Below are positions 1 through 64,000 of a stretch of DNA of 64,000 nt, piece by piece. The stretch lies in the NCBI GenBank assembly GCA_963695345.1, contig OY968769.1, positions 2,446,441-2,510,440 of the forward strand, given 5' to 3'. The translations under genes and the position numbers were made by a program. The stretch is from an uncultured Methanomassiliicoccales archaeon (GTDB taxonomy: Archaea > Thermoplasmatota > Thermoplasmata > Methanomassiliicoccales > UBA472). Under the pieces are notes generated by a model, which worked only from the letters and a program-made list of their open reading frames with translations, did no database searches and was not told where the DNA came from. How positions within the stretch are numbered: the first letter of the stretch is position 1; every line of letters begins with the position of its first letter.

Positions 1-919
1 GGTTTATCGCCACCTGGTCCCTGAGCGACTGGATGAACCTGAGGACGGTCAGGAAATTGTTGTTGGTTATGAGATACTCCAGCCCGTCCAAGAGGATCAC
101 CCCCGAGTTGTTGGCCAGGAACTGTTCGAGCGAGTAGCTCAATTTCTCCAGGTCCTTCGGGCGCAGCGACTCTTCCTTCCCCACGTTCGACAGCCAAAGG
201 ATCTGAGTGTCGCCCAGATTGTACTTCGACTTGATCTTCAGGGGATAGTTCCGGGTAACGCAGAAGCCCTTGAGGTCCTGTGTCAACGCCTTCTCGAAGT
301 AGGAATAGGCCCTTTCGGACTTGTCCTCCTTGATCAGATAGGCATACGAACGCTCCAGTTCACCCACCGGCTTCGGTTTGACCTTCTCCTCTTCCTCTTC
401 CTCGACCAGGTCATCTCTGAACGCCGTTCCGCAGGCAGGGCATTTGAGCTCGTCGGGCTGCAGCTCGGCCCCGCAGGATTGGCATTTCACCACCGCTTGG
501 AAACCTCTGCCCTGGGCATATACCAGTAACGCGTCGATGGTCCTGGCGCCGAGCCCGCTCACCTTGGCCAGGTCTTCCTTCCCGGCGGCCGTGATCTTCT
601 CGATGCTGTCGAACCCCGCGTCATAGAGCATTTCTGCCTTGAGCCTGTTCATGCGGGGAACGCGGAGCAGGTAAGGCAGGAGCCTTTCCTTGGGCGTACC
701 CTTGTTCGACCTCGGGTCGCAGGCGGCGCATCTGCCGTCAGCATCCAGGGCCCCGCCGCAGTTATCGCACTTCCGACCCTCATCCTTCCTTATGAGATGG
801 TTGAAGATGCGCTTGGCATCGGACCGGGTGAACCCCTCCAAGTTGCCGAGCTTGTCCTCGCCCAGGTTCTTCAGGTCATCCATCGTGCAGAACCCTTTCT
901 CGGCCAAGCAAATGGCCAT
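1..919 (-). CDS. HhH + zinc-ribbon + DUF835-domain protein (3' end beyond window edge)
   Basis: Minus-strand translation reads MAICLAEKGFCTMDDLKNL...DLAKVSGLGARTIDALL (HhH), then KCQSCGAELQPDELKCPACG (zinc ribbon), then an acidic linker. The C-terminal ...TQILWLSNVGKEESLRPKDLEKLSYSLEQFLANNSGVILLDGLEYLITNNNFLTVLRFIQSLRDQVAIN matches DUF835. It is in frame with ileS with no intervening stop. Confidence 0.5.
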   Translation of the reverse strand, partial: MAICLAEKGFCTMDDLKNLGEDKLGNLEGFTRSDAKRIFNHLIRKDEGRKCDNCGGALDADGRCAACDPRSNKGTPKERLLPYLLRVPRMNRLKAEMLYDAGFDSIEKITAAGKEDLAKVSGLGARTIDALLVYAQGRGFQAVVKCQSCGAELQPDELKCPACGTAFRDDLVEEEEEEKVKPKPVGELERSYAYLIKEDKSERAYSYFEKALTQDLKGFCVTRNYPLKIKSKYNLGDTQILWLSNVGKEESLRPKDLEKLSYSLEQFLANNSGVILLDGLEYLITNNNFLTVLRFIQSLRDQVAIN

Positions 920-3900
920 CTTCTGGGTCAGTCCGGGTATGCCGGTCAGCTTGGTGATGGCCTCTTTTATGTGGGTCGAGGCGAGGGCAATCTCCATCTT
1001 GTGCCCCTCCACCTCCCAGGTCACGTTGTAGGTGCCGTTGGGGTCGTCGACGAAGTCCAGCTTCTTGGCCCTGGTCTCCGACATGATGTGCTCCTTCCAG
1101 ATCTTGAAGTACTCGGTGATCTTGGCGGGGGCGGTCACCTCCACCTTGACGAACTCCTCGACGTCCAGCTTCATGTCCTTTCGCATTTGCTGGATGCGTC
1201 GGATGATCTCCCTGGCGAAGCCCTCGGCCTCTATCTCCTGGGTTATCTCGAAGTCCAGGTAGACCTCGCCACCGCTGAACTTGGCCCCCACCACATCGTT
1301 CGGTAGGGACGAGGTGAACGAGACCATGTTGGGCTCGATCTTCACCAGCTGGCCTTCTATGCCGAGCGAGTACTCGCCCTTGTCTATGCTGTCCTTGATC
1401 TGCCTCGCCGGCCTGGATTTGAGCAGCACCGCTATCTTCGAGGACCATTGCCGGTAGACCTTGCCTATGGCGTGGGGGTTCGGGATCACGTTAAGGATCG
1501 TCTCCTCCCATTCCTGGCCCGGTTTTATGTACTGTACCGCTTTGGTGTTGGACTGGGCAAGCAGTATGTCGTCCAGCGCCATGATGGAGTCCATGGCCTC
1601 CTGGGTCGAGGCCTTGATGATGATGCGCTTCATGGGCCAGCGCAGCTTGACGTTGCGTGCCTGGCGCTCCCTGGTGATGATCTCCACCAGTTCCGCGCAT
1701 TCCTTCATGGAGGTCTCGAGACGCTCATCCACCTTGGTGAGGTCGGCCGTCGGCCACTCCAGCATGTGGACCGATCCCTTGGTCCCGTCCAGGTGCTGGT
1801 ATATGTCCTCGGTGGCGTGGGGGCAGAACGGCGCCAGCAACAGGTTCGTGGCCATTACCGAATCGAACAGGACCTTGTATGCGGCCAGCTTGTCCAGGTC
1901 GCCCTCCTCCTTCCACATCCTGTCCCTGATCAGACGCACGTACCAGCGGGAAAGGTCGTCCAGGACGAACTCCTCGATGGCCCGGCAGGCCTTGTGCAGG
2001 TCGTAGGTGTTGATGTTGCGGGTGACCTCATGCTTGAGCTTCTCGGTCTTGGAGATCAGCCAGCGGTCCTCGGAGCGCAGATGGCCCTTCAGCCGGTCAT
2101 AGTCCACCAGGGCCGGGTCGAACTTGTCGATGGCCATGTACTGGGTGGCGAAGTTGACCACGTTCCAGAAGACGTTGAGCATCTTTCTGGCGTTCTTCAC
2201 TCCCTCCGTCTGGAAGGCGATGTCCTCCCAGGGGGCGGACGACCGCAGCATGTAGAACCGGAGCGCGTCCGCGCCGTATTCAGCGATGACCTTGCTCGGC
2301 TCGATGACGTTGCCCTTGCTCTTGGACATCGGCTGTCCTGACGGGTCCAGCATCCAACCGTGCATGAGCACGCTCTCGTAAGGCGCCCGGCCGAAGGCTA
2401 TGCATCCGGCCGCCAGCTGGGAATAGAACCAACCTCTGGTCTGGTCCTGGGCCTCGGTGATCCAGCGTCCCGGCCACCAGCGGTCGAACTCCGTCCGCTT
2501 GCCCGGGAATCCCAGCTGCGCCCAGGAGGCCACCGCCGAATCGAACCATACGTCCAGGACGTCCGGGACCCGCCTCATGGTCTTGCTGCAGCGGGGGCAT
2601 TCGCAGGTCACCGAGTCGATCCATGGCCGGTGCAGCTCCATGTCCTTCCGGTAACCGTCCAGCTTTCTCCAGCTCGGCCACCGAGCCGACTACCTTGATC
2701 TCGCCGCAGGCGGCGCAGGTCCACACCGGGATCGGTATGCCCCAGTATCTCTGCCGGGAGATGCACCAATCCCGGGCGTTGAGCACCCAGTCGTACATGC
2801 GGGAGGAACCGGCCCAGTCCGGGGTCCAGCGGATCCTTTCGACCTCCTCGAGCATCAGGTTCTTTATCGGCGGTCACTTTGAGGAACCACTGCTGCGTGT
2901 TCCGGAAAATGACCGGCGTGTTGCATCTCCAGCAGTGTCCGAAACGGTGCTCGATGATGCCGCTCCAGAACAGGACGTTCTTCTCCTTGAGGTCCTCGAT
3001 GATCAATGGATTGGCCTTTTTGATATGCAATCCCCGATATTTCTCTCCGACATCGGAGTTGAACTTGCCGTTGGCGTCCACCGGGCAGAACGGATCGATG
3101 CCGAACTCCTTGCCCAGCTCGAAGTCCTCCGGACCGTGTCCGGGCGCGATATGCACCAGACCGGTGTTCTCGGGCTTCCACGGTCTTGGAGGGGATGACC
3201 TTATGCACCCACTTTCCGTTGACCTCCCTCTGGAAGGGTACCTCGTCGGCGAACGGCGATACATATTCCGTCCCCACCAGGTCGTCCCCCTCGATCGTTT
3301 CCAGGATATCGTACTTCTCCCAGCCGCCGATCTCCCGGATCTTCTCCACCAGCTCCTTCAGGACTATTACCGTCTCGGTCTCCCCGATCCGGCGGTAGCG
3401 GACCTTGTCATACTTGAAATCAGGATGGGCGGCCACCGCCATGTTCGCCGGCAAGGTCCATGGTGTGGTGGTCCATATGAGCAGGGATACCTTCTCATCG
3501 TTCCTCAGGGGGAACTTGACGTAGATCGAAGGGTCCTTCTCGTCCGAGTACTCGATCTCCGCCTCGGCCAGCGCCGTTTCGCAGCGGGGACATCCGGGCA
3601 GCACCCGGTTCGAAGTGACCAGAAGGCCCTTGTCATGGGCCCGCTTCAGCGTCCACCAGGCCGCCTCTATGTAGCTCGAGTTGATGGTGAGGTACGGGTT
3701 GTCCCAGTCCATCCAGACGCCCAGTTCGGAGAACTGCTCGTTCATCTTCTTCTGGAAGCCCAAGGCGAATTCCTTGCAGGTCCCGACGAAGCGGTCGATG
3801 CCGTATTCCTCGATCTCCTTCTTGTTCTTCACACCGATGGACTGCTCTACCTTGACCTCGATGGGCAGACCGTGCATATCATATCCAGGGGTGTCGGTGA

Positions 3901-4135
3901 CATTGAACCGCTGCATCCTCTTGAACCTGATGATGGTATCCTTGATGGTCTTGTTCCACGCCGTTCCCAGGTGGATGTATCCAGTGGTGTAGGGGGGACC
4001 ATCGACGAAGTAATAGTCAGGACCGCTCGCCCGGAGCTCCTTCGTCTTCTTGTAGGCATCGGTCTTGGTCCAGAATTCCCGGACCGCTTTCTCTAGTTTA
4101 GCAGGATTGTAACTGGCTTGGACTTGCTTTATCAT
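920..4135 (-). CDS. ileS: isoleucyl-tRNA synthetase (frameshifted in this assembly; 3' boundary uncertain)
   Basis: Start is MIKQVQASYNPAKLEKAVREFWTK, followed by HLGTAWNKTIKD, WTTTPWTLP, GHGPEDFELG, WCISRQRYWGIPIP and KMSKSKGN. The reading frame switches at about 3180, 2860 and 2690. No in-frame stop separates it from the downstream DUF835 gene. Confidence 0.85.
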
Positions 4136-4330
4136 CGCCGTCCCTTCTGTCGCCCAGATGCCGCCAGACAATATAAACTACATGGTCCAGAAAGCTGTGC
4201 TTCGTAACATCGGCATTGAGGGGACCGCAATAAATTGGCCGGTCATCTTATTAAGGTTCCTTTCCCAGGAACGGAAAACGAAATCATATGTCCGGAACAA
4301 CGCGTTTGCCGATCATTTCCGGGACCCGGC

Positions 4331-5356
4331 TCAGAACATGTCCAGGCTGGACTGGTTCTTGGTCTCCTTCTTGACCTTCTTGGGGATCATCTTGTCCAGG
4401 GCGGAATTCACCCTTTGTTCCGAGAAATCGTATTGGCCGACCAACATCTCCACCACCTTTGGCCGGTCCGGCTCCTTCCATTCGAGGGTGTAGTTGTCGG
4501 TCTTCTCGAAATCCAGGAACAATCCCTTGACCTTGTCGTACTCGGGAAAGACCTTGTCGATCGACCCCATGGCTTTCTCGAAGTTGCCATGCTCCCTGAC
4601 CAGCTTCAGCGCGCGCTTGGGACCGATACCGCTGACCCCAACGTTGTAATCGGTGCCCATCATGATGCAGAGGTCGATCAGCTGTTCCCGGGTTATTTCC
4701 AGTTCCCTCAGGGCCAGGTCCGCTTCGATGATCTCCATCTTCACGTCCCGGTACTCGTTCCGCCCGGGCATCTTCCGCCGCCCTGCCAGTGTCAGGTTCC
4801 GCAGCAGCCTCGGGGCGCCGAACAGCAGCGAGTCGAAATCCTGGGAGGATGCCGCCCAGACGATGCCCTTCTGTGCCATATAGGCGGCCTGCGCCTCCCC
4901 TTCCTCCGCCGCCTGGACGACCGGGATGCCGAGATGGGTCAACAATATCCGCGAGGATTCCACGATCTCGTTCGTGATACGCGATGATTGGGTGGCCTTG
5001 GAGAATGCCTTTTCCGTCTCTCCCTTCTCCATCGAGGTCTGCCAATCCTGCTGGGCCTTCACCCGGCGTTCGTGCCGGTCCTGGATCGTTCCGCTCTTCA
5101 TCTCCGAGGGGATGCCGTCGAAAACATAGGCGGGGCGAACCCCCATCTCGATGAGGTTCGCGTTCCTGTTGAGCAGGCCAGACAGATGTGAGGTGATCCT
5201 TCCCTTGCCGTCCTTCAGAGGTGTCCCGTCTGGTTGGCGTATCACCGACAGGAACTGGTAGATGGCGTTATAGGCGTCGATGGCCACGCTCTTGCCCTGC
5301 AGCTCCTCCGGAGTGACATCCCTTGCCTTGATGATGTCCGCCAGGTTCACGCCCAT
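4331..5356 (-). CDS. fen: flap endonuclease FEN-1
   Basis: Intact 341-aa ORF MGVNLADII...AIDAYNAIYQF...GIPVVQAAEEGEAQAAY...GTDYNVGVSGIGPKRALKL with a C-terminal PIP-like QSSLDMF. Confidence 0.9.
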   Translation of the reverse strand: MGVNLADIIKARDVTPEELQGKSVAIDAYNAIYQFLSVIRQPDGTPLKDGKGRITSHLSGLLNRNANLIEMGVRPAYVFDGIPSEMKSGTIQDRHERRVKAQQDWQTSMEKGETEKAFSKATQSSRITNEIVESSRILLTHLGIPVVQAAEEGEAQAAYMAQKGIVWAASSQDFDSLLFGAPRLLRNLTLAGRRKMPGRNEYRDVKMEIIEADLALRELEITREQLIDLCIMMGTDYNVGVSGIGPKRALKLVREHGNFEKAMGSIDKVFPEYDKVKGLFLDFEKTDNYTLEWKEPDRPKVVEMLVGQYDFSEQRVNSALDKMIPKKVKKETKNQSSLDMF

Positions 5357-5561
5357 TCCGTGCCGCCTCCTTTAGCCGTCAATCCTGAGCCCTGCCCTCT
5401 GAATCATCCACTGGAATTATAACCATTTCGTGGAACGGTTCTTTGATGATATCGGGGTTCTTGACATCCTCTGACCCTAAATCCAGCCAGCATTGACCCG
5501 GCCATGAAAATCCGGCTATGATGCAAACAATTATTATCCGACCCTTACCTAGTTTATCGCC

Positions 5562-5774
5562 ATGGAGTACTCGGGAGGTTCCAAGGAGAAGAAACCGGTG
5601 GAGGAAGGACACACATACACCGTAACGATTTCTGACATCGGGTCCCAGGGTGATGGAGTTGGGAAGATCGAGGGGTTTGTCATCATTGTGCCGGACACGA
5701 AGATCGGCGAAACGGTCCAGGTCCGCATCAACCGGGTCAGCAAGAAGGTGGCCTTCGGCACGTTGGTGAAATGA
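5562..5774 (+). CDS. TRAM-domain protein
   Basis: 70 aa. GHTYTVTISDIGSQGDGVGKIEGFVIIVPDTKIGETVQVRINRVSKKVAFG is the typical standalone archaeal TRAM fold. Confidence 0.75.
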   Translation: MEYSGGSKEKKPVEEGHTYTVTISDIGSQGDGVGKIEGFVIIVPDTKIGETVQVRINRVSKKVAFGTLVK

Positions 5775-5957
5775 TCATTCCTTGAACTGGGGCATGTACA
5801 GCAAGACCATCGCGATCCCGATCCATACCAGGATGGCCATGAATACGCAGATCCCCGCATTGAAGGCCATCGCCAATACCAGAAGAATCAGGGGTAGGAC
5901 TACTGTAAGCAGTATCAGCTGGTGTCTCTTCGTGAATTCCATGAGGCCACTCAGCAC
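5775..5957 (-). CDS. small hydrophobic membrane protein (hypothetical)
   Basis: 60-aa ORF with two predicted TM helices (LILLTVVLPLILLVLAMAF...ICVFMAILVWIGIAMVLLY). No homology support. Confidence 0.3.
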   Translation of the reverse strand: MLSGLMEFTKRHQLILLTVVLPLILLVLAMAFNAGICVFMAILVWIGIAMVLLYMPQFKE

Positions 5958-6055
5958 GGAATGAGAGGGGGCATTTATTTACCTTTCCCCTTCAAAATGA
6001 TTCCAGATGCGCTCCCGGCCGATTTCAACCGATGCGTTCTGGCGGAAACCGGGGT

Positions 6056-6466
6056 TTAGTCCTTCTCCTTGGCCTTGTTGACGAACTTGAGCCCAGACCA
6101 CGTGTCATCGATGGAAGACACCTTGACATCGACCATTCCGTTGGTGACTCCAACCTCGCGCACCATCGCGCCGGTTAGGTCCGTCTTCATCTTGGAAGAG
6201 CCTTTCGGCCAACATACCCAGATGATGCCCTCGTGCTTGATGGACTCGAGGAGCTTGGGGAACGTGGTGTCCACTTCTTTCTTGCTCTTGCTGAACATCT
6301 GCACAAAATCAAGCTCTTCGGTGATATCATCGACCACCACAACGTTCTTTGGAAGCCTGCCGAGGACCTCGTCGAATCCCTGGGGTGAGTTGATGAACAG
6401 GAGTTTCATCCCGTCCTTTATTCCAAGCTTTGTGACCAATGATTTCTTAGATCCAATTCGGGCCAT
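6056..6466 (-). CDS. DUF3052-family protein
   Basis: MARIGSKKSLVTKLGIKDGMKLLFINSP...IIWVCWPKGSSKMKTDLT...DVKVSSIDDTWSGLKF matches the DUF3052 consensus (LGIKpGm...WvaWPK...DvKv...WsGLrF). Confidence 0.65.
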   Translation of the reverse strand: MARIGSKKSLVTKLGIKDGMKLLFINSPQGFDEVLGRLPKNVVVVDDITEELDFVQMFSKSKKEVDTTFPKLLESIKHEGIIWVCWPKGSSKMKTDLTGAMVREVGVTNGMVDVKVSSIDDTWSGLKFVNKAKEKD

Positions 6467-6609
6467 GGGATTTCCTTTCGGGGAGCGGGTATCACCTAAA
6501 GTAGCATTTGACTTTTGGTATACGAGCCCGGAGATAGCGTTCATCATTAATAAAATGTCGATTCTCTTGGAGACTCAAAATCGACTATTATTTGGATGTC
6601 TGGGTATCC

Positions 6610-7257
6610 CTAAAACTTGTGCCAGGCTCCTATCTCGGCCTTCATGTCCTTGGAACCGAAGAGCGCGCTGCCCGCGGCCAGGGCGGAAGCACCCGCCCGG
6701 ACACACCTTGAACCGGTGTCGGCATTGATGCCCCCGTCGATCTCAATATCGAATCCCAGGCCGTTCTGGTCCGCATAGTCCCGGGCCATGGTTATCTTGG
6801 GGACCACCTCTTCCATGAAGGATTGTCCCCCGAAACCGGGATGGACGGTCATGATCAGCAGGAGATCGATCTCATTCAGATAGGGCAGCACGGCCTCGAA
6901 GGGCGTCTCCGGGTTGATGGAGATGCCCGCCCGCTTTCCCATCGAACGGATCTTGGACAGAGTCCCGGAGATATGGTCCGAGGCTTCGACATGGATGGTG
7001 ATGAAATCGGCACCGGACCGGGCGAACGCCTCAATGTAGCGTTCCGGTTGGACTATCATCAGGTGCACATCGAAAGGGAGCTTGGTATGCGGCCGGATCT
7101 TCCTGATGACCTCTGGCCCTATGGTGATGTTGGGGACGAACATACCGTCCATCACGTCGACATGGACCCAGTCCGCACCCGCCTCCTCGATCCTCCGCAC
7201 CTCGTTCGCCAGCGCCCCGAAGTCTGCCGAAAGAATGGATGGAGCTACCTTGATCAT
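6610..7257 (-). CDS. rpe: ribulose-phosphate 3-epimerase
   Basis: Intact 215-aa ORF: MIKVAPSILSADFGAL, HVDVMDGMFVPNITIGP, DVHLMI, MTVHPGFGGQSF, DGGIN. Confidence 0.9.
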   Translation of the reverse strand: MIKVAPSILSADFGALANEVRRIEEAGADWVHVDVMDGMFVPNITIGPEVIRKIRPHTKLPFDVHLMIVQPERYIEAFARSGADFITIHVEASDHISGTLSKIRSMGKRAGISINPETPFEAVLPYLNEIDLLLIMTVHPGFGGQSFMEEVVPKITMARDYADQNGLGFDIEIDGGINADTGSRCVRAGASALAAGSALFGSKDMKAEIGAWHKF

Positions 7258-7274
7258 CTTGACACGCCTCCTAC

Positions 7275-7694
7275 CTATGGGACCACCATGACCGGCACTT
7301 TCGAGAACTGGACCACCCGGGAGGAGACGCTTCCCATGAGGAAGCGCGCCAAACCGCTGATGCCCCTGGAACCTACGATCACCAGGTCATAATCCTTCTC
7401 TGAGAGGTCCAGGATGGCCTCTGCCGGATTGCCCAGCATTACCTTCTGGAGCGTCCTCAGGCCGGCCTCCTCACAGACCATCCTTGCCTGATAGAGCTTC
7501 ATCTCGCCCTTGGCCTGTTCCGCCTCCTCCGTCGTCGGCATCCCGGTGTAGTAGGCCGACTCGGTCGGTTGGAGCACATGAAGGAGGGTGATCTCGGAAT
7601 GGAACGGGGCGGCGATATCTGCCGCCATCCGTGCCGCGCGGAGCGAGTTCTCAGAACCGTCCACTCCGACCAATATCCGGTTGAGCACAGTCAT
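7275..7694 (-). CDS. universal stress protein (UspA family)
   Basis: 139 aa. ILVGVDGSENSLRAARMAADIA...DLVIVGSRGISGLARFLMGSVSSRVVQFSKVPVMVV. Confidence 0.85.
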   Translation of the reverse strand: MTVLNRILVGVDGSENSLRAARMAADIAAPFHSEITLLHVLQPTESAYYTGMPTTEEAEQAKGEMKLYQARMVCEEAGLRTLQKVMLGNPAEAILDLSEKDYDLVIVGSRGISGLARFLMGSVSSRVVQFSKVPVMVVP

Positions 7695-7794
7695 TCGATC
7701 GTCCGGTGATGGAACCAGACGAACATAATGTTGTCGATGTTCGGGCGATACTCAGGGCAAAACGTTAAAATGAAGGTGAGCGAATGCCAGACTC

Positions 7795-8007
7795 ATGGCA
7801 GAGACCCACCATGCGGTAGAGAAAGAGGAACCCTGTGACGTCGCAGGATGCGGAAAACCGGCCGAGAGGTCAATTTCGCAGAACAGCGCCCAAGAGGCAG
7901 GGCTCGCTGTCGATGAGGACCTGAAACGGGTCCATCTGTGCAAGGAGCACTACAAGTCCTACAAGAAAGCGACGAAGACTGAGAGAAAGATCGGCTCCAT
8001 ACGTTAG
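7795..8007 (+). CDS. small zinc-finger protein (hypothetical)
   Basis: 70 aa with CDVAGCGK...HLCKEHYKSYKK, a Cys/His-containing metal-binding-like motif. Confidence 0.4.
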   Translation: MAETHHAVEKEEPCDVAGCGKPAERSISQNSAQEAGLAVDEDLKRVHLCKEHYKSYKKATKTERKIGSIR

Positions 8008-8058
8008 ACGGTAACAAACCCGGAAAGGATTAAGGCCTGCGAAGGTTTCCACCGGTGG

Positions 8059-9159
8059 ATGAAGGTCGCGTGGATCCAAGTTCTATCCAGCGCTGGGCTT
8101 TCCGGCTCCGCGTTGCTGATCCCGAACATGCTTCGGGGGGATTTTGGCGCCAACACCATCGAGATCGGCCTCATCACCGCAGTTTTCAACGCCGCCGTCT
8201 TCTCCTCCTCATGGATATTCGGCAGGGCCACCGACGTACACGGTAAAAGACGCATATTGCGGATGGGGCTGCTGATAACCTCCATCGCCCTTATCCTTCA
8301 GGTATTCGCCCACGACACCATGATGCTGGGCCTTTCCCGGATATTCGTGGGAATGGCCTGCGGCATCTATCCCTCCGCCCTGCTTTGCCACGTATACGAG
8401 AGCGACAAGAAGGTGGGCAAGTTCAGTGCCTTCGGCAGCCTGGGCTTCGGTGTCGGAACCTTCCTGGCAGGCGCCATCGGGATATATTACGGCATATTCA
8501 TCGTGAGCGGGGCCATGCTCTTCCTGGCGTTCCTCATCTCGCTCTATCTGCCGTTCCATGCGGAGCGTTGCCATAAGGTACCATATTTCCCGGCGAAGAT
8601 AATCAGGCGCAATTTCCCGGTGTACATTTCGGTCATGTTCCGGCATATCGGCGCCAACATGATATGGGTGGTTTACGCGCTGTTCCTGGCCGACCTGGGG
8701 GCGGACCCGCTATTCATCGGTCTGGTCTACGGCATCAATGCCGGGGCCCAGTTCGTTTTCATGAACTTCGTCGATCGTTTCGGGTCGAGGAGGCTGGTGC
8801 TCTTCGGGTTCATATTCTCCATGCTGACCTTCCCATCGTACACGCTGGCCACCAGCTACTGGATGATAATCCCGAGCCAGGTGATGATCGCCGCCTCGTG
8901 GTCCTGCCTCTATGTGGGCTCGGTCAAATACATCATGGAGCGGAACGAGGAGAAAGGGACCAGCGCCGGACTGCTGCAGTCCTTCCTCAGCATCTCGGCG
9001 ATCGCCGGGGCATTGATCGGAGGAATGGCCACCTTCAGCCTGGGATATCATGGGACCATGTACTTGGCCACGGTAATGGCCGTGCTGGGCCTGGTAGTGT
9101 TCTTCTTCAGCAACAAATGGATGGAGCGCCACGACGCAAAAGAGCTTAATGCATCATGA
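8059..9159 (+). CDS. MFS transporter
   Basis: Intact 366-aa ORF, 12-TM pattern with MFS-like loops (GRATDVHGKRRILRMG; DRFGSRRL). The 3' end (KELNAS*) lies inside the 25-bp direct repeat. Confidence 0.8.
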   Translation: MKVAWIQVLSSAGLSGSALLIPNMLRGDFGANTIEIGLITAVFNAAVFSSSWIFGRATDVHGKRRILRMGLLITSIALILQVFAHDTMMLGLSRIFVGMACGIYPSALLCHVYESDKKVGKFSAFGSLGFGVGTFLAGAIGIYYGIFIVSGAMLFLAFLISLYLPFHAERCHKVPYFPAKIIRRNFPVYISVMFRHIGANMIWVVYALFLADLGADPLFIGLVYGINAGAQFVFMNFVDRFGSRRLVLFGFIFSMLTFPSYTLATSYWMIIPSQVMIAASWSCLYVGSVKYIMERNEEKGTSAGLLQSFLSISAIAGALIGGMATFSLGYHGTMYLATVMAVLGLVVFFFSNKWMERHDAKELNAS

Positions 9160-9160
9160 T
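9136..9160. repeat. 25-bp direct repeat copy 1 (gcaaaagagcttaatgcatcatgat), putative att site
   Basis: Identical 25-mer recurs at 10252-10276. It overlaps the MFS stop codon. Confidence 0.8.
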
Positions 9161-9620
9161 TTGACTGGCTCAGGGGCTTCGGGGCAAGCTTGTCCATCGC
9201 TGCGGCAAGACGGTCCTCCGTCACACCGATATAGCACTTGAAGGTCGTGTTCGGGTTGTCGTGCCTCATCAGCAAGGCGATCGTCTCCAATTCTACACCC
9301 TGCTCCCAAAGCCGATATCCGAATGTCCTCCGCATGTCGCGGGGGCGGAACTTCACTCCTGACGCCTGCGAAATCTCCGCCACTTGATGCCTCGTCGACT
9401 TGGTTCATTGGCTTCGGGCCGAATTTCCCCGTCCACATGAGGAAGGTCCCGTTCGCCAGAAACTTCGCTGCCCGTAGCTCCATGGACTGCTCGATGTATG
9501 CCTTGGCGTACTTGTTTGCCTTCTGCCAGGCGACTTTCCCACCGTTCCTGCCCTTCCCCCGGATCATTGACCCATTCAGGGACAGGAATTCCAAGGCGTT
9601 CACCTGTGTTAGCCTGCACA
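9160..9620 (-). pseudogene. tyrosine recombinase/integrase, C-terminal catalytic fragment (N-terminally truncated, frameshifted)
   Basis: ALEFLSLNGSMIRGKGRNGGKVAWQKANKYAKAYIEQ, then after a frameshift RPRDMRRTFGYRLWEQGVELETIALLMRHDNPNTTFKCYIGV (R..HxxR..Y catalytic motifs). No N-terminal domain is present. Confidence 0.7.
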
Positions 9621-10004
9621 TGTCGACCGGACGCAACCAATATCATCGGAGCGGCACCGGGAACGCACTACCTCGACATCTCCGCCGACGGCAACTGGAC
9701 TGTGACTATCGAGCAACCGAGGACGAGCTCGGCTCCAGCAATACCGCAGACCCTCACAGGGACGAGCGACGACGCCAAGGCGGTCATGCTGACGTCCGGG
9801 GCGATCAAGTTCGACATGAGCTATATCGGGGACGGCAACTTCATCGACCTGGTTTACGACGCTGATGGTAATGCTGAGGGGTTGCTCGCCAACGAGATCG
9901 ATACGTACTCCGGATCGAAGTCCATCAGCGTGACGACGCCCGGGATACACTACCTCTACATCACCGGCATCGGCTCCTGGAGCATCACCGTCACGCATCT
10001 GTGA
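9498..10004 (+). CDS. fragment of a beta-rich secreted-type protein (hypothetical), inside the element remnant
   Basis: Only the distal part reads protein-like (THYLDISADGNWTVTIEQP...GIHYLYITGIGSWSITVTHL). The N-terminal part of the ORF is probably spurious. Confidence 0.3.
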   Translation: MPWRTCLPSARRLSHRSCPSPGSLTHSGTGIPRRSPVLACTCRPDATNIIGAAPGTHYLDISADGNWTVTIEQPRTSSAPAIPQTLTGTSDDAKAVMLTSGAIKFDMSYIGDGNFIDLVYDADGNAEGLLANEIDTYSGSKSISVTTPGIHYLYITGIGSWSITVTHL

Positions 10005-10251
10005 ATGGAATTTCGGGATAGCTCCAAACCTCAAATCTATCGACCAAAGTGGAGTTCCTGCTTCTTCAGGCCGTGCTTCCCGTTGAGGGCCGAATTGTCG
10101 GCAATTATGTACTCATCGCAGAAGTGACAGAGGTTGTGCTGTCTATTACCACAATGTTGCCCCGCCTTTGGTCAACACCGGCCATCTCCAAGAGTGAAAG
10201 GACCTGTTCCCGGACCTTGCCCCTTCCGTCCAATCCAGTCAGACGGACCGG

Positions 10252-10276
10252 GCAAAAGAGCTTAATGCATCATGAT
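10252..10276. repeat. 25-bp direct repeat copy 2 (putative att site)
   Basis: Identical to 9136-9160. Lies 14 bp upstream of the rnz GTG start. Confidence 0.8.
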
Positions 10277-10289
10277 ACGATGAGGGGCC

Positions 10290-11264
10290 GTGGAAATCGT
10301 CTTCCTTGGGACTGGAGGTAGCGTACCGACCAGAAATCGCAACACCAGCGCTACCGCGGTCCGGGTCGGGTCGGAGATATTGCTGTTCGATTGCGGTGAG
10401 GGGACCCAAAGGCAGCTGATGAGTTCCACCGTCTCCTTCATGAAGATCACCAGGATCTTCATCACCCATCTACACGGAGATCATTTCCTGGGCCTGCCCG
10501 GTCTGATCCAGTCGATGAACTTCGCCGGACGGCTGGAGCCTTTGGAAATCTACGGTCCGGAAGGAACATCGACCACCGTCGACACGATACTGAACCTGGG
10601 TTATTTCCAGGCCGGGTTCGAGGTGGTCGGCCACGACGTCGCTGACCTTGACGCAGTTCATGGAAAGGGCTATACGGTCAAGGCGGTAAGGACCGACCAT
10701 AGCATTCCCTCGTTCGGTTTCGTTCTCAGCGAGGATGTCCGGCCAGGTAAGTTCAACAAGGCGAAGGCGATGGAACTGGGGGTGCCCGAGGGCCCTTTCT
10801 ATTCCAAGCTGCAGTCCGGTTCCAGCGTCAATGTCGATGGCAGAACGATATCGCCGGAGATGGTCATCGGCGACCCCCGGCCCGGGCTCAAGGTGGCATT
10901 CTCCGGAGACACCAGACCGAGCGAGCATTTCATGGAATCGGTCCTGGGATGCGACCTGCTGGTGCACGAGGCGACCGCTGACGTCTCGTTGCAGGAGAAG
11001 GCGAAGGAATTCGGCCATTCCACCGCCCGGGATGCGGCCACCATCGCCCTGTTGGCCGGTGTCAAGGCCCTCTACCTGAATCATTTCAGCGGCAGGTACG
11101 AGGACGTCGGCCTGCTGGTGGATGAGGCCCGGGACATATTCCCGAACACCTTCGCCTCCGAGGACCTCATGGTCCTGCAGGTCAACTATGACGGGACGGT
11201 CACCTCAAAGCAGCTTCAGCACGTCCGAGCTGGTTATGATCCCGACGATCGAGCCCTTCCTTGA
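10290..11264 (+). CDS. rnz: ribonuclease Z (metallo-beta-lactamase tRNA 3' endonuclease)
   Basis: VEIVFLGTGGSVPTRNRNTSATAV, ITHLHGDHFLGLPGLI, VAFSGDTRP, LVHEATA. GTG start. The 3' end may be shorter than the ORF, which overlaps the convergent CBS gene. Confidence 0.85.
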   Translation: MEIVFLGTGGSVPTRNRNTSATAVRVGSEILLFDCGEGTQRQLMSSTVSFMKITRIFITHLHGDHFLGLPGLIQSMNFAGRLEPLEIYGPEGTSTTVDTILNLGYFQAGFEVVGHDVADLDAVHGKGYTVKAVRTDHSIPSFGFVLSEDVRPGKFNKAKAMELGVPEGPFYSKLQSGSSVNVDGRTISPEMVIGDPRPGLKVAFSGDTRPSEHFMESVLGCDLLVHEATADVSLQEKAKEFGHSTARDAATIALLAGVKALYLNHFSGRYEDVGLLVDEARDIFPNTFASEDLMVLQVNYDGTVTSKQLQHVRAGYDPDDRALP

Positions 11265-11768
11265 TACGAGCACGGCGTTGGAGGCCGACAGCAGCGAGGT
11301 CACCACTTCGACGGCGGCCTCCTCGCTGACTATGGGAAAGGAATCCATCATGATGGAGCCGACGCTCTGTTCTCCGAGGTCCTCCATCTTGGTGCCGTCC
11401 CGGAGCATGCTCAATATCTTGAACTCGCTGATGCTCCCGACATGCTGGACACCGTTGAAGACCGGAAGCTGCGAGTAGCCGCTCTCCCTCATGACCTCGG
11501 TGGCCCGCTTGACCTTCTCATTGGACTGGATGCTGATGATGTTGGTGGAGGCGACATCCTTTGCCCTCATCCCCTCGCGCCTCTTGCTCATCTCCTCCTG
11601 CAGGACCTCGAAGATCCTGACAACGGCAGCATAACTCCCCTTGATGCTGCCCCTTTCCATCTTGGCAATGGTCGATTGACTTACACCGGATAGCGAGGCC
11701 AATTCGGACTGGGTGATGTCCAGGCTCTTCCGCAATTTCTTGATCTCGGTCTCATCAGGGAACTTCAT
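11205..11768 (-). CDS. HTH (XRE-type) + CBS-pair transcriptional regulator
   Basis: MKFPDETEIKKLRKSLDITQSELASLSGVSQSTIAKMERG (HTH), then two CBS motifs (ISIQSNEKVKRATEVMRESGYSQLPV...; AVLVSRKGSIVGIITSSDVLKLL). Confidence 0.8.
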   Translation of the reverse strand: MKFPDETEIKKLRKSLDITQSELASLSGVSQSTIAKMERGSIKGSYAAVVRIFEVLQEEMSKRREGMRAKDVASTNIISIQSNEKVKRATEVMRESGYSQLPVFNGVQHVGSISEFKILSMLRDGTKMEDLGEQSVGSIMMDSFPIVSEEAAVEVVTSLLSASNAVLVSRKGSIVGIITSSDVLKLL

Positions 11769-11917
11769 GGCAATACCCACATGTTATTAGTCATATATGA
11801 ATAATTGAGTCAATAGGGCTTATATGACCGAACCAATTACAAGCGCCTAGCTCAGTTCCCGGCCAGACCTTGTCATCCATTTGTCTGGTCAAGGGATTGT
11901 GATTACATAACGAACAG

Positions 11918-13210
11918 GTGACCATCATGGCATCCAAGCCGATCAAGAAGACCACAGCAAAGAAGCCAGCGGCAAAGAAGATCCAGAAGAACATCATTAT
12001 CGAGAGCTTGAACCTGACTCCCATCGAGAAGCAGAGGGTAGAGCTCGTTGAGCGCAAGGGCCTGGGACACCCGGACACGATCTCCGACGGATTGGCAGAA
12101 TCGGTCAGCCGAGCGCTCTGCAAGATGTACCTGGACCGGTACGGGGAGGTCCTCCACCACAACACCGACCAGAACGAGGTAGTGGGCGGACAGAGCGCCC
12201 CCAAGTTCGGCGGCGGAAGAATGCTGGAGCCCATATATATCGTCCTGATCGGCAGGGCCATAACTCAGGTGGACGGCGAAAGGCTCCCGTATGCCACGAC
12301 CGCCATCGGAGCGGCCAAGGATTACCTGAAGAACTTCCCGCACCTGGACGTCAACAACGATGTCATTGTCGACTGCAAGATCGGGAAGGGCAGCATCGAC
12401 CTGATCAAGAACTTCGAATCCCTCGCGGACAAGTGCAAGATCAACGGCAACCAGAACAGCTGCATGCTGGCCAACGATACGTCCTTCGGATGCAGCTTCG
12501 CGCCGCTCTCCCAGACCGAGACGGTTACGCTCGAGGTCGAGAGGTACATCAACGGCGCGATGAAGAAGAAACTGAAGGAGACCGGTCAGGACGTCAAGGT
12601 CATGGCCGCCAGGAACAACGACAAGATCACCCTGACCATCGCCTGCGCCATGGTGGACAAGTTCGTCCCGGACGCCGACCACTACGTCAATGTCGTGCAG
12701 GAGATGACCGAGCGGGTGTCCGACTACGCCTCGAAGTTCACCGAGTACGATGTCAAGGTCGACATCAACCACGCCGACGACTACAAGAACGGCAACTACT
12801 ACCTGACCGTGACCGGCCTCAGCGCGGAGAACGGGGACGACGGCTCTGTGGGCCGCGGAAACCGGGTCAACGGCCTGATCACCCCCTACCGCTCCATGAG
12901 CATGGAGGCGTCCGCCGGAAAGAACCCGATCACCCACGTCGGCAAGATGTACAACATCCTCGCCAACTGGATCGCCCGGGACATAGTCAAGGAGGCCGGC
13001 GGGGACGTTCAGGAAGCCCAGGTCAGGATCCTGTCCCAGATCGGAAGGCCGATCAACGACCCGCAGACCTGCAGCGTCCAGCTTATCCTGGGAGATGGTG
13101 TTAACTTCGAAAAGACCCAGAAAAAGGCCCTCGCGGTGGCCGACAACTGGTTCGAGAACATCAACAAGGTCACGGAGAAAGTTGTAAAAGGCGAAGTAAC
13201 GGTATTCTAA
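11918..13210 (+). CDS. metK: archaeal-type S-adenosylmethionine synthetase
   Basis: Intact 430-aa ORF. VERKGLGHPDTISDGLAESVSRALCKMYL and GDDGSVGRGNRVNGLITPYRSMSMEA are characteristic of the archaeal MAT family. Confidence 0.9.
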   Translation: MTIMASKPIKKTTAKKPAAKKIQKNIIIESLNLTPIEKQRVELVERKGLGHPDTISDGLAESVSRALCKMYLDRYGEVLHHNTDQNEVVGGQSAPKFGGGRMLEPIYIVLIGRAITQVDGERLPYATTAIGAAKDYLKNFPHLDVNNDVIVDCKIGKGSIDLIKNFESLADKCKINGNQNSCMLANDTSFGCSFAPLSQTETVTLEVERYINGAMKKKLKETGQDVKVMAARNNDKITLTIACAMVDKFVPDADHYVNVVQEMTERVSDYASKFTEYDVKVDINHADDYKNGNYYLTVTGLSAENGDDGSVGRGNRVNGLITPYRSMSMEASAGKNPITHVGKMYNILANWIARDIVKEAGGDVQEAQVRILSQIGRPINDPQTCSVQLILGDGVNFEKTQKKALAVADNWFENINKVTEKVVKGEVTVF

Positions 13211-13213
13211 GCG

Positions 13214-13798
13214 ATGAAACTCGTTGATTTGCCCAGATATGGTCCGGTGCACCGGTTCGCCGATTACCACGTCTTCAAAACCCTTTCCATCCTATCCGAT
13301 GGGAAGCGCAAGGGGCGCAAGCAACTTGCAGACATGGTCAATGTGGGCGAGGGCAGCATGCGGACCATCATCGAATACCTGCGCGACCGGGAGATGATCG
13401 ATGTCAAGCAGACCGGCGTCAAGATCTCCAGCAAAGGACACGAGTTCCTCGGCAACCTTCCCATCTACATGGAGAGGGTCGAGCCTACCGACAGTACGCT
13501 GGGTGAGAGGAGCGCGGCGGTGCTGGTCAAGGGCCAAAGCATGAAGATCAAGTTAGGGGTCGAACAGAGGGACAGCGCCATCAAGGCCGGGGCGGAGGGG
13601 GCGACCACCATCATCGTCTCCGGTGACCACCTGATCGTCCCTCCGGATTATGATCTGGATGTCGAACGGCCGGAGTTCACGCAGACGCTGAGGAGACTTC
13701 TGGCACTGAGCGAGGGCGATGTGATAATCATCGGCACCGGGAAGACCTACGATAGGGCGGAGGACGGTGCCCTGGCGGCCGCCTTCGAACTGATCTGA
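13214..13798 (+). CDS. conserved archaeal protein with N-terminal winged-HTH-like region (putative regulator)
   Basis: Intact 194-aa ORF directly after metK. Family assignment from the sequence alone is uncertain. Confidence 0.5.
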   Translation: MKLVDLPRYGPVHRFADYHVFKTLSILSDGKRKGRKQLADMVNVGEGSMRTIIEYLRDREMIDVKQTGVKISSKGHEFLGNLPIYMERVEPTDSTLGERSAAVLVKGQSMKIKLGVEQRDSAIKAGAEGATTIIVSGDHLIVPPDYDLDVERPEFTQTLRRLLALSEGDVIIIGTGKTYDRAEDGALAAAFELI

Positions 13799-14244
13799 CA
13801 ATGCCCCGCCCATAGACCATTTGGAATAAACGGGTTCTCGGGGTCAATCCGCCTCGCGCATTCCGCCCCATCATCTCTTTCCCTCGCGGTCAGGATATGG
13901 AAATGCCATATGACCGTTCCACTGGCTGTTTTTGATGGATGGGGGCCGTTGTCGGAATTTCCCATTAACAAAACAGACGACTTGTGCAGCAGGCCGTCCC
14001 GATGATCATTGTCTCACTAACGTTACAGAATTTCACAAGGTAGCCTTTTCTGAGGCCATCGGTCAACACATTACCTGGGGATTACTCGATCCAGAAAACG
14101 AGACCAGATGGTTCGTCGATTCGTCAGGAATTGACTGGCGGAAGCGAACGGTCCGAATATGTGAATTCTGACAATTCCTCGTTGGACGAGGGTTGAAATA
14201 TTGGATAATACATCCAACTACTAGGACCGGTCAAAAACCGGCGG

Positions 14245-16147
14245 GTGGAGTTTGTAATGAATGTGAAAAGCATCATCGCATGTTTCATGGTTATTTCCTT
14301 CATGTTAATGAGCGCAGTTCCGGTCAACGCGGCATCGTCCCAAGCGACCGCGGCAGTACTGATCGATTTCGGCGATGGCACCGCCTATTGGGCGGACGTG
14401 CCGGTCGGATCGGATATGAACGCGTTCAATCTGACCACTGAGGCTACCACAGCATTGAGCCTCCCGATCGACTATACGGTCTTCTCCTGGGGAGTATCGG
14501 TCAACTCGATAGGTGGGTATACTGGGGGCTGGCCTAACGAATGGTGGCATTTCTGGACCTGGAACACGACCACCAGCTCCTGGAGCATGTCCATGCTCGG
14601 TGCCTCCAGCGTCAATGCATCAAGCTACACCGCATACGCCTGGAGCTATGTCCAGGACAGGCCGGACTATTCCGCTCCCCTGCCCCAGTCCGACCCGGTG
14701 AACCGTTACAGCTGGGGACAGAGCAGGCACGATAACCTCAACACCGGTTACAGCAACATCACCACCAGCATTTCCAATGACACGGTCTTCACGACCAACC
14801 TGAACAACGGCAAGATCGACCCGACCATGGTGGTCAGCGGATCGCGCATCTTCGTCGTCACCGAGGGGATCTATAATTACACCACCTACTCGTACGACAA
14901 ATCCCCCAAGGTATTCTGCCTCAATCTCGCTGGATCGATCGTCTGGTCCGCCAACATCTCCGGTGGCGGCTGGCAGCTGGCATCGGCCGTGGTCGCAGGA
15001 GACCAGCTCATCGTCCCGTCCACCGACTGTAACGTGTACTCGTTCAGCGTTACGAACGGTTCCTTGCTCTGGACCTATGCACTGCCCTTCTCATGGACCG
15101 GGATCACTTCCTCGCCCATAGTCTATCGCGACCAGATCATAATTGCCAGCGGTGACGGAAACGTAACTGCGCTGGCCTTGAACGGCACCAAGCTCTGGAA
15201 CACCAAGATAGCGTCTTCGATCTACTTCTCTGCCCCGTCCGTGAAGGATGGAGTGATCTATGTCGGTTCCGAGGACAGCAAACTGCACGCAGTGAGTGCC
15301 AACGGTTCCGGGGAGGCATGGAACGTAACCGTGCCCGGTAAGGTCCGCAGCTCGCCTCTGCTGCTCGGAGACAAGATCGTGATCACATACGCTGTCTACA
15401 GCGGAATGGTGGCCATTGATGGAGGGGTCGCAGCATACAACTATACCGGTGTGCAAAAGTGGAACGTGAACATTAATTCCACCTCCTCTTCGGTGGCATG
15501 GACGCCTAAGGGCATCATCGCCACAAGTGTGACCGGTGCGACCATGATATCCGAGGAGGGAGCCGTGCTCTGGAGCAAGGACCTCGGCGTGGTCAAGAGC
15601 TCGCCCGGCGTGAGCCGGTCCGGAATATACCTGGTCAGCTACGGGACCCCGGCTACCCTGACCATGCTGGACTTCAACGGCACAATGCTGTTCAACAAGA
15701 CCCTTTCACCATCTGACTATTCGATGGTTTCACCGACGATCGCGAATGGAAGGGTCTATGTGGCCGCAGACAACGGTTACGTCTACTGTCTGGAGAACCT
15801 GCCGCCCGTGCTGACCCTGTCCAGCGCCGTTGTCGATCAGCATGAAGGTGACGTTCACCGCCCAAGCCATAGATGCGGAGGCGGTCACGGTGACCTGGGA
15901 CTTCGGCGATGGCAACACCAGCACAGGCTTGGTGGTCAACCACACCTACGCAAAGGCCGGCAACTACAGTGTCGCCTTCTGGGCAACGGACGCACAGGGA
16001 GGAAATGCCCATGAGGTGTTCACGGTGAACGTGGCAGCGATCGCTGCCGAGACCGACAACACCTTGCTGTACGGCGTAGTGGCCATAGTGGCCATCGTCC
16101 TCGTGGCGGGTATCGTGGTCTTCTTCATGAGGGGCAAGAAGAAGTAG
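14245..16147 (+). CDS. cell-surface protein: signal peptide, PQQ-like beta-propeller repeats, PKD domain, C-terminal TM anchor (frameshift near 15830)
   Basis: N-terminal signal/TM (IIACFMVISFMLMSAVPVNA). Repeated ...G.L(L)W... propeller blades, for example NGSLLWTYALP, NGTKLWNTKIA, GAVLWSKDLG. PKD signature TWDFGDGNTSTG...HTYAKAGNYSV. Ends with TM + FFMRGKKK. More than 25 N-x-S/T sequons. Confidence 0.7.
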
Positions 16148-16155
16148 GTGGTCAA

Positions 16156-16662
16156 ATGAAAAAAACAACACTGGTGGTCATTGCCGTCGTCGTGCTGGCA
16201 GCGGTGGTGCTGGTGAGCGGCATGGGGCTTTTCCCCGGCAGCTCCAGCAACGGCGCCAAGAACAAGACCGCGACCATGACCATCAGCTTTTCCGATGCCT
16301 CGACCAGTCACTTCCGGGGCAACGTCACCACCTGGTCCAACGCGTCCGGGAGCTGGACCTACGAGACCCATGCCAGCGGCGACGGGACCACCCGGTTCGT
16401 GTTCGAGAACATGAGCTTCGGTTCGAACGTGATGGACCTGATGATGGAGTGTTCCAAGGTCGGCGATTTCACGGTGGTTCGGCAGGCCTACGTCGGGATG
16501 GGGACGATAATCCAGAGCTTGGACGGCGTCGCCAATGAGAATCCGGGAAGGGGCTGGCAGTACTACGTGAACGGGACCTATGCCCTGATCGCGTGCGACA
16601 AGACATTGCTCAACGGCGGAGAGGTCATCGACTGGAAGTTCGTCACGCTACAAGGAAGCTAG
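16156..16662 (+). CDS. DUF4430-domain secreted/anchored protein (transcobalamin-like fold family, ECF-associated)
   Basis: N-terminal TM/signal MKKTTLVVIAVVVLAAVVLVSG, and GWQYYVNGTYALIACDKTLLNGGEVIDWKF matches the DUF4430 C-terminal signature. Lies immediately upstream of ecfT. Confidence 0.6.
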   Translation: MKKTTLVVIAVVVLAAVVLVSGMGLFPGSSSNGAKNKTATMTISFSDASTSHFRGNVTTWSNASGSWTYETHASGDGTTRFVFENMSFGSNVMDLMMECSKVGDFTVVRQAYVGMGTIIQSLDGVANENPGRGWQYYVNGTYALIACDKTLLNGGEVIDWKFVTLQGS

Positions 16663-16664
16663 AA

Positions 16665-17639
16665 ATGATATTCCCGTATAAGGACACTAACTCAAGGATC
16701 CATAAGTTGGATGCCCGGCCCAAGATCGTGTTCGTACTGGCAATGTTCGTGATGTCCGTGCTTCTTTCGGACATCGTCTACCTGGTGATCCTGTTCCTTT
16801 TCATCCTGGTGGTGGCGCTCGCCGGCAGGGTGCTCCGCTCCACATTGTCCCTTCTCAAGTACACATCGTTCATGATCCCGTTCATATTCCTTTTCAACGT
16901 GCTGTTGTCCCAGGGCTATGACGTGATATTCAGCTACGGGATAATCAGGATCACGTCGGAATCGATATGGTTCGCAACCAGCATGTGCTTCCGGCTGTTC
17001 GTGGCGGTAGGCTCCTTCTCGCTGCTCGCCTTCATCGTGCATCCGGACGAAGCACTCCGGGCCATGTCAAGGTTCGGCCACAAGACCACAACGTCGTTCT
17101 CCCTGGCCACCAGGATGTACCCCACCATAGCGACCGATTCGAAGAACATCATGGACGCCATGCGGGTAAGGGGGGTGGAGTTCGATGAGGGGGGAGCGCT
17201 CAAGAAGGCCCAGGCCCGCTCACCGGTGGTAATGCCCCTGTTGATGAACTCTCTCGAGCGGTCGGTAGGGATATCAGAGGCCATGGAGGCGCGCGGATTC
17301 GGGTCCGGCAAGAGGACGGCCTACATCATCGCCATGATCACGCCCCGGGAGATCGCCATGGTGGTCTCGTTCTTCGCGGCGATGGTGTTCGCCGTCGCCA
17401 TGTTCATACTGGGATATGGACAGGTCGATTACCTGGCCGGTGAGATGACCAGGCCGACCCTGACCGACTTCGAGATCGTCGGCGTCATATTGCTGTTGCT
17501 GGTACGCCAATATTCCTGGGGGGAAAGAAATGATAGAGGTGGATCGGCTCTCTTTCCAGTATGTCGGCGCGAGCACCAACTCATTGAGCAATGTGAACCT
17601 GCGGATAAAGGAGGGGGAGTTCATCCTGGTGCTGGGTAA
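16665..17639 (+). CDS. ecfT: ECF transporter transmembrane (T) component
   Basis: MIFPYKDTNSRIHKLDARPKIVFVLAMFV... multi-TM with conserved ...ATDSKNIMDAMRVRGVEF... and ...ERSVGISEAMEARGFG (CbiQ/EcfT motifs). The real stop is probably near 17530. Confidence 0.75.
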   Translation: MIFPYKDTNSRIHKLDARPKIVFVLAMFVMSVLLSDIVYLVILFLFILVVALAGRVLRSTLSLLKYTSFMIPFIFLFNVLLSQGYDVIFSYGIIRITSESIWFATSMCFRLFVAVGSFSLLAFIVHPDEALRAMSRFGHKTTTSFSLATRMYPTIATDSKNIMDAMRVRGVEFDEGGALKKAQARSPVVMPLLMNSLERSVGISEAMEARGFGSGKRTAYIIAMITPREIAMVVSFFAAMVFAVAMFILGYGQVDYLAGEMTRPTLTDFEIVGVILLLLVRQYSWGERNDRGGSALFPVCRREHQLIEQCEPADKGGGVHPGAG

Positions 17640-18990
17640 ATCCGGTTGCGGCAAGTCCACCCTTTGCCGTGCGCTGAACGGCCTCATCCCCCATTTCTAC
17701 GGCGGAAGGATCTCCGGTCACGTGGTCGTCGATGGCATGGACACCAGGCAGCATTCCACCTGCGACTACGCCAACCTGGTGGGCATGGTGTTCCAGGACC
17801 CCGAGAACCAACTGGTCATGACCAATGTGGAGAACGAGATGGCGTTCGGGATGGAGAACACCTGCGTTCCCACCGCGATCATGAGGGAGAGGGTGCTCCA
17901 ATACTCCGAATACCTGGACCTGACCCAGTTCCTGACCCGTTTCATCCCCGAACTGAGCGGGGGGGAGAAGCAGAAGGTGGCCATGGCATCCATCCTGGCC
18001 ATGCGGCCGAAGTACATTGTGCTGGACGAACCGACATCCCAGCTGGACGGGGACAATGCCGTTCTGTTCCTGGAGTTCCTCAAGCAGATGAACCGGGAAT
18101 TGGGGATATCGGTCATACTGGTCGAGCACCGGGTCGAACGATGCATAGACTATCCCGACAGGATAATCGTCATGGACCAGGGCTCCATCGTGAAGGATGG
18201 ACCGCGGGACGAGATGATCGAGTACATGAAAGGAATGGGTCTGCTGAACGCGCCGGAGGGCCGCAATGTGGCCATCCCCGATGGCAATCCGGATATCATC
18301 GAGGCGGAGAACATCAGTTTCGGTTACGAAGGCCGGGAAGTGCTCAAATGCCTGGGACTGAAGGTGAAGGCCGGAGAGCTGGTCTCCATCACCGGTGACA
18401 ACGGGAGCGGCAAATCCACCCTGATGAAGAACCTCAATGGACTGCTGCGGCCAAGGACCGGCGACGTGAAGGTCAACGGCAAGAGCATCTCCGGAATGAC
18501 ATCGGCGTCGATCGCCAAGACCATCGGCTATCTGGGGCAGAACCCTAACGACTACCTGTTCGAGGAATCGCTCGAGGCGGAGCTCATGTTTACCCTCCGT
18601 AACCTCAAGGTGGACCAGAGGGAATGGGATGAGCGGATCCACTGGGCGCTCGGGATCCTGGATATGGAACGATATCTGAAGCGGTTCCCCCGGGACCTGA
18701 GCTGCGGCGAGAGGGAGAGGGCGGCGTTGGCATCGATCCTGGTGGCCAGACCCAAGGTCCTGATACTCGACGAGCCGACCAGGGGTCTGGACCAGTGGAA
18801 CAAGGCCAAGCTGGGGGATATCCTCGGCAAGCTCCGCTGCAGAGGGGCAGACCACCATCCTGGTCACCCACGATTACCGTTTCATCGCCGAATACTCCAG
18901 CCGGGTGCTCCGTTTGAAGGACGGGTGCCTGACGGAGATCTCCCTGGACGACATGATGGCCATGGCCAGGGAAGAGCTGGGGGTGGTCTG
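17530..18990 (+). CDS. ecfA: ECF transporter ATPase, duplicated EcfA-EcfA' fusion (frameshift near 18843)
   Basis: Two ABC cassettes: GKSGCGKSTL...LSGGEKQKVAMA...LDEPTSQLD, and GDNGSGKSTL...LSCGERERAALA...LDEPTRGLD. The tail resumes in another frame (TTILVTHDYRF...). Confidence 0.85.
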
Positions 18991-18991
18991 A

Positions 18992-19776
18992 ATGGAGACC
19001 GATACGATGGATACCGTGAGCGTCAGGACGCATTCGCGGGTCACCTACAAGTCATTGGTCCCGACCTTCGCGACCATCATCGTGGGGGCGTTCATTCTCT
19101 ATCTCACGTTCGTCAACTCATCGGAGCTGAAGACCTATGCGGCCTTGCTCACGAACGCCTTCATGCTGCTCCTGCTGATCACGTTCTTCGGCCGGTTCGA
19201 GGAGACGTCGGTAAGCTCGAAGGAGGTGGCCCTGATCGGCATCCTCGGAGCCATCATCGCCGCCTCCCGCATCCCGTTCGCAGCCATTCCCAACGTGCAG
19301 CCGTGCACCTTCCTGATCATGGCGGTCGGTCTGGTCTTCGGACCGCTGGCCGGGTTCATGGTGGGGGGCACGACCGCCATCGTCTCCAACCTCTTCCTCG
19401 GGATGGGGCCCTGGACGATCTGGCAGATGGCGGGATGGGGCTTGGTCGGCTTCGTCTCCGGACTCATCGGAAAGAAGAAGCAAGGAAATGAGCGTGGCCA
19501 AGATGGCCATCCTCTGCTTCGCGCTCGGCTGGATGTACAATGAGGTGCTTGACTTCAGCAGCTGGGTTTGGTTGTATAACATGGACCTGGCGAAGTTCCG
19601 TTTCATGTTCGGCGCAGGGCCTGCCTTTCGGACTATTGCACGCCGGAGGCAACGTCGTCTTCACCTGCGCTATCGGAAAACCGGTCCTGCGCGCGTTCCG
19701 TCGTTTCCAGTCCCGGTTCCAGGTGACCTACGTGGACAAGGTCCGTTCGCCCGCCGTCATTCCGGATGAGGTTTGA
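18992..19776 (+). CDS. ECF transporter substrate-specific (S) component (two frameshifts; 3' end uncertain)
   Basis: Six-TM small membrane protein (ATIIVGAFILYLTFV, LLLLITFFG, IGILGAIIAAS, FLIMAVGLVFGP, IWQMAGWGLVGFVSGL). It takes the S-component position after ecfAA'. Confidence 0.6.
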
Positions 19777-21897
19777 CCGCCGGCCTTAGCATGTCCATGA
19801 GCTCGTCCAGGTCATGCGTCGGTTTGAGACAGCTGCCGTTCTGGCACAGATAGGCGGTCGGTCTTCCCGTCGATAGGGACCTTGTCCCTCAGGCTGGAGA
19901 GGTTCTTGCACTCGGCCAGTTTCTTTTCCCGAACCGGATGGAGCATCACGATCGAATAGGGAAGGTAGATGGAATTGACCGCGTCTATCATCGCCTTTGT
20001 CCGTTTATCGCCCGGGTCGCCCGCTATGACCAGTACCTGGGCTGGCTTCAGCATCATCCTCAGCCCCATGATGAAGAAGGACAATGCGTCGGGGACCTTG
20101 GACAGGTAGAAATCGTAGTACCTGGCGGAGCTAGTCGCCGCCTCGAGCAGCTTCTGGTCGTCGATCATCGAGGAAAGCAAGGCAAGGTCATAGGCCATGA
20201 CCGAATTGGCCGAAGGCACGGCACCGTCGGATATCTCCTTGCTCAGATAGCACCAGGTCTTCCTTGGCCATGGAGTTGTAGAAGCCTCCCCTTTCGTCGC
20301 CGAACAGATCGATGGTCCTCCTCGTGTAATCGACCGCCCGGTTCAGGTAACGTACCTCGAAGGTGGCCTGGTAAAGCTCCAGCAGCCCCCAGATGTAGTA
20401 GGAATGGTCGGAGAGCATGCCGTTGACCCTCGCCTCCCCGTCACGGTACATATGGAACAGGCCGCCCTCCGGTGACGCCAGGAACCCTTCGATCGCATCC
20501 ACCGCCCGCTTGGCCGCCTGCAGGTAACGTTCCTGCCCGAAGGCCCTTCCCGCTTTGGCCAAGGCGGCGATCATGAGGCCGTTCCAATCGGTCAGGACCT
20601 TGTCGTCACGGGCCGGCCGGATCCGCAGCTCGCGGACCGCCTTCAGCCTTTCCACGCATGTTTCCAGGTAGTCGGTCAGCTCGGCCGGGCTCATGTCGAA
20701 CTTGGCCGCCAGGGTGGCAATGGTCGGCGGTCAGGTGCAGGAGGTTGCGATCGATGTCGCCCTCCCTGCCAGAACCGATGGTTCCCTCGGGATGCACATC
20801 GAAGCATTCCATGAAGATCTCGGGCCTCAGGTCCTTCAGCACATCCTCGATCTCTTCGTAGGTCCAGGTGTAGAACTTTCCTTCCACGCCCTCGCTGTCG
20901 GCATCCTCCGAGGCACAGAAGGCCCCCCTGCTCGGAAACCAGGTCCTTGAGGACATACTCGATCGTCGTCCTCTGCGACCTTCTTGAAATCGTCCTTGCC
21001 GGTGGCCTGATATGCCTCCACGTACGCGATGCAGATCAATGCCTGGTCATAGAGCATCTTTTCGAAATGAGGCATGATCCATTGTTCGTCGGTGGAATAT
21101 CGGTGGAATCCCCCTCCGATATGGTCATGGATGCCCCCCAAGCATCATGTTGGTGAGGGTCCAGTCGGCCATTCTCAGGGCTTCGGCATCACCGGTGTCA
21201 TGCCAATAGCGGAGAAGGAAGATGGATTTGTGCGGGATCGGGAACTTGGGCGACTTCTCGAATCCTCCGATACTTCTCCTCGTACGTCTTCTTCAAACCC
21301 CTAAAGGCATCATCCAGATAGTTGACGCTCGGCTCGCCCGGCCTGACGATCTCCATGGCGGCGATGTCCTTGACGATGGTCGAGGTGATGGATTGGATCT
21401 CTCCCTGCTCTTCCCTCCAGGCGGCGGAGATGGCATTCAGTACGGTGATTATATCCGACATTCCGAACTGTCCGTTCCTGCGGAATGTAGGTCGCGGCGA
21501 AGAAAGGTATCTTCTCCGGCGTCATTACGATGGTCAGCGGCCAACCTCCGCCTCCGGTCATGGCCTGGCATGCCTTCATGTAAAGCTCATCGATGTCCGG
21601 CCGCTCCTCCCGGTCGACCTTGATCGCCACATATTCCGCGTTGAGCGTTCTCGCGACCTCCTCGTCCTCGAACGACTCCCTCTCCATGACGTGACACCAA
21701 TGGCAGGCCGAATAGCCTATGGAAAGGAAGATCGGCCTTCCGGTCCGCTTCGCCTCCGAGAAGGCCTCCTCACCCCAAGGATACCAATCCACCGGGTTGT
21801 GGGAGTGCATGATGAGATATGGGCTCTTCTCGTTCACAAATGGTTGGAGTGTTGCGGCTTCGGCTCCATGGACTACCTTCAGGGGAAGATTCATCAA
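19757..21897 (-). CDS. thioredoxin-domain protein, YyaL/DUF255 + six-hairpin glycosidase-like (at least 5 frameshifts)
   Basis: N-terminus [46 protein letters not shown], later [25 protein letters not shown], and C-terminus [30 protein letters not shown] recovered in an alternate frame. Confidence 0.75.
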
Positions 21898-22491
21898 ATG
21901 AATAAATTAACCTATGTATGCTGGATGATAGAAAGAGTGATTGTTCTAGGTCAAATAATCTAAAAAGGTAGAGGTCACGTGGGACCTCATACCTCGGTTT
22001 AGAAGGCGTTTGGAGTTGGTTGGGCCGGTGGCTCACCGCTCCTATGCGATCCTCTCCTCCTAAGAAAGTCCGCTTTTCGTTACCTCGAACGATTGCCAGT
22101 CTATCTTCGTCGGCTGGCTAACAAAGCCAATGCGTTGGTCGATATTTATGCTTTTCCGGCTTTCTTGGGTCGATTGGATTATGTTGACGTGTTTTTATTT
22201 GAAATATTTTCAGATCTGGCTTGTGAATCTGTGGATGGATTAACCATCCCGTTATTCGATAATTATAGTTACTATAATATTAATGTGTGCATACGAACGA
22301 AGAAAAACGATCAGAGCATTTGGACGATATCCATTGGTTGTTCAAGGCATATTTTCCAGATGCGCGGTCCTGACATGGCCTCGGCCGCTCAGATCAGGAG
22401 TCAATCCCTCTCCGATCGTCCGCCTGATCTTCTTCAATCTCGCGACCGCATGAAGGGGATGTGCAGAGATGGACGCGGCTCGGTCATGAGC

Positions 22492-23946
22492 TCAGCGGGT
22501 CACTCTGTCAATCAGTTGCTTCTCCTTGTTATAGACCGAGATCTCCAGAGGCATCTGACCGACTGCGAAGTGGGTGGCGCACCCGAAGCAGGGGTCGTAG
22601 GCCCGGAAGGCCATCTCCACCTTGTTCAGTATGTTCTCGTCCACCTTTCCTCCGTGTATCAGGCCCTTGGCGGCATCGCGGATGCTCATGCAGATCGCCG
22701 GATAGTTGTTGGTGGTGGCGACGATCATGTTGACGTTCCTGCACCAGGGCGTTCTCGTCCAGCCGGTAGTGGTGGATGAGCGTTCCTCTGGCCGCCTCGA
22801 CGATGCCGACACCCTCGCCTGGCTCTCCCGGCTTGTTCCGTACGTCGGTGCTGGTGATCTCCGGGTCGCTCGCCAGTTCGACGGCGCGTTCGGCCGCGTA
22901 CAGCAGCTCGATGAGCCGGGCCCAGTGGAAGACCAGGGTGCCATGCGCCGGCTTGCCCAGCATCGCGAACATCCGCTCGTACTCCTGCCTGAGCCAGGGG
23001 TGTGGCCATCCCGTCCGCGGCGTTCAGCCGGCCAGGGGACCGACCCTGTAGATGCCATTGTCCGGTCCGTCGGTGAAGCCGTTCCACCCGACCTTCCGCA
23101 GGAAGGGGAACTTGGAGTAGGTCCACTCCTCCGAGCGCTCCTCGATATGCTCGGCGTAGTCGGCCGCCCCGAACCGGGAGAACTCCTTGCCTGAAGGGTC
23201 GACCACCCGGACCTCGCCATCGTAGAAGTTGACGCGGTTCTTCGCGTCCACCATTCCCATGTAATAGGTCCTCATGGTGTAGGCGTCGCTCTTGATCATG
23301 TCCAGGTACTTCGGGTTGTCCAGCACCAGGTCGTGGAACAGCTGCAGCGTGAACTGGGCGAAGTTCACCGAGGACTTGGCCATCTCCAGTATGGCGAGTC
23401 GGATCTCCTCGCTGAGCGGCTTGCTCATCCCGCCGGGCAGTCCGCTGACCGGATGGGTGGCCTTACCGCCGATGATCTCGGTGATCTTCTGGCCATAGGC
23501 GCGGTGCTTGATCACCTCCTTGGCGACGTCCAGCCCCGCCTTCTCGATCACGCCCAGGATGTTGCGCTTCTCCGCCGGCGCATCCGGTCCGACGATGAAG
23601 TCCGGTCCGCCCAGATAGTAGAAGTGCAGCGTATGGTCGTAGATGATGTAGCCCATGTACTGGAGCTCCCTCAGCTTCTTCGCGGCCGAAGGCGGAGTCG
23701 ACCTGGAACGCCGCGTCCAAGGCCTTGACCGAGGCGTAGATGGTGGGCCACCGGGCACACCCCGCATATCCTGGTGGTGATGATGGGCATGAGCTCGGCT
23801 GGGCGGCCGACGCAGAAGGCCTCGAAGCCCCTGAGCTCAGGGACCTTGAGGTATGCGTTCTCCACCTCACCATCGTCGTTGAGGAAGATGGACACGCTGC
23901 CGTGCCCTTCCAGCCTGGTGATCGGGTCGATGTTGATCTCCTTCAT
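22492..23946 (-). CDS. mvhA: [NiFe] hydrogenase large subunit, Mvh-type (about 3 frameshifts)
   Basis: N-terminus MKEINIDPITRLEGHGSVSI...RICGVCPVAHHL. Internal GLPGGMSKPLSEE. C-terminus DPCFGCATH, the proximal Ni-binding motif. Confidence 0.85.
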
Positions 23947-23949
23947 TCT

Positions 23950-24950
23950 TTCATCACCTTCCTTTGCAGGATGGACGCCGGCAGGCTGTACATGTAGAAT
24001 ATGCCCACCGGGTCCTTGATCTGCGATATGAGCTTGGTCGACTTCCTCGTCAGTGTACGTTCCCGGCTCCTTGTCCAGGTTCAGGATGGAGGCCAGTGCC
24101 GTGATCATTCCCGCTCCCATGTCGGGCTGGTTGGGCGCCGCACCGCCGCAGCCGGTGCAGGGCATGTCCACCTTGAGGCACTGGGCTCCGCAGCCGCTGC
24201 GGGTGGCCATCCCCATGCATATGATGCCCTGCTCCATCAGGCAGCGCTCCGGTTCCGGGGTGATCTCGTACACCCGGTGGATGCTGGAGATCTTCTTGTT
24301 CTCCCGCTTGCGGGGGCATTGGTCGCACACCGCCGGCAACGGCGCCAGGACCGAGCCCTTGGGAGGCAGTTCGTTCTTCACGATAGCTTCCAACGCCTTG
24401 TTGATGAGAACGACCGGCGGCGGGCAGCCAGGCAGGAAGTAGTCGACATCGACGGTCTGGTCCAGCGTCCTGACGGTATCGTAGAACATCGGAATGTCGA
24501 AGCGTACCCTCCTTCACGGCGGTCTCGGCTCGGGATAATGCGCCGTCGTCCGTGAACTTCGTTGCGAGTAGACCTGCTCCAGTATGCCCTTGGCATCGCT
24601 GAGGTTCGCCAGTCCGGGCACGGAACCCTCGTTGGCGCATGATCCGAAGGCGACCAGGGTCTGGGATTTGGAGCGGAGCAGCTTCGCCATGTGCTCCTGC
24701 TCGCTGTTCCGTATCGAGCCGTTGAAGAACGTGATGTCGATGTGACCGTCCGGCATCGCCTCGACGTCCTTGTACTTGACGTCCATCGCCACCGGCCAGA
24801 AGACGATGTCCACCGACCTTGACGACATCGAGAATCGTCTCGTTGATGTCCAGGACGGCTATCTCGCAGCCGCCGCAGCTGGCCGCCCAGTAGAACGCTA
24901 CTCCTCAGTTTCCGGTCGATGTTCACTCCCCCTCTTGTGCTCTCGTTCAT
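23950..24950 (-). CDS. mvhG: [NiFe] hydrogenase small subunit, Mvh-type (frameshifts; boundaries approximate)
   Basis: MNESTRGGVNIDRKLR then AFYWAASCGGCEIAVLDINE (N-terminal cluster Cys), DIVFWPVAMDVKY...LVAFGSCANEGSVPGL, and FYDTVRTLDQTVDVDYFLPGCPPP. Confidence 0.8.
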
Positions 24951-26299
24951 GAGATATTCGTGCATCGCCTTGGCAGCACGCTTCCCTGCCCCCATGGCAC
25001 TGATGACGGTGGCAGCACCGGTGGCCACGTCACCGCCGGCGAACACGCCCTTCAGGTTGGTCCGTCCCTCTGCATCGACGATGATGGTGCCGTTTCGCGG
25101 ATTGGTCACCAGCCCCTCGGTGGTGCGCTGGATGATGGGGTTCGGCGTCTGGCCGATGGCGACGATGACGGTATCGGCCGGGATCTCGAAATCCGAACAG
25201 ACAATGGGCTTGACACCCTGCCTGCCCCTGTTCGTCCGGTTCTGTCAGCTCCATGCAGGTGCATCTCATGGACTTGACCCAGCCCTTCTCGTCACCGTAG
25301 AACTCGATCGGGGCGCTGAGGAACTTGCACATCAACCCTTCCTCCTCGGCGTTCTCGATCTCCTCCCTCCTGGCTGGCAGCTCGTTCCGCGAACGCCGGT
25401 AGTTCAGGCAGACCGTCGCCCCTAGCCTCATGGATATGCGGGCGCAGTCCATGGCCACGTTCCCTCCGCCGATGACGACCACGTGCTTGCCGATGCGGAT
25501 CGGGGTGTCCTTTTCCGGGAAGTCGTAGGCCTTCATCAGGTTGACCCGGATGAGGAACTCGTTGGCCGAGTAGATGCCGCCCAGGTTCTCACCGGGGCAT
25601 CCGGTCCACTGCGGGAGGCCGGCCCCGCTGCCGATGAATATCGCATCGTAACCGTTCTCCAACAGTTCCGGGATGGTGTGTATCCTCCCGATGAGATTGC
25701 CCAGTCGCAGGTCCACCCCCAGCTTCTGCACGTACTCGATCTCCTTCTGGACGATCTCCTTGGGCAGACGGAACTCCGGGATGCCATAGCTGAGCACACC
25801 GCCGGCCACATGCAGCGCCTCGAACAACGTCACCTCATGACCTAGTCTTGCCAGGTCGGATGCTGCCGTCAATCCCGCCGGGCCGGCACCGATGACCGCC
25901 ACCTTCTTTCCGGTTGGAGGCACCTTCTCCGGGATCTGCACTCCATGCTCCCTCTCCCAGTCGGCCAGGAACCTCTCGAGGCGTCCGATGTTGACCGGAT
26001 CGCCCTTCTTGCCCTTAATGCACTTCATCTGGCACTGCTCCTCCTGCGGGCAGACGCGTCCGCAGACGGCGGGAAGGGCGTTCTTTGACTTTATGATCGC
26101 AATGCCTTCGGCGTACTTTCCCTCAAGGATGCAGTCGATGAACTCCGGGATAGGCACGTCCACGGGGCAGCCTTTCCGGCATTGGGGGTTCTTGCACTTG
26201 CAGGCACCGGGCCGCCTCTTTCAGGGCCATCTCCTCGGTGTAGCCAAGAGCGACCTCGCTGAAGTTCTTGACCCGCTCGTCAGGCTCCTGCCTCGGCAT
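24948..26299 (-). CDS. nfnB: glutamate-synthase-small-subunit-like NADPH oxidoreductase (SudA/NfnB homolog; frameshifts near 26190 and 25215)
   Basis: MPRQEPDERVKNFSEVALGYTEEMALKEAARCLQ..., then VAVIGAGPAGLTAASDLARLGHEVTLFEA, GGNVAMDCAR, and C-terminus VFAGGDVATGAATVISAMGAGKRAAKAMHEYL. Confidence 0.8.
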
Positions 26300-26351
26300 C
26301 GGCACGTCCTCGTCCGTCGTAGCCCGGGCGCGTCCTCTCTTCTTCTCAGGC

Positions 26352-27195
26352 TCAGTACCGTTCACACTTGCAGCCTCCGTTCGTTTCCCAAAGCATGGAA
26401 CTCAACCTCTCTTCCGGGAGCATGGTGCGCTGGCGTTTGATGAGCTCGTCGAAGTTGGTCTCGTGCCCGTCGAACTCGGGGCCATCCACGCAACCGAACA
26501 TCATCTTGTCGCCCACGGTCACACGGCAGACACCGCACATGCCCATGCCATCGATCATGATCGGGGTCAAGGTCACAATGGTCGGGATGCCGTAGGGGCT
26601 GGGTCATCTCGCTCACCTCTTTCATCATCACCACCGGTCCCATGACCACGCACCGGTCGAATCTCTCCGTCTGGAGGAGATCGTTCAGGAAAGCCAATCC
26701 CATTTTCCCCGCAGTCCCATCGTCCGAGGCGATGTGGACCTGATCGCTGTTTGCCATGGCCTCCTCCTTCATGAAAAGCAGATCGCTGCTCCTGCAGCCA
26801 AGGACCGTAGTCACATGGTTTCCTGCCGCCTTCAAGGCCTTGGCCTGAAGCAGCAACGGGGCGATCATTATGCTTCCGCCCACGCACAGCACCTTCCCGA
26901 AAGTTCCTGATCTCGGAAGGATTGCCCAACGGTCCGGTGACGTTGAACAGGCAGTCGCCCTGGTTGAACGTGCCCAGCTCCTTGGTGGTCTTGCCGACCT
27001 CATGGAAGGCGAATGAAACCGTTCCTTTCTCCGCGTCGTAATCACAGATGGTAAGGGGTACTCTCTCCCCTCCCGTTTTCGCTATGACGATCAGGAATTG
27101 CCCCGGCTGAGCTTTGGCGGCGATCTCCGGGGCCTCGACCTCGAACAGGGTCATCTTGTAGCTGAGCGCCTTTTGGACAATATCTTGTATGTCAT
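26352..27195 (-). CDS. nfnA: sulfide-dehydrogenase beta / NfnA-like FAD-[2Fe-2S] subunit (frameshifts, one in an AAAA homopolymer at about 27170)
   Basis: MTYKILSK then (frameshift) ALSYKMTLFEVEAPEIAAKAQPGQFLIVI...GKVLCVGGSIMIAPLL...GMGMCGVCRV...DGPEFDGHE. SD-like GGGAGG precedes the ATGATG start. Confidence 0.8.
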
Positions 27196-28410
27196 CATTC
27201 CGCCTCCCTTTGTAGCGGTATCTTTGGCATACGGCATGGTTGCGATCCTCTCGAAGAAAGCCTCGAACTTCTGGCTGAATTCGCCCTCACATCTCGGCGA
27301 GAGCTCGTGTATCTCGAACCGATCGAGCAATCCTGCTTCTTCAGAAAGGCTGTGAGGACCTCGAGCTGCCTTTCTGAGGTGTCTCTTCCCTGCTGGAGCT
27401 TGCAGTCCTTCGCCGAGCAGACTACCGCCATGACGCCGTCGAAGCCCTGCTCGAAGGCGCTAACCACCTGCACCGGGTCCATTCCCTTGAAGCAAGGTAC
27501 CTCCATGACAAGAGCGTTCTTCCCTTGGAGCATCTTCTCCGGATCGTCCAGAGCTGAGTACTCCGACCACTGGCAGCTGAGGATCAAGATGGCAGGTCTG
27601 CCGTCTCTGGCCCTTATCCTCTGTGCCGCGGCTCCATAGGATGCGATGAGATCTTTGAACTCATATCCTTTGACGTGGATGGCGTTGTGCGGACAGACCA
27701 GCTGACAGGCACCACAGCCCATGCATTTCTCGGCATCCGTGGAAGGCGTGGAGAACGGTTCTGACTTGATGGCTCCGTAGGGGCATACGAACACGCATTT
27801 GCCGCAACCGACGCACTCACTGTTGTTCCTGACCACCTTTCGAGAATACTTCACGACCTTCAGCGCATCATCGGGATAGCCGAGCTGCTTGATGACCGCC
27901 TCGCCAAGTAGCATGCGCCTTGTCCCGATCCCGGTGCCTTCCTTCATACGGCAGAATCCGTCATGGCACTGGATAGAGATGATGTTCTTCACGCCCGACT
28001 TCAGGGCATTGAAAATGAAATCCGTCGGGATCCTTCCGGCGCATGGGATGCGCAAGGGCAGATAACCCTCCACCTTCAGGCCCCTGTCCGGCAAGGATGT
28101 CCTCGACCTCGCCGCTGCTGGGCGAGTTGCCCCTGCACATCATAACCAGCGTATCCGCGCATAGGTTCTTTCGTGCCGATATGACGTAATCGAGCAGGTC
28201 CCCATAATCGTAGTATGACATCTCGATGGCCGAGACGGGACAGGCACTATAGCATATCCCGCAGACCTGACACTTTTGGATGTCTATGCTCAGTTTACCG
28301 CCATCGGGCTGACGGTCAATGGCCTCGAACGGACAAAGCGAGAAGCAAACCGTGCATCGGCTACAGAGGTCTTGGTCAATTCTAACGGCTGCAAGGCAGT
28401 TATCGTTCAT
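27195..28410 (-). CDS. mvhD: polyferredoxin with two MvhD/FlpD-like domains (hydrogenase iron-sulfur subunit family; frameshift near 28080)
   Basis: Four CxxCxxCxxxCP ferredoxin motifs (CSRCTVCFSLCP, CQVCGICYSACP, CVGCGKCVFVCP, CMGCGACQLVCP). These are interleaved with two MvhD-like Cys-containing modules (LRIPCAGRIP...IQCHDGFC and ILSCQWSEY...EVPCFKG...VVCSAKDC). A TGATGA double stop overlaps the nfnA start. Confidence 0.7.
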
Positions 28411-28780
28411 ACCTGATATCCCCCTCAGGGTCGAAGAAATTCTGTGGCCGGGACATGTAATCCAGACCGTAGAGGGCGCATAGACATCAACTTATTTATT
28501 GGATAGCTTTGGTCCATCCGCCGTTCACTGCAAAAGAGTCCTCGCGGAATCTTTACAGTAGCAGAGGTTGGATAATGGGTAGATTATATAATGAGTACTA
28601 TCGAAGGTTCGTGAATGGTTTAGGTTACATTATTATGTGTCGAAATATTTCCTGGATATGGTAATAAAAATATATGCGTGGCTAAAATTAAATAGACGCA
28701 TAAACATTAATTATATGAAAATTGAGACATCTATCGCGTAATTGCCGTAAGGAATCATTCAAAGCACCGTTTTTGAATAG

Positions 28781-28792
28781 ATATTATATAAG
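28781..28792 (+). promoter_or_regulatory. putative archaeal TATA box for gdhA
   Basis: atattatataag sits about 40 bp upstream of the gdhA ATG, within an AT-rich divergent intergenic region. Confidence 0.3.
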
Positions 28793-28829
28793 AAAAATTC
28801 CATTCCGAATCTTGTAGGAGCGTCATTAG

Positions 28830-30169
<1,340 letters not shown>

Positions 30170-30203
30170 ACAGTATGTTTAGATGATCAGCGCACAAAGC
30201 TTG

Positions 30204-30262
30204 TCCCGCCCCGCTCAGACATAATCGGTCTAGGGCGGGCCGAGCCCCTTATTCATTTTTTG
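30204..30262 (+). terminator. GC hairpin (cccgccc...gggcggg) followed by T-run, candidate gdhA terminator
   Basis: Inverted repeat at 30204-30239, then tcatttttt at 30253-30261. Confidence 0.3.
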
Positions 30263-30518
30263 ACAATTTGAACTATGGGGAGATCCCTTTGATCTCGCTG
30301 GCCTTCCGTCGATCGGCAGATGATCCGATAGGGCCTCACCGCCAAACCTCATTCGTGTCTTGACGTTCTGCCTAATGGATCCATCCCCAAACTGGCCAGG
30401 TCCATCTTATATGGAATGTGCCCGTCAGCAACCATTGGGATACGATGCCTGCACAAATATCAGGACGACATTTTAATAGTCTAGCTAATACTATACACCT
30501 AGCCGAGGAGGGTTCACC

Positions 30519-31052
30519 ATGCCAGACATCAGGCAGAAGGTTGAGGAAGACCGGGGGCTGATCAAGAAGATCCAGCTGATGGTCCCAGGATATCGCGGAT
30601 ACAGGCTCAGGGACGACCTTAGGGACTCGGACAAGATCCTGAGGGTCGAGCTCGGGAAGCGACTGGCGCTTCAGCGCAAGGAACTGGAGGAGTTCCGGCA
30701 GACGATGGTCACGAACAATCCCATGTCGAAGAACCTTCAGCCGATCGGCGGCATCATCAACCAGTACAAGAAGGTCGAGGGCCTGATGGCCCATGGCGAA
30801 TCGGGATACTCGGGCATCTCGGCGGACATCCGCATCGGCGTACCGGAGCTGAACAGCTCTACGAGTACGATGCCGGAATGGTCGAGAGCATCAATTTCAT
30901 CGAGCAATCCATCGGATTGCTGCGGAGCGGCCGTGGACGACAAGGACGATTTCAAGGTCGCCGAGCATCTCAAGAACGTCAAGATGCGCATCACCGGTTT
31001 CGAGGAGAAGTTCGCCAAGCGCATCTCCACCATCCAGGGAATAGGAGTGTGA
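30519..31052 (+). CDS. hypothetical charged, helix-rich cytosolic protein (first gene of the SPFH/ZnR/LemA/TPM cluster)
   Basis: 177-aa ORF rich in predicted helices (LIKKIQLM...RVELGKRLALQRKELEEFRQTM; KMRITGFEEKFAKRI). A stretch around 30850-30930 reads more protein-like in the +1 frame (QLYEYDAGMVESINFIEQSIGLLRS), suggesting a compensating frameshift pair. Confidence 0.45.
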   Translation: MPDIRQKVEEDRGLIKKIQLMVPGYRGYRLRDDLRDSDKILRVELGKRLALQRKELEEFRQTMVTNNPMSKNLQPIGGIINQYKKVEGLMAHGESGYSGISADIRIGVPELNSSTSTMPEWSRASISSSNPSDCCGAAVDDKDDFKVAEHLKNVKMRITGFEEKFAKRISTIQGIGV

Positions 31053-31058
31053 TTCTGA

Positions 31059-32182
31059 ATGAGCTTAATCGGCGCGGACACCTTCAAGTGGGAGGACCAG
31101 GACAAGCGTCTCAACATCATGTTCCGCATGAACCGGAACATCAAGTATGGCGACAACGTCGTGGTCCGGGAGGACGAGATCGCCGCGTTCTACCGGGACG
31201 GAAAGGTCCTGACCTACATGGACCGGCCGGACCGGTACGCGCTCACCGACCTGAACGCCCCCATCGTGGGCAAGCTGGTCAAGGCCTTGTCCGGTGCGCA
31301 GCAGCAGGCCGAGGTCATCTACCTGCAGAAACGCGCCTTCGACGGCAAGTTCGGCTCCAAGCAGCCGTTCCAGTTCCGGGACAAGGAGTTCGGGATGGTC
31401 AACCTCCGGGTGTTCGGCGAGTTCCGTTACAAGGTCTCGAACCCGGAGAACTTCGTGAACCAGTTCGTCGGTACGCTCAACTTCGCCACCAGCGCCGAGA
31501 TCGAGGAGCGCATCAAGGAGCAGATGGTGCTCCTGATCTACTCCGCCATCGGCGACATGAAGAACCAGGGCATGGGAGTGGCGGATCTGGCCAGCAGCCT
31601 GACGAACATCGAGCAGGTGGTCCTGTCCAAGACCAACGACCATTTCGACCTCTACGGCGTCGGCATCGACAAGATATCTGGACTGTACATCTCCCTGCCG
31701 GATGAGGTGCAGAAGGCGGTGGACACCCGGGCATCCATGCAGATAACCGGCACCAACTATGCCCAGTACCAGAGCGGACAGGCCATGCGGGAGGCGGCCT
31801 CGAACCCCGCGGGAGGGGCGGCCGCGGCCGGTGTCGGCGTCGGCGCCGGTATCGGCATGGGCTACACCATGGTCGATTCGATGAGGAGCGCACAGCAGCA
31901 GCCCGCACCGGGAGCGGCAGCCGCCGGCACCGCAGCAGGTCCTGCTCTGCCCCAAGTGCGGGGCAACGAACAACGTCGGTGCGAAGTTCTGCAACTCATG
32001 CGGAACGAAGCTCACGGTCGAGACGGTCCCCTGCCCCAAGTGCGGCAGCAATGTGAACATCGATGCCAAGTTCTGCCCCGAGTGCGGCAACGCGATGAAG
32101 GCAACCAAGAAGTGCCCCAAGTGCGGCACCGAATCCGCCGCGAACGGCAAAGTTCTGCCCCGAGTGCGGAACCACCTTCTGA
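31059..32182 (+). CDS. SPFH/Band-7 family protein (YdjI-like) with Gly/Ala-rich linker and three C-terminal zinc ribbons (2 frameshifts)
   Basis: FRDKEFGMVNLRVFGEFRYKVSNPENF and ISLPDEVQKAVDTRASMQITGTNYAQYQSGQAMREAA match the YdjI-type SPFH family. Then (GA)n, then three CPKCG...AKFC(N/P)xCG ribbons ending TTF*. Confidence 0.75.
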
Positions 32183-32192
32183 GGGCGTACTG

Positions 32193-32942
32193 ATGGCCAC
32201 CATCAAATGCCCCAAGTGCGCGGCACCGGTGGAGTTCGACGCCAAGGACAAGTTCGTCCAGTGCACCTACTGCGGTTCGTTGATCTATATCGACCGGAGC
32301 GGGGCCGGGTTCTACTACGCGGTCCCGTTCATGATCGACCAGAACAACGCCATCGGCACGTTCCGGCGATGGGCCAGCGGACCCACCAAGGCCAAGGACC
32401 TGGACAAGTCGGCGCAGGTGGTGGGAGCGAAGAAGGAGTATTTCCCGGTGTATCTGTTCAAGCGTGACGTCGACGGCGTCGAGCAGGTGCTGGTGGAACC
32501 GGCCGGATCGACGACGCTGCCCGGGCTGCACAGCCTCAAGGTCCCGGCAGGCGACATGAAGGTGTTCGACAGCACCTTCGACACTGGAGGGGCCGAGATG
32601 ATCAAGCCGGACATCGAGATGACCTCCTACCTGGGCACACTGCCCGGGAAGCCGAAGGAGCAGGCCCTGGTCTACTTCCCCATATGGACGATAGACTATG
32701 TCTTCGAGCAGAAACGGTACAGCGTGGTGGTCAGTGCCACCTCCGGCGAGGTGTTCGCCGCCGAGTTCCCCACCCGGAGCTCCGCCTCGTACCTGCTGGT
32801 GGCCATCGTCGGTTTCGTGGCCTTCTTGGCCGAGGGATTCCTGGCCTCTAGGACCGGCATGTTCGGATTGGCCGTGATCATGATGCTGGTGACAGTTCTG
32901 GCGGTGTTCGGGATCGCTTATTACGTGGCAAAGAGGATGTGA
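32193..32942 (+). CDS. zinc-ribbon protein with beta-rich middle domain and 2 C-terminal TM helices (paralog 1)
   Basis: MATIKCPKCAAPVEF...CTYCGSLIY, then EYFPVYLF...VYFPIWTIDYVF, then two TM helices (LLVAIVGFVAFLAEGFLA; LAVIMMLVTVLAVFGIAYYV). Intact ORF. Confidence 0.65.
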   Translation: MATIKCPKCAAPVEFDAKDKFVQCTYCGSLIYIDRSGAGFYYAVPFMIDQNNAIGTFRRWASGPTKAKDLDKSAQVVGAKKEYFPVYLFKRDVDGVEQVLVEPAGSTTLPGLHSLKVPAGDMKVFDSTFDTGGAEMIKPDIEMTSYLGTLPGKPKEQALVYFPIWTIDYVFEQKRYSVVVSATSGEVFAAEFPTRSSASYLLVAIVGFVAFLAEGFLASRTGMFGLAVIMMLVTVLAVFGIAYYVAKRM

Positions 32943-32944
32943 AC

Positions 32945-33959
32945 ATGGGCATCGAGGTAGGTCTAAACTGTCCCGCGTGCGGCGGTGCCATCAAGGTCGT
33001 CGAAGGTGAGAACACCGTCAACTGCCAGTATTGCGGTTCGATGCTCTTCGTCGAAGGGGACGCGGGCGTCACCACGGTCTCCTTCAAGAACATGATCACC
33101 CGGGAGGCCGCGGTGACGGCCTCGGCCGACTGGTGGAGGAAGGGATTCAAGGCCCGGGACCTGAAGAAGGATCGGACAGGTGACCGAATGCTATCCCATC
33201 TACATCCCGTTCTGGAGCACCACGACACGGGTCGCCGGATGGATATGCGGATACGAGGAAAGGACCCACAGCGACGGCAAGCGCACCTACACCGAACGGA
33301 TCCCGAAGGAGGAGATGGTGCTGCGCGATTACCGATTCTCGGAGATAGCCTGCGACCCGGGGGACCTGGGCATCAGGAAGCTGAGGAACATGGACGGGGA
33401 AACGACCCTGACCGATTTCCAGATGATCCCGACCTTCGAGTCGACCACCAGCAGGGACGATGCGACCGACGCATGCCAAGGAGAGCGCGATGGCGAACGC
33501 CCGGTCCGATGCCCACGTGCCTCACATCACGTTCGAGAACGTGCATGTCTTCCCGAAGTCGATGTCCATGATCTACTATCCGGTCTGGGTGGTCCGCTAC
33601 ACCTACCGCGACAGGATGTACCTGAACACGGTGGACGGCGTCACCGGAACGGTCCTTTCCGGGAAGGGCTCCCGGGCGATCCGCTGTTCCAGAGCCTGGC
33701 GGTGACCGCCGGGACGTCCATCGGGGGCTTGCTGGCGGCAGCCGGAGTCATCGTCGCCAGCTCTTCGGCGGAGGTGGCGGTCGGATGCTTCATCGTGGGG
33801 TTGATCATCATGATCGGGACCTATCTGTTCTTCCGGCACGGTTCGGAGATAACCGAGGGGGAATTCTCCGACCGGGGGTTCAGGCTCGGCGACCTCAAGG
33901 GCGTGGCCTCGCAGCTTTCGCAGGGACGCGTCGGCGGCAACAACTGGGGTGATATCTGA
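32945..33959 (+). CDS. zinc-ribbon protein with beta-rich middle domain and 2 C-terminal TM helices (paralog 2; 3 frameshifts)
   Basis: NCPACGGAIK...CQYCGSMLF, then YPIYIPFWST...IYYPVWVVRYTY, then TM helices (LAVTAGTSIGGLLAAAGVIV; VAVGCFIVGLIIMIGTYLFF). Pieces lie in three frames. Confidence 0.55.
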
Positions 33960-34547
33960 TGCAGGTGATACAGGTCAAATGCCCCAAGTGCGGGAACCCG
34001 ATCTATTCGAAACAGAAGGACACCGTGTTCTATCTGCATCAACTGCAACACGATGCACATCCGGAACGGCGGGATCCAGGTCTTGGACGTCGAGATCGGG
34101 GACTTCAACAAGAGCGCCTCCCAGGACCGGGTGTACGTCCCGTTCTGGCGCATGTACTCCACGGTCGTGGTCAACAACTCGCGTTCCGAGGGAGGAGGAT
34201 TCCATAAGCTGGCAAGTGGTTCAGCGGGGACAGCAATTCCGGAAATATCTTCATCTGGGTCCCGGCATCGGAAATGGACATCGACCGGTTCAAGGGCATG
34301 GCCATGGACTTCACGCTCAACCCGCCGCCGTACAGCACCAGGATGGATTTCGGCCTGGTGCCGAGGCTGCCCACGGTCATGAAGCGAGGCGGAGGCGATG
34401 GAGATGGCCGATTTCGTGGTGGTGACGATCGAGGCGGAGAAGCCGGGCGTCCTGCAATCCCTGGACTATTCCCTCACCGTGCACGATGCCAAGCTGATCT
34501 ATCTGCCGTTCGTGAGCACGGAGCGCGGACTGATACCGGCGTTCTGA
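33959..34547 (+). CDS. zinc-ribbon protein with beta-rich domain, no TM (paralog 3; frameshifts)
   Basis: MQVIQVKCPKCGNPIY...CINCNTMH, then VYVPFWRMY...KLIYLPFVSTERGLIPAF*. The start overlaps the previous stop (TGATG). Confidence 0.5.
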
Positions 34548-34633
34548 TCGCCCCACAAACCCCACCGACTTCCTTTCCATCGTGGATGAATTAGCAGATA
34601 AGTTTGATAACGGCAGACTGTCTACTCCTGGCC

Positions 34634-35224
34634 ATGGCAGAGGGGTCTGGCATCAACAAAAGGACCATTTACAAGATCGTCGCGGTCGGACGTGATCGTC
34701 ATAATCCTGCTGTGGACGGTCCTGGCGTACAATGGAATCGTGGGCAAGGACCAGAACGTCAACTCGAAGCTGTCGGAGATAAAGAACCGATACACCGTGA
34801 AGCTCAATGTGCTGCCGGCGATGCTCTCGACCCTGAACAACTACACGATCTACGAGTCCGGTCTGCTCACGAACATCACTGCGCTGAGGAGCCAATGGAT
34901 GGCGGAATCAAGCAGCAGGGGCCTCCGCGACCAACCTCTCGAACACCAGCGAACAGCTGGACACGACAGCTCAGCCAGATAGTTCTGACCTGGGAGAACT
35001 ACCCGATCTCAAGGCGGACTCCCTTGTTCAGCCAGTACATGGGTGAGATAGTCAACCAGGAGGAACAGCTGTCATATTCCAGGACGAACTACAATACGGC
35101 GGTGCGGGACTACAACACGGCCATCAAGTCCTTCCCCAACAACCTGCTGGCCGGATCGTTCGGTTTCGGCGACAAGATCGTATTGGGGCACAGGGATCGA
35201 CGACGGAACGGCGCTCAACCTGTG
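34634..35224 (+). CDS. lemA: LemA family protein (3 frameshifts)
   Basis: N-terminal TM, then YNGIVGKDQNVNSKLSEIKNRYTVKLNVLPAMLSTL...WENYPISRRTPLFSQYMGEIVNQEEQLSYSRTNYNTAVRDYNTAIKSFPNNLLAGSFGFGDK, which tracks the LemA consensus closely. Confidence 0.8.
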
Positions 35225-35281
35225 ACGGGTCGGGATGAACCGCTCCACGAAGATCGCCGCCATCGTCGTGTATCGTGGTAA

Positions 35282-35990
35282 TGGCGATTATCTTCTCGAT
35301 AGGGGCGTACATCATCCTTCAGCCTTCGAACAATGATGATACCAGTTGGGTCCCCGAGCTCGACTTCCTACGTCACGGATGATACCTACGTTCTCTCGGA
35401 CACGGACTACTACGACCTTCTTGACTTCTGTGCCGCGGTCGAGCACGAACAATACCTGCCAGATAGCGGTTTTGATCGTCAACGGCACGAACTACAATGG
35501 CGTCCACGTCGGGGTCAATGACCTGGCCGTCAAGGTCTTCGAAAAGAACGGGATCGGCCAGAAGGGCAAGGACAATGGCGTTCTCTTCGTCCTGTCGACA
35601 GCCGACGAGAGCTGGCGGGTGGTCACCGGAAAGGGCGTGGAAGGTATCCTCAGCGGCGCCAAACTGACGGAACTCCAGAACGCCTACCTTGTACCATACC
35701 TCGACACTCCGGGCAATTATTCCACTGGTATCACGCTGTTCGTCTACTCGATCGGACTGGAGCTGACCGATCACTATATCAATACCGGTCCGGCACCCAG
35801 CCCCTACCCGATCGACTTCATCCCCCTGAACGGCTTCGAGCTGGCGATCGCCATTGCCGTTTTCATCGTACTGATGATAATCACCCGGGGAAGGGCCATA
35901 CTTTGGATCGGTCTGCTTTTCGGTAGGGGCGGAGGCGGCGGCTTCGGCGGCGGCAGTACCGGAGGCGGCGGGTCCAAGGGACGTTTCTAG
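35282..35990 (+). CDS. TPM-domain protein (YgcG/YdjH/UPF0603-like) with TM and Gly-rich tail (2 frameshifts)
   Basis: N-terminal anchor MAIIFSIGAYIIL. TPM core QIAVLIVNGT...GVLFVLSTADESWRVVTGKGVEGILSGAKLTELQNAYLVPYL. Then TM helix and GGGGGFGGGSTGGGGSKGRF*. Confidence 0.75.
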
Positions 35991-36238
35991 GAAATTAGAA
36001 AACGGAGTTGAGAGAGCTTCGGCTAATTTGTTTTCGGATTCCATCGATTTCATTCCTTTTTTCCGGCGAACGAACGGAGCTGATTATCAGCGTCCAGGCA
36101 ATCAATATTCCGAAATGGTTTTAAATGGGATGCTCACTTGATGCCCATTCTGTATCGATGGAGATGGTCGTACTATGAAATCCTGGCAGTTACGGCTCGG
36201 TTTGTTATTGGTGTTCCTTTCCGTACTCACATACGTGC

Positions 36239-37023
36239 ATGCATTACCTGCTCTTCAATGACCTGCACCATATCCTGATCTATTTCGTCGGGGATATCGC
36301 ATTTGTATTCATCGAAGTGCTCCTGGTAACATTGATAATTCATTCTCTCTTGGATAGAAGGGAGAAGGCGAATATTATCGGCAAGATGAGCACGGTGATC
36401 GGGGCGTTCTTCAGCGAACTTGGCAGGCCCTTGATCGTCCTACTCATGAAGCATGGAGTGCGCGAGGAGGCACTGGGTGTCGACCTACGGTTTAACAACA
36501 ATTGGACCGATAGCGATTATAGAAATGGCGGTCAAAGCATTGTCAGAAAAAGGAAGTATCACTCAAGCTTGATGCGACCGACATGGCGGAGATCAAGAAG
36601 CTGCTGACCGAGAAACGGGATTTCCTATTGGGCATGATGGAGAACCCGAACCTGCTGGAGCATGAGAAGTTCACGGAAATGCTGCTGGCCCTGTTCCACG
36701 TCCAAGAGGAGCTCATGTTCCGGGGCGACTCGAACGCTCTGCCGAAATCGGACATTGCCCATCTGAACAAGGACGTCAACCGTGCTTTTGGATTGATCAT
36801 CCGGGAATGGATAATGCACATGAGACACCTTCAGAACAACTATTCCTACTTGTTCTCGTTGGCCACAAGGACGAACCCCTTCGACCCTCGAGGCGGAGGC
36901 AATAGTGAAGGAATGAGGGTAATCACTTCATGGAGTAGAATGGAAAGACGGATCGCCCTCCAATCGAATGTTACGATTCAGATGAAGCTCAGGCGAAGGT
37001 TAATGAGAGCATTCGCGCCTTAG
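36239..37023 (+). CDS. hypothetical membrane-anchored protein (probably one gene split by a frameshift near 36570)
   Basis: N-terminal TM (ILIYFVGDIAFVFIEVLLVTLIIHSLL). The second ORF (MAEIKKLLTEKRDFLLGMMENPNLLEHEKFTEMLLALFHVQEEL...) continues in another frame. No recognisable family. Confidence 0.3.
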
Positions 37024-37042
37024 TCTGGAAAGGGGATCGTAC

Positions 37043-37855
37043 ATGGGAAGGCTCTCAAGAGGATGGCAGCTCACCAAGTTGAGTTTCAACGTAATCAGAA
37101 AGGACAAGGAGATCTTGCTGTTTCCGATCATCTCAGGAATAGCGCTCATCCTGATGGCGGCATCGTTCTTCGGAACATACTACTTCGCTTTCGGATTCGA
37201 CAATATCAACACCTACCTGCTGGCGGCATTCTTCATCGCCTTTTACTTCGTGTCTGCCTTCATTGTCGTCTTTTTCAACGTAGCTCTAGTCTCATGCGCG
37301 ATGCTCCGCCTGAACGGCGGGGATCCCACCTTCTCGTACGGGATCAAGATGGCGACCTCACGCCTGAAGTATATCCTGGAATGGGCACTTCTTTCGGCAA
37401 CGGTCGGACTGGTGCTGCAGGCGATCAGCTCCAGATCAGGGGTCATCGGAAAGGTCATCATCGGGATGATCGGCTTCGCCTGGTCGGTGGCTACTTACTT
37501 CGTCGTGCCGATCATCGCGTTCGAGCAGATGGGGCCGTTCAAGGCGATCAAGCGCAGCGCCTCCATCCTGAAAGGCTCGTGGGGAGAGGCGTTGATATCG
37601 AACCTCGGCATAGGACTAATCTTCTTCTTGCTGGCGCTGGTAGGGCTGATTCCCCTGATCATCGGGTTCGTCATCGGGGTTTCGTTCGCCATCATCGCCG
37701 GTATCGTCATTGCGGTGGTCTACTGGCTTTGCCTGGCGGTTCTGGCATCGGCGGCCAGCGGGGTATTGTTGACCGCTCTCTACCGTTACGGGACCACCGG
37801 GAAGCTGTCGGAGTACTATTCCGAGCAGGTCCTGCAGAATCCCTGGAGACAGTAG
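37043..37855 (+). CDS. multi-pass membrane protein (DUF4013/GDPD-membrane-domain-like)
   Basis: Intact 270 aa with 6 or more TM helices. No catalytic motifs. Confidence 0.5.
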   Translation: MGRLSRGWQLTKLSFNVIRKDKEILLFPIISGIALILMAASFFGTYYFAFGFDNINTYLLAAFFIAFYFVSAFIVVFFNVALVSCAMLRLNGGDPTFSYGIKMATSRLKYILEWALLSATVGLVLQAISSRSGVIGKVIIGMIGFAWSVATYFVVPIIAFEQMGPFKAIKRSASILKGSWGEALISNLGIGLIFFLLALVGLIPLIIGFVIGVSFAIIAGIVIAVVYWLCLAVLASAASGVLLTALYRYGTTGKLSEYYSEQVLQNPWRQ

Positions 37856-37954
37856 TCCCATGACGAGCGAGGGGACGGCGTCCCCCTTTACTGTTCTTTG
37901 ACGATCTAGTCGGCAGGTCCGCCTAGCGACAATTAGTTATCCGACAGTGCGTAA

Positions 37955-38530
37955 TTGCGTCCTATGACCTCGAACACGTGCCTGTCCTGCGGCAGGGAAA
38001 TGGCCAAGGACATGATGTTCTGTCCCTACTGTGGTTCCAAGATACAGGCGGAAGGCTCTCTGGCCGATGCCGGCGAACAGGAGCGGATTGAAGGGGTTAT
38101 CCCTTTGGCCAAATGGAGGGGGGAAACGGACCAAGGAACATTGTCGACTCTCGTCATCACGTCGACCAGTGTCATTATCGCCAAGGTCAAGGAGACAGAT
38201 TCGGACAAGATAAGAAAGGCCACCGGTTCGCTGTTCATGGGAGGGGCGAATCTGGACCCAGAGCGCCACAGAAAGAGCCTGGGTGCCTATTCCAGTCGAT
38301 ACCTGACGATGGATCCGGGAACGATTCTGGCTGAATCGTCAAGCAACGAATCGATCAGAATAACCGATGTGAAGGCGGTCCGGATTTCTTCCGAGGACGA
38401 TTCCGAAGGCGATCAGTATTACATACTGGCAATTGAAACGGATCGAGGGATAAGGACGGTCCAGATCCCGGCAGACAGGGATTCCAGGGATCTGATCATT
38501 TCGACCTTCGGCCCTAAGGTACATTGGTGA
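37955..38530 (+). CDS. zinc-ribbon + PH/GRAM-like beta-domain protein (hypothetical)
   Basis: CLSCGREMAKDMMFCPYCGS at the N-terminus, followed by an about 150-aa mostly beta domain. Intact ORF. Confidence 0.5.
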   Translation: MRPMTSNTCLSCGREMAKDMMFCPYCGSKIQAEGSLADAGEQERIEGVIPLAKWRGETDQGTLSTLVITSTSVIIAKVKETDSDKIRKATGSLFMGGANLDPERHRKSLGAYSSRYLTMDPGTILAESSSNESIRITDVKAVRISSEDDSEGDQYYILAIETDRGIRTVQIPADRDSRDLIISTFGPKVHW

Positions 38531-38655
38531 TGGCGGTCATGCAAACAACCGATTCTACTGTGCCAGGTGGATTCCGGCAGTAGGGTCGACTCATCAGGTA
38601 GCTAAAAGTAGGAATGGAACAGGACAGGATTCCGGACCGATTTCCGAATAGCAGA

Positions 38656-38919
38656 TCAAGCGTATGTCGAATCCATCATCTCGTCCTTTAAGATGCCCTT
38701 CATTTCTGTCACCGTTGGCACCCGACCTTCGAGGATCAGCTTGTTGTTTATGAACAAGGCGGGGACTCTGGACACCCCCCTCTCCTTGGTATAGATGGCA
38801 TCATGTATGTTCTTGATGTCCGCTTCTATGTCCATCTCCTGGATCGCAGTCCTGACGACGACATCCAGCATTTTGCATTTAGCGCAGGTGGATGTAAAGA
38901 CCTCGACTTTCAGAATCAT
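38656..38919 (-). CDS. small thioredoxin-like protein (Thioredoxin_3 family)
   Basis: MILKVEVFTSTCAKCK...RVPALFINNKLILEGRVPTVTEM, i.e. the CxxC active site at the N-terminus of an about 87-aa Trx fold. Confidence 0.75.
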   Translation of the reverse strand: MILKVEVFTSTCAKCKMLDVVVRTAIQEMDIEADIKNIHDAIYTKERGVSRVPALFINNKLILEGRVPTVTEMKGILKDEMMDSTYA

Positions 38920-39205
38920 ATTAGACCTCTGGTCGGGACCACAGCGCTGTCAATGGTATTTGAATATGACCAACTCATTTCACATTCGGGATAAGTAACT
39001 GCCATTCCGCATAGGATGTAACTTTTCTCTTTCTTTCTGAGGTTGGATCGGAATCGTGACCAACAATTCTTTTCTGCGAGGTTTGGTCTGCTGGAGGGAA
39101 GAAACGGATGCGACGAGATCCAATATTTTGAAGCATGTTCACTTTCAAAACACCCCAGGAAAAATAGATAACTCAATCGGGCGTATTTTTCGTGGGGAAT
39201 GACAT

Positions 39206-39676
39206 ATGGTGAAACCCAAGTTCGAGGAAAGAAAGGAAGGCGATCTGGCTTACATCGAATACACAGGCAGCTACGATAGTGTGCCCTGGGACGAGCTCAT
39301 ACCGAAGCTCTATGGTTGGGCCAAGGGGCAGAAGGTGATGCCTGGGTTCCACCCGATGGGCATTTTTTATGACGACCCGAGTCAGGTCCCGGCGGAGAAA
39401 TGCAAGAGCGAGATAGGGATAACGTTCAAGGGCCCGGGGAAGGAGGCGGATGGAATCAAGATCAGGCATATGCCGCCTCAGAAGGTGGTTGCTGTATCGT
39501 TCAAGGGTCCGGGGAGCGAGTATCAGCGGACGTATCAAGAATTAGGGAGATGGATCGATGAGAACGGTCATAAGGTCACCGGCCCCAGCATGGAGATCTA
39601 CTCGAAAAAGCCGGAGATGATCGACGGCGTCATGATACTCTATTCGAAGATACTCATGCCGGTCGAGGCGAAATGA
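39206..39676 (+). CDS. GyrI-like small-molecule-binding domain protein
   Basis: 156 aa. LAYIEYTGSYDSVPWDELIPKLYGWAKGQ...VVAVSFKGPGSEYQRTYQELGRWIDENGHKVTGPSMEIY. Confidence 0.7.
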   Translation: MVKPKFEERKEGDLAYIEYTGSYDSVPWDELIPKLYGWAKGQKVMPGFHPMGIFYDDPSQVPAEKCKSEIGITFKGPGKEADGIKIRHMPPQKVVAVSFKGPGSEYQRTYQELGRWIDENGHKVTGPSMEIYSKKPEMIDGVMILYSKILMPVEAK

Positions 39677-39725
39677 TATCGGCCGAATCGAAAGCGTGAT
39701 AACCGCGACCGCCGTTGCCCGTCCA

Positions 39726-40001
39726 ATGGAAACATGGACGGTGCTCGGTCTACTAGCGGGGATGCTTACCACGGTCGGGTTCATTCCTCAGATCGTCAAG
39801 GGGTACCGCACGAAACAGATGAACGACGTATCGTTGACCATGCCGATCCTGCTGAGCGTAGGGATGGCGTTGTGGTTCTTCTACGGCGTGATCTTGGAAG
39901 ACGCCCCGATAATGATCTGGAACCTGATAGCGCTGGTCCTGAACTTGACCGTCATTTACCTTATTCTCAGTTTCCGCCGGAATAACTCCCCCCCAAAATA
40001 G
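39726..40001 (+). CDS. SemiSWEET / PQ-loop 3-TM sugar transporter
   Basis: METWTVLGLLAGMLTTVGFIPQIVKGYRTKQMNDVSLTMPILLSVGMALWFFYGVIL...: three TM helices with the PQ motif. Confidence 0.7.
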   Translation: METWTVLGLLAGMLTTVGFIPQIVKGYRTKQMNDVSLTMPILLSVGMALWFFYGVILEDAPIMIWNLIALVLNLTVIYLILSFRRNNSPPK

Positions 40002-40446
40002 TTCGATAAGCGTCCACAGGCTTCTCCGACGCTGGCCGGGATAGCGATGCTCAGACGATTGTTCAGGGCGGTTTCTCGGCCAAAAAAGAGGGTGTCAGGG
40101 CAGGTTGATAACCCAGAGGAGTTGTTAGGGGGTATTATTATTCCGGACCTGACGAAATATCTTTCCTTGGAATCGTATAAGATGGTTGTCATCGATAGGG
40201 TCGGATAAATCGCTGGTTTATTGCGATTCCAGCGGATATTATTCGCTCTAAGGAATAGGTAGGGATCCGTCGGTCTCGTAACCGATGATTGTCGAAGTGC
40301 CACCCAACTCCAATAATTGCATTGGATTCTATTCCCTGAACATGCCTCATGATCAAATATCACCTACGGGAGGACATCGTCAAAATGCCGGTCATTTTGA
40401 TTCGATTGTCGCCATGATGTTCGGGCCATCGAGGTAGGTCGATCCT

Positions 40447-40929
40447 TCATATGCCGCAGGTTCGCATCTTGTGTTTTTCGAAGTACCTCTGGTGGTATTC
40501 CTCCCCCCTCCAGAATTTCATGGCAGGAACGATCTCGGTGACAATCGGTTTGTCATATTTCCCCGATTTCTCCAGCCTTTCCTTCGACTCTTCAGCGGCC
40601 TTCCTCTGCTCTTCATCGAAGTAGAAAATTATCGATCGATATTGACTGCCCTTGTCTGGACCCTGGCGATTCAGCTGGGTGGGGTCGACCATTTCCCAGA
40701 ACGCATCGAGCAGATCCTTATATGTGACCATCGCCGGATCGTAGGTAAGCTCGACGGTCTCAGCATGACCGGTCTTTCCGTCGTGGGTATCTTCATACCT
40801 GGGATTCGGGAAGTTGCCTCCCTCATAACCGACGGCCGTATCAACGACCCCTCTGATCTTCCGGAAATCGGCCTCGACATGCCAGAAACATCCACCGGCG
40901 AAGGCCGCTTTGCGTAGTTTTTCGTCCAT
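40447..40929 (-). CDS. msrA: peptide methionine sulfoxide reductase A
   Basis: AFAGGCFWHVEADFRKIRGVVDTAVGYEGG...HAETVELTYDP...RQGPDKGSQYRSIIFY...EEYHQRYFEK. Confidence 0.9.
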   Translation of the reverse strand: MDEKLRKAAFAGGCFWHVEADFRKIRGVVDTAVGYEGGNFPNPRYEDTHDGKTGHAETVELTYDPAMVTYKDLLDAFWEMVDPTQLNRQGPDKGSQYRSIIFYFDEEQRKAAEESKERLEKSGKYDKPIVTEIVPAMKFWRGEEYHQRYFEKHKMRTCGI

Positions 40930-41279
40930 AGCTCAACCTCGACCATATTTGGAGCGGGCAGTCCATATATTTTCTGGTTGACGTGTCATTTCAGTCATGA
41001 CCTATTTTCCAGACTGATCATCAATTCCTAGGCTTCTAATCAAGTGTCCCTGTACCAGAGACAATGAACCATGAGCGTCCGGAAATCATTGTGAAACATC
41101 ATTTCTCATCGATATTAAAACACGATTGGCACACCACCCGATGTCTCCTCATCACAGGACAGCAAGTTCATGGTCATTGAACCGCGATGTGAACTGCCAA
41201 GTTGGTCTACTTGCGGAGATGTAATTCAGACCGACCCGCCTTTATCAAGAGATAATTTTTTACCAATGAGGGTCAGATA

Positions 41280-41690
41280 ATGCCAATCATGACCGTGAGG
41301 AACGAAGGAAATCGGGTGGAATTCTTCGGCGGCAGTGAGGAGATCCAAAGATACTTGGCCGAACTCAAGAAGATCCATGTCAATATCAGCAGGTTGTCTG
41401 GAAATTACATCAATAACATGACCACAGGCGAGAGCGGTCTCGAGGTATCATTTTCTTGCAAGACCGACGAGGGTGACATCGTGGCGACATATCACGAAGA
41501 AACACCATCATGCGCCTCGATCGACGAGGCTGAGGAGATGAGGGTCTTCAAGAAGATGACCATCAAGGTTCCGCAGGCGGTCTTCGATCGAGATAAACAC
41601 AAGGATATCATGGACCTGGCCAAGAAATGGCTTGGCGATGTGGGGGTCTCCGTCGAATTGATAGTCACGAATAGTGTCGAGATTGACTGA
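41280..41690 (+). CDS. hypothetical protein
   Basis: Intact 136-aa ORF with no recognisable motifs. Confidence 0.4.
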   Translation: MPIMTVRNEGNRVEFFGGSEEIQRYLAELKKIHVNISRLSGNYINNMTTGESGLEVSFSCKTDEGDIVATYHEETPSCASIDEAEEMRVFKKMTIKVPQAVFDRDKHKDIMDLAKKWLGDVGVSVELIVTNSVEID

Positions 41691-41861
41691 GCAACCATCT
41701 CGACCGCTTATCTTTCATTTTCGCACATCTTCCGGCCCCGATGCTCAATGCGGTATGCGGTCATTATTATTCATTAAAAAAAGGGAATGGAGGGGCTCGT
41801 AATCCTCTGACATGAACCCCTTGGTATGGAAGACCGACGAACGGCATTTCGTTGGTATTCC

Positions 41862-42317
41862 TTATTTCCATCTTGGCTGCGGCTGCTTCTCATGCTCTTT
41901 GTGGCTGCTGGAATTCGCCTTTGCCTTCAGCTCTGTCTTCTTGAGCTCCATGGCAGCCTCCGCCCTTCGTTCCTTGGCGTTTAGCCTTTTAACGGCCGGG
42001 GTCTCTTTGGCGGAAGCGGCCATTTTCTTGGCCTCCATCTCTTCCTCGCCTTTTCGGTAATTTGCATCCGCCAGTTTCCTGGCCTTGATCTTCTCGATGG
42101 CTTTGGTCGCCTTGGCGGTGGATTCCTTCTTGACCTTTGCCTTAAGGGCAGCCTTGGATTTCGCCGCCTCATCTTTCACCGTTTTGGATTTCACGGCGGT
42201 CTTCTTCGCACCTACCGTCTCTTTCTTGACCTGCGTGACGGCTTTCTTGCTCTTTGCCGGGTTCTTGGTCTCTGCCTTAGCCGATTTGGCTTCTACCTTT
42301 GGCGTCTTCGGTGCCAT
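41862..42317 (-). CDS. Lys/Ala-rich highly basic low-complexity protein (histone-H1/Hc1-like)
   Basis: MAPKTPKVEAKSAKAETKNPAKSKKAVTQVKKETVGAKKTAVKSKTVKDEAAKSKAALKAKVKK..., with KAxK-type repeats throughout. Confidence 0.55.
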   Translation of the reverse strand: MAPKTPKVEAKSAKAETKNPAKSKKAVTQVKKETVGAKKTAVKSKTVKDEAAKSKAALKAKVKKESTAKATKAIEKIKARKLADANYRKGEEEMEAKKMAASAKETPAVKRLNAKERRAEAAMELKKTELKAKANSSSHKEHEKQPQPRWK

Positions 42318-42488
42318 ACGACCACTGTTTAGGCTCTCGTCGTAGTTATATTGTATCCTCAAGTCAAAACGAGATTTTCATAGCTGCACGTCAGAAAACT
42401 CAATAACAGATAAGAATGGATGACTTCCGACGTTGAAGATCACTCCGCGGTCCTGCATTAGATACAGGTCCGAATATCGACTGGGATT

Positions 42489-42752
42489 TCAGGCGTACGT
42501 AATGTCGTTCATGGCATCTCTGATGATGTCCATCGTCTCCCGGATGAGAGGAACTCTGCCTTCGAGGACAAGCCTCCCATTGACGAATAGTGCCGGTGCC
42601 CGCGTCACCCCTCGCTCCCTGACCTCGATACCATCCTGGAGCTTGACGATCTCCGCATCCAGCTTCATTTCGTCGACCGCCTCATGAACGACCTGTTCCA
42701 GTTTCTTGCATTTGCCACAGGTGGATGTGAACACTTCGATTTTGACCGTCAT
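42489..42752 (-). CDS. small thioredoxin-like protein (Thioredoxin_3 family), paralog of 38656-38919
   Basis: MTVKIEVFTSTCGKCKKLEQVVHEAVDEMKLDAEIVKL...RAPALFVNGRLVLEGRVPLIRETMDIIRDAMNDITYA. Confidence 0.75.
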   Translation of the reverse strand: MTVKIEVFTSTCGKCKKLEQVVHEAVDEMKLDAEIVKLQDGIEVRERGVTRAPALFVNGRLVLEGRVPLIRETMDIIRDAMNDITYA

Positions 42753-42858
42753 GGGTAACTCTCCGACCTCATAAATGGGAGCATCAGGTTCATGTACTCT
42801 CGCATAGGCGTTTCCAAATAACATATTAAGGCCAGATACTCCAGGTACCCTTATACGG

Positions 42859-44622
42859 TCACTCGTTCCTTGATTCCTCGTTCCTGGTCTCCATTGACCT
42901 GGAGAGTGCTGCTGCAACCCGATCATACCTCCGGTCGATGACGTCCCATGCCAACCAGGACACGATGATCACACCAATCACCAACTCAAACGAGGAGACC
43001 GGCAATCCCTGATAGGAGGGCAGCAGCGGGAATATCAGGAGGATTAGCAAGACGAAAGAAATGGCCGAGCCGATGTTCATGAAGAGACGGTAGGTGCGGA
43101 GCATTGCCGCAAGGCTATGCTTCCCTTCAGCATTGGAGGACATAGCCAGGGTGATCGCGATCACGCTAATCCGCTTCACCAGATGGATCATTGCCGGGAT
43201 AATTACGCTCAGAGCGATTATGAGCTGCACCAGAGAAGCTATCGATTCGTTCCCAGTTGTCGCATGGACATATTCCTCGATGATCGTAATCAGATCCAGT
43301 GCCAGAAGGGTTGCTATTATGATCACGAAATCGATGAATATGAGATATATCTGCTTCCGAACGGTCAAACGGACCTTTGAGGAATGTGCCATCCTTTCCC
43401 CGGCTTCGAGACGGGATTCCTCCACGATGGTCAAGTCCCCGATTATCTTGGTCGGTATCTTGCCTAAAAACCAGTTGAAGATCCTCGGAGAGGACCGAGA
43501 AATGTATGGGAGCAGAACCATCGTGATGACTGCTGCGCCGATCACTGAAGAATAGATATCCGTGCCGATCAGCTCCCCATCCAGGGCCACCTTCGCAACC
43601 ACGAAAGTGAACTCCCCCATGGCGACCATACTGGTGGCGATCAGGAAGCTGGAGCGGGCCTTGAAGTTCGCTGCATAACAACCAATTATTATGCTAGTCA
43701 TCTTTCCCACGATGAAAATCGCCGCCACCATCATGGCCAGGGGGAGGCCAGTCCACATCAGCTCAGGGTCTAATTGCAGGCCGATGGAGATGAAGAATAT
43801 GGCCATGAACATCTCCTTCATCGGCTCAACTTTCCTCTCCACTACGTTGCAGCACGTGGACTGTGAGATCAATATACCAGCTAGGAAAGCACCTATGGCG
43901 ACAGAAAGGCCGAGGGCGCTGGAGATCAATGAAAGGCCAAACCCGATCCCCACTGCCACCAGGAACAGGGTTTCACCCGAGTAATGTGTGTTAACCCAGT
44001 CCATAAATCTTGGGAGCACGGCGAGTCCCATGACGAATGTTATCCCTATGAATGAGACGACTATGATGAGTGTTTCGATCAAGGAGGATGAGGTCGTACC
44101 GCCTATGATAGGGGTTGCCAGTGCCAGAATGACGATCAGCCCGATATCTTCCATGATAAGGATTCCTGTGACCGCCTTGGACAACTTCCCCTGCATGTGT
44201 TCGTTGTCTTTCATCACTCCCAGGACGACTGCCGTGCTGGCACAAGAGATGGTGACGCCGAGGAACAAAGCCTGGGCGCTGTCCATTCCCAGTCCCAGAC
44301 CGAGCCCATAACCGATCACGACCATCATGGTCATCTCAATGGCGACGATGATTGCCGCATATGACGCTACATTCTTCAGACCCCGGAGGTTGAGCTCCAG
44401 GCCGATGAAGAACATCAACAGAACGATACCCATGCTAGCGAAGACGGTCACGGTGGATTCTTGAATGACGACTTCGGGGAATATGTGAGGTCCGAGAAGG
44501 AAGCCAGCAATCAGATAACCGATGATCGTGGGCAGCTTCAGTTTCTTGAGGACTATGGAACATACGCCTGCCGCTATCAGCATCAAAGTGATGTCGAACA
44601 GTAGGACGGTCTCGGCGCTCAT
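42859..44622 (-). CDS. cation:proton antiporter (CPA2/Kef-type Na+/H+ exchanger family)
   Basis: Intact 587-aa ORF with 12 or more TM helices and Na_H_exchanger-like motifs (IIGYLIAGFLLGP, LLMFFIGLELNL, ILIMEDIGLIVILA). Confidence 0.8.
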   Translation of the reverse strand: MSAETVLLFDITLMLIAAGVCSIVLKKLKLPTIIGYLIAGFLLGPHIFPEVVIQESTVTVFASMGIVLLMFFIGLELNLRGLKNVASYAAIIVAIEMTMMVVIGYGLGLGLGMDSAQALFLGVTISCASTAVVLGVMKDNEHMQGKLSKAVTGILIMEDIGLIVILALATPIIGGTTSSSLIETLIIVVSFIGITFVMGLAVLPRFMDWVNTHYSGETLFLVAVGIGFGLSLISSALGLSVAIGAFLAGILISQSTCCNVVERKVEPMKEMFMAIFFISIGLQLDPELMWTGLPLAMMVAAIFIVGKMTSIIIGCYAANFKARSSFLIATSMVAMGEFTFVVAKVALDGELIGTDIYSSVIGAAVITMVLLPYISRSSPRIFNWFLGKIPTKIIGDLTIVEESRLEAGERMAHSSKVRLTVRKQIYLIFIDFVIIIATLLALDLITIIEEYVHATTGNESIASLVQLIIALSVIIPAMIHLVKRISVIAITLAMSSNAEGKHSLAAMLRTYRLFMNIGSAISFVLLILLIFPLLPSYQGLPVSSFELVIGVIIVSWLAWDVIDRRYDRVAAALSRSMETRNEESRNE

Positions 44623-44894
44623 TCATTTATCCCTTTACTACCAGGTCAATACTGGCTTACTTGATATTTATTTCCGAGAGAACCCCGATGGGGCATAAGC
44701 GATCCATCCCAGACCAGAAAGCAAACCTTATGAAAATGGATTCTGGATCAAGCAATCCCTGGTTTGGAAGGCTAAGTACTGAGACAATGACCCAATGGCA
44801 ATGGCCGATTACCTAGGCTAGGTCAATCCTCCTGAGGTTGCGCAACTTGCGAAACAGACCATGTTTGAATTCTTGCTGTTTTGCAGACCGTCCC

Positions 44895-46850
44895 TTATAC
44901 CGGGTCACCGCTTGCCCTGGCGCAAACCTTGATCCAATTCGAGCTTTTGTTGAGCAAGACGGAATCCTTGCTCTGTCCTCCCTCGTAGGCTTCCACCATG
45001 ACCTTGACGTCCTTGGCGCCGGCCAAGGCCGCTCGGTCCATCACATAAGTGGTGGCCATCTCCTTGGCCCGCAGGACGGCATCCTCCTGGGTATCGAATT
45101 TCTGGGGATCGGTTATGGAGGAGAAGATCCAGAAGTGACTGCCCCTGGGATATACCTGCAACGTGACCGATTCCGATACCTTGCTGCACACCGCCCCTAC
45201 CGCATTTCCCACATCCGCGTGGGGCGGAATGACCACCTTGACATCCAAACGCTTCTCCAGTTCCGGGACGAAAATGTGCGCCGGTGCCCCTATGCCCACG
45301 ATCGGGCGGTCGAGCATCGCGTGGATGGACATGGTGCGGAAGCCTGCCGCTCCCAGGCTGGCACGGATCATATAGTCTAGAGAGCGGGAATTGGTGAGCT
45401 CTCCGGCCTCGTCATAGATCAGCTTCTTGATGATCTCGGCGCCCACTCGGGTCACCATCTCCGACATGAATATCTCAATGAACGCCGCTGGAGTGACCCC
45501 CAGGCGGTTCGCGAATATCTCTATGCCTTCCATCGAAGCATCCACATCTCCCGACACGTAGACCCCCTTCGCGTGCATGATATCGGTTGGCGTGAGCCCG
45601 GTCTGGGAGATGTAACCCTTGGCCTTCAGCGATTTGATGTTCTCGGGCACATAGGTACGGTCCTCCAGCGCGTCATGCAGCTCGTAGAGCGTGCAGAGCC
45701 CGAACGTCTTGATGTAATCGTACACCAGCGCATCCTCCCAGCACAGCCCGGAAGGGTCCCTTTCGTACCAGGTATAGAACGTGGTGATCCTGGTCGTCTT
45801 GATCTTCTCCAGAACATACGGGTTCCGTTTTGAGGCGACCGCTAGAGGGGTCACTCTGTCCGGCCCGATCTCGATACGCCCATGGCTGTCCATCTGGACG
45901 TCCGAATCGCCTCCGAGCCCGCTGGTCCAAATGTCGATGGCCCTCACCCGGGTCCTCCAATTTCCCACCGTCGCCCCTTCCTTGGTTATCCGGGGAAATC
46001 CCTTGTCCAAGTAGGCGATGTCGGTGGAGGTCCCACCGATGTCCAGCACGATGCAGTTGTCCAGGCCCGATAGCAGGCGCCCGCCCATTAGGCTGGCGGC
46101 CGGTCCGGAGAGGATGGTCTCGACCGGCCTTTCCCTTGCCACGGAAATGCTCATCATCGATCCGTCACCCTTGAAGACCATTATCTGGCCCAATATGTTC
46201 CTCTTGCGAAGCGAGTTCTCGACACCGGTCAGGAACTCACCGATTATGGGGATGAGCTTGGCGTTCAAGATGGCGGTGACTGTCCTTTCCGCCACCCCAA
46301 GTTCCGATGTCAGGTCGTGACCCGCCACCACCAACCGGTCCGATTTCTCCAGGATCATTCTGCGGGCGATCTCCTCGTGCTCCGGGTTATGGACGCTGAA
46401 TATGCTGGATACGACGATCGCGTCCACGTTTCCGACCATCAGATTGATGGCGTGCTCCATCTGGAACATGTTCAAGGGTGCCTTTTCCCTTCCGCTTACC
46501 GTGTGCCCTCCCACGACCGAGTGTACCACCTTGGCTCCGAGATCGCATTCTGGGTCTGGGACCCATCCTATGCATATGAGGCCGACAGAACCTCCCTTCC
46601 CGGTCAGAATGGAATTGGTCGCCAATGTCGTGGAAAGACCTACCAGTTGAATCTCATCGACAGAGAATGTACCGGAGGAGAGAACACCGTCCACCGCCCC
46701 CAGCATCCCAATGGATAGGTCAGAATAGGTAGTCGGTGATTTTGAAGTGGCCAGGACCTTCATGGACCCCATATCCACGATGGCCGCATCGGTGAATGTT
46801 CCCCCAGTATCGATCCCTAGGCCTAGGGTCCTGTGACTTGCTGAAGCCAT
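44895..46850 (-). CDS. hydantoinase/oxoprolinase (HyuA-like) family protein
   Basis: LGLGIDTGGTFTDAAIV...ILSGPAASLMGG...LDIGGTSTDIAYL (ASKHA-fold ATP motifs of the hydantoinase A family). Intact. Confidence 0.75.
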   Translation of the reverse strand: MASASHRTLGLGIDTGGTFTDAAIVDMGSMKVLATSKSPTTYSDLSIGMLGAVDGVLSSGTFSVDEIQLVGLSTTLATNSILTGKGGSVGLICIGWVPDPECDLGAKVVHSVVGGHTVSGREKAPLNMFQMEHAINLMVGNVDAIVVSSIFSVHNPEHEEIARRMILEKSDRLVVAGHDLTSELGVAERTVTAILNAKLIPIIGEFLTGVENSLRKRNILGQIMVFKGDGSMMSISVARERPVETILSGPAASLMGGRLLSGLDNCIVLDIGGTSTDIAYLDKGFPRITKEGATVGNWRTRVRAIDIWTSGLGGDSDVQMDSHGRIEIGPDRVTPLAVASKRNPYVLEKIKTTRITTFYTWYERDPSGLCWEDALVYDYIKTFGLCTLYELHDALEDRTYVPENIKSLKAKGYISQTGLTPTDIMHAKGVYVSGDVDASMEGIEIFANRLGVTPAAFIEIFMSEMVTRVGAEIIKKLIYDEAGELTNSRSLDYMIRASLGAAGFRTMSIHAMLDRPIVGIGAPAHIFVPELEKRLDVKVVIPPHADVGNAVGAVCSKVSESVTLQVYPRGSHFWIFSSITDPQKFDTQEDAVLRAKEMATTYVMDRAALAGAKDVKVMVEAYEGGQSKDSVLLNKSSNWIKVCARASGDPV

Positions 46851-47135
46851 TTGTCTACACCTGTTAATGCTCCATTTCACAGAGGGATTCAATATACTTT
46901 CTAAAACTCATACGCCTAAGTCAGAAGACATTTCCGAAACGGTACTTCTTGGCCAGAAACATCATTTCATGAACATCGATCAAGGGGGGCATTCCGTGGG
47001 TAATTATGTCGTCGTTGATTTTCATTAAAATATTTTACTCATTTTAATATTATTAGGTCATCAAGAATGCCGCCTCATGTGAATGGCAAGATTACCTTTT
47101 TAAGGAGGCAGTCCAGTATTTAATATGACTCGGTT

Positions 47136-50039
47136 ATGAAACTAAGGACCAAGACCATCATCACATTGATCCCGATGGCCATTCTGTTCGTTCTCCTGAC
47201 GAACTCCCTAGGTTCCAGCATAATCGTCGGAGAAGCATTAAAAGAGGACAATGCCAGGGCTGAAGTGGCATCGAAAGAGATCAATCTCGGGCTTGATGAC
47301 AAGGTTTCCCAATTGGATATGTTCTGTGCCGACTGGGGCATTTGGGACGAAGCCTGGTACTTCGTCCAATTTCATAACTCTAGCTTCGCCGAGCAGGTCC
47401 TGAACCCAGATTCGATGTCGGCCGGCGATCTAGGCGCCCTCTTGTTCTATAATGTGACCGGAAAATTTGTCGATGGACTCGCCCTCGATAAGGTCAATGG
47501 CACTGTAATCGAGATTCCTGTAGACCTGCTTTCGATTATCGAGAATGATACGACCTTGCATTTGAGGACGGACATCGAAGATCATCGATTGGGAATTCTT
47601 TCCCTGGGGAACGGCACTGCCATGTTCTCATCAAGACCTGTGGTCAAGACCAGTATGATAGGTCCGCCGATGGGCAGCATCATCATGATCGTCTATGTTG
47701 ACGAGGATACGATATCCTCATTGTCGGCGCTGTATGGGGCAAAGCTCTCGCTAGGTTCAGACGTCCTGGACCAGGAGATGTTTGGCAACCTGGGAACCGA
47801 CAATGTGGTTATTGATATGCTGAACGATTCCACCATAGCTGCCTCCTGGTTTGTCCAGGACATCTATGGCCAGCCAGCGCTATCCCTAACGATTGACGTC
47901 CAAAGAACCGCCTTTTTGAACGTCCAGGATTCGACAGTATACATGAGCATCGCCGTTTTAGCGGCAGGCCTGGGCAATTTCTTTCTCATGCTGGTTTTCG
48001 TGGATAGGGGGATCCTATCGCACCTTCACAAGGTCATGGATGACATAAACGGGATTGGAACCGGAAAAAGGAAGGAAAGGCGGGTCCGGGTTATGGGGGA
48101 TGATGAGCTGAGGGACCTCAGCATACAGGTGAACGTCATGTTGGAGTCCCTTGACCGTTCGGACAAAGAAATGGTCCATAAGGAGAAGAAGTACAGGACC
48201 ATAGTGGAGGGCTCTTCGAACGCCATACTGATCGTAGGAAGGGAAGACCAGAGGATAATCGATGTGAACCCTGCCTTCCTTAAGATGACTGGAAAATCCG
48301 TGGAAATGCTTAACACCCTCAAGATCGGGGACGTCCTCATCACTCCGGAACAATGGTCCAGACCATCATCCCCTGATTCTTCCGCGGAAGAAGGGTACGG
48401 GTATATTATCCACACCGATTCGTCAACCTCGGAGGTGGAATTGAGCAGGTCCTCTCTTCTGCTGGATGGGACTGAGGTGGACTGCTATATCGCCAAGGAC
48501 GTGACCGAAAGGAGAAAGGCCGAGAGGGAGAAGGAATCGATACTGGACCAGCTCCAGAGGGCCAATGAGAAGTTGGAGATCACCCTGAGGTCCATCGCCG
48601 ACGGTGTGATCACCATCGATGGCCAGGGAAACATCATTCTCGGTAACCGGGCGGCGGAAGAGATGATGGGCCGAAAGATGGATTCTATCACTGGCCATAG
48701 GATCAAGGAGGTCTTCGACCTTCCCGACAACCAATGGAAAACGATCACATCGATCACTTCCGGCGGTCCATTGAGGAACGAGACCCGGAATCCCGACGGT
48801 CTCAACTGGCTAATGGAGTACAACTTCACCACCTTGAGGGGTGAGAAGGACGAAGCGATAGGCAAGGTGTTCGTGTTCCGGGACATCTCGCAAAAGGTCA
48901 GGGCGGAGATCGCCGAGGCCAACGCCGACAGGCTAGAATCGATAGGTACATTGGCGGGAGGCATTGCCCACGATTTCAACAACCTGATGACCTCGGTCAT
49001 GGGCGAGATGTTCTTGCTGCGAGCGGAGATAGATCAAAGCGAGAATTCGATGAAAAGGTCGTTGGGCCGTATCGATGAGATGGAGACCGCCATGGACCGT
49101 GCCAAGTTCGTCGCCCAGGAACTGCTTTCCCTTTCAAAGGGCGGTTCGCCCATCCAGAAGCCTACGGTAGTAAAGGGGCTTCTAGAGGACACCGCCAGGC
49201 TCGCCTTCACCGGATCGAACCTGAACTGGATCTTGGAATGCCCCGAGGACCTGTGGGCCGCGAACATCGATTCCGGACAGATGAACCGGGCCTTCCTCAA
49301 CATACTCTTCAACGCCCAGGAGGCCAGCCCTACCGCGAGCACGGTGAGGATGGTCGCCCGTAATTTCGAAGGCGTCCCGCCCGGTCTAGCCAAAGGTAGA
49401 TATGTTGTACTCGATTTCATCGATCAGGGGGTCGGTATTCCGCCTGAGGTCTTACCAAGGATATTCGATCCTTACTTTACCACAAAGGAAACCGGTTCGG
49501 GCCTGGGCATGACAGTCACCTACAGCACGGTAAAGCGTCATGGCGGATCCATCGAGGTCGCATCGGAGGTAGGGAAAGGCACCCAGGTCACTATCTATAT
49601 CCCGGCGGTCATCGACAAGGTCGAGCCTCAGCCTCAGCACCTGAAGGCGATCAACGGTTCCGGTCGCATACTCATCATGGACGACGAGCAGTTCATCCTC
49701 GATGTAACTGGAGAGGTCCTTCAGGAGCTGGGTTATGAAGTCGATGTGGCCGCTGATGGGTTGGAGGCCTTGAAAAAGTACGAGAAGGCCATTAACGAAG
49801 AAAAACGGTTCGACGCGGTCATAATGGACCTTACCATCCCTGGTGGGATGGGGGGTAAGGAGACTATCTCCCGTCTCTTGGAAATGGACCCGAGGGCAAA
49901 GGCGATCGTCTCATCGGGATATTCGAACGATCCGGTCATGGCGAACTTCCGCGATTATGGATTCGCCGGGGTTGTGCCTAAGCCATACAGGATAGAGGAG
50001 CTCTCGCATACGCTCAAGAACGTTCTGGCCGGAAAATGA
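47136..50039 (+). CDS. hybrid sensor histidine kinase (extracytoplasmic sensor domain, PAS x2, HisKA, HATPase_c, C-terminal REC)
   Basis: Intact 967-aa ORF. TM1 then an about 250-aa extracellular region then TM2. Then PAS, IAHDFNNLMTSV (H-box), GSGLGMTV (G2), and RILIMDDEQFILD...IMDLTIPGGMGG (receiver). Confidence 0.85.
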   Translation: MKLRTKTIITLIPMAILFVLLTNSLGSSIIVGEALKEDNARAEVASKEINLGLDDKVSQLDMFCADWGIWDEAWYFVQFHNSSFAEQVLNPDSMSAGDLGALLFYNVTGKFVDGLALDKVNGTVIEIPVDLLSIIENDTTLHLRTDIEDHRLGILSLGNGTAMFSSRPVVKTSMIGPPMGSIIMIVYVDEDTISSLSALYGAKLSLGSDVLDQEMFGNLGTDNVVIDMLNDSTIAASWFVQDIYGQPALSLTIDVQRTAFLNVQDSTVYMSIAVLAAGLGNFFLMLVFVDRGILSHLHKVMDDINGIGTGKRKERRVRVMGDDELRDLSIQVNVMLESLDRSDKEMVHKEKKYRTIVEGSSNAILIVGREDQRIIDVNPAFLKMTGKSVEMLNTLKIGDVLITPEQWSRPSSPDSSAEEGYGYIIHTDSSTSEVELSRSSLLLDGTEVDCYIAKDVTERRKAEREKESILDQLQRANEKLEITLRSIADGVITIDGQGNIILGNRAAEEMMGRKMDSITGHRIKEVFDLPDNQWKTITSITSGGPLRNETRNPDGLNWLMEYNFTTLRGEKDEAIGKVFVFRDISQKVRAEIAEANADRLESIGTLAGGIAHDFNNLMTSVMGEMFLLRAEIDQSENSMKRSLGRIDEMETAMDRAKFVAQELLSLSKGGSPIQKPTVVKGLLEDTARLAFTGSNLNWILECPEDLWAANIDSGQMNRAFLNILFNAQEASPTASTVRMVARNFEGVPPGLAKGRYVVLDFIDQGVGIPPEVLPRIFDPYFTTKETGSGLGMTVTYSTVKRHGGSIEVASEVGKGTQVTIYIPAVIDKVEPQPQHLKAINGSGRILIMDDEQFILDVTGEVLQELGYEVDVAADGLEALKKYEKAINEEKRFDAVIMDLTIPGGMGGKETISRLLEMDPRAKAIVSSGYSNDPVMANFRDYGFAGVVPKPYRIEELSHTLKNVLAGK

Positions 50040-50303
50040 CCTTTGAATCCTGTGTCGGTCAATGCGTGCCATCCTCCTAGGAATAGGGCTGAGCAGGTTG
50101 AGAAGGAACACCGAATCCTCAAGAATCGAGCAACGGCAATCCATTAGTCTCGCTATTCAATCATGGAAACTGACATATGTTAGCCCTCCGAGCGCGTTTG
50201 GAAATCATTTCTCGAAGGCTGGATACAGACGTCGAGAATCCCGCTCAGGGTAGCATTCAAATGTAATGGCCGCATACCCCGGGCAAAGCGAGTTGAAGCG
50301 GTC

Positions 50304-50876
50304 TTGAGCAACGACACCACTGCTAATCCAGCCCCCCTTGGGCTGATGGGATTCGGACTGACGACCATACTGTTAAGCCTGAGCAATGCCGGCTACTTTG
50401 CGCTGGGAGCAGCCATCCTGACCATGGGATTGTTCTTCGGCGGAGCGGCCCAGATATTGGCTGGCATCATGGAGTACAAGAAAGGGAATACCTTCGGAAT
50501 GACCGTGTTCTGCAGTTTCGGGTTCTTCTGGATTGTTGTCATCAGCACCATACTGGCCCCAACGCTCGGACTGGTGGCCAAGGCCGAGACCGCCCAGGCA
50601 ATGGCATGGCTCTTCTTCCTCTGGGGTGTCTACGTAGTGTATCTCACGATCGGCACTCTCCGTACCAACCGGATGATGCAATTCACCTTTGCCGCCCTCG
50701 CACTTGTGCTATTCCTGCTGTCCGCTGCGGATGCCCTAGCAAGCACCGACATCAAGAACCTGGCCGGTTACGTCGGCATCCTCGCCGGTGCCGGAGCGGT
50801 GTACATGGCTGCTTCCCACGTCCTCCAGGAGTCCCTGGGTAAGAGCGTGCTACCACTGTTCGCGGTCAAAAAGTAG
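50304..50876 (+). CDS. satP: acetate/succinate uptake transporter (GPR1/FUN34/YaaH, SatP family)
   Basis: NPAPLGLMGFGLTTILLSLSNAGY, the family signature, with 6 TM helices. Intact. Confidence 0.85.
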   Translation: MSNDTTANPAPLGLMGFGLTTILLSLSNAGYFALGAAILTMGLFFGGAAQILAGIMEYKKGNTFGMTVFCSFGFFWIVVISTILAPTLGLVAKAETAQAMAWLFFLWGVYVVYLTIGTLRTNRMMQFTFAALALVLFLLSAADALASTDIKNLAGYVGILAGAGAVYMAASHVLQESLGKSVLPLFAVKK

Positions 50877-51087
50877 GCTGAACCAGAAAACCCGATGATA
50901 TTATGAGGCCAAATTCGGCCTCTCTCTTTCTTCTTTCTCACTTCGGTTCTCTTACAACATTGCTGTCGATCTGACGGATTGAATGATTTGTTTTCATGAA
51001 CTCCCTTCCCAGTTCTCTTCCAGTCATCTCAATTCATCGAGAGGTGGTAAAATCATCCCCATCCGTTGATGATTACTAGGGGGCCCA

Positions 51088-51351
51088 TCATTCAGGCTTC
51101 TTGGAGTAGCCCGTGTCTGTGGCAATGGCAGTCGGGGCAACGAAGTAGACCGAGTACTCTCGATCTCCCGCCAGTTGGTTGGCGAGGATCTCCACCTCCG
51201 ATTCTGTCGAGGCGACCGCGATGACCTGCTGGTCCAGGACAGCTATCCAATCCCTGGCATGATCCTGCATGAGGTCGATGTAATTCGCCTTGAACCATTC
51301 ATCATTGGTCAGATCTGCCTCGCTCTCGATCATCTCATCATCTTCTGCCAT
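51088..51351 (-). CDS. small acidic hypothetical protein (DUF5678-like)
   Basis: 87 aa. ...DWIAVLDQQVIAVASTESEVEILANQLAGDREYSVYFVAP resembles the DUF5678 pattern. Weak assignment. Confidence 0.4.
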   Translation of the reverse strand: MAEDDEMIESEADLTNDEWFKANYIDLMQDHARDWIAVLDQQVIAVASTESEVEILANQLAGDREYSVYFVAPTAIATDTGYSKKPE

Positions 51352-51567
51352 ATCGATCTACCTCTGTGTTTCTATTGCATTCTCTGGCATTTATTCTTTC
51401 TTAGCAATGCCATTTCGGTAGCGTTCTCGAACGGAGTTGGACCAGACTCTATTGGATAGGCAATATGTACTGTCGATTCCGAACAAACTGTTTTAAAAAG
51501 ATCGGATCGGAGGTCCGGACCAAGTTACAATTACCACCCGCTCTGACGCGTTTCTGGAGGCACAACC

Positions 51568-51883
51568 ATGAACGAATATGAGAAGACCCTAAATGAGATC
51601 AAAGCCGCCATCGGAATCGTGCCTGGGTTCATGAAAGCATTGCCAGAGGATGTCCCTGATCCATAATCGGCCCCTTTGGAAGAGATACTCCTTGGGAGAG
51701 ACAGAGATGCCGACCAAGTACCGAGAACTAATGGGGCTATCGGTCGCAGCCAACATTAAATGCTCCTACTGTGCGTTCCTTCACACCGCCATGGATGGCC
51801 GGGGCCAACGATGCGGAGATCGCAGAGACCACGTTCCTGGCCAGTCTGACCGCGAGATGGAGCACTATGCTGCATGCCCAATA
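51568..51883 (+). CDS. carboxymuconolactone decarboxylase (AhpD-like) family protein, frameshifted
   Basis: MNEYEKTLNEIKAAIGIVPGFMKALPEDV..., then after a frameshift LWKRYSLGETEMPTKYRELMGLSVAANIKCSYCAFLHTAM (the CxxC..H AhpD motif). Confidence 0.6.
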
Positions 51884-52474
51884 ATACGAAATCAAGACCT
51901 TGGAGAAAGAGGGGGAACAGATAGGGGAAATTCCTGTCCAATAATAAGTGAAAATCTGTTCCTTTGTTTCCCGATTATCCAGAGGAGAATAGTGTTGGCC
52001 TCACCTGCGGGGCCTCCATTCCACATAGTTACCATGGGTCCGGTCCGGACTGACCTTGCACAGTTCCTTTCTGGCGGCCGAACAGCTCCGGAAGAACAGG
52101 CAGCTGCTGCAGGACCGTACCACTACAGGTTCTGAGTCAACTCGATGACCGGTTCTTTTCAAATGCCTCGGAGATGCTTCCACGTTCTCGCCCTCTTGGA
52201 GGGCAAAAATCGGCTCTCTAGGTATATGCGGTCTTTTCGCCAATTATCAGCAACAATAATAGCAGGCCATCTCTTGGGCCGGTACTGTGCAATCTGAATG
52301 TTCTGGGGGCTCCTGGGCCTCGGAATCCGTTCCATCGCACGAGAGCTGAAAAGATGTCGCATTCATTGGACCAGATAGCCACTTATTGGCTTTCTATCTC
52401 AGTTCAATGAATGGGAGGGGTGCGGGATCTCGATCGGATGGAATGAGTTCATTCAGCCAATTTGGCGATGTTCA

Positions 52475-54370
52475 CTATCCTCTTATTCCAGAGTGGGGCG
52501 CCCGCATGATGAACCGAGCCCCGCTGCCCGCCAAGCCTTCTTCCGATATCCTTATGCCGGTAATGGAGAGGATCTCGTGCGATAGGAACAGCCCGAAACC
52601 ATGGTCCTTGCCTGTCCCCCTTATGAACAACTTCTTCCTCAACGAGGCGGAGACACCTGTTCCATCGTCCTCGCATGCAATTGCCTTCGTTCCATCTCTC
52701 TCCTCTAGGTAGAAACGTATCCGGGTCGTCTTCCCGCCGTGCTTGATGGCGTTATCGACCAGATTATGGAACACCTTGACTATCAGAGGATCTGCGAACA
52801 TCTCAACGCTCGATGGAACGTCGTTCTGCAACGTTATCTGTCCCAGATGGACCTCGTCCGCGCTCTTGTCCACCAACGCCCTGACGTTCTGCCATGCGGG
52901 GATGTGCTCTCCGATGTCCTCATATTCCTTGGTGAACTGGATCATGGAGGATATGCGTTCCGCGGCCGTTTTGGCCTTGATAAGGCGTTGTTCGAAGGAA
53001 ACGCTTACCGACTCGTTCTCCATAAGTGCCAGATAGCCAGAGAGCGCGACCAGCTGGTTGTTGATGTCATGCCGGGTGATGCTCGACAAAAGGTTGAGCT
53101 TACGATTCGCCAAATGAAGGGCAACCTCTATGTTCTTCCTTTGAGTGATATCGTGGGAGAAGATGAGGACCCCGCTTTCCCTCTCGCTCGGACCCGGCAC
53201 ATAGGTGAAGACAGATAGGAACCAGTGCTCACTTCCGGAAAAGATGACCAGGTCCTCGAACTCCATCGGCCCGTCCGAATTCACCGCCTTCTTGATGCGG
53301 TCCAGGTAGGTCGTCCCCTTCTCTTCGAACAGGTCTTTGATGTTGCGCCCAATAAGATCCTCAGGTTTGCTGTTAAGATATCCGGCGGCGATCGAGTTCA
53401 TCAGGATCAGGCGCCCTTCCAGGTTCCAGTAGCCCAGACCGATCCCGGCGTTGTCAAGGATCGCGCGGTGCATGACCTCACTATCTCTCAGATTGCGCTC
53501 GGCTTCGATCCGGTCCTTGATGTCGATCCCGAGCCCCATGAAGAACGATGAGTCCTTGGTGTCGAACCGTTTGCCGGTGAGCAGGTAAGGGACCTCGGAT
53601 CCATCCTTCATGACCAGCGGGGCCTCGATGCTCGCCTGCCCCACCTCCATCAAGCTGTTGATGGCTGCCAGGACGGCGTCCGAATTGTCAGGAAGATGCC
53701 AGGATAGGACATGCTTTCCGATCATCTCGTCGGCGGTGTAGCCGCTCACTTCCTGATGGTTCTTGTTCCAACGGACCAGGCGAAGTGATTCCGCCTCGTA
53801 CAGGTAGAATATCCCGGGTAGGCTGTCCATGAGGGACTCCGAGAAGGCCATTTCCTTTCCGAGCTCCTCCTGGGCCCGGACGATCTCTTCCAACTGGGCC
53901 TGAAGTTCCACTTCTGCCGATTCCAATTCCTCATTGACCACGCGCAGTTCCTCGTTATGGCTTCGCATCGATTCCTCCGTCCGGTATCGTCTCACCGCCG
54001 CGAGGATATGATGGCGGAGTTCCGCGAAAAGAATCTCTGGCTTGTTGTCCTTCCGGAGATAAGCGTCGGCTCCGTTGTTCAGGGCATCGATGACTATCTC
54101 CTCTCGCCCTTTCCCTGTCAATAGGATGAAGGGCGTCCTGTCGTTCTTGCTACGCAATGATTTGAGGAACATCATGCCGTCTTCTTCGGGCATCTGATAG
54201 TCAGAGACTATGGCATCGTATCCGCCCCGCGAAAGTGCTTTCCTGGCCTCCTTTACCGAACCGCACATCTGGACCTCGATATCCCCCGGATGGCCCAGAT
54301 ACTCCTTGATCAAGGTACATATGTCTGGTTCATCGTCGATTACCAGTATCTTGACCTTGGAGGACGCCAT
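52475..54370 (-). CDS. REC-PAS-PAS histidine kinase (receiver-first, methanogen-type HDINN H-box)
   Basis: KILVIDDEPDICTLIKEYL...IVSDYQMPEEDGMMFLKSLRS (REC), PAS repeats, ITRHDINNQLVALSGYL (H-box), HNLVDNAIKHGG...DDGTGV...GFGLFL (HATPase). Confidence 0.85.
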   Translation of the reverse strand: MASSKVKILVIDDEPDICTLIKEYLGHPGDIEVQMCGSVKEARKALSRGGYDAIVSDYQMPEEDGMMFLKSLRSKNDRTPFILLTGKGREEIVIDALNNGADAYLRKDNKPEILFAELRHHILAAVRRYRTEESMRSHNEELRVVNEELESAEVELQAQLEEIVRAQEELGKEMAFSESLMDSLPGIFYLYEAESLRLVRWNKNHQEVSGYTADEMIGKHVLSWHLPDNSDAVLAAINSLMEVGQASIEAPLVMKDGSEVPYLLTGKRFDTKDSSFFMGLGIDIKDRIEAERNLRDSEVMHRAILDNAGIGLGYWNLEGRLILMNSIAAGYLNSKPEDLIGRNIKDLFEEKGTTYLDRIKKAVNSDGPMEFEDLVIFSGSEHWFLSVFTYVPGPSERESGVLIFSHDITQRKNIEVALHLANRKLNLLSSITRHDINNQLVALSGYLALMENESVSVSFEQRLIKAKTAAERISSMIQFTKEYEDIGEHIPAWQNVRALVDKSADEVHLGQITLQNDVPSSVEMFADPLIVKVFHNLVDNAIKHGGKTTRIRFYLEERDGTKAIACEDDGTGVSASLRKKLFIRGTGKDHGFGLFLSHEILSITGIRISEEGLAGSGARFIMRAPHSGIRG

Positions 54371-54541
54371 TTGGTCTCGTATCATCCAACGAATGAATAA
54401 TGGTTCTTGCGAGACTATCAAAACTGACATTCAAGAATCGAAGAGTAAACACCCTGTCAAAGAATCATAATCCACGCTCTGGACCTCAACGCTTGAAGCG
54501 GAGTCCGATATTAATGCGGTAGCTAATATATACCGCAATAT

Positions 54542-57500
54542 TTGATACAAATCCTGCAGATGTTTTCCTTGCCGCTTCAAGTCCTTGTGGTCGACGATGA
54601 ACCGGACCTGTGTACACTGTCAAAGGAATTTCTTGAGATCCCCGGTGACATTCACGTGGACATCGCCTATTCGGTAAGGGAGGCGAGGGGCTCGCTGGCA
54701 AATAAACCGTACCAGGTCATCGTGTCCGATTACCAGATGGCCGTTGAGGACGGCGTTCAATTCCTGAAATCTCTAAGGTCTCGCGGTGACAGCACCCCAT
54801 TCATCCTCTTCACTGGCAAAGGCCGCGAGGAAGTGGCCATTGAGGCTCTCAACAATGGAGCGGACGCTTACATACAGAAGGGCGGAATGCCAGGACCGAT
54901 GTATGCGGAGCTCAGGCATCGAATAATGGCGGCAGCCGGGAAAAGGCGGGCGGAAGAGGAGATCGCCCGCACCCTTTCGATCCTGGAATCGACCATGGAA
55001 TCCACGGCGGACGGAATAATGGTCGCGGACGGGAAAGGGGCGATCGTCCTGTCCAATGAAGTGTTCAGGGAAATGTGGGGAATCCCTCAGGAGATCATGG
55101 CGGCCAAGGATGATGATAAAGCGTTGGACTTCGTCATTCATCAGATCAAGGATCCGGAGCAGTTCCTCGCAACGGTAAGGGACCTTTACGGAGCTCCCGA
55201 TAAGATCAGTTTCGACGTCATCGAGCTGAATGATGGCCGTGTTTTTGAACGGTACTCCAGACCGCAAAAGATCGGCTCAATTGTGATTGGTCGTGTCTGG
55301 AGCTTCCGCGACGTCACTGAGAGGAAGAGGATGGAGATGTCGCAGAGGGAAAGCGACGCGCTGTATCGCTCGATCCTCAATGCATCGCCCGATGCGATCA
55401 TCGTTATTGATACCCTAGGCAAAATACTGATGGCATCCCCTGCCGGATATGTCATGTTCGGCCTAAACAAGGAGGAAGATGTCAAAGGACGATCGATCAT
55501 GGATTTTCTCTCGCCCAAGGAAAGGGAGAGGGCAATAGCCAACATTCGATCGATTCTAAACGGAGCCTTCATCGGCCCCGACGAATTCCAAGCCATTCGA
55601 ATCGATGGCAGCTCACTGGTCGTGGAGGTGAACACCGACCTGATCAAGGACCTTGATGGTCATCCATCGGAATTGATCATAGTCATCCGGGACATCACCC
55701 AACGGAAGAGGTTGGAGATTGAACTTTCCGAGAGCGACGAGTTCCATCGCCAACTGATGTCCAACATATCGATGGGAGTGGTCATCATCGATCCGCTGAC
55801 CCGAATCATCGAGAATGTGAATGGCGCGGCAGCCGCGATGTTCGGCGCCGCCGAGGGAAAGATCATCGGGAACAGATGTCATTCGTTTCTCTGCCCAGCA
55901 GAGGAAGGGCGCTGTCCGGTTTGTGATCTCGGGAAAGAGGTGGACAATTCAGAGAAGATACTGCTTTGTGCCGATGGAGGCAAACGCTCGATCATAAAGA
56001 CGGTCAAGAAGACCAACATCAATGGTCGAGAGAAGCTGCTGGAATGTTTCGTTGACATCACCGAACATAAGAGGGATGAAGAAGCCTTAAGGGCCAGCGA
56101 CGGCCGGTTCCGGGCCTTGTTCGAATCCTTCGGCGATACCATGTGGGTCATCGATCAGGAGACGGGGAACATAATCGACGTCAACCCGGCGGCGACACAG
56201 ATGTATGGATACACCAAGGAGGAGTTCCTCACCTTTGCCCTGACCAAGGTTTCCACCGACCCCGAGGGCACCATTAGCCTCCTTCGCAATCCAGGTCGAA
56301 GTCACCTTCCACTCCGGTATCATAGACGCAAGGATGGATCGATCATACCAGTGGAGATAACCTCAAACACATTCCAGGTCGATGGAAGGACACTTGTCAT
56401 CGGTACGGTCCGGGACATAACAGAACAGATAAATGCCCAGAAGGAAATCGAAGAGAGCGAAGCGAAATATCGTGGTCTTTTCGACAACATGCAGGACATG
56501 GTCGCTTTTCTGCGCCTGATCCGGGATGAGCGGGGCGTGGCAACCGACGGGACATTGATCGATGCGAATATGGCGGCACTGACAACATTGAGGCAACCCA
56601 CCCTGGATAAGGTTCGGGGAAAAACGATAGAAGCGTTTCTCAGCCCTGATTCGGCCTCAAGATTACGCCGCAATATCCTGAATATGGAACAGACCGGAAA
56701 ACCGTTGACCGATGAGATACATTCAGAGATCGTAGACCGGGATTTCCTCACCACCATCGTACCACTGGGCGAAGACAACGTAATCATCACCAGCACCGAC
56801 ATCACTGAGCGCAAGAAAGCCGAGAGTGAAAGGCTGAAGGCCATTCAAAGATATGAAAATCTGGCCTCCAGGATCAAGGTCGGAATTTACCTTCTGCGCA
56901 ATACATCTGAAGGGGCGTTCTCGTTCGACTATGTCAGTCCCAAGATGGCCGAACTTTTCGACGTCGAAGTTGGGCCATTGCTCAATGATGCTTATATCCT
57001 GTTCGGATCGATCCATCCCGAAGATCTGGATGACCTTATCAAACTGAATGAGGAAAAGACCCGGCTGAAGCAGCTCTTTGAATGGGAAGGGCGCATCATA
57101 ACGAAAGACGAACATACCAGATGGTTGAGGCTCGAATCATCCCCAGAGCCTCTTCCGAGTGGCGATACCTTGTTCCACGGGATCGCCATCGACATCACAG
57201 AACAGAAGAGGATGGAAGAAGCGTTGCGGGACGGCGAGGAGAAGTTCCGCGAGATATTCAACCATGCGAACGACGCGATCCGCGTGCATGAGATCGACGA
57301 TATGGGCGTTCCTGGGCAATTTGTAGATATCAATGATGTTGCATGCCGCACGCTTGGCTATACTCGGGAGGAGATGCTCCGAATGAAACCATCGGACATT
57401 TCGACAGGTTTCTACAAACCAAGCTTCCCATGTGTGTTAGCGGCTCTCGAGAATGAGGGCTGGGCGAAATTCGAGACTGAGCATCGACACAAGGACGGAA

Positions 57501-58273
57501 CGATCATCCCGGTCGAGATTAACGCTCATATCGCGAGATTCCAGGGTAAGAGAAATACGATCGCGGTCTGCCGTGATATCTCGGAGAACAAACGTCAGAT
57601 GAACGCCCTAAGGACCGCGAATGAGAAGCTAAACCTTCTATCCGGCATCACCCGCCATGATATCAGGAATCAATTGATGACCTTATCCGGTTTTTTGGAA
57701 CTGATCGATTGTGAGGAGAACCGCGACCAATGCGATCAGCATCTCCAGAAGGCCAAGGCCGCCGCCAACCGGATCTCCGCCATGATCCAATTCACAAAGA
57801 CCTATGAGGATATAGGGGTGAACGCACCAGTATGGCAAAATGTCAGGGAATTGGTGGACATATGCTACAAGGGTGTGCCGGCAGGGCAGATACACTTAAT
57901 GAACGATGTGCCACCGGGGGTTGAGATATTCATCGATCCTCTCATTGTGAAGGTTTTCCATAATCTGGTCGATAACGCCATCAAGCACGGCGGGAAGACG
58001 ACCACGATCCGATTCTTCCTGGAGGAAATAAACGGGATAAGTTCGGTCATATGTACGGACGATGGGGACGGGGTCCCGCCCGAGGCGAAGAACTGTCTTT
58101 TCAGGAAAGGATTCGGTAAGGACCACGGTCTCGGCCTATTCCTTTCCAGAGAGATCCTCGCCATCACTGGGATAACGATCGCTGAGGTGGGTTGTCTAGG
58201 TGAGGGAGCGAAGTTCCGTATGACAATACCATCTGGGGGACTCCGGACAAGTCCCGCCTGTTCCGACACTTGA
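54542..58273 (+). CDS. REC + about 7 PAS + histidine kinase (1243 aa), paralog of 52475-54370, divergently transcribed
   Basis: VLVVDDEPDLCTLSKEFL...IVSDYQMAVEDGVQFLKSLRS (REC). Many PAS modules. ITRHDIRNQLMTLSGFL. HNLVDNAIKHGG...DDGDGV...GLGLFL. Confidence 0.85.
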   Translation: MIQILQMFSLPLQVLVVDDEPDLCTLSKEFLEIPGDIHVDIAYSVREARGSLANKPYQVIVSDYQMAVEDGVQFLKSLRSRGDSTPFILFTGKGREEVAIEALNNGADAYIQKGGMPGPMYAELRHRIMAAAGKRRAEEEIARTLSILESTMESTADGIMVADGKGAIVLSNEVFREMWGIPQEIMAAKDDDKALDFVIHQIKDPEQFLATVRDLYGAPDKISFDVIELNDGRVFERYSRPQKIGSIVIGRVWSFRDVTERKRMEMSQRESDALYRSILNASPDAIIVIDTLGKILMASPAGYVMFGLNKEEDVKGRSIMDFLSPKERERAIANIRSILNGAFIGPDEFQAIRIDGSSLVVEVNTDLIKDLDGHPSELIIVIRDITQRKRLEIELSESDEFHRQLMSNISMGVVIIDPLTRIIENVNGAAAAMFGAAEGKIIGNRCHSFLCPAEEGRCPVCDLGKEVDNSEKILLCADGGKRSIIKTVKKTNINGREKLLECFVDITEHKRDEEALRASDGRFRALFESFGDTMWVIDQETGNIIDVNPAATQMYGYTKEEFLTFALTKVSTDPEGTISLLRNPGRSHLPLRYHRRKDGSIIPVEITSNTFQVDGRTLVIGTVRDITEQINAQKEIEESEAKYRGLFDNMQDMVAFLRLIRDERGVATDGTLIDANMAALTTLRQPTLDKVRGKTIEAFLSPDSASRLRRNILNMEQTGKPLTDEIHSEIVDRDFLTTIVPLGEDNVIITSTDITERKKAESERLKAIQRYENLASRIKVGIYLLRNTSEGAFSFDYVSPKMAELFDVEVGPLLNDAYILFGSIHPEDLDDLIKLNEEKTRLKQLFEWEGRIITKDEHTRWLRLESSPEPLPSGDTLFHGIAIDITEQKRMEEALRDGEEKFREIFNHANDAIRVHEIDDMGVPGQFVDINDVACRTLGYTREEMLRMKPSDISTGFYKPSFPCVLAALENEGWAKFETEHRHKDGTIIPVEINAHIARFQGKRNTIAVCRDISENKRQMNALRTANEKLNLLSGITRHDIRNQLMTLSGFLELIDCEENRDQCDQHLQKAKAAANRISAMIQFTKTYEDIGVNAPVWQNVRELVDICYKGVPAGQIHLMNDVPPGVEIFIDPLIVKVFHNLVDNAIKHGGKTTTIRFFLEEINGISSVICTDDGDGVPPEAKNCLFRKGFGKDHGLGLFLSREILAITGITIAEVGCLGEGAKFRMTIPSGGLRTSPACSDT

Positions 58274-58480
58274 ACAACCGAACAGGGATGCTGAGATCAT
58301 CTACCATATAATGCTGGATGTTCTCGTTCGGGCGTTTAACGAACACCATTCCCGTCGATCGCCTTCTACCAAGTGGATCGCGTCCCCTGGAACATTGTAT
58401 TGATATCAATCTACCAGAATTTTTTCTTAGATAAGAATTATTATATCTGGAATGAACATACGGGTGTAGAGGGATGCACT

Positions 58481-59728
58481 ATGCCAAGTTCTTTTGTAAA
58501 GGATGCGCTAGCTAATGCTGGCGTAAAACAACCAGCCAATGCAAGCATGGGAAATCAACAAGCACCGGCCCAGCCAGCCTATCAACCGGCAGCTCCGGTC
58601 ATGAGCGCCTCCGATGAGGAATTGCTCAGGATAGCGGCTTCGTTGGACGTTTGTATCAAGATCGTCGGCTGTGGCGGTGGCGGAAGCAACACCATCAACC
58701 GCTGTGTCGATGCCGGAATAGCTGGCGGACAGCTCTGCGCTATCAACACGGATGCCAAGCACCTGTTGACCATCAGGGCACCGAAAAAGATCCTGATCGG
58801 AAAGTCCAAGACCCGCGGGCTGGGAGCTGGAGCTAGGCCCGAGGTCGGAGAGGAATCCGCGCGCGAGAACGACAGCGAGATCAGGGATTTCTTGGCCGGC
58901 GCTAACATCGTATTCGTCACCGCGGGAATGGGCGGCGGCACCGGGACCGGCTCGGCGCACTACGTCGCCGGTATCGCCAAGGAGCAGATCAGGGCGCTAA
59001 CCCTGGGCATCGTCACCCTGCCGTTCAAGGCAGAGGGAACGATGCGTATGGAGAACGCACTGTCCGGGCTGAACAAGCTGAGGCAGGTGTGCGACACGAC
59101 CATCGTCGTACCGAACGACAAGCTTCTGGAAATGGTCCCGAAACTGCCGGTCGAAGCTGCCTTCAAGGTGGCGGACGAGGTCCTGATGCAGACCATCAAG
59201 GGACTCACCGAGATCATCACCAAGCCAGGCCTGGTCAATCTCGACTACGCCGATATCCAGACCGTCATGAACGAGGGCGGTGTGGCATTCGTCGGTATCG
59301 GTGAAGGGAACACCGACAACGATGACCGCGTGGGAGCGGCCGTGCACGAGGCGCTGACCTCCCCGATGCTGGGCGAGGTCGACCTGAAGGGAGCCAAGGG
59401 CGCCTTGATCCGTGTTGTCGGAGGGCCCGACATGACCGTAGGAGAGGCCCAGAGGGCTGCGGAGATCGTCACCAAATCCATCAGCGAGAGGGCCCGGATC
59501 ATCTGGGGATGCTCGATCGAGCCAGAACTGACCGGCACCATCAAGATCCTGCTGATCATCACCGGGGCCAAGAGCCAGTACATGCTCGACGGCCGCGGAA
59601 TGAACGGCATGAACACCCAGCCTTCGAGGGGAGCGCCTCAAACCCAGTATGCGCGCAACCCCGCCCCCCAACCGCAGCAGTACCAGCAATCAAGACAGCG
59701 CGACGATGATGTAGACTTCGTGCGCTGA
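58481..59728 (+). CDS. ftsZ: cell division GTPase FtsZ
   Basis: [16 protein letters not shown]...[19 protein letters not shown] (tubulin GGGTGTG), [14 protein letters not shown]-rich N- and C-terminal extensions. Confidence 0.9.
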
Positions 59729-60208
59729 ACTTGGGGGCAAACGAGAACTGCGTCGGCGGACGCACCCTTCCCATGCGGAAGGGGCGTCCGATATTCGGGT
59801 GCGCCGCCTTACTGATAGCAGGATAGGTTACAGGGTCCATCAAAAATGGATCGGATTAATCACCTGTTTCATATCCCACTACAGTCGAAGTGCACCCTCT
59901 ATGCAACCGGCGACGCGCACGAGCTACGATGCATTCCTCGGCCTTATCCATGGACCGGCGTCAACCCTTTTCATTTCTTGCTCTCAATTCTCATGTCGAG
60001 AACAAACTCGATGGCGTATCATCAATACAGGTCAGTCAACACAACATTGACCCAACAATCGCATGTTGATCTATCTTAGGAGTTCCTTTTTCGCTCAGGG
60101 AGGCAATGTATCTCCCCCATTTCGCCTCGTTCCATTCTGATATGGACATTATCCAGAACGACCGATGACGAAGCTTGACAAATTCGATCGCTGATACAAA
60201 TCTCAGTC

Positions 60209-61129
60209 CTATTCTTCCGAAATGTCAACCAGCGGATTTACCTTCTTGATCGCCTGCTCGAAATAATCCGGGTCGGTCAGAACAACGGACACGGCTTCGT
60301 TCACGCAGAACTCCGCACATCTCCCACAACCCCTGCAGGTCGAACCATCGATGGTCGCCTTACCGTCAACCATGGTGATGGCACGGACAAAGCAGATGTC
60401 CTGCTCAACGCACATCCCGCAGCCGGTACAGAGTTCTTCGATCACCTGCACCTCAAGACCGGGGAGCCGGGCCACTCCGGAGCCGATCGTTTCGTTCAGT
60501 TCCGGCAACATCTTCCAAAGGCAGCAACACTGGCAGCAATTGCAGATCGAGAGAAGATCTTCCTTCGGACCGGTATTTAGCCATAGGCTGTCGATCTTGT
60601 TTCTGCCAATGAGGTGCACCAGGCCGGCATCCCGGGCCTTCTTCATATGTTCGATGGCTTGCTCTGAGTCGACACGGCGGCCCATCTTCTCCGGGATACG
60701 GGTGACGCCGCGTCCGAGGAATATGCAACCAAGCTCATGCGGGTAGTCATGGCAATGGTTCGCCTCGCGGCACATGCAGGCGTTCATGATGAAAATATAC
60801 CGTGAACGCCGCAGGAAATGATCGATGACCTGGGAGGGCAGTATGATGTTGCTTACTCCGACCTCATGGTTGAGTTCGATGACCGTTCTCCTCACGGTCA
60901 CATCACGGGGAAGATACATCATTTCGTCCCGCTCAAACAGGGCAAATTCAACCATCCGCCCAACCAACGGCAATCGGGTAAGTCGGGCTCCTAGGAATCT
61001 TTGCTTGAAGGTCGAACGGATCAACCGCGAGAACAGATCGGTACGGAGGCCCATCAGGATATCGTATTGACAGGATGGGTATATCAATTTGAGGGGAAAT
61101 AACAAAGAACTGGATAGGATTGGGATCAT
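60209..61129 (-). CDS. Cys-rich iron-sulfur protein (4Fe-4S dicluster ferredoxin domain plus CNCCQCCC and CxxCxxC motifs)
   Basis: LCTGCGMCVEQDICF...CRGCGRCAEFCVNEA (2x[4Fe-4S] ferredoxin) preceded by LSICNCCQCCCLW. The real start is probably near 61057 (MGLRTDLF). Confidence 0.55.
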   Translation of the reverse strand: MIPILSSSLLFPLKLIYPSCQYDILMGLRTDLFSRLIRSTFKQRFLGARLTRLPLVGRMVEFALFERDEMMYLPRDVTVRRTVIELNHEVGVSNIILPSQVIDHFLRRSRYIFIMNACMCREANHCHDYPHELGCIFLGRGVTRIPEKMGRRVDSEQAIEHMKKARDAGLVHLIGRNKIDSLWLNTGPKEDLLSICNCCQCCCLWKMLPELNETIGSGVARLPGLEVQVIEELCTGCGMCVEQDICFVRAITMVDGKATIDGSTCRGCGRCAEFCVNEAVSVVLTDPDYFEQAIKKVNPLVDISEE

Positions 61130-61275
61130 CGCGTAAAGGAATCAGCATGATACATGGCCATGCTGGAAACAACGAATAATTCTGATTTTCTAAGGAATCA
61201 AATCTGATTCAGGGACAATCAGTCTTAAAGCAGCAAAATTCGTCGCCTTGACGATCTTAAAGGGTTTGACATAAA

Positions 61276-64000
61276 ATGTGGCCGGAATTCCTGATCATCT
61301 GTTATTCTGTTTTTGTCATTTCCTGCTTGGTCATATTCATTGCCCTGCTGGGCAGGAGGCCGATCAGGGTCAGGGCAGGCTTGGTCATGCTTCCAGCTTG
61401 CGCATTGCTCTCTTTCGCATCGATAATTCAGACAATGTCCCCGAATTTCACGACCCTTCTGGTTACCTACTACTTCAACTCCCTCATGTTTGTGGTAATT
61501 TTCACCGGCTACATATTCTTCGCCGGAGAGTTCACCGACAGGTTCGATCCATTCAAAAAGAGGAACCTGATCCTGATACTTGCTGTCCCAGTGGTCGTCA
61601 CTTTTTCGCTTATAACCGACCCCTGGCTTCACCTTTTCAATTCGTCATACTCTCTGTTGAGCGTACCGGACTTTGAACAGCAATTGCTCGGCATCCAGAT
61701 ATCGTGGATGAACTTCATATGGACCGCCTACTGCTATGTCATCGGGGCGATTTTCACCTTCATTCTTGCGGTGCGTCTGAACCGCGAACGCAGCAAGGTC
61801 ATCCTGTACATATTCTTGATGAGCTTCGGGATCTGCTACTCCATGAACATCGGGTCACTGTTCTATGTGGACCTCATGGTGATGCCGATCGACGGGCTGT
61901 CGTTCACGTTTGTTACCCTCCTATTCTACACGGCAGCTCTGGGTTTCGGATACTTCGATATTGCTCCAGTTGCGCGTAAGAAGATGTTAGATGTCATGAA
62001 GGACGCGATCTTCGTCCTCGATTCACAGGGTTCGATTACCGATGTCAACACTGCCGGTGCAGGATTGATCGGAAAGGAGAGGAACGAACTATTAAGAAAA
62101 CCCCCATCCGCGATCATTCAAAAGTTCCCAGGATTGACAGAACTGATCATTCGAAAGGAATCATTTTCGAACATCGAGACAAGCGATGAAATGGGAAGGA
62201 CCTATAACGTGGAAATGATCCCCTTCCAGTACGGAAAGATCGGTCAATTCGGGAACATGCTGGTAATGAACGATACGACCGAAAGGAAGAAAGCGGAGAG
62301 GAAGTTCCTAGAGGCCGAGACCAGGGCCAAGATGGCCGAGGTCGATCGGAAATATAGGACCCTAGTGGATAACCAGACCGAGTCGATCATAACCTTTGAC
62401 GTGAATGGTAAAATCACATTCGGAAATCCTGTCTTTGACCGTATCATAAGGAAAATCGGAAAAGAACTTCATAAGGCCAACCTCAGCGACATCATGAGCG
62501 ACATGGATAGGGAGACGATGTGGACCTTGATCCATAGGGCCACAGCCGGGAGGCCGGAATTTCATTACGAACATATGATCTCATTCTCTGAGGATGAGGT
62601 CCTCTGGCTTCATTGGCAGGGAAAGGTGATATTCGACCAGAACGGCTCGATCAGAGAGGTCCAATCCGCCGCGATGGATATCACCGAGAAAAAGACCAGC
62701 GAGGCGGAATATCAGGCCATTGTGGAATGCCAGAAGGAAATGATAGTGCGGAGGACAAAAGCCGGCCGGATCAACTTTGCCAATCAGGCATTTTCCGCGT
62801 TCTTTGATGTCCCCATCGGGGAGCTCATCGGCAGCAGCTACTTCCCCCCGGCGGACGAGGAAGACATCATCTCCTTCATGGACGCCATTTCCTCGCTCAC
62901 CAAGGATAAACCGGATCATGATTTTCTTCCTTTGAAAGTGTTCCTCGCCGATGATATCACCAGGTTCACCGAATGGAAGGTGCGCGGCATTTTTGATTCC
63001 AAGGACCGGTTGATCGAATATCAGGCCGTGGGCAATGACATCACCGACAAGCTAAAAATGGAACAGGAGCTTGTCAAGACCCAGAAACTCGAGTCCATAG
63101 GGGTCCTGGCCGGAGGGATCGCCCATGATTTCAACAACCTTTTGTCCTCGATAGTCAGCAACATCGAGGTAGCCACATCTGAGGCAACGATCGAGAGGGC
63201 TGCACGCCACAGGCTCGACGAGGCGGTAAGGACGGCTTTGAGCGCCAGGCGTCTTACTCAGCAGCTCCTCACATTCTCTACGGGGGGTAAACCGGTGAAG
63301 GAGGCAATGGACATCGCCACCATGTTGCGACCGAACATCGAGTTCACCCTCGCCGGTTCAAATGTCAAAGCTGATTACCGCATCACGAGCGATCTGCGCC
63401 ATATCTCGGCGGACCCATTCCAGATCAGCCAGGTCATCAACAACCTGGTAATCAACGCCATCCAGGCGATGCCAGACGGGGGAAGGATCATTGTGAACGC
63501 GTCTAACGCAGAGACCAAAGAGACGCCCACGGACCTGGCCGACGGAGTGGAATATATCGAGATATCCATAGCGGATACCGGTGCTGGGATGCCCGAAGAG
63601 ATACAGAATAAGATCTTCGACCCTTTCTTCACCACCAAGAAGAAAGGAACTGGTTTGGGACTTTCCACGGTTCAATCCATTGTCAAGAACCATCATGGAA
63701 GCATCCGGGTGGAATCCAAGCTGGGGGAGGGAACGACGTTCAACATCTACCTTCCAGCGTGTGAAAAGGACCTGATGGAGCTACCGGAACAACTACCCAA
63801 GGCGGTAAGGGTACGGGAAGCCAAGATCTGGTGATGGACGACGATGAGTCGATATTAGACGTCCTTTCGATAATCCTTTCCGACATGGGCCATCATGTGG
63901 AGGTTGCCAGGACCGGGGAGGAGGCGGTGGAGTCTGTCTCCTCATCCGTCTCCGATAATGCGAGATTCGACCTGATCATAATGGACCTGACGATCAAGGG
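61276..64000 (+). CDS. membrane-bound sensor histidine kinase (7-TM N-terminal domain, PAS x3, HisKA, HATPase) probably fused to a C-terminal REC (frameshift at about 63830; runs off the window)
   Basis: Seven N-terminal TM helices. IAHDFNNLLSSI (H-box). GTGLGLSTV (G2). After an in-frame stop at 63832, MDDDESILDVLSIILSD...DLIIMDLTIKG is a receiver N-terminus. Confidence 0.8.

Follow-up and report, generated by a model that had tools for sequence, protein, structure and literature searches.

Probable decayed site-specific integrative element at the 3′ end of an MFS transporter gene in a Methanomassiliicoccales archaeon

Introduction

In an uncultured Methanomassiliicoccales archaeon, the gene for RNase Z is separated from an upstream MFS transporter gene by a short stretch of broken genes, and two identical 25-nt sequences bound this stretch. 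This locus raises the question of whether a mobile element integrated there by site-specific recombination and, if so, what has become of it. We present here an analysis of 64,000 nt of contig OY968769.1 (assembly GCA_963695345.1, positions 2,446,441 to 2,510,440), referred to below as the window. A first-pass annotation had read the locus as the footprint of an integrase element that duplicated its target and was then largely deleted. That reading is backed by empty sites (attB) at four related loci, L004 to L007, and by a joined site (attP) in a related element on contig L003. We put at roughly 90% the probability that window positions 9161-10276 are a decayed site-specific integrative element of Methanomassiliicoccales, inserted at the 3′ end of the MFS gene.

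Results

The sequence GCAAAAGAGCTTAATGCATCATGAT is present twice on the + strand with 0 mismatches, and 1,091 nt separate the two perfect copies. The repeats and their flanking genes are as follows.

8059-9159, + strand: MFS transporter gene, the target gene, 366 aa (Pfam MFS_1, 2e-34)
9136-9160, + strand: attL core, left repeat copy
10252-10276, + strand: attR core, right repeat copy
10290-11264, + strand: rnz, RNase Z, metallo-beta-lactamase fold (Pfam Lactamase_B_2, tRNase Z)

The perfect 25-bp pair first reported is thus present exactly twice in the window, where no third copy was found at up to 3 mismatches. Identity between the copies ends sharply at 25 nt on either side, and the number of such 25-mers expected by chance is zero (0 matches in 100 dinucleotide shuffles). 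As 25/25-nt direct repeats of which the left overlaps the target gene, the copies have the form of attL and attR. The left copy had been said to supply the MFS stop, and the transporter reading frame does terminate within it: the last 8 codons (7 sense codons and the TGA stop) sit inside the core, whose + strand encodes AKELNAS plus stop of the MFS protein and whose − strand encodes HDALSSFA in the integrase frame. The ending HDAKE[LI]NA[SL] is the C terminus in all 10 closest MFS orthologs (83-90% identity). The right copy, placed 14 bp before rnz in the first description, ends 13 nt before the GTG start of rnz at 10290, with 14 nt between the duplicated stop and that start. The insert has the base composition of its flanks, and no Rfam family matched across the insert region. 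tRNA genes were absent from the window and from the scanned related loci L002 to L005.

Ahead of the rnz start, both in the window and in L004, is a Shine-Dalgarno-like GAGGGG or AGGTGG. A promoter for rnz within the core was considered, but this motif argues for a leader.

A repeat common to intergenic regions would speak against an att site, and this is not what was found. The exact 25-mer and a degenerate att pattern each gave 0 matches in the viral contig collection. In metagenome contigs, the degenerate pattern gave 12 matches and no further att sites; all 12 were confined to one unrelated gut organism (36-38% GC) and are therefore ascribed to chance.

Four related Methanomassiliicoccales loci (L004 to L007) carry the empty site that had been proposed for a search of related genomes. 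In each, the flanks are joined via a single core-like sequence, with the MFS stop followed after 14-15 nt by rnz and with neighbors identical in kind on both sides, so that synteny is kept. The distance from the MFS end to the rnz start is 15 nt in L004 (GCA_942492955.1) and 14 nt in L005 (GCA_036504055.1). The MFS proteins of these loci are 87-88% identical to that of the window, and their attB matches the 25-nt core at 22/25 positions. A spacer of about 1.1 kb without repeats, the contrary outcome named beforehand, was not seen in these relatives. All of the attB examples come from relatives, with no same-species empty site recovered. The attB of the window was reconstructed as CACGAC + core + ACGATGAGG.

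A search for intact relatives of the integrase, likewise proposed at the outset, yielded the joined site. The metagenomic contig L003 encodes an intact 298-aa integrase that is 74% identical to the remnant in the window, and the 3′ end of its int gene leads into a shared 17-nt core and then into a homolog of the sequence just inside the right repeat. Using blastn, L003 positions 575-1079 align with window positions 9638 to 9136 and L003 positions 1063-1155 with window positions 10268 to 10176 (83.9%); the 17-nt GCAAAAGAGCTTAATGC is the overlap of these alignments. L003 is therefore the joined attP form, with 17/25 nt of the core in common, and the window insert corresponds to such an element opened at att. 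The L003 attP also gives the MFS gene an in-frame end, AKELNAH plus stop. Continuity from int to orfA recurs in L024, while in L022 int is followed by shared element genes. The int stop codon lies at or before the core in L003 and L024, and in L021 and L002 an intact int gene adjoins host DNA. The attP of the window element was reconstructed as GGACCGG + core + TTGACTGG.

The intact relatives are 297-304 aa long, carry PF00589, and have the full catalytic residue set when aligned to Pyrococcus XerA (4A8E); in alignment A2, R140, K166, H238, R241, and Y274 are invariant and H264 is nearly so. One of them, P0001, matches PHROG integrase families at 6e-26. The clade is small (about 45 proteins across the public collections that were searched), and its source-named members are all from Methanomassiliicoccales except for one protein from a MAG labelled Actinomycetia. 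A tblastn search of INPHARED and PLSDB with P0001 returned only distant bacterial phage and plasmid integrases (≤30% identity), and a scan with integrase alignment A1 found nothing in viral contigs and L002 alone in genome contigs, so that these scans yielded no complete close relative.

The following features were identified between the two cores.

9161-9636, − strand: tyrosine-recombinase (integrase) pseudogene, catalytic domain only (PF00589; tblastn with P0001)
~9386-9393, − strand: approximate position of a 1-nt integrase frameshift (three-frame translation and tblastn; common to P0004)
9636-9641, no strand: internal deletion junction (ends of the P0004, P0159, and L003 alignments)
~9639-10004, + strand: 5′-truncated gene fragment for a beta-rich extracellular domain (ORF; internal 58-nt repeat)
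10005-10104, no strand: 100 nt between the stop of the beta-rich ORF and the orfA remnant
10105-10251, − strand: orfA remnant, reading inward from attR (57% identity over 44 aa to L003 orfA, E=6e-13)

The first-pass annotation had listed an integrase catalytic-domain fragment, a beta-rich ORF fragment, and short debris. The first two stand, whereas part of the supposed debris is the orfA remnant. The integrase remnant scores 27.1 bits against PF00589, exactly at the cutoff, and corresponds to residues 139-297 of P0001, the first ~138 codons having been lost. By tblastn, P0001 shows 70-72% identity to it over two segments, one in frame −2 and one in frame −3, and the remnant matches L003 at 74.4% over 508 nt by blastn. 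The fragment, described at first as a catalytic domain abutting the left repeat, is more damaged than by truncation alone: it switches from frame −2 to frame −3 between NQVD and TRHQVAEIS, it has lost the catalytic His of the HxxR motif to Arg (RPRDMRRTF versus HPHDLRRTF; alignment A1), and its reading frame runs on through attL. By descent the window integrase is a member of the family, yet it is a pseudogene that lacks the residue set of an active enzyme.

At the deletion junction, the integrase (− strand) and the beta-rich gene (+ strand) stand head to head, both without their 5′ parts. The alignment with P0004 extends to 9636 and homology with L003 to 9638, while residues 102-222 of P0159 align from 9642. 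The beta-rich fragment comprises the end of repeat 1 and the whole of repeat 2 of a two-repeat protein, and it contains a 58-nt repeat at 9642 and 9924. It has no match in Pfam or PHROG. An exhaustive search with this domain found 1,842 representative proteins, in which it is C-terminal in proteins of 200-680 aa; in full-length relatives, two repeats follow a TM segment or linker at the N terminus. The fragment is either element cargo or a later insertion, and we infer a cargo origin. The 100 nt that follow have no similarity to L003, L022, or L024 genes and no Rfam match, and beyond them lies the remnant of orfA. When the element is free, orfA is the gene that comes first downstream of attP.

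The related elements were searched for genes that define an element type. Pfam and PHROG gave no type-defining match for the element genes of L003, L021, L022, L025, and L027, and no hallmark gene of a virus, a plasmid, or another type was found among the related-element genes searched. The genes of L003, L022, L024, and L021 are ORFans except for an HNH endonuclease and a zinc ribbon. Integrases 36-38% identical sit on IMG/VR contigs of 31-38 kb, where a ParB-like protein alone was recognized in the 14 kb examined.

A longer copy of the remnant, P0004, is present on a 3,178-bp contig from another sample, ERR15459707. It has the same integrase frameshift and the same out-of-frame tail, together with 23 extra N-terminal integrase residues and three extra co-oriented genes. 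Its 100% match to the window begins only at residue 24 and runs as far as 9636. Because the frameshift is common to this longer copy, the integrase appears to have been inactivated before the deletion. An ORF spanning the deletion junction is on record in the source genome only.

The ends of three Logan contigs fall exactly at the core edges. The L001 contig stops at 9160, and the rnz contig, which comes from the P0004 sample, stops at 10252. The P0004 contig stops 30 nt (k − 1) from the int-side core edge, which is 5 nt past the far edge. With k=31 in the Logan assembly, a repeat of 25 nt would not by itself break these contigs. Their ends suggest that occupied and empty alleles coexist.

Such coexistence could be explained if the remnant were still a non-autonomous element, excised and re-integrated in trans by the intact integrase of a related element. 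Both 25-nt cores are perfect, intact close integrases with the same core exist (L003), and where the Logan contigs end is compatible with mixed att forms in two samples. Strains that were never invaded would explain the polymorphism equally well, however, and the 64-kb window encodes no intact integrase of the family. In addition, arm-type sites or an Xis/RDF needed for excision may have been deleted, and the source genome provides the sole record of the deletion derivative. We consider mobilization of the remnant in trans quite unlikely. A wider proposal, also unlikely, is that the remnant and its longer frameshifted sibling are both mobilized in trans by intact integrases of the clade, with the MFS/rnz junction serving as an active hotspot, polymorphic within populations, for an undescribed family of Methanomassiliicoccales elements whose integration splits an int-orfA-orfB-orfC operon. 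If this were true, int-orfA-orfB-orfC would be expressed from the excised circle only.

Discussion

Our preferred reading is a single history of integration followed by decay. A tyrosine integrase would have recombined attB, consisting of the last codons and stop of the conserved MFS gene, with an attP that overlaps the integrase gene at its 3′ end. The shared 25-nt core, presumably common to attP and attB at 25/25 positions for this element, would thereby have been duplicated into attL and attR, and the MFS frame and stop would have been preserved, since an identical sequence is present on the element. The element would then have had the MFS gene on one side and rnz on the other. A frameshift in the integrase gene and the His-to-Arg change in HxxR, both present in the remnant, would have come next, and most likely a single deletion then removed the DNA from integrase codon ~138 to the middle of the oppositely oriented cargo gene; we infer this order of events after integration. 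The remnant is, on the sequence that it retains, predicted to be unable to excise by itself.

The repeats could instead be a transposon or IS target-site duplication, a local duplication, or a product of chance, with the integrase fragment incidental, since transposons too have flanking direct repeats. A length of 25 nt far exceeds that of usual target-site duplications, no terminal inverted repeats lie beside the direct repeats, there is no transposase, and the sole recombinase is a tyrosine integrase. Chance is contradicted by an expected count of zero. The int-core-orfA junction of L003, moreover, shows conservative site-specific recombination at this very sequence. We regard these origins as very improbable and rejected them.

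In SSV-type (type I) integration, int is broken into Int(N) and Int(C), one at each end of the element, and pNOB8-type (type II) elements keep the integrase gene intact after integration. An SSV-type ("suicidal") integrase, with attP inside int and the N-terminal half missing through partition and not deletion, would fit an integrase frame that runs through the att core and the lack of that half in the window, but it is almost certainly wrong, being refuted by an architecture in which the core lies at the extreme 3′ end past the whole catalytic domain, the int stop falls at or before the core (L003 and L024), the attR side bears orfA and no Int(N) fragment, the P0004 integrase continues directly upstream of the window breakpoint, and int is intact beside host DNA in L021 and L002.

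The integrated element of the preferred reading resembles the pNOB8 type in layout: attP lies outside the catalytic part, at the int 3′ end, and in the integrated copies (L021, L002, and the window) int adjoins one att site. It differs in that the target is a protein gene and not a tRNA gene and in that the core overlaps the last int codons in the window copy. The classification of archaeal integrative elements is reviewed in "Archaeal tyrosine recombinases" (PMC8371274).

Archaeal elements that integrate at protein-gene 3′ ends have been documented before, and the window locus is an ordinary feature of this kind. Among 68 integrated elements of thaumarchaea, 14 are in protein genes versus 39 in tRNA genes (PMC6563490), in agreement with the remark of the first-pass annotation that protein-gene 3′ ends are the rarer target in archaea. 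Elements such as NitEve-E2 (Krupovic et al. 2019, PMC6563490) likewise have a tyrosine recombinase and short direct att repeats, target the 3′ end of a protein gene with its last codons and stop replaced or restored, and had their site checked against the empty site in a related species. The likeness is one of architecture; the window locus differs from NitEve-E2 in its host (Methanomassiliicoccales, Thermoplasmatota), its MFS target, its core of 25 nt versus 13 nt, and its reduction to a 1.1-kb copy with a dead integrase.

The closest solved tyrosine recombinase is XerA of Pyrococcus abyssi (PDB 4A8E), which aligns with P0001 at E=2e-13 and has the same two-domain layout and the same catalytic Arg, His-x-x-Arg, His, and Tyr. 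XerA resolves chromosome dimers at dif, whereas the window-type enzyme putatively belongs to a mobile element and has attP and attB as its substrates; the two enzymes have low identity, and the copy in the window is a pseudogene. Bacterial integrative genetic elements also use conserved genes as targets, inserting at their 3′ ends and leaving the genes preserved (Mageeney et al. 2020, PMC7192596). Relative to these, the present element has an archaeal host and an integrase of a distinct clade (≤30% identity to INPHARED and PLSDB integrases).

With its traces of integration and later decay, this locus is a textbook case that leaves the general understanding of such elements unchanged. For Methanomassiliicoccales, whose mobile elements are poorly known, it marks a specific integration hotspot at a conserved MFS 3′ end directly upstream of the RNase Z gene and points to a small, uncharacterized clade of tyrosine integrases. 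It may be worth trying the integrase as a genetic tool, and the set of attB, attP, attL, and attR sequences would help to find intact elements in this order.

Perfect 25-bp repeats at the 3′ end of an MFS transporter gene, as reported in the first-pass annotation, were borne out: the 25-mer GCAAAAGAGCTTAATGCATCATGAT occurs in exactly two copies in the 64-kb window, both on the plus strand, at 9136-9160 (attL) and 10252-10276 (attR), with no third copy at ≤3 mismatches. Repeat identity ends abruptly on either side of the 25-mer. A chance origin of the repeat is not supported, as the 25-mer had 0 occurrences in 100 dinucleotide-preserving shuffles. The MFS open reading frame (ORF) ends inside the left repeat, which supplies its final seven sense codons plus the TGA stop, and the right repeat ends 13 nt before the GTG start codon of the RNase Z gene, rnz. 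No tRNA genes were found in the window, no Rfam families matched in 8900-10500, and G+C content did not differ between the insert and its flanks. The features of the locus are as follows.

8059-9159, plus strand: MFS transporter ORF, 366 aa (Pfam MFS_1, 2e-34)
9636-9161, minus strand: tyrosine recombinase catalytic domain (PF00589, 27.1 bits)
About 9639-10004, plus strand: 3′ part of a beta-rich domain gene (HMMER family search, alignment with beta-rich domain protein P0159)
10005-10104: 100-nt stretch between the beta-rich fragment and the orfA remnant, with no similarity to genes of L003, L022, or L024
10251-10105, minus strand: remnant of orfA, a small element gene, adjoining the right repeat
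10290-11264: rnz (RNase Z), start codon GTG

Directly 5′ of the MFS gene lies a 70-aa Cys-rich ORF (7795-8007, plus strand) with no significant Pfam match; its position and length are kept in all four of the loci L004 to L007. Transcriptional read-through from the MFS gene across the insert into rnz is conceivable, because the plus strand contains no run of ≥4 T from the MFS stop to the rnz start (window 9136-10300).

Related genomes were searched for the empty site (attB), which was found at four loci: L004 (GCA_942492955.1, a 2.55-Mb genome), L005 (GCA_036504055.1), L006 (a JGI metagenome), and L007 (a Logan assembly). All four keep the window's order of Rpe, 70-aa protein, MFS, rnz, HTH-CBS, and SAM synthetase; gene calls in L005 to L007, but not in L004, add Usp between Rpe and the 70-aa ORF. 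The distance from the MFS gene to the rnz start is 14 to 15 nt at each locus (4/4), and in the junction DNA a single core-like sequence (22/25 identical) separates left and right flanks equal to those of the window. Judged by sequence, this is the attB configuration that the first-pass annotation proposed to look for. A Shine-Dalgarno-like motif precedes the rnz start at the empty sites. The nearest MFS orthologs (83 to 90% identity), without exception from Methanomassiliicoccales, share the C-terminus HDAKE[LI]NA[SL].

The integrase remnant lacks the first ~138 residues. Comparison of an intact relative with the window by tblastn gave two segments at 70 to 72% identity in different frames, with residues 139-219 matching window 9636-9394 (frame −2) and residues 210-297 matching 9425-9162 (frame −3), which places a frameshift at about 9386-9393. 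The His of the HxxR motif, invariant across 27 intact family members, is Arg in the window (RPRDMRRTF versus HPHDLRRTF). The integrase frame extends through the left repeat, where the core encodes HDALSSFA, and then into the MFS antisense strand. A search with the repaired remnant as the query identified intact relatives of 268 to 301 aa (P0001, 74% identical; P0002, 67%; P0005, 56%). Aligned to XerA of Pyrococcus (4A8E; E = 2e-13), the intact relatives show the catalytic residues Arg, His-x-x-Arg, His, and Tyr at the matching positions.

Truncated integrase and truncated beta-rich gene meet head to head at 9636-9641. Of the beta-rich gene, repeat 2 and the last part of repeat 1 are all that remain (P0159 residues 102-222), which explains an internal 58-nt repeat in the insert. 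The family has no match in Pfam or PHROG; searched exhaustively with HMMER, it comprises 1,842 representative proteins at E ≤ 1e-3. The domain, of ~115 aa, is C-terminal in membrane-anchored or secreted proteins of 200 to 680 aa, sometimes with PKD or Big domains, and usually forms two tandem copies behind an N-terminal membrane anchor and linker. The orfA remnant is 57% identical to orfA of the related contig L003 over 44 aa (E = 6e-13). The host DNA on both sides is exactly syntenic with the empty sites; by this comparison, all that lies between the two cores, the beta-rich fragment included, must have either arrived with the element or inserted into it afterward.

In L003, P0001 (163-1059) is followed directly 3′ by small codirectional genes. 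By blastn, L003 575-1079 corresponds to window 9638-9136 (74.4%) and L003 1063-1155 to window 10268-10176 (83.9%), both reversed. The two segments overlap on the 17-nt core sequence GCAAAAGAGCTTAATGC; therefore, the sequences at both inner edges of the insert adjoin each other in L003 through the core. On alignment evidence, this junction has the form of an attP site, and the insert in the window represents an element of that kind opened at att. The other strand of the L003 core reads GCA AAA GAG CTT AAT GCG CAC TAG (AKELNAH*), so the L003 element also brings a replacement MFS 3′ end. At L003 1055-1082, the palindrome CTAG supplies the integrase TAG stop on one strand and the surrogate MFS TAG on the other. 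Its window counterpart, the palindrome TCATGA, ends the MFS gene but is read through in the integrase frame. Within L003 163-1582, the orfA start overlaps the int stop, and orfA, orfB, and orfC are tightly packed. These genes look like one operon with int that att integration would cut between int and orfA, and orfA-C expression might be limited to the excised form. L024 (P0002) has the same int-orfA continuity with a different core, and in L022 (P0093), downstream of int lie a gene for an HNH endonuclease and homologs of orfC (69%) and of the next ORF (35%) of L003. As in the window, int adjoins host genes at its 3′ end in L021 and L002, where the gene is intact. Almost no long ORFs and no called genes occur in the 2.5 kb upstream of intact integrase P0005 (L002/L008 1-2500).

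Residues 24-183 of P0004 (Logan, ERR15459707) match the window's out-of-frame product at 100% identity, and its 23 extra N-terminal residues match intact integrases; a longer copy with the window's frameshift therefore exists. Its contig spans 3,178 nt and carries three further co-oriented genes. Since this copy carries the same frameshift, we infer that the frameshift came before the deletion behind the window junction. Three Logan contigs stop exactly at core edges. L001 (ERR10755943), which differs from the window at 2 positions in 1,161 nt, ends at window 9160; in ERR15459707, the contig with rnz begins at window 10252; and the P0004 contig ends 5 nt past the core (25 + 5 = 30 = k − 1). 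Logan assemblies are built from 31-mers (PMC12424806), so the 25-nt repeat itself cannot break a contig. The ends would be the branch points expected for coexisting att forms with one common flank, such as occupied and empty alleles.

The first-pass reading of a decayed integrative element proved correct, given attB in L004 to L007 and the attP-type junction in L003. Conservative site-specific recombination by the tyrosine integrase explains the locus best; in this model, attP would overlap the integrase gene at its 3′ end, and attB would be the final codons of the MFS gene. Recombination between them would duplicate the core and keep the MFS reading frame, with later decay by the frameshift, the His-to-Arg substitution, and a large internal deletion. 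Mobilization of the remnant in trans is very improbable; SSV-type partition of the integrase gene and a transposon target-site duplication as the source of the repeats are not supported. Against the former, the core follows the whole catalytic domain and attR adjoins orfA rather than an Int(N) fragment; against the latter, the locus shows neither terminal inverted repeats nor a transposase.

Archaeal elements mostly target tRNA genes, with protein-gene 3′ ends as a documented alternative (14 of 68 thaumarchaeal elements, versus 39 in tRNA genes); one such element brings a new stop codon, and its insertion site was validated through the empty counterpart in a sister species (PMC6563490). The window locus, a decayed integrative element, shares with these elements the position at a protein-gene 3′ end. 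Protein genes also figure among the targets listed in a review on tyrosine recombinases of archaea (PMC8371274). The integrase clade appears undescribed. At E ≤ 1e-10, a profile search gave 66 proteins, with an identity of 35 to 50% for about 45, and all with a source name are assigned to Methanomassiliicoccales except P0123 (labeled Actinomycetia). In INPHARED and PLSDB, the nearest phage or plasmid integrases come from bacteria, at ≤30% identity. Predicted viral contigs L027 to L031 (IMG/VR, 19 to 38 kb) encode integrases 36 to 38% identical to P0001 near contig ends; no viral hallmark genes were confirmed, and in the 14 kb of L027 searched, a ParB-like protein alone was recognized. The genes of L025 (JGI 3300048689, 16.2 kb) are codirectional and include those for a DUF2341 protein of 1,045 aa, an nSTAND3 NTPase, and an integrase with 39% identity to P0001; this contig may represent, in complete form, a small element or virus that has a Methanomassiliicoccales host. 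The value of the finding is modest: the locus marks an integration hotspot and an uncharacterized integrase clade of Methanomassiliicoccales.

Follow-up and report, generated by a model that had tools for sequence, protein, structure and literature searches.

A probable corrinoid uptake operon in a Methanomassiliicoccales archaeon, encoding a CbrT-type ECF transporter and two surface proteins with transcobalamin-beta-like domains

Gene content and reading frames of the locus

The window, that is, the whole 64,000-nt stretch of DNA analysed here, comes from an uncultured Methanomassiliicoccales archaeon; the host is a methane-producing gut or soil archaeon. Five co-directional genes (g1 to g5) were found in it at the coordinates originally predicted. 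The g1/g2, g2/g3, g3/g4 and g4/g5 junctions measure 8, 2, −4 (an ATGA overlap) and 0 nt, respectively, with g5 beginning on the base after the g4 stop codon. The features are:

14201-14217 (no strand): 17-bp palindrome TTGGATAATACATCCAA, candidate cobamide regulon operator, conserved upstream of g1
14245-19776 (+): probable five-gene operon (surface glycoprotein, DUF4430 protein, ECF T, fused A-A' ATPase, ECF S)
14245 (likely start ATG 14257)-16147 (+): g1, surface glycoprotein; Pfam PQQ_2 97.3 bits, PKD 60.2 bits
14341-14661 (+): cryptic N-terminal domain of g1, SLBB/DUF4430-like (transcobalamin beta-like), from hhalign and the AF2 model
~15841 (+): g1 indel, extra C
16156-16662 (+): g2, N-terminally membrane-anchored DUF4430/SLBB protein; Pfam DUF4430 (PF14478), intact ORF
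16665-17533 (+): g3, ECF T component of the CbiQ family; Pfam CbiQ (PF02361) 79.4 bits (cut-off 25); overlaps the start of g4 with its stop codon
~17504-17505 (+): g3 indel, extra AC (2-nt insertion)
17530-18991 (+): g4, fused EcfA-EcfA' ATPase with two ABC_tran domains
~18836 (+): g4 frameshift
18992-19776 (+): g5, S component of the CbrT type, extended by ~65 aa at the N-terminus; PF07155, PF12822 and CbrT profile
~19476 (K-codon run) and ~19617 (+): g5 frameshifts

The order T-AA'-S is retained across more than 70 related loci, and the complete order g1-g2-T-AA'-S is kept in nine of the nine Methanomassiliicoccales loci with enough upstream sequence, some of which have other flanks. The synteny of the surface-protein gene, singled out for checking in the original prediction, holds in every Methanomassiliicoccales locus with upstream sequence: the gene stays beside the transporter despite the differences in flanks.

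In the window, g2 alone has an uninterrupted ORF; g1, g3, g4 and g5 need frameshift correction. The g3 insertion was defined by comparison with a 98.4% identical contig (L086), on which g1 (629 aa) and the T gene are both intact. The g4 frameshift was located by tblastn against the protein of another locus (L001), which matched in two pieces in different frames that join at residue 437-439. Once corrected, the proteins can be aligned over their full length to intact homologues; g5 is 96% identical throughout to an intact 255-aa protein (P0001), and g3 and its intact L001 counterpart share 80.6% identity over 288 aa. Other genes of the window, essential or core ones, are also split: a GltA-like gene falls into two ORFs, IleRS into parts matching profile positions 2-314 and 505-858, and VhuA into at least two ORFs (1-70 and 85-292 of its profile). 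A thioredoxin-like neighbour carries about seven shifts. With essential genes disrupted at other places in the window as well, and near-identical contigs intact, the five indels are probably sequencing or assembly errors and not signs of gene decay. It is unlikely that the frameshifts are real and that the operon is a decaying pseudogene cluster in the present genome, even though they stand in the public record (P0141, a truncated 585-aa product, on a 2.56-Mb contig), some of them lie outside homopolymers, and five genes at 8059-13795 are free of frameshifts. Besides the split core genes and the intact copies on the near-identical contig, the coding sequence is, indels aside, conserved and without stop codons or substitution decay.

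The transporter and its two surface proteins

The original prediction of a self-contained ECF transporter, with a T component, a fused A-A' ATPase and its own S component, is borne out, as all three components scored above cut-offs or were matched. The 486-aa g4 product reached 390.8 with the ECF_ATPase_1 model (cut-off 315) and 369.5 with ECF_ATPase_2 (cut-off 330). For g5, matches to Pfam and NCBIfam were generic or below threshold. A profile built from 33 homologues and searched against the PDB gave a single significant match, CbrT (6fnp_A, E 1.9e-19, residues 10-176 of 182), the next being HmpT with an E value of 3, and BLASTP of g5 against CbrT gave 29% identity over 146 aa (E 1e-12). The S component thus groups with CbrT, and not with CbiM, QueT or FolT. 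Genes g3-g5 encode a self-contained group I ECF transporter, made up of a CbiQ-type T, a fused A-A' and a CbrT-homologous S component.

The DUF4430 assignment of g2 persists after frameshift correction, with a score of 39.8 bits against a Pfam cut-off of 23.8 and the motif GWQYYVNG present. Among 76 related loci holding a DUF4430 ORF, most have it ending directly upstream of the T gene. In the AF2 model of g2, the core (residues 80-165) has a pLDDT of ~81-93, and the top 19 Foldseek matches of the model in the PDB are all beta domains of transcobalamin, intrinsic factor or haptocorrin, or else 3u7z (E 4e-5 to 6e-4 for 18 of them, 2.2e-3 for the 19th). TM-scores, taken relative to the isolated beta domain, were 0.68-0.80.

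The first gene encodes, as had been described, a sequon-laden propeller/PKD protein with a C-terminal anchor: besides the PQQ_2 and PKD matches, there are 19 N-x-S/T sequons where 8.2 are expected, a signal-like N-terminal segment, and a TM helix followed by RGKKK at the C-terminus. The domain order is signal peptide, SLBB/DUF4430-like domain, ~8-bladed BamB/PQQ_2-type beta-propeller, PKD and C-terminal TM anchor. The AF2 model (pLDDT 86.5, pTM 0.81) is, after the SLBB domain, an all-beta propeller, for which the best Foldseek matches were the 8-bladed Cake8 (TMt 0.89), YxaL and BamB. The SLBB/DUF4430-like domain, which the original prediction had overlooked, has a beta-grasp-like order of strands and helix in the model. 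Pfam alone gave weak matches to it (2 of 17 family members, best E 0.0075). An hhalign comparison of the domain with 133 DUF4430 domains of related T-AA'-S loci, most of them bacterial and linked to a riboswitch, gave a probability of 97.5% (E 7.9e-12, 95 columns), and one with the g2 family itself gave 81% (E 1.2e-5). The products of g1 and g2 are two extracellular proteins with transcobalamin-beta-like (SLBB/DUF4430) domains. A full transcobalamin/intrinsic factor architecture was rejected, given that the alpha6-alpha6 barrel partner is absent by Pfam (no match to an alpha/alpha-toroid of the Prenyltrans or SQHop_cyclase-like kind in g1 or g2) and that the g1 model is an all-beta propeller. 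A bacterial relative (L040) gave a weak, sub-threshold SQHop_cyclase-like match.

Substrate, upstream palindrome and alternative readings

The order T-AA'-S recurs in bacterial loci with S components sharing 35-44% identity with g5, and a cobalamin riboswitch (Rfam RF00174) was found in 15 of the 16 such loci tested, in 14 of them upstream on the same strand. An nhmmer riboswitch profile matched upstream of 52 bacterial loci and of no archaeal locus, and riboswitch classes other than cobalamin were not found beside the closest bacterial modules. Nor was a B12 riboswitch recognised upstream in the original prediction, and none is present: Rfam returned nothing at gathering score in the 64-kb window, the cobalamin clan (RF00174) gave no match in 13700-20000 at E values up to 10, and no cobalamin riboswitch was found in two other archaeal loci tested. 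Because the archaeal operon has no riboswitch, the strongest evidence on substrate comes from the bacterial homologues and from CbrT, and the putative corrinoid specificity is transferred from them at 35-44% and 29% sequence identity, respectively. The substrate of the five-gene operon would most likely be a corrinoid, that is, B12-type cofactors. A large part of the anaerobic B12 pathway, together with BtuFCD, is reportedly present in Methanomassiliicoccales (PMC10804542), so that the need for an extra importer is not obvious.

The palindrome (consensus TTGGAT-RATAC-ATCCAA) lies 39 nt upstream of the likely g1 start codon and had been missed in the original prediction. It occurs once in the window (0.06 expected). 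Each of the ten Methanomassiliicoccales loci with upstream sequence has it 20-40 nt before the g1 start, either exactly (six fetched loci and the window's own) or with one mismatch (three loci), in either orientation and between unrelated flanks. In metagenomes, the exact 17-mer is found up to 130 nt upstream of g1-like, BtuF/BtuC-like, cobT, cobQ, cobN, cobB, sirC and cbiX-type genes. On Methanomassiliicoccales-type contigs, the cobT, cobQ, cobN, cobB, sirC, cbiX-type, BtuF-like and BtuC-like classes account for about 47 of 120 exact matches. Cobamide-specific genes linked to it score above their cut-offs (cobT 390.8 against 240, cobQ 446.7 against 273, cobN 940.8 against 822). Judged from this sequence context, the palindrome looks like a candidate operator of a cobamide regulon, although the signal could be a metal rather than a cobamide.

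Import of another tetrapyrrole instead of cobamides, be it heme, an early precursor of corrins or a nickel tetrapyrrole of the coenzyme F430 type, appears improbable. It would agree with the experimental link to heme uptake of a homologous Lactobacillus sakei operon (lsa1836-1840, reported to contribute to that uptake; bioRxiv 10.1101/864751), which combines S, AA' and T with transcobalamin beta-like and alpha-like proteins, and with the suggestion of Burroughs et al. (PMC1796856) that SLBB systems of B12-making archaea might scavenge a different metabolite. Some palindrome-linked genes also score close to F430 enzymes (131.6 for a CfbA-type chelatase, cut-off 120, and 477.5 for CobB on the CfbB model). 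However, ECF-CbrT (6FNP) transports cobalamin and cobinamide, and hemin does not compete (PMC5997447). Moreover, the nearest bacterial modules sit behind cobalamin riboswitches and no other class, and cobT, cobQ and cobN, which are specific to cobamides, are preceded by the palindrome too. To our knowledge, Methanomassiliicoccales are devoid of cytochromes and would have little use for heme, which also speaks against that substrate. Import of cobalt (or nickel) ions by a system of the CbiMNQO/NikMNQO type is highly improbable: the T component does match CbiQ (named 'Cobalt transport protein' in Pfam) and the ATPase matches cbiO-named models, but such names are given to ECF T and A components in general, and the fold of the accessory proteins is known for binding cobalamin, not metal ions. 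This class is largely refuted by the S component, which is of the CbrT/PF07155/PF12822 type, and by the lack of CbiM, CbiN and NikM in the locus. Of the corrinoid or cobalt uptake originally put forward, corrinoid is supported (CbrT-type S component, riboswitch-linked bacterial copies, transcobalamin-like folds), whereas cobalt is not (no CbiM/N).

It could also be argued that the propeller/PKD protein is an unrelated surface protein and a mere neighbour of the transporter, given that PQQ_2/BamB-like propellers and PKD domains are frequent archaeal surface modules with varied functions, that the g1 propeller is nearest to protein-interaction scaffolds (BamB, YxaL), and that no corrinoid-binding propellers of its type are known. 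We consider this very unlikely, as g1 has a transcobalamin-beta-like domain of its own, follows the conserved palindrome as the leading gene, and is syntenic in all Methanomassiliicoccales loci examined, with differing flanks. Furthermore, in two Actinomycetota loci (L016, L019) a PQQ_2 propeller gene comes first behind a cobalamin riboswitch.

Proposed mechanism and comparison with known systems

We regard it as quite probable that the locus is a single operon for corrinoid scavenging and ATP-driven import in a Methanomassiliicoccus-like methanogen, taking up cobamides and/or cobinamide-type precursors; the refutation tests suggested alongside the original prediction each came out in favour of its interpretation. 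In the mechanism we propose, g1 would be the outer protein and capture corrinoid at or beyond the S-layer, with an SLBB/DUF4430-like domain borne on an eight-bladed propeller and a PKD stalk with a C-terminal membrane anchor. It would hand the corrinoid to g2, kept membrane-proximal by its N-terminal anchor, and g2 would load the S component, which would topple in the T-AA' module upon ATP hydrolysis, as described for ECF-CbrT. This g1-g2-S relay is inferred, as is any part that the propeller plays. A dimeric regulator may bind the palindrome beside the promoter and set transcription; it would then stand in for the cobalamin riboswitch under which the module is found in bacteria.

The chances appear about even that two wider readings hold, namely that a palindrome-binding transcription factor governs the cobamide economy and that SLBB-propeller-PKD proteins form a new corrinoid-capture class. 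If so, the cobamide economy of Methanomassiliicoccales would be run by a dedicated transcription factor and not by a riboswitch, its targets being the ECF-CbrT operon, many BtuF/BtuC-type uptake loci, and cobT, cobQ, cobN, cobB, sirC and cbiX-type genes. There would also be an archaeal class of surface corrinoid-capture proteins with a propeller in place of the transcobalamin alpha domain, in which an SLBB-propeller-PKD glycoprotein feeds a membrane-tethered SLBB protein and then CbrT.

Among the nearest known systems is the transporter ECF-CbrT from Lactobacillus delbrueckii (PDB 6FNP; Santos et al. 2018, PMC5997447), CbrTUV systems having been predicted by Rodionov et al. 2009, as cited in that article. 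The two share ECF-type ATP-driven import, and the homology of g5 to CbrT extends along the entire chain, with R-I..F..PNVQP.T, SN.FLG.G.WT and HA.GN..F in common; the riboswitch control of the bacterial modules supports corrinoid specificity. Unlike the archaeal operon, however, CbrT of L. delbrueckii relies on a general ECF module used in common (group II), and its structure is without surface accessory proteins. The archaeal system has a dedicated group I module, fused ATPases, two co-encoded surface SLBB proteins, and a g5 N-terminal extension of ~65 aa with two extra hydrophobic segments, the identity to CbrT being only 29%.

A functional resemblance is proposed to BtuG and BtuH of Bacteroides (PMC6143338, PMC10404256, PMC13616437), B12-capturing surface lipoproteins, one of them a beta-propeller, that bind cobamides and pass them on to a membrane transporter in a relay of several proteins. 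Membership of the BtuG family was rejected, since the g1 propeller is ~8-bladed and BamB/YxaL-like whereas BtuG is seven-bladed; BtuG was outside the 50 best Foldseek fold matches of the g1 propeller, which gave no evidence of homology. The receiver also differs, being an ECF system in a single-membrane cell and not the TonB-dependent BtuB. The L. sakei operon (lsa1836-1840) has the gene set of the archaeal one, with S, T, a fused AA' and extracellular proteins that are transcobalamin-like, but it was assigned to heme uptake and has separate alpha-like and beta-like proteins instead of an SLBB-propeller fusion.

The reading of transcobalamin-like proteins beside CbiO/CbiQ genes as B12 scavengers has been known since 2007, when Burroughs, Balaji, Iyer and Aravind (PMC1796856) described a prokaryotic transcobalamin-like SLBB clade encoded with CbiO-like and CbiQ-like genes and noted an SLBB fusion to a beta-propeller in a Clostridium protein. 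As in that clade, the SLBB proteins are secreted or surface-exposed, often with two paralogues per operon. In the bacterial loci fetched, the SLBB protein is usually paired with a large wall-anchored surface protein (LPXTG in L040), whereas the Methanomassiliicoccales version has an 8-bladed propeller, PKD and a C-terminal TM anchor, is rich in N-glycosylation sequons, and has a DNA palindrome as candidate control element in place of the riboswitch. The operon is therefore a new archaeal variant of a kind of transporter that was predicted in 2007-2009, with CbrT validated in 2018.

The five-gene operon and its extracellular proteins

Five plus-strand genes occupy 14245-19776, with junctions of 8, 2, -4 and 0 nt, and the gene set, domains, sequons and anchor described in the original prediction were all recovered.

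Genes of the operon, with the frame changes found in them
g1, +, 634 aa after frame joining: PQQ_2 propeller plus PKD (Pfam, NCBIfam); frame change near 15841
g2, +, 168 aa: DUF4430 (Pfam, NCBIfam); sole uninterrupted ORF of the five
g3, +, 289 aa after frame joining: T component, CbiQ family (Pfam, NCBIfam); frame change near 17504
g4, +, 486 aa after frame joining: ATPase with two ABC domains, scores exceeding the cut-offs of ECF_ATPase_1 and ECF_ATPase_2; frame change near 18836
g5, +, 259 aa after frame joining: ECF S component (PF07155, PF12822); frame changes near 19476 and near 19617

The surface glycoprotein g1 carries 19 N-x-S/T sequons versus 8.2 expected from composition (5 versus 2.0 for g2), and at its C-terminus RGKKK follows a hydrophobic helix. 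The locus is kept across the order Methanomassiliicoccales, and all nine loci of this order with enough upstream sequence have a g1 homologue before g2; among these, the gut-type loci have wholly different flanking genes and a g1 without PKD. Directly upstream of the operon lie an archaeal AdoMet synthase gene and a DUF4443/CggR_N-like HTH gene (13214-13798 and 11918-13210). The pair is syntenic in two related loci (L001, L002) and not in L004/L005, so a link with the transporter is improbable.

The AlphaFold model of g2 (core pLDDT ~81-93) had as its 19 best PDB matches exclusively transcobalamin, intrinsic factor or haptocorrin beta domains, or the DUF4430 structure 3u7z. In g1, the N-terminal 105 residues are conserved and DUF4430-like by eye (motifs VNSIGG and WWHFWTWN). 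Profile-profile comparison of this N-domain gave 81% probability against the g2 family and 97.5% (E 7.9e-12, 95 columns) against 133 DUF4430 domains of related loci, while Pfam recognized DUF4430 weakly, in 2 of 17 members. Searches of PDB sequences with the g2 and g1 N-domain profiles returned nothing significant (intrinsic factor at E 0.36). With an iterated DUF4430 profile, at least one such ORF was found in 76 loci, usually ending right at the start of the T gene, and Pfam verified the domain in representative neighbours, bacterial and archaeal. Bacterial related loci usually encode two DUF4430 ORFs. The profile-profile matches support the view that the archaeal locus, like the bacterial operons, encodes two extracellular SLBB (transcobalamin beta-like) proteins, of which the original prediction had only one. 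Surface transcobalamin-like proteins encoded with CbiO/CbiQ-like genes were read as B12 scavenging in 2007, in a study that included paralogue pairs and a Clostridium propeller fusion (PMC1796856). The locus is a test case for the function, still unproven, of the prokaryotic transcobalamin-like (DUF4430) proteins.

In the g1 model (pLDDT 86.5, pTM 0.81) the SLBB domain is followed by the propeller, which a fold search placed nearest to eight-bladed designs, YxaL and BamB. Kinship with BtuG was ruled out on fold, BtuG not being in the top 50 matches. If the propeller contacts the ligand, it would replace the transcobalamin alpha domain. In two Actinomycetota MAGs (L016, 1380-4046; L019, 1705-4302), a PQQ_2 propeller protein with DUF5719 repeats is encoded first behind a cobalamin riboswitch, followed by DUF4430, T, AA′ and S. 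Since phmmer found no similarity between these propellers and g1, common ancestry of the two was dropped. This null result suggests that the propeller association may have arisen more than once; that is, the Actinomycetota and archaeal propellers may be independent recruitments.

The S component and its relatives

NCBIfam and Pfam assigned the S component to no substrate family, giving generic PF07155/PF12822 and sub-threshold RibU/FolT matches only. A profile of 33 S homologues (A1), compared with all PDB chains, yielded a single significant match, 6fnp_A (E 1.9e-19, residues 10-176 of 182; next match E > 1). The chain comes from the L. delbrueckii ECF-CbrT complex (6FNP). Cobalamin and cobinamide are bound by CbrT and transported by ECF-CbrT, and hemin is no competitor (PMC5997447). 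CbrT was predicted in 2009 (Rodionov et al., as cited in PMC5997447) and proven in 2018. Pairwise identity between g5 and CbrT is 29% over 146 residues, inside the range of 25-60% that the CbrT authors accepted for homologues (PMC5997447). At its N-terminus the archaeal S component is extended by ~65 residues, which include two hydrophobic segments (18992-19200, g5 residues 1-70); this extension is absent from CbrT and from most bacterial homologues.

Scanning one genome per species gave 80 loci with S-component relatives, spanning Methanomassiliicoccales, other Thermoplasmatota, Methanofastidiosum, many Bacillota and many Actinomycetota, and the gene order T, fused AA′, S is retained in nearly all of them. 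At gathering score, Rfam detected a cobalamin riboswitch in 15 of the 16 bacterial loci tested, upstream and on the same strand in 14; in L021 and L084 it lies immediately before the T gene. An nhmmer profile built from eight aptamers extended the upstream aptamer to 52 bacterial loci, with no match in archaeal loci or in the window. No riboswitch class other than cobalamin was found in front of the bacterial T-AA′-S modules. The operon version of Desulfotomaculum copahuensis is preceded by a tandem pair of cobalamin aptamers (L014, 433-619 and 783-973). As a comparative argument, the riboswitch control of the bacterial relatives points to corrinoids as the substrate. For the archaeal operon, the original prediction had recognized no B12 riboswitch upstream, which was borne out: no riboswitch emerged when Rfam was run over the whole window at gathering score, or over 13700-20000 with E allowed up to 10, and the three matches obtained were at chance level.

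A shared upstream palindrome

Aligning upstream regions revealed a 17-bp palindrome, TTGGATAATACATCCAA, 39 nt before the likely start ATG at 14257. It is the single copy in the window, where 0.06 would be expected. All 10 Methanomassiliicoccales loci for which upstream sequence exists have it 20-40 nt before g1; the copies of six fetched loci and of the window are exact, and three have one mismatch. Its general form is TTGGAT-RATAC-ATCCAA.

Palindrome copies
Window, 14201-14217
L001, 5228-5244
L004, 5450-5466
L009, 226-242
L010, 3234-3250
L086, 639-655
Metagenome loci L087-L206

Beyond the palindrome, the flanks of the different loci show no relation. In several loci an A/T-rich, TATA-like sequence stands just upstream of it. 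The asymmetric centre occurs in either orientation across loci, so an RNA-hairpin reading was set aside; use in both orientations argues for a DNA site bound by a dimeric protein.

An exact-match scan of metagenome contigs returned at least 120 loci, which were classified by the ORF starting within 130 nt of the site.

Gene classes behind the palindrome (loci among the matches listed)
g1-like: 6
BtuF-like binding proteins, TM-anchored: 13-14
Dockerin-plus-Peripla_BP_2 binding proteins: 12
BtuC-like permeases: 3
Archaeal CobT (390.8 bits, cut-off 240): 2
CobQ (446.7, cut-off 273): 1
CobN (940.8, cut-off 822): 2
Precorrin-2 dehydrogenase (sirC): 3
CobB/CbiA (492.6, cut-off 261): 1
Small CbiX/CfbA-type chelatases: 2
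CbiT-like, below threshold: 1
Small TM-anchored protein, g2-like by eye, no family match: 1

Together these classes account for ~47 of 120 among the matches listed. The remaining matches listed include nine copies of one bacterial GltS locus, HisB (4), an ABC ATPase (3) and ADH (2), and ~55 of the 120 listed are low-GC or gene-less chance matches. For most palindrome-bearing contigs we infer the taxonomy; clusters with three queried proteins (CobT, a BtuC-like permease and a binding protein) bear the NCBI names Methanomassiliicoccales, Methanomethylophilaceae and Euryarchaeota. That the ECF operon and, on Methanomassiliicoccales-type contigs, cobamide genes have the palindrome in common makes it a candidate operator of a cobamide regulon, and provides independent evidence, from the archaeal lineage itself, that the operon belongs with cobamide uptake and synthesis. 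We know of no report of a dedicated B12 operator in this order; the sole archaeal case from a literature search was the global regulator TrmB of Halobacterium. If cobamide-responsive, the palindrome would offer a direct handle on B12 sensing and regulation in this order, and a simple sequence tag for further cobamide genes.

Several palindrome contexts deserve mention in their own right. One TM-anchored binding-protein family combines a dockerin-like calcium-binding module, at the N-terminus, with a Peripla_BP_2 (BtuF-type) domain, each member directly behind the palindrome (L104, from 308; L106, from 3506; L116, L120, L128, L163, L089, L097); in L163 its gene and that of a BtuC-like permease are divergent. 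Possible regulators are a Fur-family gene divergent from cobQ (L105, 1361 region) and a SAM-methyltransferase/ArsR-type HTH fusion divergent from dockerin-type genes (L120, 4603 region; L167, 2388 region). Palindrome-linked genes near L202 8501, L196 542 and L186 7827 have scores against CfbA and CfbB that nearly equal or exceed those against cobalamin enzymes, and the regulon may span more than one tetrapyrrole branch. The four hisB matches are on contigs L135, L154, L173 and L174. In the nine GltS matches (L088, L093, L114, L119, L125, L134, L150, L164, L184), all on high-GC contigs from gut or fermentation, the palindrome separates the sodium/glutamate symporter gene from an unknown gene; these seem to represent a single bacterial locus with no relation to cobamides.

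Alternative readings and relation to known systems

The frameshifts are present in the deposited genome, in which a database protein 100% identical to g1 ends at 585 aa on a contig of 2,561,992 bp, g2 being unchanged on the same contig. Real pseudogenisation of the operon is nevertheless improbable. In the metagenomic contig L086 (98.4% identical), g1 (629 aa) and T (288 aa) are intact; compared with it, the window carries a surplus C at 15841 and, at 17504-5, two surplus bases. For the S component, an intact 255-aa protein matches the corrected sequence from end to end at 96% identity, with a single gap, in a lysine-codon run. Moreover, indispensable genes of the window are split as well: IleRS (profile positions 2-314 and 505-858), the VhuA hydrogenase large subunit, in at least two ORFs (1-70, 85-292), and a GltA-like gene, in two. 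A thioredoxin/DsbH-like neighbour gene has ~7 shifts. These observations favour assembly error, and the operon indels are probably local assembly faults rather than gene decay. Frameshift density is very patchy: minus-strand regions 2-4177, 19784-21897 and 22495-26220 are broken, with VhuG among the split genes, whereas the five genes at 8059-13795 have no frameshifts and most of 42-64 kb is intact. This unevenness suggests patches of poor assembly consensus.

As regards the substrate, the serious alternative is that a different tetrapyrrole is imported instead of cobamides, given that a homologous system of L. sakei was linked to heme uptake and that, as Burroughs et al. suggested, B12-making archaea might scavenge something else (PMC1796856). 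The riboswitch data, the hemin result for CbrT and the cobT/cobQ/cobN links make this unlikely, although a broader specificity is still compatible with them. Metal-ion uptake is ruled out by the type of S component and has next to no likelihood left. That g1 might be a mere neighbour of the transporter is very unlikely, considering its constant position before g2 in the nine loci despite different flanks and the PQQ_2 propellers of L016 and L019.

Corrinoid import being the preferred reading, and the parts list, homologies and folds, operon structure and shared upstream site being established, the system might work as follows. By analogy with CbrT, the S component would bind the corrinoid with high affinity and topple within T-AA′ on ATP hydrolysis. 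Judging from topology, g1 would project from the membrane on its PKD stalk and capture the ligand, and g2, held by its N-terminal helix, would shuttle it to S. A repressor on the palindrome, given the position of the site, could turn the operon off at sufficient cobamide.

Methanomassiliicoccales make methane from methyl compounds via corrinoid-dependent methyltransferases, and B12 exchange has been put forward as a means to influence that activity in ruminants and the human gut. Among the large ORFs inspected in the 64-kb window, no corrin gene was recognized. The one large genome survey of the order that was searched for the term 'ECF' treats BtuFCD and CbiMNQO only and does not contain it (PMC10804542); the present locus would add a second corrinoid route, of high affinity and equipped with surface proteins of its own for capture. 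Three features set the archaeal version apart: an SLBB-propeller-PKD glycoprotein replaces an alpha/alpha-toroid protein, the S component is extended at its N-terminus, and a DNA palindrome takes the place of the riboswitch. In Bacteroides, BtuG likewise captures at the surface with a propeller protein, but without homology to g1. Because SLBB/CbiO/CbiQ scavenging (2007), CbrT (2009/2018) and propeller capture (BtuG) had already been described, we regard the locus as an archaeal variant of known B12-scavenging systems, with corrinoids as its probable substrate in the archaea.

Follow-up and report, generated by a model that had tools for sequence, protein, structure and literature searches.

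A Methanomassiliicoccales operon that places nfnAB between an MvhD-type adaptor gene and Mvh-type [NiFe] hydrogenase genes

Introduction

Mvh-type [NiFe] hydrogenases are known from the MvhADG-HdrABC complex (group 3c; 5ODC, 9SW2-6), in which MvhD is a separate 140-aa subunit and the flavoprotein is HdrA. This complex is the standard model for Methanomassiliicoccales and is used by their cultured members (PMC4153887), and hdrABC is often unlinked from the mvh genes (PMC6085437). HdrA2 is a fusion of HdrA with MvhD. The HdrA-NfnB insert fusions of ANME-1 and type III HdrA provide a precedent in which Hdr/Mvh parts are combined with an NfnB/GltD module (PMC9012536; PMC12054007).

Other systems link hydrogenases or ferredoxin to NAD(P). 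Group 3b sulfhydrogenases (SHI/SHII, alpha-beta-gamma-delta) exchange electrons between H2 and NADP(H) using an AsrA-like beta subunit and a PyrK-like FAD/[2Fe-2S] subunit, without a GltD-like subunit and without MvhD modules. In the NADP-specific [FeFe] HytA-E and in structure 7T2R, which we take to be the NiFe-HydABCSL of Acetomicrobium mobile, the hydrogenase is seated on a bifurcating flavoprotein with NAD(P) and ferredoxin as its substrates; this flavoprotein is a NuoF-like Bfu protein with FMN, and there is no MvhD. On that assignment of 7T2R, a second kind of bifurcating flavoprotein already accepts Mvh-like modules. The NfnAB (NfnSL) transhydrogenase has been crystallised from T. maritima (4YLF) and P. 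furiosus (NfnI, 5JCA; NfnII, 5VJ7).

Here we describe an operon in which genes for both Nfn subunits lie between an adaptor gene with MvhD modules and the genes of an Mvh-type hydrogenase. Our literature search found no description of this arrangement of Mvh hydrogenase and NfnAB genes.

Results

The window, the whole 64,000-nt stretch of DNA analysed, comes from an uncultured Methanomassiliicoccales archaeon and carries five co-directional genes on the minus strand (28410-22492), in the 5' to 3' order adaptor, nfnA, nfnB, mvhG and mvhA. None of the five is an intact open reading frame in the window, each being split into 2-4 reading frames in tblastn searches, and gene limits were set by alignment to an intact homologue. 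The adaptor gene (28410-27195; about 403 aa, three frames) encodes a protein with Fer4 dicluster domains and FlpD (MvhD) modules, two of each. It is followed by nfnA (27195-26365; about 276 aa, three frames), for an NfnA-like small subunit with FAD and [2Fe-2S] and a DHODB_Fe-S_bind domain of the PyrK/NfnA type, and by nfnB (26367-24923; about 478 aa, three frames), for an NfnB-like large subunit that has two [4Fe-4S], FAD and a site for NADPH, and whose Fer4_20 and Pyr_redox_2 domains are of the GltD/NfnB type. The last two genes are mvhG (24926-23943; about 327 aa, four frame segments), with the Oxidored_q6 domain of [NiFe] small subunits, and mvhA (23946-22492; 483 aa, four or five frame segments), with the NiFeSe_Hases domain of large subunits. 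The aligned limits therefore show that adjacent genes abut or overlap. The gene content and tight co-directional packing proposed in an earlier note on this DNA were thus borne out by Pfam domains and aligned gene limits.

Upstream lies an AT-rich intergenic region (28411-28829) in which we read TATA-like boxes and a GAGGGGGA ribosome-binding site (28426-28419), suggesting a promoter region. It separates the operon from the divergent glutamate dehydrogenase gene gdhA (28830-30169, plus strand; Pfam ELFV_dehydrog, 4e-77), which is also frameshifted and falls into two frames in tblastn with the glutamate dehydrogenase of the relative L001 as query. The divergent gdhA neighbour recurs in nine relatives, and a thioredoxin-reductase-like gene stands beside the operon in four relatives and also in Bathyarchaeia. 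The products of both neighbours are likely NADPH users.

We found the order adaptor-nfnA-nfnB-mvhG-mvhA-hycI intact and identical in 15 species-level Methanomassiliicoccales genomes, and four more contigs, which break off within the operon, agree with this order. Recurrence of the five genes in an unchanged order in these 15 other species puts the arrangement far beyond chance. Junctions in these relatives are overlaps of 1-14 nt or gaps of at most 11 nt, except in two assemblies with failed gene calling, and hycI is in every relative a 164-aa gene that begins 22-54 nt after mvhA. The GltD-like gene, whose conservation the earlier note had wished to see checked, adjoins the hydrogenase in all Methanomassiliicoccales relatives whose flanking sequence is long enough to show it. 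The same note's description of the arrangement as uncommon for an archaeon is misleading, as public data contain more than 1,100 members of the adaptor family and the adaptor-nfnA-nfnB trio is also conserved in Bathyarchaeia. There the trio has no adjacent hydrogenase and lies 2-3 kb upstream of hypF-hypC-hypD.

The hydrogenase follows a different pattern of linkage. Its closest relatives, in Bathyarchaeia (74-78% identical), lie in hdrC-hdrB-mvhG-mvhA-hycI clusters in 49 of 61 loci, some preceded by hdrA-mvhD, whereas a search for hdr homologues found none in the window and, in terms of gene linkage, none within 10 kb in 19 Methanomassiliicoccales loci. Judged from these gene neighbourhoods, the hydrogenase is a movable module.

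Several lines of sequence comparison addressed its class. The frame-corrected MvhA has the L1 motif RICGVCPVAHH and the L2 motif RAYDPCFGCATH, matching the Mvh definitions ICGxCxxxH and AYDPCxxCATH (PMC6085437), and a 25-residue C-terminal extension beyond the CATH motif. Relatives in the database share 78-94% identity with it and range in length from 483 to 487 aa, and MvhG is 79-84% identical to its intact relatives. Among solved structures, MvhA matched 7t2r_D (4e-117), the putative A. mobile HydL, best, followed by 9sfi_g (3e-116), 5odc_F (2e-112) and 5xf9_D (2e-100); group 3c MvhA/VhuA chains scored 1e-108 to 1e-116, with group 3d HoxH close behind at 2e-100. The best NCBIfam models were VhuA for MvhA (1e-130) and VhuG for MvhG (NF045875, 1.3e-58; HydD of group 3b, 1.6e-20), in both cases below the curated cutoff. 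Group 3b identity, which the earlier note had named, together with a GltD-like gene not conserved in relatives, as an outcome that would overturn its reading, was rejected: solved SHI alpha chains are distant relatives that score about 1e-30, while Mvh/Vhu-type and related chains reach 1e-108 to 1e-117, the HydA and ShyA models fall far below cutoff, and the operon contains no Fer4_22/AsrA-like gene. By these comparisons the hydrogenase appears to be Mvh-type (group 3c-like) and is not group 3b. As in MvhADG-HdrABC, a HycI-type protease gene follows in the relatives and the MvhD-type [2Fe-2S] feature of group 3c is present, but as two FlpD modules fused to ferredoxin domains instead of a free-standing subunit.

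Both Nfn subunits align over their full length with 4ylf and 5jca, and their cysteine, aspartate and arginine motifs are conserved, retaining the [2Fe-2S] and two [4Fe-4S] ligands, the FAD motifs and the NADPH 2'-phosphate arginines, and they are about 50-57% identical to characterised Nfn enzymes. NfnB matched T. maritima NfnB (4ylf_B) at 1e-159, 5jca_L at 2e-150 and 5vj7_A at 1e-147, scored 600 bits, above cutoff, with TIGR01316, and aligns with the T. maritima protein in its N-terminal cysteine motifs and YRRS (2'-phosphate) segment. NfnA matched NCBIfam NF004862 at 5e-104, the P. furiosus NfnI small subunit (5jca_S) at 7e-80 and 4ylf_A at 2e-72, and it keeps the cluster motif DGMGMCGVCRV...C; the group 3b subunit HydG is a distant relative (1e-11). 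As close homologues of crystallised NfnAB, the two proteins are more than a GltD-like fold, and the case for both Nfn subunits is stronger than the earlier note had made it.

NfnA departs from the characterised enzymes at one site. The dinucleotide-fold motif, GGGVG(V/I)A in NfnI and T. maritima NfnA, reads GGSIMIA in the window and GG(S/G)IM(I/V/T/A)A in 17 of 17 operon-linked NfnA and in the Bathyarchaeia trio, so that the canonical NAD(H)-binding glycine motif is absent. Across the NfnA family, about 118 of 123 representative clusters retain the glycine; in operon-linked NfnA it is Met, and the NAD domain there has at most 48% identity to any other 50%-identity cluster. P. furiosus NfnII, which is without NAD-dependent activity (PMC6405883), also deviates from the canonical motif. 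These observations hint at a loss of NAD(H) binding, but weakly, because the Gly-to-Met/Phe change extends beyond adaptor-linked operons: it also occurs in a sister NfnA clade of Bathyarchaeia, where nfnAB can stand alone (L087).

The adaptor consists of two tandem copies of a unit made of a 2x[4Fe-4S] ferredoxin domain and an MvhD/FlpD module. Its 24 cysteines make up four CxxCxxCxxxCP motifs and two four-Cys MvhD sets; all of them are conserved without exception across 36 homologues that span two phyla, and all occur in the corrected window protein, so that four [4Fe-4S] and two [2Fe-2S] clusters are predicted. In an AF2 model (mean pLDDT 74), the best solved-structure matches are the MvhD chains 5odh_D, 5odc_D, 8rvu_F and 7bkb_F (target TM 0.74-0.82). 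By conserved cysteines and predicted fold, the modules are MvhD. The second half also matches the C-terminus of HdrA2 (NF040770, 3e-49), with which the adaptor shares the pairing of ferredoxin domain and MvhD unit; unlike HdrA2 and the ANME-1/type III fusions, it is without the thioredoxin-reductase-like HdrA core, and NfnB here is a separate subunit with its own NfnA and a hydrogenase in the same operon.

Together, the operon structure, the adaptor-NfnAB linkage, the movable hydrogenase, the MvhD identity, the NfnAB motifs, the likely NADPH-using neighbours, the presumed NiFe-HydABCSL precedent and, weakly, the Met in NfnA point to the five proteins forming one soluble complex that exchanges electrons between H2 and NADP(H) via the FAD of NfnB, probably with ferredoxin as third partner. 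We put the probability of this reading at roughly 0.4; gene adjacency could also mean co-regulation only. In such a complex the MvhA-MvhG module, whose homology to Mvh hydrogenases is clear, would split H2, and electrons would exit through the two ferredoxin-MvhD units of the adaptor, which may dock to MvhG, as this is the only known role of MvhD. The adaptor would then pass them to the NfnAB-type flavoprotein, and the FAD of NfnB would reduce NADP+. Most likely this would be the Nfn reaction with H2 replacing NADH, H2 + reduced ferredoxin + 2 NADP+ -> 2 NADPH + oxidised ferredoxin, and reversible. The adaptor may contact either NfnA or NfnB, and the choice of ferredoxin as probable third substrate, over NAD or none, comes from thermodynamic reasoning. 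At a few pascals of H2, the H+/H2 couple is approximately isopotential with NADH, and NADP+ reduction unaided is impossible.

The same complex might instead be non-bifurcating, a plain H2:NADP+ oxidoreductase in which the adaptor replaces free ferredoxin at the distal [4Fe-4S] of NfnB or feeds both branches. Ferredoxin domains like those of the adaptor are the kind that dock to FeS proteins, its duplication could let it reach two entry points, and in many FeS flavoenzymes among the PDB matches, such as glutamate synthase, dihydropyrimidine dehydrogenase and formate-dehydrogenase fusions, a GltD/NfnB-like module is simply the point where NAD(P)H enters. Such an enzyme would match the NADP-coupled group 3b hydrogenase in function but be assembled from other parts. 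However, the strictly kept FAD and [2Fe-2S] motifs of NfnA would be needless in a one-branch enzyme, and a group-3b-like hydrogenase is already present in some Bathyarchaeia relatives (L027). Furthermore, at the partial pressures of H2 in the environment (about -300 mV at 10 Pa), holding NADPH at about -370 mV takes a second donor of lower potential. We consider this variant unlikely, although it is the best of the alternatives.

A less probable explanation is that two enzymes are merely co-transcribed, an ordinary NfnAB transhydrogenase and an Mvh hydrogenase whose adaptor docks to HdrABC encoded elsewhere. The close identity of NfnAB to characterised Nfn enzymes and the HdrA2-like second half of the adaptor agree with it, as do the common unlinking of hdrABC from mvh (PMC6085437) and the established use of MvhADG-HdrABC in the order (PMC4153887). 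The placement of nfnA and nfnB between the adaptor gene and mvhGA, with overlapping or nearly overlapping junctions, argues against it, and in Bathyarchaeia the adaptor stays with nfnAB and not with hydrogenase or hdr genes. In M. luminyensis a canonical hdrA-mvhD-mvhG-mvhA cluster exists separately, and its MvhD has a single domain; no cultured species is among the close matches to the operon.

The broken frames also bear on the state of this copy. The locus could be a decaying pseudogene cluster here, a dead copy of the system with five frameshifted genes and a lost maturation protease. Within the operon, alignment to L001 DNA revealed 15 extra and 4 missing single bases as well as one indel of 4 nt and another of 8 nt, in total about 21 frame-breaking indels in 5.9 kb. 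Furthermore, about 390 nt of hycI are missing, leaving a stub of about 25 codons (22345-22416, minus strand) in which the alignable part is limited to HycI residues 140-164, with a match that is weak (E 0.25-1.5, 40-44% identity) but consistent across five queries; a DNA match with the relative L003 falls at the same place. Sequence quality is not uniformly poor across the window, as long intact ORFs, the largest of 1,243 aa, occur in other parts of it. Yet after frame correction we found no nonsense codons in nfnA, nfnB, mvhG and mvhA (about 1,570 codons), and the metal-binding motifs are all intact, whereas real decay with 20 indels should also bring stop-creating substitutions. The frame switches spill beyond the operon as well: 45 of 55 fall within 15.8-36.5 kb of the window, a block of about 20 kb, and they strike the unrelated DUF255, glutamate dehydrogenase, Band7 and LemA regions. 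Similar errors occur in related long-read metagenome assemblies, such as in the glutamate dehydrogenase of L003 and a G7 run in L009. Since the four corrected proteins are free of nonsense codons and the indels reach neighbouring genes, poor sequence is likelier than gene decay; the organism probably has an intact operon that was badly sequenced, and a dead copy is improbable. The earlier note had hinted at frame errors in speaking of a corrected MvhA, but missed the heavy frameshifting of all five genes and the loss of most of hycI.

Discussion

The single complex that we favour would differ from MvhADG-HdrABC in using NfnAB and not HdrA as the flavoprotein encoded in the operon, from NfnAB transhydrogenases in the placement of its genes, and from NiFe-HydABCSL and HytA-E, which it would resemble in plan, in having NfnB with FAD. 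With group 3b sulfhydrogenases it would share the overall chemistry, between H2 and NADP(H). It is possible, though somewhat less probable than the complex itself, that this is the first hydrogenase with an NfnB-type flavin as bifurcating or confurcating centre, coupling H2 and reduced ferredoxin to NADPH, and the main biosynthetic NADPH route in environmental Methanomassiliicoccales and also in many Bathyarchaeia, there with a shared hydrogenase. If true, NfnAB would be a third kind of partner for Mvh-type [NiFe] modules, after HdrA and NuoF-like Bfu proteins, and the NfnB class would gain in this enzyme its first member besides the NfnAB transhydrogenase. Such an enzyme would keep NADPH reduced for biosynthesis in archaea living at a few pascals of H2.

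Results

Pfam searches of the window identified five co-directional coding regions on the minus strand (28410-22492). Their limits were set after taking out indels relative to the intact operon of L001, a 2.55-Mb Methanomassiliicoccales chromosome (OW818644.1). The first gene (28410-27195, minus) encodes an adaptor that combines a pair of 2x[4Fe-4S] ferredoxin domains with two FlpD (MvhD) modules. It is followed on the same strand by nfnA (27195-26365; DHODB_Fe-S_bind, PyrK/NfnA type), nfnB (26367-24923; Fer4_20 and Pyr_redox_2, GltD/NfnB type), mvhG (24926-23943; Oxidored_q6, the [NiFe] small subunit) and mvhA (23946-22492; NiFeSe_Hases, the [NiFe] large subunit). An earlier note had drawn the operon with these coordinates and this gene content, and both proved correct. 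No hyp genes or second nfn copy were found in the 64-kb window, and scans detected no tRNA genes or Rfam families at gathering threshold there.

Relatives of the corrected MvhA are 483-487 aa long and 78-94% identical to it, and every one comes from a metagenome or a MAG. The named hosts are Methanomassiliicoccales or Bathyarchaeota, and a cluster look-up returned MAGs only, with no cultured host. Scanning one genome per GTDB species gave 407 loci with a close MvhA relative, and we examined the best 80, comprising 19 Methanomassiliicoccales-type and 61 Bathyarchaeia loci. Among these 80, the full order adaptor-nfnA-nfnB-mvhG-mvhA-hycI was present in all 15 Methanomassiliicoccales-type loci with enough flank, with the GltD-like gene kept beside the hydrogenase in each. 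The other four of the 19 end inside the operon and fit the same order. Adjacent operon genes in the Methanomassiliicoccales-type loci share 1-14 nt or leave a gap of no more than 11 nt, except in two assemblies with failed gene calling. In L001 the operon encodes an adaptor of 403 aa, NfnA of 276, NfnB of 478, MvhG of 328 and MvhA of 483, and then HycI of 164. No hdr homologue was found within 10 kb in any of the 19 loci, or in the window. The arrangement, which had been called uncommon, is instead conserved and widespread. At L009 (7581-10004), nfnB and mvhG form a single 807-aa ORF. A true fusion would suggest, in Rosetta-stone fashion, that the two proteins form a physical complex, but we rejected this reading: the two genes meet at a G7 run, the MAG is a long-read one, and every other genome carries a stop codon at that point. 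The fused ORF probably reflects an error of assembly.

All five operon genes of the window are broken as ORFs. Translated in three frames, or searched by tblastn with homologues that are intact, each gene falls into two to five frame segments. The operon is 79.5% identical to that of L001 by nucleotide alignment, and its indels comprise single bases (15 extra, 4 missing) and one 4-nt and one 8-nt event, with no obvious homopolymer placement. A codon-usage hidden Markov scan revealed 55 same-strand frame switches in the window, 45 of them at 15.8-36.5 kb, with almost none at 36.5-64 kb, where intact ORFs reach 1,243 aa. The broken block also hits unrelated neighbours, namely a DUF255 thioredoxin-domain gene, glutamate dehydrogenase and a Band7/LemA region. 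Pseudogenisation confined to the operon was therefore rejected, as the switches span about 20 kb of unrelated genes. Many indels over 20 kb without nonsense substitutions argue for locally poor long-read sequence rather than an old pseudogene, and suggest that 15800-36500 is a locally unpolished or low-coverage part of the assembly. Real decay of the operon is improbable: the loss of most of hycI is a difference that is no indel, but the frame-corrected nfnA, nfnB, mvhG and mvhA contain no internal stop, the adaptor has the sole stop, in a C-terminal tail that aligns poorly, and no metal-binding motif is damaged in the corrected proteins.

In every relative, hycI encodes 164 aa and starts 22-54 nt after mvhA. 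The window keeps only the last ~25 codons (22416-22345, minus), with ~390 nt missing. HycI-type maturation proteases remove a C-terminal extension of the large subunit, and the 25-residue extension of the window MvhA is still present. Downstream of the remnant is DUF255, and the genes there differ from those in L001, so the remnant may mark a rearrangement breakpoint. A PAS/histidine-kinase/receiver hybrid cluster with large proteins of 967, 650, 1,243 and 852 aa occupies 47136-63834. Within the same interval are genes for FtsZ (58373-59728) and a 305-aa 4Fe-4S protein (60209-61129), orthologues (91% and 73% identity, respectively) of genes that in L001 lie 4-6 kb downstream of its operon. The window genome is thus rearranged around the operon.

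The flavoprotein of the operon is NfnAB by every sequence criterion, the NAD motif excepted. Full-length alignments of NfnB to T. maritima NfnB (1e-159) and to P. furiosus NfnI-L (2e-150) and NfnII-L (1e-147) show that its two [4Fe-4S] motifs and its NADPH segment, YRRS, are conserved. NfnA matched P. furiosus NfnI-S (7e-80) and T. maritima NfnA (2e-72), with the D...C..C...C [2Fe-2S] motif kept. Each of the 17 operon-linked NfnA, like the window protein and the Bathyarchaeia adaptor-nfnA-nfnB trio, has GG(S/G)IM(I/V/T/A)A in place of GGGVG(I/V)A as its glycine-rich dinucleotide motif. In a search of 1.84 billion cluster representatives, no unrelated cluster came closer than 48% identity to the NAD-domain segment of the window NfnA, and about 118 of 123 clusters retain the glycine at the fifth position. 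P. furiosus NfnII deviates at this motif too (GAYTG) and is reported to have no NAD-dependent activity (PMC6405883). The motif change hints at an altered NAD(H) site. We gave Gly-to-Met less weight as a marker peculiar to adaptor-linked enzymes, since Met or Phe also occupies the fifth position in a sister Bathyarchaeia clade whose nfnAB can stand alone; the change thus does not mark hydrogenase coupling. On one Bathyarchaeia contig (L086, 204-9037), a free-standing nfnAB with the Met variant lies ~1.5 kb from an opposite-strand cluster encoding an 802-aa polyferredoxin-FlpD, a 776-aa HdrA-like-FlpD fusion and a [NiFe] large subunit. Most adaptor-linked NfnA also carry a short extra C-terminal tail with two cysteines (GGC[KR]C..R; window about 26365-26400, loci L004-L020, L082 and L084), a tail missing in the NfnA of T. 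maritima, P. furiosus, L001 and L003.

The adaptor family is sizeable: a search gave 1,125 proteins at E <= 1e-10, and almost all have ~400 aa and the double architecture. The 36 members compared, drawn from both phyla, share 24 invariant cysteines in four CxxCxxCxxxCP motifs and two MvhD sets of four cysteines each. An AlphaFold model (mean pLDDT 74) best matched solved MvhD chains (target TM 0.74-0.82), and the second half of the protein matches the ferredoxin-plus-MvhD C-terminus of HdrA2. In Bathyarchaeia, nfnA and nfnB follow the adaptor gene and hydrogenase genes do not; hypF-hypC-hypD lies 2-3 kb downstream. As judged from gene order, the adaptor and NfnAB are a conserved core that is co-inherited.

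The large subunit carries the MvhA-defining motifs L1 RICGVCPVAHH and L2 RAYDPCFGCATH (PMC6085437). In a PDB search, the window MvhA best matched a NiFe hydrogenase large subunit (7t2r_D, 4e-117), the VhuA/MvhA chains 9sfi_g, 5odc_F and 9sw2_F (1e-108 to 1e-116) and the NAD-reducing HoxH 5xf9_D (2e-100), and the top NCBIfam models were VhuA and VhuG, both under their equivalog cutoffs. Placement in group 3b, which the earlier note had named, together with a GltD-like gene not conserved in relatives, as refuting its reading, was rejected on these scores, several entries for the group 3b sulfhydrogenase (SHI) alpha subunit reaching about 1e-30 against 1e-117 for the best match. By its motifs the hydrogenase belongs with the Mvh-type group 3c enzymes and would work like them, but at the level of gene neighbourhood it lacks their HdrABC association. 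The most telling evidence came from Bathyarchaeia synteny. There, mvhGA genes 74-78% identical to those of the window occur in hdrC-hdrB-mvhG-mvhA-hycI clusters, some with hdrA-mvhD-hdrA-mvhD in front, and of the 61 Bathyarchaeia loci among the best 80 of 407, 49 have hdrB adjacent to mvhGA. On this evidence, the hydrogenase is a movable Mvh-type module, one clade being joined to Hdr genes in Bathyarchaeia and to Nfn genes in Methanomassiliicoccales. At one Bathyarchaeia locus (L027, 3231-7191, minus), a group-3b-like hydrogenase (a 638-aa Fer4_22, FAD/NAD and 2Fe-2S fusion, a 245-aa small and a 442-aa large subunit) is next to, and divergent from, hdrC-hdrB-mvhG-mvhA.

Discussion

Comparison of these sequences established the homology of the parts, the conservation of cofactor ligands, the operon structure, the co-inheritance of adaptor and NfnAB, and the modular use of the hydrogenase in both Hdr and Nfn contexts. 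The coupling put forward in the earlier note, in which an MvhD-polyferredoxin fusion links the hydrogenase to NfnAB-like subunits, is plausible and withstood the conditions on group 3b and the GltD-like gene that the note had set for refuting it, but it is still inferred. MvhAG would dock on an MvhD module of the adaptor, since such docking is the only known role of MvhD (PMC5861303, PMC6085437). The adaptor clusters would carry electrons on to NfnAB, where the FAD of NfnB would exchange hydride with NADP(H).

We tentatively favour, at a probability of a little over 40%, the Nfn reaction with H2 replacing NADH and with reduced ferredoxin as the driver. The H+/H2 couple lies at -414 mV at 1 bar and at about -296 mV at 10 Pa, near physiological NADH and too positive for keeping NADPH (about -370 mV) reduced. 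The reaction would therefore be thermodynamically sensible at low H2, and the deviant NAD motif of NfnA weakly favours H2 in place of NADH. That the same complex is a non-bifurcating H2:NADP+ oxidoreductase is rather unlikely. It is less probable still that the operon encodes two independent enzymes that are merely co-transcribed.

The neighbouring genes bear on what a bifurcating H2-linked NfnAB might supply. A glutamate dehydrogenase gene is divergent from the operon in the window (28830-30169, plus), in L001 (2594-3928) and at eight other loci. A thioredoxin-reductase-like gene lies upstream of the operon in 4 relatives, with a distant homologue (32% identity) upstream of the Bathyarchaeia trio. 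Assuming that both enzymes use NADPH, these neighbours fit an NADPH-supplying role.

The locus does not match a group 3b enzyme. In A. mobile NiFe-HydABCSL, an Mvh-like module is attached to a NuoF-like bifurcating unit. Precedents for mixing such parts include HdrA2, an HdrA-MvhD fusion, and HdrA with NfnB/GltD inserts in ANME-1 (PMC9012536) and in type III HdrA (PMC12054007). Reviews of flavin-based bifurcation recognize four flavoprotein classes, with the NfnAB transhydrogenase as the only member of the NfnB class (PMC5861303); a hydrogenase wired to NfnAB would, if true, extend that class. Comparative genomics of cultured Methanomassiliicoccales described only the canonical hdrA-mvhDGA cluster (PMC4153887). 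Searches of the full texts that are free of subscription turned up no account of such an Mvh-Nfn operon from either Methanomassiliicoccales or Bathyarchaeia, the candidate papers being on other matters, and an earlier description may exist.

The operon is compact (5.9 kb) and has intact copies in complete MAG chromosomes, which makes the Mvh-Nfn hypothesis directly testable. Bathyarchaeia are very abundant in soil, peat and sediment. If true, the coupling would matter for the question of how NADPH is made at trace H2 by Bathyarchaeia and by H2-dependent methylotrophic methanogens, and metagenome surveys that equate the presence of MvhA with Mvh-Hdr bifurcation would miscount these lineages.

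Follow-up and report, generated by a model that had tools for sequence, protein, structure and literature searches.

A probable PspA-independent relative of the Bacillus YdjGHI/SamGHI membrane module in a Methanomassiliicoccales archaeon

In a 64-kb stretch of DNA from an uncultured Methanomassiliicoccales archaeon (the window), a tight, co-directional cluster of seven genes, G1 to G7, occupies positions 30519-35990 on the plus strand. The locus is probably a PspA-independent relative of the YdjGHI/SamGHI membrane module of Bacillus subtilis, centred on the SPFH protein G2, for which we infer physical interactions, a membrane topology and a role in stress. New here are the G1 family, with its near-constant position before the Band_7_1 gene, and a PspA-free module that is conserved across Thermoplasmata.

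Gene content and assembly state

The preliminary description of this DNA had the co-directional, tight packing right, but its count of nine genes reduces to seven, as seen in an intact relative (L001) with products of 177, 376, 247, 334, 195, 182 and 249 aa. Relative to such intact loci, about 20 single-base indels are spread over the cluster. Since the glutamate dehydrogenase gene upstream is split by the same kind of frameshift, and since a public protein from a 2.56-Mb contig matches an uncorrected ORF of the window, we regard these indels as assembly errors and not as marks of pseudogenes. The features, including the putative signals on either side as read from the sequence, are as follows.

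30471..30478, plus strand: TATA-like box, putatively archaeal, TTTTAATA, about 40 nt before G1 begins
30505-30512: putative ribosome-binding-like site, GAGGAGGG
30519..31052, plus strand: G1, all-helical, 177 aa, from a family without annotation; two 1-nt indels that compensate each other, near 30856 and 30929
31059..32182, plus strand: G2, soluble SPFH protein; frameshifts near 31920 and 32146; stop codon confirmed; intact ortholog 376 aa
32193..32942, plus strand: G3, 249 aa, intact in the window; N-terminal ribbon, alpha+beta domain, C-terminal two-helix membrane hairpin
32945..33959, plus strand: G4, about 340 aa, paralog of G3; frameshifts near 33171, 33466 and 33659-33671; intact ortholog 334 aa
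33959..34547, plus strand: G5, about 190 aa, soluble paralog; frameshifts near 34034, 34211 and 34390; intact ortholog 195 aa
34634..35225, plus strand: G6, LemA-family membrane protein, first gene of a LemA-TPM cassette, 86 nt after G5; several frameshifts
35235..35990, plus strand: G7, TPM-domain membrane protein; several frameshifts
36057..36062, plus strand: TTTTTT run beyond the end of G7, possibly an archaeal terminator

Within the module the spacers range from -1 to 10 nt (6 nt between G1 and G2), which is consistent with co-translation. Two TGATG stop/start overlaps had been reported; the one between G4 and G5 at 33957 holds, whereas the one at 32191 does not, the corrected frame of G2 stopping at 32182 and G3 starting at 32193. 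G3 and G4 overlap (GTGA) solely if the start of G4 is a GTG at 32939.

A conserved five-gene module

The conserved unit is formed by the first five genes, G1-G5. At 58 of 61 Thermoplasmata species loci, G3, G4 and G5 follow the G1-Band_7_1 pair in this order, so that synteny in relatives holds for this part of the cluster, and two distant archaea (L003, L173) likewise have ribbon proteins of the G3/G4 type beside the dyad.

At the centre of the module, G2 matches Pfam Band_7_1 (PF13421) over profile positions 6-210 of 211, with 119.3 bits against a cutoff of 24 (E 2.3e-34), and the same domain is assigned to its orthologs. It is followed by an Ala/Gly-rich, hydrophobic low-complexity segment and three C-terminal four-cysteine (CxxC...CxxC) ribbons, with Pfam DZR matching in three ribbon stretches (81 bits, E 7e-23); an N-terminal hydrophobic segment is absent from the G2 sequence. 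By its predicted features G2 is of the YdjI/SamI type: anchorless, with a low-complexity segment and C-terminal zinc fingers. The three ribbons on the SPFH protein, previously described as an extra fusion, are indeed present, but as a distinction they were overstated, given that Band_7_1 proteins of this type commonly carry ribbons; B. subtilis SamI has one at its C terminus (bioRxiv 10.64898/2026.02.06.704340).

The proposed triplication of the zinc-ribbon component was confirmed by hhalign, which relates G3 to G4 (99.2%, E 9e-20, 192 columns) and G4 to G5 (97.1%, E 7e-11, 137 columns); BLASTP also aligns G4 with G3 over the full length (E 1e-12). In G3, a CxxC...CxxC ribbon at aa 5-26, similar to RpoP-type ribbons, precedes the alpha+beta domain, and the AF2 model (pLDDT 73) places helices at 197-220 and 223-247. 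G4 combines a ribbon with an alpha+beta domain larger than that of G3, a hydrophobic C-terminal region and a tail, while G5 consists of a ribbon and a G4-like domain, without a membrane segment. Thus, G3 has the N-terminal zinc ribbon and C-terminal anchor of a YdjG/SamG-like architecture and G4 has it likewise by paralogy, with G5 lacking the anchor. G3 has 493 homologs, and none among the 120 matches listed carries a Pfam domain. For the central domain of the ribbon proteins, where YdjG/SamG-like proteins have an NTF2-like/YpeB-related domain, the best Foldseek match is weak (E 0.15), with YpeB only at rank 3.

G1, the near-constant neighbour of the SPFH gene

The first gene of the cluster had been treated as encoding an incidental helix-rich protein, perhaps a cryptic PspA, but it proves to be linked to the SPFH gene more tightly than any other partner, in archaea and bacteria alike. 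A Band_7_1 gene lies immediately downstream of G1 at 74 of 74 archaeal species-level loci and at 56 of 57 bacterial-type metagenome loci, and the dyad also occurs in Eremiobacterota, Bacillota, Bathyarchaeota and a 7.6-Mb genome. This adjacency is near-universal across two domains of life. In bacterial loci, G1 is preceded by a membrane protein whose ribbon is of the G3/G4 type.

The family comprises 1,533 clusters at 50% identity. Its 205 retrieved homologs are all 170-190 aa long and none has a Pfam domain; the stitched G1 protein aligns with them along its full length and itself has zero Pfam matches. Two loop motifs are conserved, PG[YF]xGY (aa 23-28) and GYSG (aa 96-99). The AF2 model (pLDDT 86, pTM 0.81) shows five helices in a compact bundle, an N-terminal helix being followed by long ones. 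A weak full-length match to NCBIfam NF047596, the LIMLP_15305 family (E 2e-8, 34 bits against a cutoff of 210), indicates at the sequence level that G1 is related to this family but is not a member.

Some G1 proteins carry a fused DUF4178, which is already known from PspA-linked operons (PMC11237479). Such fusion proteins have PspA, Band_7_1 and an amine oxidase as operon neighbours, and three bacterial operons run G1 fusion, PspA_IM30, Band_7_1. These operons and the DUF4178 fusion tie G1 to the PspA/Band-7 network.

LemA and TPM as a detachable cassette

Following the module, G6 and G7 form a typical LemA-TPM pair. G6 matches Pfam LemA (PF04011) with 108.4 bits (cutoff 26.2, E 3.6e-31), and a search with its intact ortholog finds the solved structure of a LemA protein, 2etd (E 3e-22); MamQ is another protein of this family. 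G7 matches Pfam TPM_phosphatase (PF04536) with 82.4 bits (cutoff 22.1, E 3.5e-23), has PDB relatives in 2kw7, 7tbr, 5anp and 3ptj, and is YdjH-like in layout, with an N-terminal anchor ahead of the TPM domain, then another membrane helix and a tail rich in Gly, the hydrophobic segments being read from the sequence. After stitching, the SPFH, LemA and TPM assignments thus all lie above the Pfam gathering scores.

The view of all seven genes as one conserved unit did not survive the comparison of loci. LemA-TPM adjoins the module at 8 of 53 eligible species loci, lies 7 kb away at 5 and is absent within 10 kb at 40, and in two close relatives (L007, L008) the gene found after TPM in the window comes straight after G5. 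The "YdjH-like" TPM component is therefore optional. This distribution would suit a chance juxtaposition of unrelated units, in which LemA-TPM forms a dyad independent of the G1-G5 module and is driven by a promoter of its own; the dyad would then be uninformative on SPFH function, and the gap in front of LemA contains a TA-rich stretch that could be read in the same sense. Such independence appears unlikely to us, however. DUF2207 is a frequent neighbour of LemA, and it recurs just upstream of the bacterial G1-Band_7_1 dyad at 9 of 24 eligible loci. Moreover, the homologous SPFH protein of Bacillus has TPM among its core partners (PMC11237479). That such linkage recurs independently suggests a functional connection, though a facultative one.

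PspA and the identity of G1

The absence of a canonical PspA, suspected from the beginning, is borne out at the level of the locus: a small PspA HMM finds none in the 64-kb window, and none within 10 kb of the module when run on 84 archaeal 20-kb loci. A PspA or ESCRT-III protein encoded elsewhere in the genome could still be recruited.

Could G1 itself be a cryptic member of this superfamily? It would then be an extremely diverged effector of the PspA/ESCRT-III type, which the SPFH protein brings to sites of membrane damage to polymerise there and to seal or reshape the bilayer, and the locus would be a complete Psp-like system with a replaced effector. G1 is all-helical, sits beside a YdjI-type gene in an operon position like that of pspA in Bacillus, and is thereby genomically linked to the SPFH partner of PspA, with no PspA encoded near the module. 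However, neither PspA_IM30 nor Snf7 of Pfam matches any of the seven cluster proteins, a profile search with G1 against PDB sequences does not find PspA, Vipp1 or ESCRT-III even at E<=10, and hhalign gives G1 and PspA a probability of 0.8%. The predicted compact bundle also differs from the ESCRT-III fold, an extended alpha1-alpha2 hairpin with following helices, and has no specific fold similarity to it. Finally, G1-domain proteins stand beside bona fide PspA in the same operon, which argues for a distinct role of G1. Taken together with this co-occurrence, the Pfam, profile and hhalign results rule out that G1 is PspA, and they make even a highly diverged effector of this type distinctly improbable.

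It is scarcely credible that these genes are pseudogenes in decay or an island of anti-phage defence: while the frameshifts are dense (about 20 within 5.5 kb) and some conflict systems include SPFH and zinc-ribbon proteins, the gene for glutamate dehydrogenase, a housekeeping enzyme, is frameshifted too, orthologs of the module genes are intact and full length in dozens of species, the flanks are housekeeping genes without mobile elements, and PADLOC defence models give a single marginal ribbon match (G5, E 6e-4) and nothing for the other six proteins.

A possible mode of action

SPFH proteins and the membrane-repair machinery of PspA and ESCRT-III are intensively studied, whereas the YdjI/SamI branch of the SPFH proteins is, to our knowledge, known from one Bacillus operon. 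In our reading of the locus as a PspA-independent relative of that system, G3 and G4 would be anchored by their C-terminal helical hairpins and face the cytoplasm and, together with the soluble paralog G5, could serve as a platform on which G2 docks and is kept at the membrane's inner face. There G2 may self-assemble, as SPFH proteins do, and G1, as a compact helical bundle, would bind it as a dedicated partner and act as a regulator or effector of its assembly. The LemA-TPM pair, appended in the lineage of the window, might contribute a component on the other membrane face. The role of the module is likely membrane organisation or the sensing of membrane stress.

A tentative and rather doubtful extension is that the G1 family represents a new SPFH-coupled class: in PspA-less archaea and many bacteria these proteins would be devoted to anchorless Band_7_1 scaffolds and supply their output, a job that falls to PspA/ESCRT-III in the Bacillus system. 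If so, the YdjI/SamI system would be ancestrally, and also most widely, a G1-SPFH dyad, and PspA a lineage-specific addition. The PspA-free module and the position of G1 together offer the SPFH and PspA field a concrete candidate partner to test, and annotators a large, unannotated family to name. For archaeal biology, the module is a candidate system for membrane maintenance, in a group for which responses to envelope stress are, as far as we know, essentially undescribed.

Relation to known systems

The closest known system is the pspA-ydjGHI (pspA-samGHI) operon of B. subtilis. Both encode, in one co-directional operon, a soluble SPFH protein of the Band_7_1 type that has a low-complexity segment and a C-terminal zinc finger (YdjI/SamI and G2), and a protein with a zinc ribbon, an alpha+beta domain and a C-terminal anchor (YdjG/SamG and G3/G4), the latter likened by the architecture described for YdjG, with its N-terminal ribbon, alpha+beta domain and C-terminal membrane anchor (PMC11237479); a membrane TPM protein (YdjH/SamH and G7) is present in the window. 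The resemblance first proposed thus stands for families and architectures, but not for TPM as a fixed component. In the archaeal operon and its vicinity PspA is missing, the ribbon protein is triplicated with one copy soluble, three ribbons sit on the SPFH protein, TPM occurs facultatively and together with LemA, and the gene order is not the same; G1, the always-present first gene, does not figure in the four-gene list given for the Bacillus operon. In B. subtilis, SamI, itself soluble, is brought to the membrane by SamG and SamH, and its main, developmental phenotype is reported not to require PspA (PMC8581546; bioRxiv 10.64898/2026.02.06.704340).

LemA-TPM and LemA-DUF2207 membrane dyads are a second point of reference, G6-G7 being attached to the module just facultatively and DUF2207 recurring at the bacterial dyads. 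A third is provided by SPFH-NfeD operon pairs, in which stomatin/flotillin-type Band_7 proteins go with NfeD/YqiJ/YuaF. There too, an SPFH gene is invariably accompanied by one small dedicated partner gene in bacteria and archaea; here, however, the SPFH protein is of the anchorless Band_7_1 type, and G1 is a soluble helical bundle in place of a membrane protein with an OB-fold. We claim no sequence relationship.

The G1-DUF4178 fusions beside PspA, Band_7_1 and amine oxidase recall the polyamine-linked PspA/Band-7/DUF4178 operons (PMC11237479), although the archaeal module is devoid of DUF4178, DUF350 and polyamine genes. Band_7_1 genes without a G1 neighbour also exist, as on a Ralstonia megaplasmid with the similarly polyamine-linked order DUF350-SPFH-DUF4178-SpeD.

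Gene Content and Reading Frames

Translation of positions 30400-36100 of the window in the three forward frames reveals a coding sequence that switches frame every few hundred bases. Stitching these frames together yields seven genes, two fewer than the nine counted in the preliminary description:

30519-31052, + strand: G1, 177 aa, helical protein without a Pfam family
31059-32182, + strand: G2, 375 aa, SPFH protein with zinc ribbons
32193-32942, + strand: G3, 249 aa, zinc-ribbon protein, the sole intact gene of the cluster
32945-33959, + strand: G4, about 340 aa, zinc-ribbon paralog of G3
33959-34547, + strand: G5, about 190 aa, soluble zinc-ribbon paralog
34634-35225, + strand: G6, LemA protein
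35235-35990, + strand: G7, TPM protein

From G1 through G7, the intergenic spacers measure 6, 10, 2, -1, 86 and 9 nt; of the two TGATG stop/start overlaps described earlier, the one between G4 and G5 is genuine, and there is no other.

Do these broken frames reflect gene decay? Alignment with two intact relatives, 83% identical to the window at the nucleotide level, reveals about 20 single-base indels across the cluster, most of which are insertions on the window's side. The same fragmentation, over three reading frames, affects the glutamate dehydrogenase gene just 5' of the cluster (28830-30169), whose ELFV_dehydrog_N and ELFV_dehydrog matches lie in different frames; the uncorrected reading of G1 recurs exactly in a public protein encoded on a 2.56-Mb contig; and the cluster orthologs are intact in dozens of species. 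Together, these observations mark the indels as errors in the deposited assembly, not decay. Across the whole window there seems to be roughly one indel per 250-300 bases, a density as expected for an unpolished long-read assembly.

Family Assignments and the Zinc-Ribbon Proteins

The proposed SPFH, LemA and TPM assignments hold, as G2 (Band_7_1, 119 bits), G6 (LemA, 108 bits) and G7 (TPM_phosphatase, 82 bits) all score far above the Pfam cutoffs. Furthermore, the solved LemA structure 2etd is matched by a LemA ortholog, and four solved TPM proteins by a TPM ortholog. The three ribbons ascribed to the SPFH protein are indeed present in G2, C-terminal to an Ala/Gly-rich segment. No Pfam family was found for G1, G3, G4 or G5, with G3-G5 giving nothing beyond generic ribbon matches, and PADLOC models produced no meaningful match to the cluster proteins.

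The triplication of the zinc-ribbon component is borne out by the relationships among these three proteins: G3 and G4 are related along their entire length (BLASTP E 1e-12; hhalign 99.2%, 192 columns), while G5, which has no membrane segment, is paralogous to G4 over the ribbon and central domain (hhalign 97.1%, 137 columns). The predicted model of G3 (pLDDT 73) can be divided into four elements: a ribbon, a pair of helices, long beta hairpins and, at the C-terminus, a two-helix hairpin. As no hydrophobic stretch precedes the terminal hairpin, the ribbon and the central domain should both lie on the cytoplasmic side. By description, this architecture matches that of B. subtilis YdjG in PMC11237479. 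Fold searches for the central domain gave no clear relative, the best Foldseek hit standing at E 0.15.

The Helical Protein G1

Judged by its sequence, G1 is not PspA. No cluster protein has a Pfam match to PspA_IM30 or Snf7, no PspA, Vipp1 or ESCRT-III chain among PDB entries was matched by the G1 profile up to E 10, and hhalign returned a probability of 0.8% when G1 was compared with an alignment of E. coli PspA plus three PspAs encoded in operons. The remote homology to PspA, ESCRT-III or Vipp1 that had been considered for this protein thus finds no support in these comparisons.

G1 belongs to a family of 1,533 clusters at 50% identity (E<=1e-3), with 4,116 matches to its profile among 90% clusters; no precomputed Pfam domain is attached to any of the family matches that these searches listed. 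Its named members are found in Chloroflexota, Eremiobacterota, Bacillota, Anaerolineae and Bathyarchaeota. G1 of the window aligns weakly, but in full, with the Leptospira NCBIfam family NF047596 (LIMLP_15305); the one citing paper found for LIMLP_15305 lists the gene as a small-RNA neighbour, without a word on function. Two conserved glycine/aromatic motifs, PG[YF]xGY and GYSG, occupy the loops that follow helices 1 and 3. Chloroflexota members (loci L085 and L088; proteins P0324 and P0372) carry low-complexity C-terminal tails of ~250 residues in which Gly, Pro, Gln, Ser and Thr abound and which look disordered; DUF4178, to which they are unrelated, was rejected as an identity for these extensions.

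Conservation of the Cluster in Archaea

In a scan with one genome per species, a G1 relative is encoded in 258 genomes, the best 80 of which all belong to Methanomassiliicoccales or other Thermoplasmata. Among archaeal loci long enough to judge, Band_7_1 lies immediately 3' of G1 in 74/74, and G3, G4 and G5 follow with order and spacing kept in 58/61. LemA-TPM adjoins G5 in 8/53 loci, sits ~7 kb off beyond unrelated genes in 5/53, and is not present within 10 kb in 40/53. Two close relatives, L007 and L008, have G5 joined directly to a homolog of the window gene that comes next after TPM. The conserved unit therefore is G1-G5, and LemA-TPM is a detachable cassette; of the single partner cluster originally proposed, the five-gene part stands, while the LemA-TPM pair is usually not adjoining.

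Three genes 3' of the cluster were rejected as module members, their synteny being limited to close relatives:

36239-37023: unannotated protein, frameshift-split
37043-37855: DUF6159 multi-pass membrane protein
37955-38530: zinc-ribbon protein

On a complete Methanomassiliicoccaceae chromosome (L058, 14046-15748), a 197-aa ORF and another SPFH protein, this time of the classical Band_7 (PF01145) type, come after the five-gene module.

G1 and Band_7_1 in Bacteria

Among 80 metagenome loci retrieved with a narrowed bacterial-type G1 alignment, the Band_7_1 gene begins immediately after G1 in 56 of the 57 eligible ones, and five further genomic contexts show the same dyad with spacers of 3-15 nt. 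The linkage is near-universal, not absolute. Recurrent neighbours are DUF2207, on the 5' side, and a small membrane protein with a C-terminal ribbon of the G3/G4 type (KCPxCG...KCPYCGS). Just 5' of G1 in L124-L134, L156, L158 and L169, and often after DUF2207, this bacterial protein has 172-220 aa and N-terminal membrane helices; two members tested gave no above-threshold Pfam match. In a Bathyarchaeota genome and a distant Thermoplasmata locus, the dyad has soluble G3/G4-like proteins on its flanks.

Three bacterial operons have the order G1-domain protein, PspA_IM30, Band_7_1, the G1 domain being fused to DUF4178 or a disordered tail. One such operon (L087, 1269-5872) carries genes for a G1-DUF4178 fusion, PspA_IM30, a Band_7_1 protein with a double zinc ribbon and an amine oxidase; it connects the G1 family with the polyamine-associated PspA operons of PMC11237479. 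Ralstonia megaplasmids carry DUF350-SPFH-DUF4178-SpeD without G1; as no G1 homolog was found in the R. solanacearum operon (L171, 4497-8089), where Band_7_1 is part of DUF350-SPFH-DUF4178-hypothetical-SpeD, a second, G1-free setting exists for this SPFH family.

A Possible Membrane Platform

What could such a module do? Gene order, fusions and architecture make a SamGHI-like platform without PspA the best-supported reading of the locus. In Bacillus, according to PMC8581546 and bioRxiv 10.64898/2026.02.06.704340, SamI (YdjI) is recruited by SamG (YdjG) and SamH (YdjH), and its phenotype does not require PspA, which makes a PspA-free version plausible. The ribbon proteins, with their C-terminal hairpins as anchors, would face the cytoplasm and retain at the membrane the SPFH protein, which has no anchor of its own; G1 would be the stoichiometric partner of this SPFH protein, and LemA-TPM a facultative addition.

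Two large comparative Psp studies describe the Bacillus operon and the Band-7, TPM, ZnR and DUF4178 links; the parts consulted mention neither Thermoplasmata, nor this archaeal module, nor a helical family before the SPFH gene, in keeping with the initial impression that this exact architecture had not been described. It is a genuine possibility that G1 marks something of wider scope.

Other Features of the Window

A tRNA scan of the window came back empty. On the - strand at 27195-28410, two overlapping ORFs, probably a frameshifted gene as well, encode an FlpD/MvhD-like domain and 4Fe-4S ferredoxin domains, which fits the methanogen-type energy metabolism of Methanomassiliicoccales. From about position 36000, 3' of the cluster, the G+C content falls to about 0.52, having been about 0.59-0.62, and stays lower to the end of the window.

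Follow-up and report, generated by a model that had tools for sequence, protein, structure and literature searches.

SPFH proteins of the YdjI type are soluble and depend on a partner in the membrane, and the sole studied case is one operon of Bacillus subtilis, pspA-ydjGHI (also called pspA-samGHI). YdjG/SamG is a membrane protein, and in B. subtilis neither YdjI nor PspA is recruited to the membrane or forms foci once ydjG or ydjH is deleted (PMC8581546). Two-hybrid data on the Bacillus proteins suggest that the protein directly contacted by YdjI is YdjH and not YdjG (PMC8581546), and SamG–SamH has been described as recruiting SamI (bioRxiv 10.64898/2026.02.06.704340). SamI has in turn been argued to restrain SamG–SamH signalling, its loss leading to chronic stress signalling in B. 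subtilis (bioRxiv 10.64898/2026.02.06.704340). YdjH has been described as a TPM protein and the coupling to YdjG as a feature of Firmicutes (PMC11237479), and the type of zinc ribbon found in YdjG is a known DNA binder (PMC9239133). The YdjG/SamG family has no Pfam or NCBIfam model and is defined here by Bacillus YdjG together with its published description (PMC11237479).

In the window analysed here, a stretch of 64,000 nucleotides from an uncultured Methanomassiliicoccales archaeon, three consecutive genes (p1, p2 and p3) encode zinc-ribbon proteins of the YdjG family that are only distantly related to one another. They form part of a cassette with the following features, in which the lengths of p2 and p3 are frame-corrected:

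30519-31052, + strand: g177, 177 aa, opening the cassette; no membrane segment predicted; context, not a paralog of the trio
31059-32182, + strand: SPFH protein (Band_7_1) with C-terminal zinc ribbons, the counterpart of YdjI/SamI; stop codon at 32180-32182
32193-32942, + strand: p1, 249 aa in a single intact frame; C4 zinc ribbon, then alpha/beta domain, then two-helix membrane hairpin
32208-32276, + strand: C4 zinc ribbon of p1 (CPKC...CTYCG), all four cysteines invariant among 74 diverse family members
32439-32453, + strand: motif strand 1 of p1 (YFPVY), within a beta-hairpin at residues 75-93; P85 at least 90% conserved
32673-32687, + strand: motif strand 2 of p1 (YFPIW), within a beta-hairpin at residues 153-171; P163 invariant
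32784-32936, + strand: predicted C-terminal transmembrane helical hairpin of p1; helices at residues 198-221 and 224-248 in the model, hydropathy peaks at 201-219 and 223-241
32945-33959, + strand: p2, 336 aa; architecture of p1 plus an insert of ~90 aa, a two-helix hairpin and a cytoplasmic tail (predicted)
32969-33037, + strand: C4 zinc ribbon of p2 (CPACG...CQYCG)
33201-33215, + strand: motif strand 1 of p2 (YIPFW), aligning with the YFPVY strand of p1 and the YIPFW strand of YdjG
33574-33588, + strand: motif strand 2 of p2 (YYPVW), aligning with the YFPIW strand of p1 and the LLPVW strand of YdjG
33696-33866, + strand: transmembrane hairpin of p2 predicted from hydropathy, with the juxtamembrane tail motif FFRHGSEITEGEF
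33959-34547, + strand: p3, 195 aa; zinc ribbon and truncated alpha/beta domain, with no membrane segment by hydropathy
33980-34049, + strand: C4 zinc ribbon of p3 (CPKCG...CINC), interrupted by a 1-bp insertion in the window
34134-34148, + strand: motif strand 1 of p3 (YVPFW); P61 and W63 invariant among 52 p3 orthologs
34500-34514, + strand: motif strand 2 of p3 (YLPFV); Y181, P183 and F184 at least 90% conserved among 52 p3 orthologs
34634-35228 (approximate), + strand: LemA-family membrane protein (Pfam PF04011, E 7e-16); context
35236-35990 (start approximate), + strand: TPM-domain membrane protein with a glycine-rich tail and the architecture of YdjH/SamH (Pfam PF04536, E 1e-20)

In the window, p2 and p3 are readable only across frame changes. 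Frames were corrected against the relative L001 (GCA_942492955.1, 84% nucleotide identity), whose trio genes are intact at 249, 336 and 195 aa; the corrected window yields identical lengths. Aligned to L001, p2 has 1-bp insertions near 33171, 33466, 33659 and 33671, and p3 has gained bases near 34034 and 34387 and lost one near 34210. The SPFH gene carries 1-bp insertions near 31920 and 32146, and ~25 codons of g177 are scrambled by a base lost near 30854 and one gained near 30929. Because this relative has all genes intact, the single-base indels in p2 and p3 look like sequence errors. It is hardly credible that the cassette is decaying here, with p2, p3, SPFH, g177, LemA and TPM as pseudogenes and p1 alone functional. 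There are 26 single-base indels across 5.5 kb relative to L001 and none in p1, but they are mostly 1-bp insertions spread through every gene; even housekeeping genes in other parts of the window are split (glutamate dehydrogenase, 28830-30169, and glutamate synthase, 25030-26440), and the corrected proteins are full length and still highly similar to intact orthologs. With ~3.6 indels expected in 750 bp, the absence of any from p1 has a probability of ~0.03 and is weak evidence for decay.

As the initial annotation had described, each protein starts with a C4 ribbon and carries two strands of the Y/F-x-P-x-W type, and p1 and p2 end in two hydrophobic helices that p3 lacks (hydropathy of all three proteins and the p1 model). 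p1, p2 and p3 each have two matches to the motif [YF].P[FIVL][WYFV], no more and no fewer, and the four neighbouring proteins have none; shuffled sequences average 0.21 matches, and the total of 6 was not attained in any of 5000 shuffles. In the family alignments, the prolines of this motif rank among the top conserved non-Cys residues. AlphaFold2 models were obtained with a pLDDT of 93.6 for p1 and 84.7 for p3. In the bacterial p2 orthologs inspected, an FR-x-G-x-E motif is also present after the second helix. The shared core consists of the N-terminal ribbon and an alpha/beta domain built around two proline-containing beta-hairpins, to which p1 and p2 add extra strands and the membrane hairpin, with p3 as a shorter soluble version. 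The junctions of the trio are overlapping or 2-10 nt apart, in line with the overlapping starts and stops seen earlier: the stop codon of p1 (32940-32942) either lies 2 nt ahead of the ATG of p2 at 32945 or overlaps an alternative p2 start, the GTG at 32939, and the stop codon of p2 shares the single base 33959 with the ATG of p3. Promoter- or terminator-like sites inside the cassette were not above chance, and no Rfam families were found across the whole window.

Sequence and profile comparisons identify p1, p2 and p3 as paralogs, as first proposed, and their similarity persists after frameshift correction. By BLASTP, p1 matches p2 over its full length at 19% identity (E 3e-12), and deep-profile HHalign aligns the two at E 2e-41. 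The deep profiles of p3 and p1 align over 136 columns (probability 97.6%, E 4e-12), including the ribbon and both motif strands; with shallow alignments the ribbon alone was aligned, and deeper ones were needed for the rest. A possible analogy to YdjG had been raised for the trio, and the relationship of p1 and p2 is closer than that: on these comparisons, both are true homologs of Bacillus YdjG/SamG. The p1 profile matches Bacillus YdjG at 39.9 bits in three colinear stretches (hmmsearch), and HHalign aligns the YdjG group with p1 at E 1e-23 (218 columns) and with p2 at E 1e-27 (264 columns). Compared directly with YdjG, p3 reaches 85% probability and its YVPFW strand is not placed on the YdjG YIPFW strand; homology of p3 to YdjG holds only indirectly, through its match to p1. 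Searched against 1.84 billion representatives, the p1 profile retrieves double-ribbon proteins at E ~1e-12 that themselves score ~130 bits against YdjG. The Bacillus case greatly understates the size of the YdjG family: at E<=1e-3 the p1 profile picks up 1274 cluster representatives, and 495 homologs of p1 and 59 of p3 were collected. A homolog of p3 occurs in Methanooceanicella.

Profile–profile comparison thus leads p1 and p2 directly, and p3 by way of p1, to the YdjG family. Pfam, NCBIfam and PADLOC scans of the three proteins returned sub-threshold zinc-ribbon matches only and no match to a defence system, and the core domain has no Pfam or NCBIfam model and no matching solved structure. 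Because no Pfam or NCBIfam model covers this domain, such genes are currently annotated only as "zinc ribbon" or "hypothetical". The sub-threshold matches (to TFIIB, RpoP and S27e ribbons), names in the source records, among them "RPC12/RpoP" and "LSD1 zinc finger", and the DNA binding known for the ribbon type of YdjG (PMC9239133) could be taken to mean that p1, p2 and p3 each work alone, tethered to the membrane or soluble, as zinc-ribbon regulators or nucleic-acid binders of the TFIIB/RpoP type, as automatic annotation has it. We regard this as very improbable. The matches span only ~30 residues and all fall under curated cut-offs, conservation in the family lies in the alpha/beta domain and the membrane anchor, and the strict inheritance of the three genes together, always in one order, favours joint action. 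Against the TFIIB ribbon PF08271, whose cut-off is 29 bits, p1 reaches 18.2 bits and p2 10.3 bits, p3 has no match at E<=1, and Bacillus YdjG itself passes at 47.1 bits. The likeness to TFIIB, RpoP and S27e is confined to the four-Cys ribbon of ~30 residues, and the rest of each protein is unrelated.

The overlapping paralogs had initially been taken for a lineage-specific expansion of a single component, a view that the distribution of the trio contradicts. The ordered set p1-p2-p3 is found in Thermoplasmata, in Anaerolineae-type loci, on a 7.6-Mb bacterial contig and in locus L093, and its order is invariant in every sufficiently long locus examined (about 90). Among the Anaerolineae-type metagenome loci, which were found with the narrower alignment A5 and sample one bacterial clade, not the whole family, the trio is present in all 80 wherever the contig extends far enough. 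By score, each paralog is also closer to the same paralog from other lineages than to the two beside it: p1 proteins match one another across lineages at 109-144 bits, compared with 38-67 bits between p1 and p2, and p3 proteins match one another at 37-57 bits, compared with 18-31 bits between p3 and p1 or p2. Because of these scores and the recurrence of the trio, the triplication is judged to be ancient and not a recent local expansion. No relatives of the cassette were found in the viral contigs scanned; it is therefore not phage-borne.

The genes around the trio correspond to those of the Bacillus operon as well. The frame-corrected SPFH protein matches Pfam PF13421 (E 2e-34) and DZR (E 7e-23), is 23% identical to Bacillus YdjI over 350 aa by BLASTP (E 3e-15) and has no hydrophobic segment by hydropathy. 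The gene immediately preceding the trio codes for a zinc-ribbon Band_7_1 SPFH protein here, in L001, L006, L094 and L095 (all Thermoplasmata) and also in the distant L093. The TPM protein has two hydrophobic segments, and matches Bacillus YdjH only weakly by BLASTP (E 0.004). Its gene is the second one after the trio both here and in L001 and is absent from L006, L094 and L095, as is that for LemA, which only the closest relatives have (L001 carries an intact ortholog of 195 aa). In most loci with the SPFH gene, g177 stands immediately ahead of it (L001, L094, L095, L010 and L093). Its 244 homologs, all unnamed and without Pfam matches, come from Methanomassiliicoccales and Methanocorpusculum, and on a Methanocorpusculum-like contig g174-SPFH is found together with further members of the YdjG family. 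Over its full length, g177 matches NCBIfam NF047596 (LIMLP_15305 family) below threshold (E 3.5e-8), and the literature gave no functional information on LIMLP_15305. BLASTP, HHalign and a profile search against PDB sequences all failed to support a relationship of g177 to PspA/ESCRT-III, and the cassette contains no Pfam match to PspA_IM30/Snf7.

Because the same ordered trio recurs in archaea and bacteria, and here stands beside an SPFH gene, it probably forms one membrane-bound complex. Our preferred reading, which we hold to be reasonably likely, is that the trio is a membrane-anchored heteromeric platform working with the SPFH protein. The tightly packed or overlapping genes would allow p1, p2 and p3 to be co-produced, and the three proteins would assemble into one heteromeric complex at the cytoplasmic face of the membrane, anchored through the hairpins of p1 and p2. 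In this archaeon, the complex would be coupled to the soluble zinc-ribbon SPFH protein encoded upstream, which itself has no membrane anchor, and may tether it to the membrane or organise it there, as YdjI is by YdjG and YdjH in B. subtilis. The cassette (g177, SPFH, the trio and, here, LemA and TPM) might then handle membrane maintenance or membrane stress without PspA.

SPFH anchoring cannot, however, be the only or ancestral role of the trio, because the trio stands alone in the Anaerolineae-type loci and L092, where no SPFH, g177, LemA or TPM gene lies within 7 kb of it. These ~80 loci and L092 suggest another possibility, to which we give a minor share of confidence: the trio could be a self-sufficient membrane sensor or signalling complex whose core job is SPFH-free, with SPFH (and g177), where present, as an accessory regulator restraining the trio and not as anchored cargo. 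The restraint of SamG–SamH signalling by SamI in B. subtilis (bioRxiv 10.64898/2026.02.06.704340) and the maintenance of each paralog as a separate orthologous group across domains are consistent with such a role. On the other hand, no kinase, DNA-binding or enzymatic output domain was detected in p1, p2 or p3, and no conserved regulator lies beside the stand-alone trios: a response-regulator-like gene in 18 loci and EF-P in 31 look like plain synteny. A sensing role would also overlap the platform proposed above more than it would exclude it.

As a platform, the trio offers a hypothesis, specific enough to test, of how archaeal cells arrange SPFH scaffolds on their membrane. The family is a fixed three-gene set in many lineages, tied in archaea to SPFH without PspA, and it widens the framework in which the Bacillus SamGHI results can be read.

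Other small membrane proteins work with an adjacently encoded membrane-scaffold protein, as NfeD/YbbJ does with QmcA and PspB/PspC with PspA. In Pfam and NCBIfam scans, these share no sequence or domain similarity with the trio, and the likeness is one of functional analogy only. The p1 model is a helix packed on antiparallel hairpins and may be akin to YpeB/PepSY-type (NTF2-like) domains; in our own reading its end resembles the "VVDa-tG-V" strand of the PepSY type. The closest described system is pspA-ydjGHI of B. subtilis, with which the trio shares the N-terminal C4 ribbon and a homologous alpha/beta domain with two proline strands (YIPFW and LLPVW in YdjG). A C-terminal membrane anchor is common to YdjG, p1 and p2 but missing from p3, and the neighbourhood is alike here in that genes for a TPM membrane protein (YdjH in Bacillus) and for a soluble, zinc-ribbon-bearing SPFH protein of the Band_7_1 type (YdjI) are nearby, although the trios of the Anaerolineae-type loci lack the SPFH neighbour. 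YdjG has two ribbons and a single tail helix, whereas p1, p2 and p3 have one ribbon each and p1 and p2 a two-helix hairpin; PspA is absent here and a 177-aa protein unrelated to it takes the first position; and in an archaeal host, one Bacillus gene is represented by three specialised paralogs, one of them soluble. We tentatively suggest that the ordered trio may be a previously undescribed ancient three-subunit membrane complex common to Archaea (Thermoplasmata) and Bacteria (Anaerolineae and others), of which the single-gene Bacillus YdjG/SamG would be a simplified relative, and which in archaea would form, together with the soluble SPFH protein and the g177 family, a PspA-independent membrane-integrity system.

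The zinc-ribbon genes p1, p2 and p3 (the trio) make up a three-gene version of the YdjG family that is real, ancient and conserved across many lineages. In the window they lie in a compact + strand gene row at 30.5-36 kb:

30519-31052, +, g177, a 177-aa protein
31059-32182, +, soluble SPFH protein of Band_7_1 type with C-terminal zinc ribbons
32193-32942, +, p1, single open frame
32945-33959, +, p2, readable only with frame changes
33959-34547, +, p3, readable only with frame changes
3' of p3, +, LemA-family protein, then TPM-domain protein

Only p1 occupies one open frame; every other gene of the row needs frame changes. A protein search with p1 identified a close relative whose complete 2.55-Mb genome (GCA_942492955.1, locus L001) carries the entire row intact (177, 373, 249, 336, 195, 195 and 251 aa). 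Compared with this locus, to which it aligns at 84% nucleotide identity, the window has 20 insertions and 6 deletions of one base each over 5.5 kb (30519-35990), and removing these indels yields full-length proteins. Because the indels fall outside homopolymer runs and hit every gene of the row but p1, and because the row is intact in the relative, the frameshifts are most likely sequence errors. Other window genes are similarly split (25030-26440 and 28830-30169), a pattern suggestive of an assembly left unpolished or prone to error and not of gene decay. Downstream of the cassette, between 36239 and 38530, come a frameshifted MJ1433-like gene, a membrane protein with DUF6159 (37043-37855) and one more zinc-ribbon protein (37955-38530), in the same order as in the relative.

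The initial annotation described these genes as adjoining or overlapping paralogs, and this holds. For p2, the GTG start overlaps the stop of p1, and the ATG lies 2 nt past that stop; p2 and p3 have a single base in common at their stop and start. A four-cysteine ribbon opens each protein, and two hydrophobic helices end p1 and p2 and are absent from p3, again as first described. The proposed repeated strand is also borne out: each protein has exactly two copies of [YF].P[FIVL][WYFV] and the four neighbor proteins have none, and shuffled sequences average 0.21 occurrences, with none of 5000 shuffles reaching six. Cysteines aside, few positions are invariant or nearly so in diverse family alignments, and the motif prolines belong to them. 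Between p1 and p2 the alignment is full-length (19% identity, E 3e-12). In shallow alignments the p3-p1 match was confined to the ribbon. After all three alignments were enlarged with archaeal and bacterial orthologs, profile comparison related p1 to p2 (E 2e-41, 241 columns) and p3 to p1 (probability 97.6%, E 4e-12, 136 columns), so that the similarity persists after frameshift correction; the latter comparison pairs YVPFW of p3 with YFPVY of p1, and likewise "VPA" with "EPA" and LIYLPF with LVYFPI. AlphaFold2 models of p1 and p3 are both confident (pLDDT 93.6 and 84.7) and share the order ribbon, long beta-hairpin, single strand, variable insert and second long hairpin, after which p1 adds two strands and a membrane helical hairpin, whereas p3 ends. 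Since the p1 and p3 segments occupy equivalent model elements and p3 ends earlier, p3 is a shortened, soluble member of the p1/p2 family. Just past the second membrane helix, archaeal and bacterial p2 orthologs have in common a juxtamembrane F/Y-R-x-G-x-E motif, which could be a docking site:

33828-33866, +, motif in p2 of the window
L007 1595-2692, L092 6818-7912 and L093 2540-3598, p2 orthologs carrying it

Pfam, NCBIfam and PADLOC models covered nothing past the ribbon in the three paralogs. Searched against 1.84 billion proteins, the p1 profile matched 1274 cluster representatives, which fall into p1-like (~250 aa), p2-like (320-375 aa) and double-ribbon (360-470 aa) groups. The last has two ribbons and one membrane helix, the architecture described for Bacillus subtilis YdjG (PMC11237479). 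A genuine ydjG locus was recovered from Bacillus stercoris with a published primer sequence as search pattern (PMC8581546). Double-ribbon representatives score ~130 bits against its YdjG, and the p1 profile scores 39.9 bits over three colinear stretches; profile-profile comparison gives E 1e-23 over 218 columns for p1 and E 1e-27 over 264 columns for p2. The neighbors match as well: the SPFH protein resembles YdjI (23% identity over 350 aa, E 3e-15), and the TPM protein shares the architecture of YdjH, including a glycine-rich C-terminus. From these scores and neighbors, p1 and p2 are, on sequence grounds, YdjG/SamG homologs, a closer relation than the analogy first proposed. The YdjG domain has been described as "YpeB-related, NTF2-like" (PMC11237479), a likeness that was not recovered here in comparisons taking the domain together with the rest of the protein.

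The suggested lineage-specific expansion is contradicted by the distribution of the trio. Three other Thermoplasmata loci (L006, L094 and L095) keep the order SPFH-p1-p2-p3, mostly with g177 in front, and lack LemA and TPM; a further metagenome-assembled genome (L093) has g177-SPFH-p1-p2-p3. Next to a bacterial EF-P gene, a distant relative of p1 stands in a p1-p2-p3 row; its cluster bears Anaerolineae and Anaerolineaceae names. Scanning metagenomes with this clade gave 80 loci, which read p1, p2, p3 along one strand wherever the contig is long enough; no SPFH, g177, LemA or TPM gene was detected near these trios. A divergently transcribed EF-P gene precedes the trio in 31 of the 80, which showed no further functionally suggestive conserved neighbor. 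On a 7.6-Mb bacterial contig the trio is followed by yacP, dnaG and rpoD. The closest match of each paralog is its counterpart in other lineages: cross-lineage bit scores are 109-144 for p1-p1 vs 38-67 for p1-p2, 134-223 for p2-p2, and 37-57 for p3-p3 vs 18-31 for p3 to p1 or p2. p1, p2 and p3 are co-inherited paralogs in fixed order, encoded by overlapping or near-abutting genes. This order in distant lineages and these scores indicate that the triplication is older than the split of the lineages, or else that the whole cassette moved between them.

The SPFH protein lacks a membrane segment and is directly linked to the trio in archaea and one other lineage. Its consistent partner is g177 (L001, L010, L093, L094 and L095), of a ~175-aa family with an invariant N-terminal P-G-x-x-G-Y-R motif, found directly 5' of SPFH in Methanomassiliicoccales, a Methanocorpusculum-like contig (L010) and another metagenome-assembled genome:

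30519-31052 (window), 8001-8525 (L010) and 207-725 (L093), g177 family, directly upstream of Band_7_1 SPFH genes

The single database match of g177 is sub-threshold, to LIMLP_15305 (NCBIfam), an uncharacterised Leptospira family, and no relation to PspA was found. In place of the trio, L010 has two different YdjG-family proteins (6912-7913 and 12611-13405), neither with membrane helices and one with two ribbons; one of the pair is the immediate upstream neighbor of g174-SPFH, and SPFH is followed by a multi-pass membrane protein of 150 aa.

A literature search returned studies of Bacillus YdjG/SamG as well as two comparative Psp surveys, with nothing on the trio or its archaeal SPFH linkage; overall, the trio is of moderate interest. 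Judged from homology and gene context alone, its function would be as follows. Cysteine-bound zinc and basic residues flanking the hairpin suggest a cytoplasmic orientation for the ribbon and alpha/beta domains. p1, p2 and p3 probably assemble as a single heteromeric platform at the inner membrane face, which in this archaeon would hold or organize the SPFH protein. The stand-alone Anaerolineae trios imply that such a complex must have its own function as well, and they make the main rival proposal, a sensor regulated by SPFH, a serious alternative that is largely complementary to the platform. In Bacillus subtilis, deletion of ydjG or ydjH abolishes recruitment of YdjI and PspA to the membrane (PMC8581546), and SamG-SamH has been proposed to be a membrane stress-sensor complex restrained by SamI (bioRxiv 10.64898/2026.02.06.704340); the archaeal cassette would serve to maintain the membrane or to handle stress in the absence of PspA.
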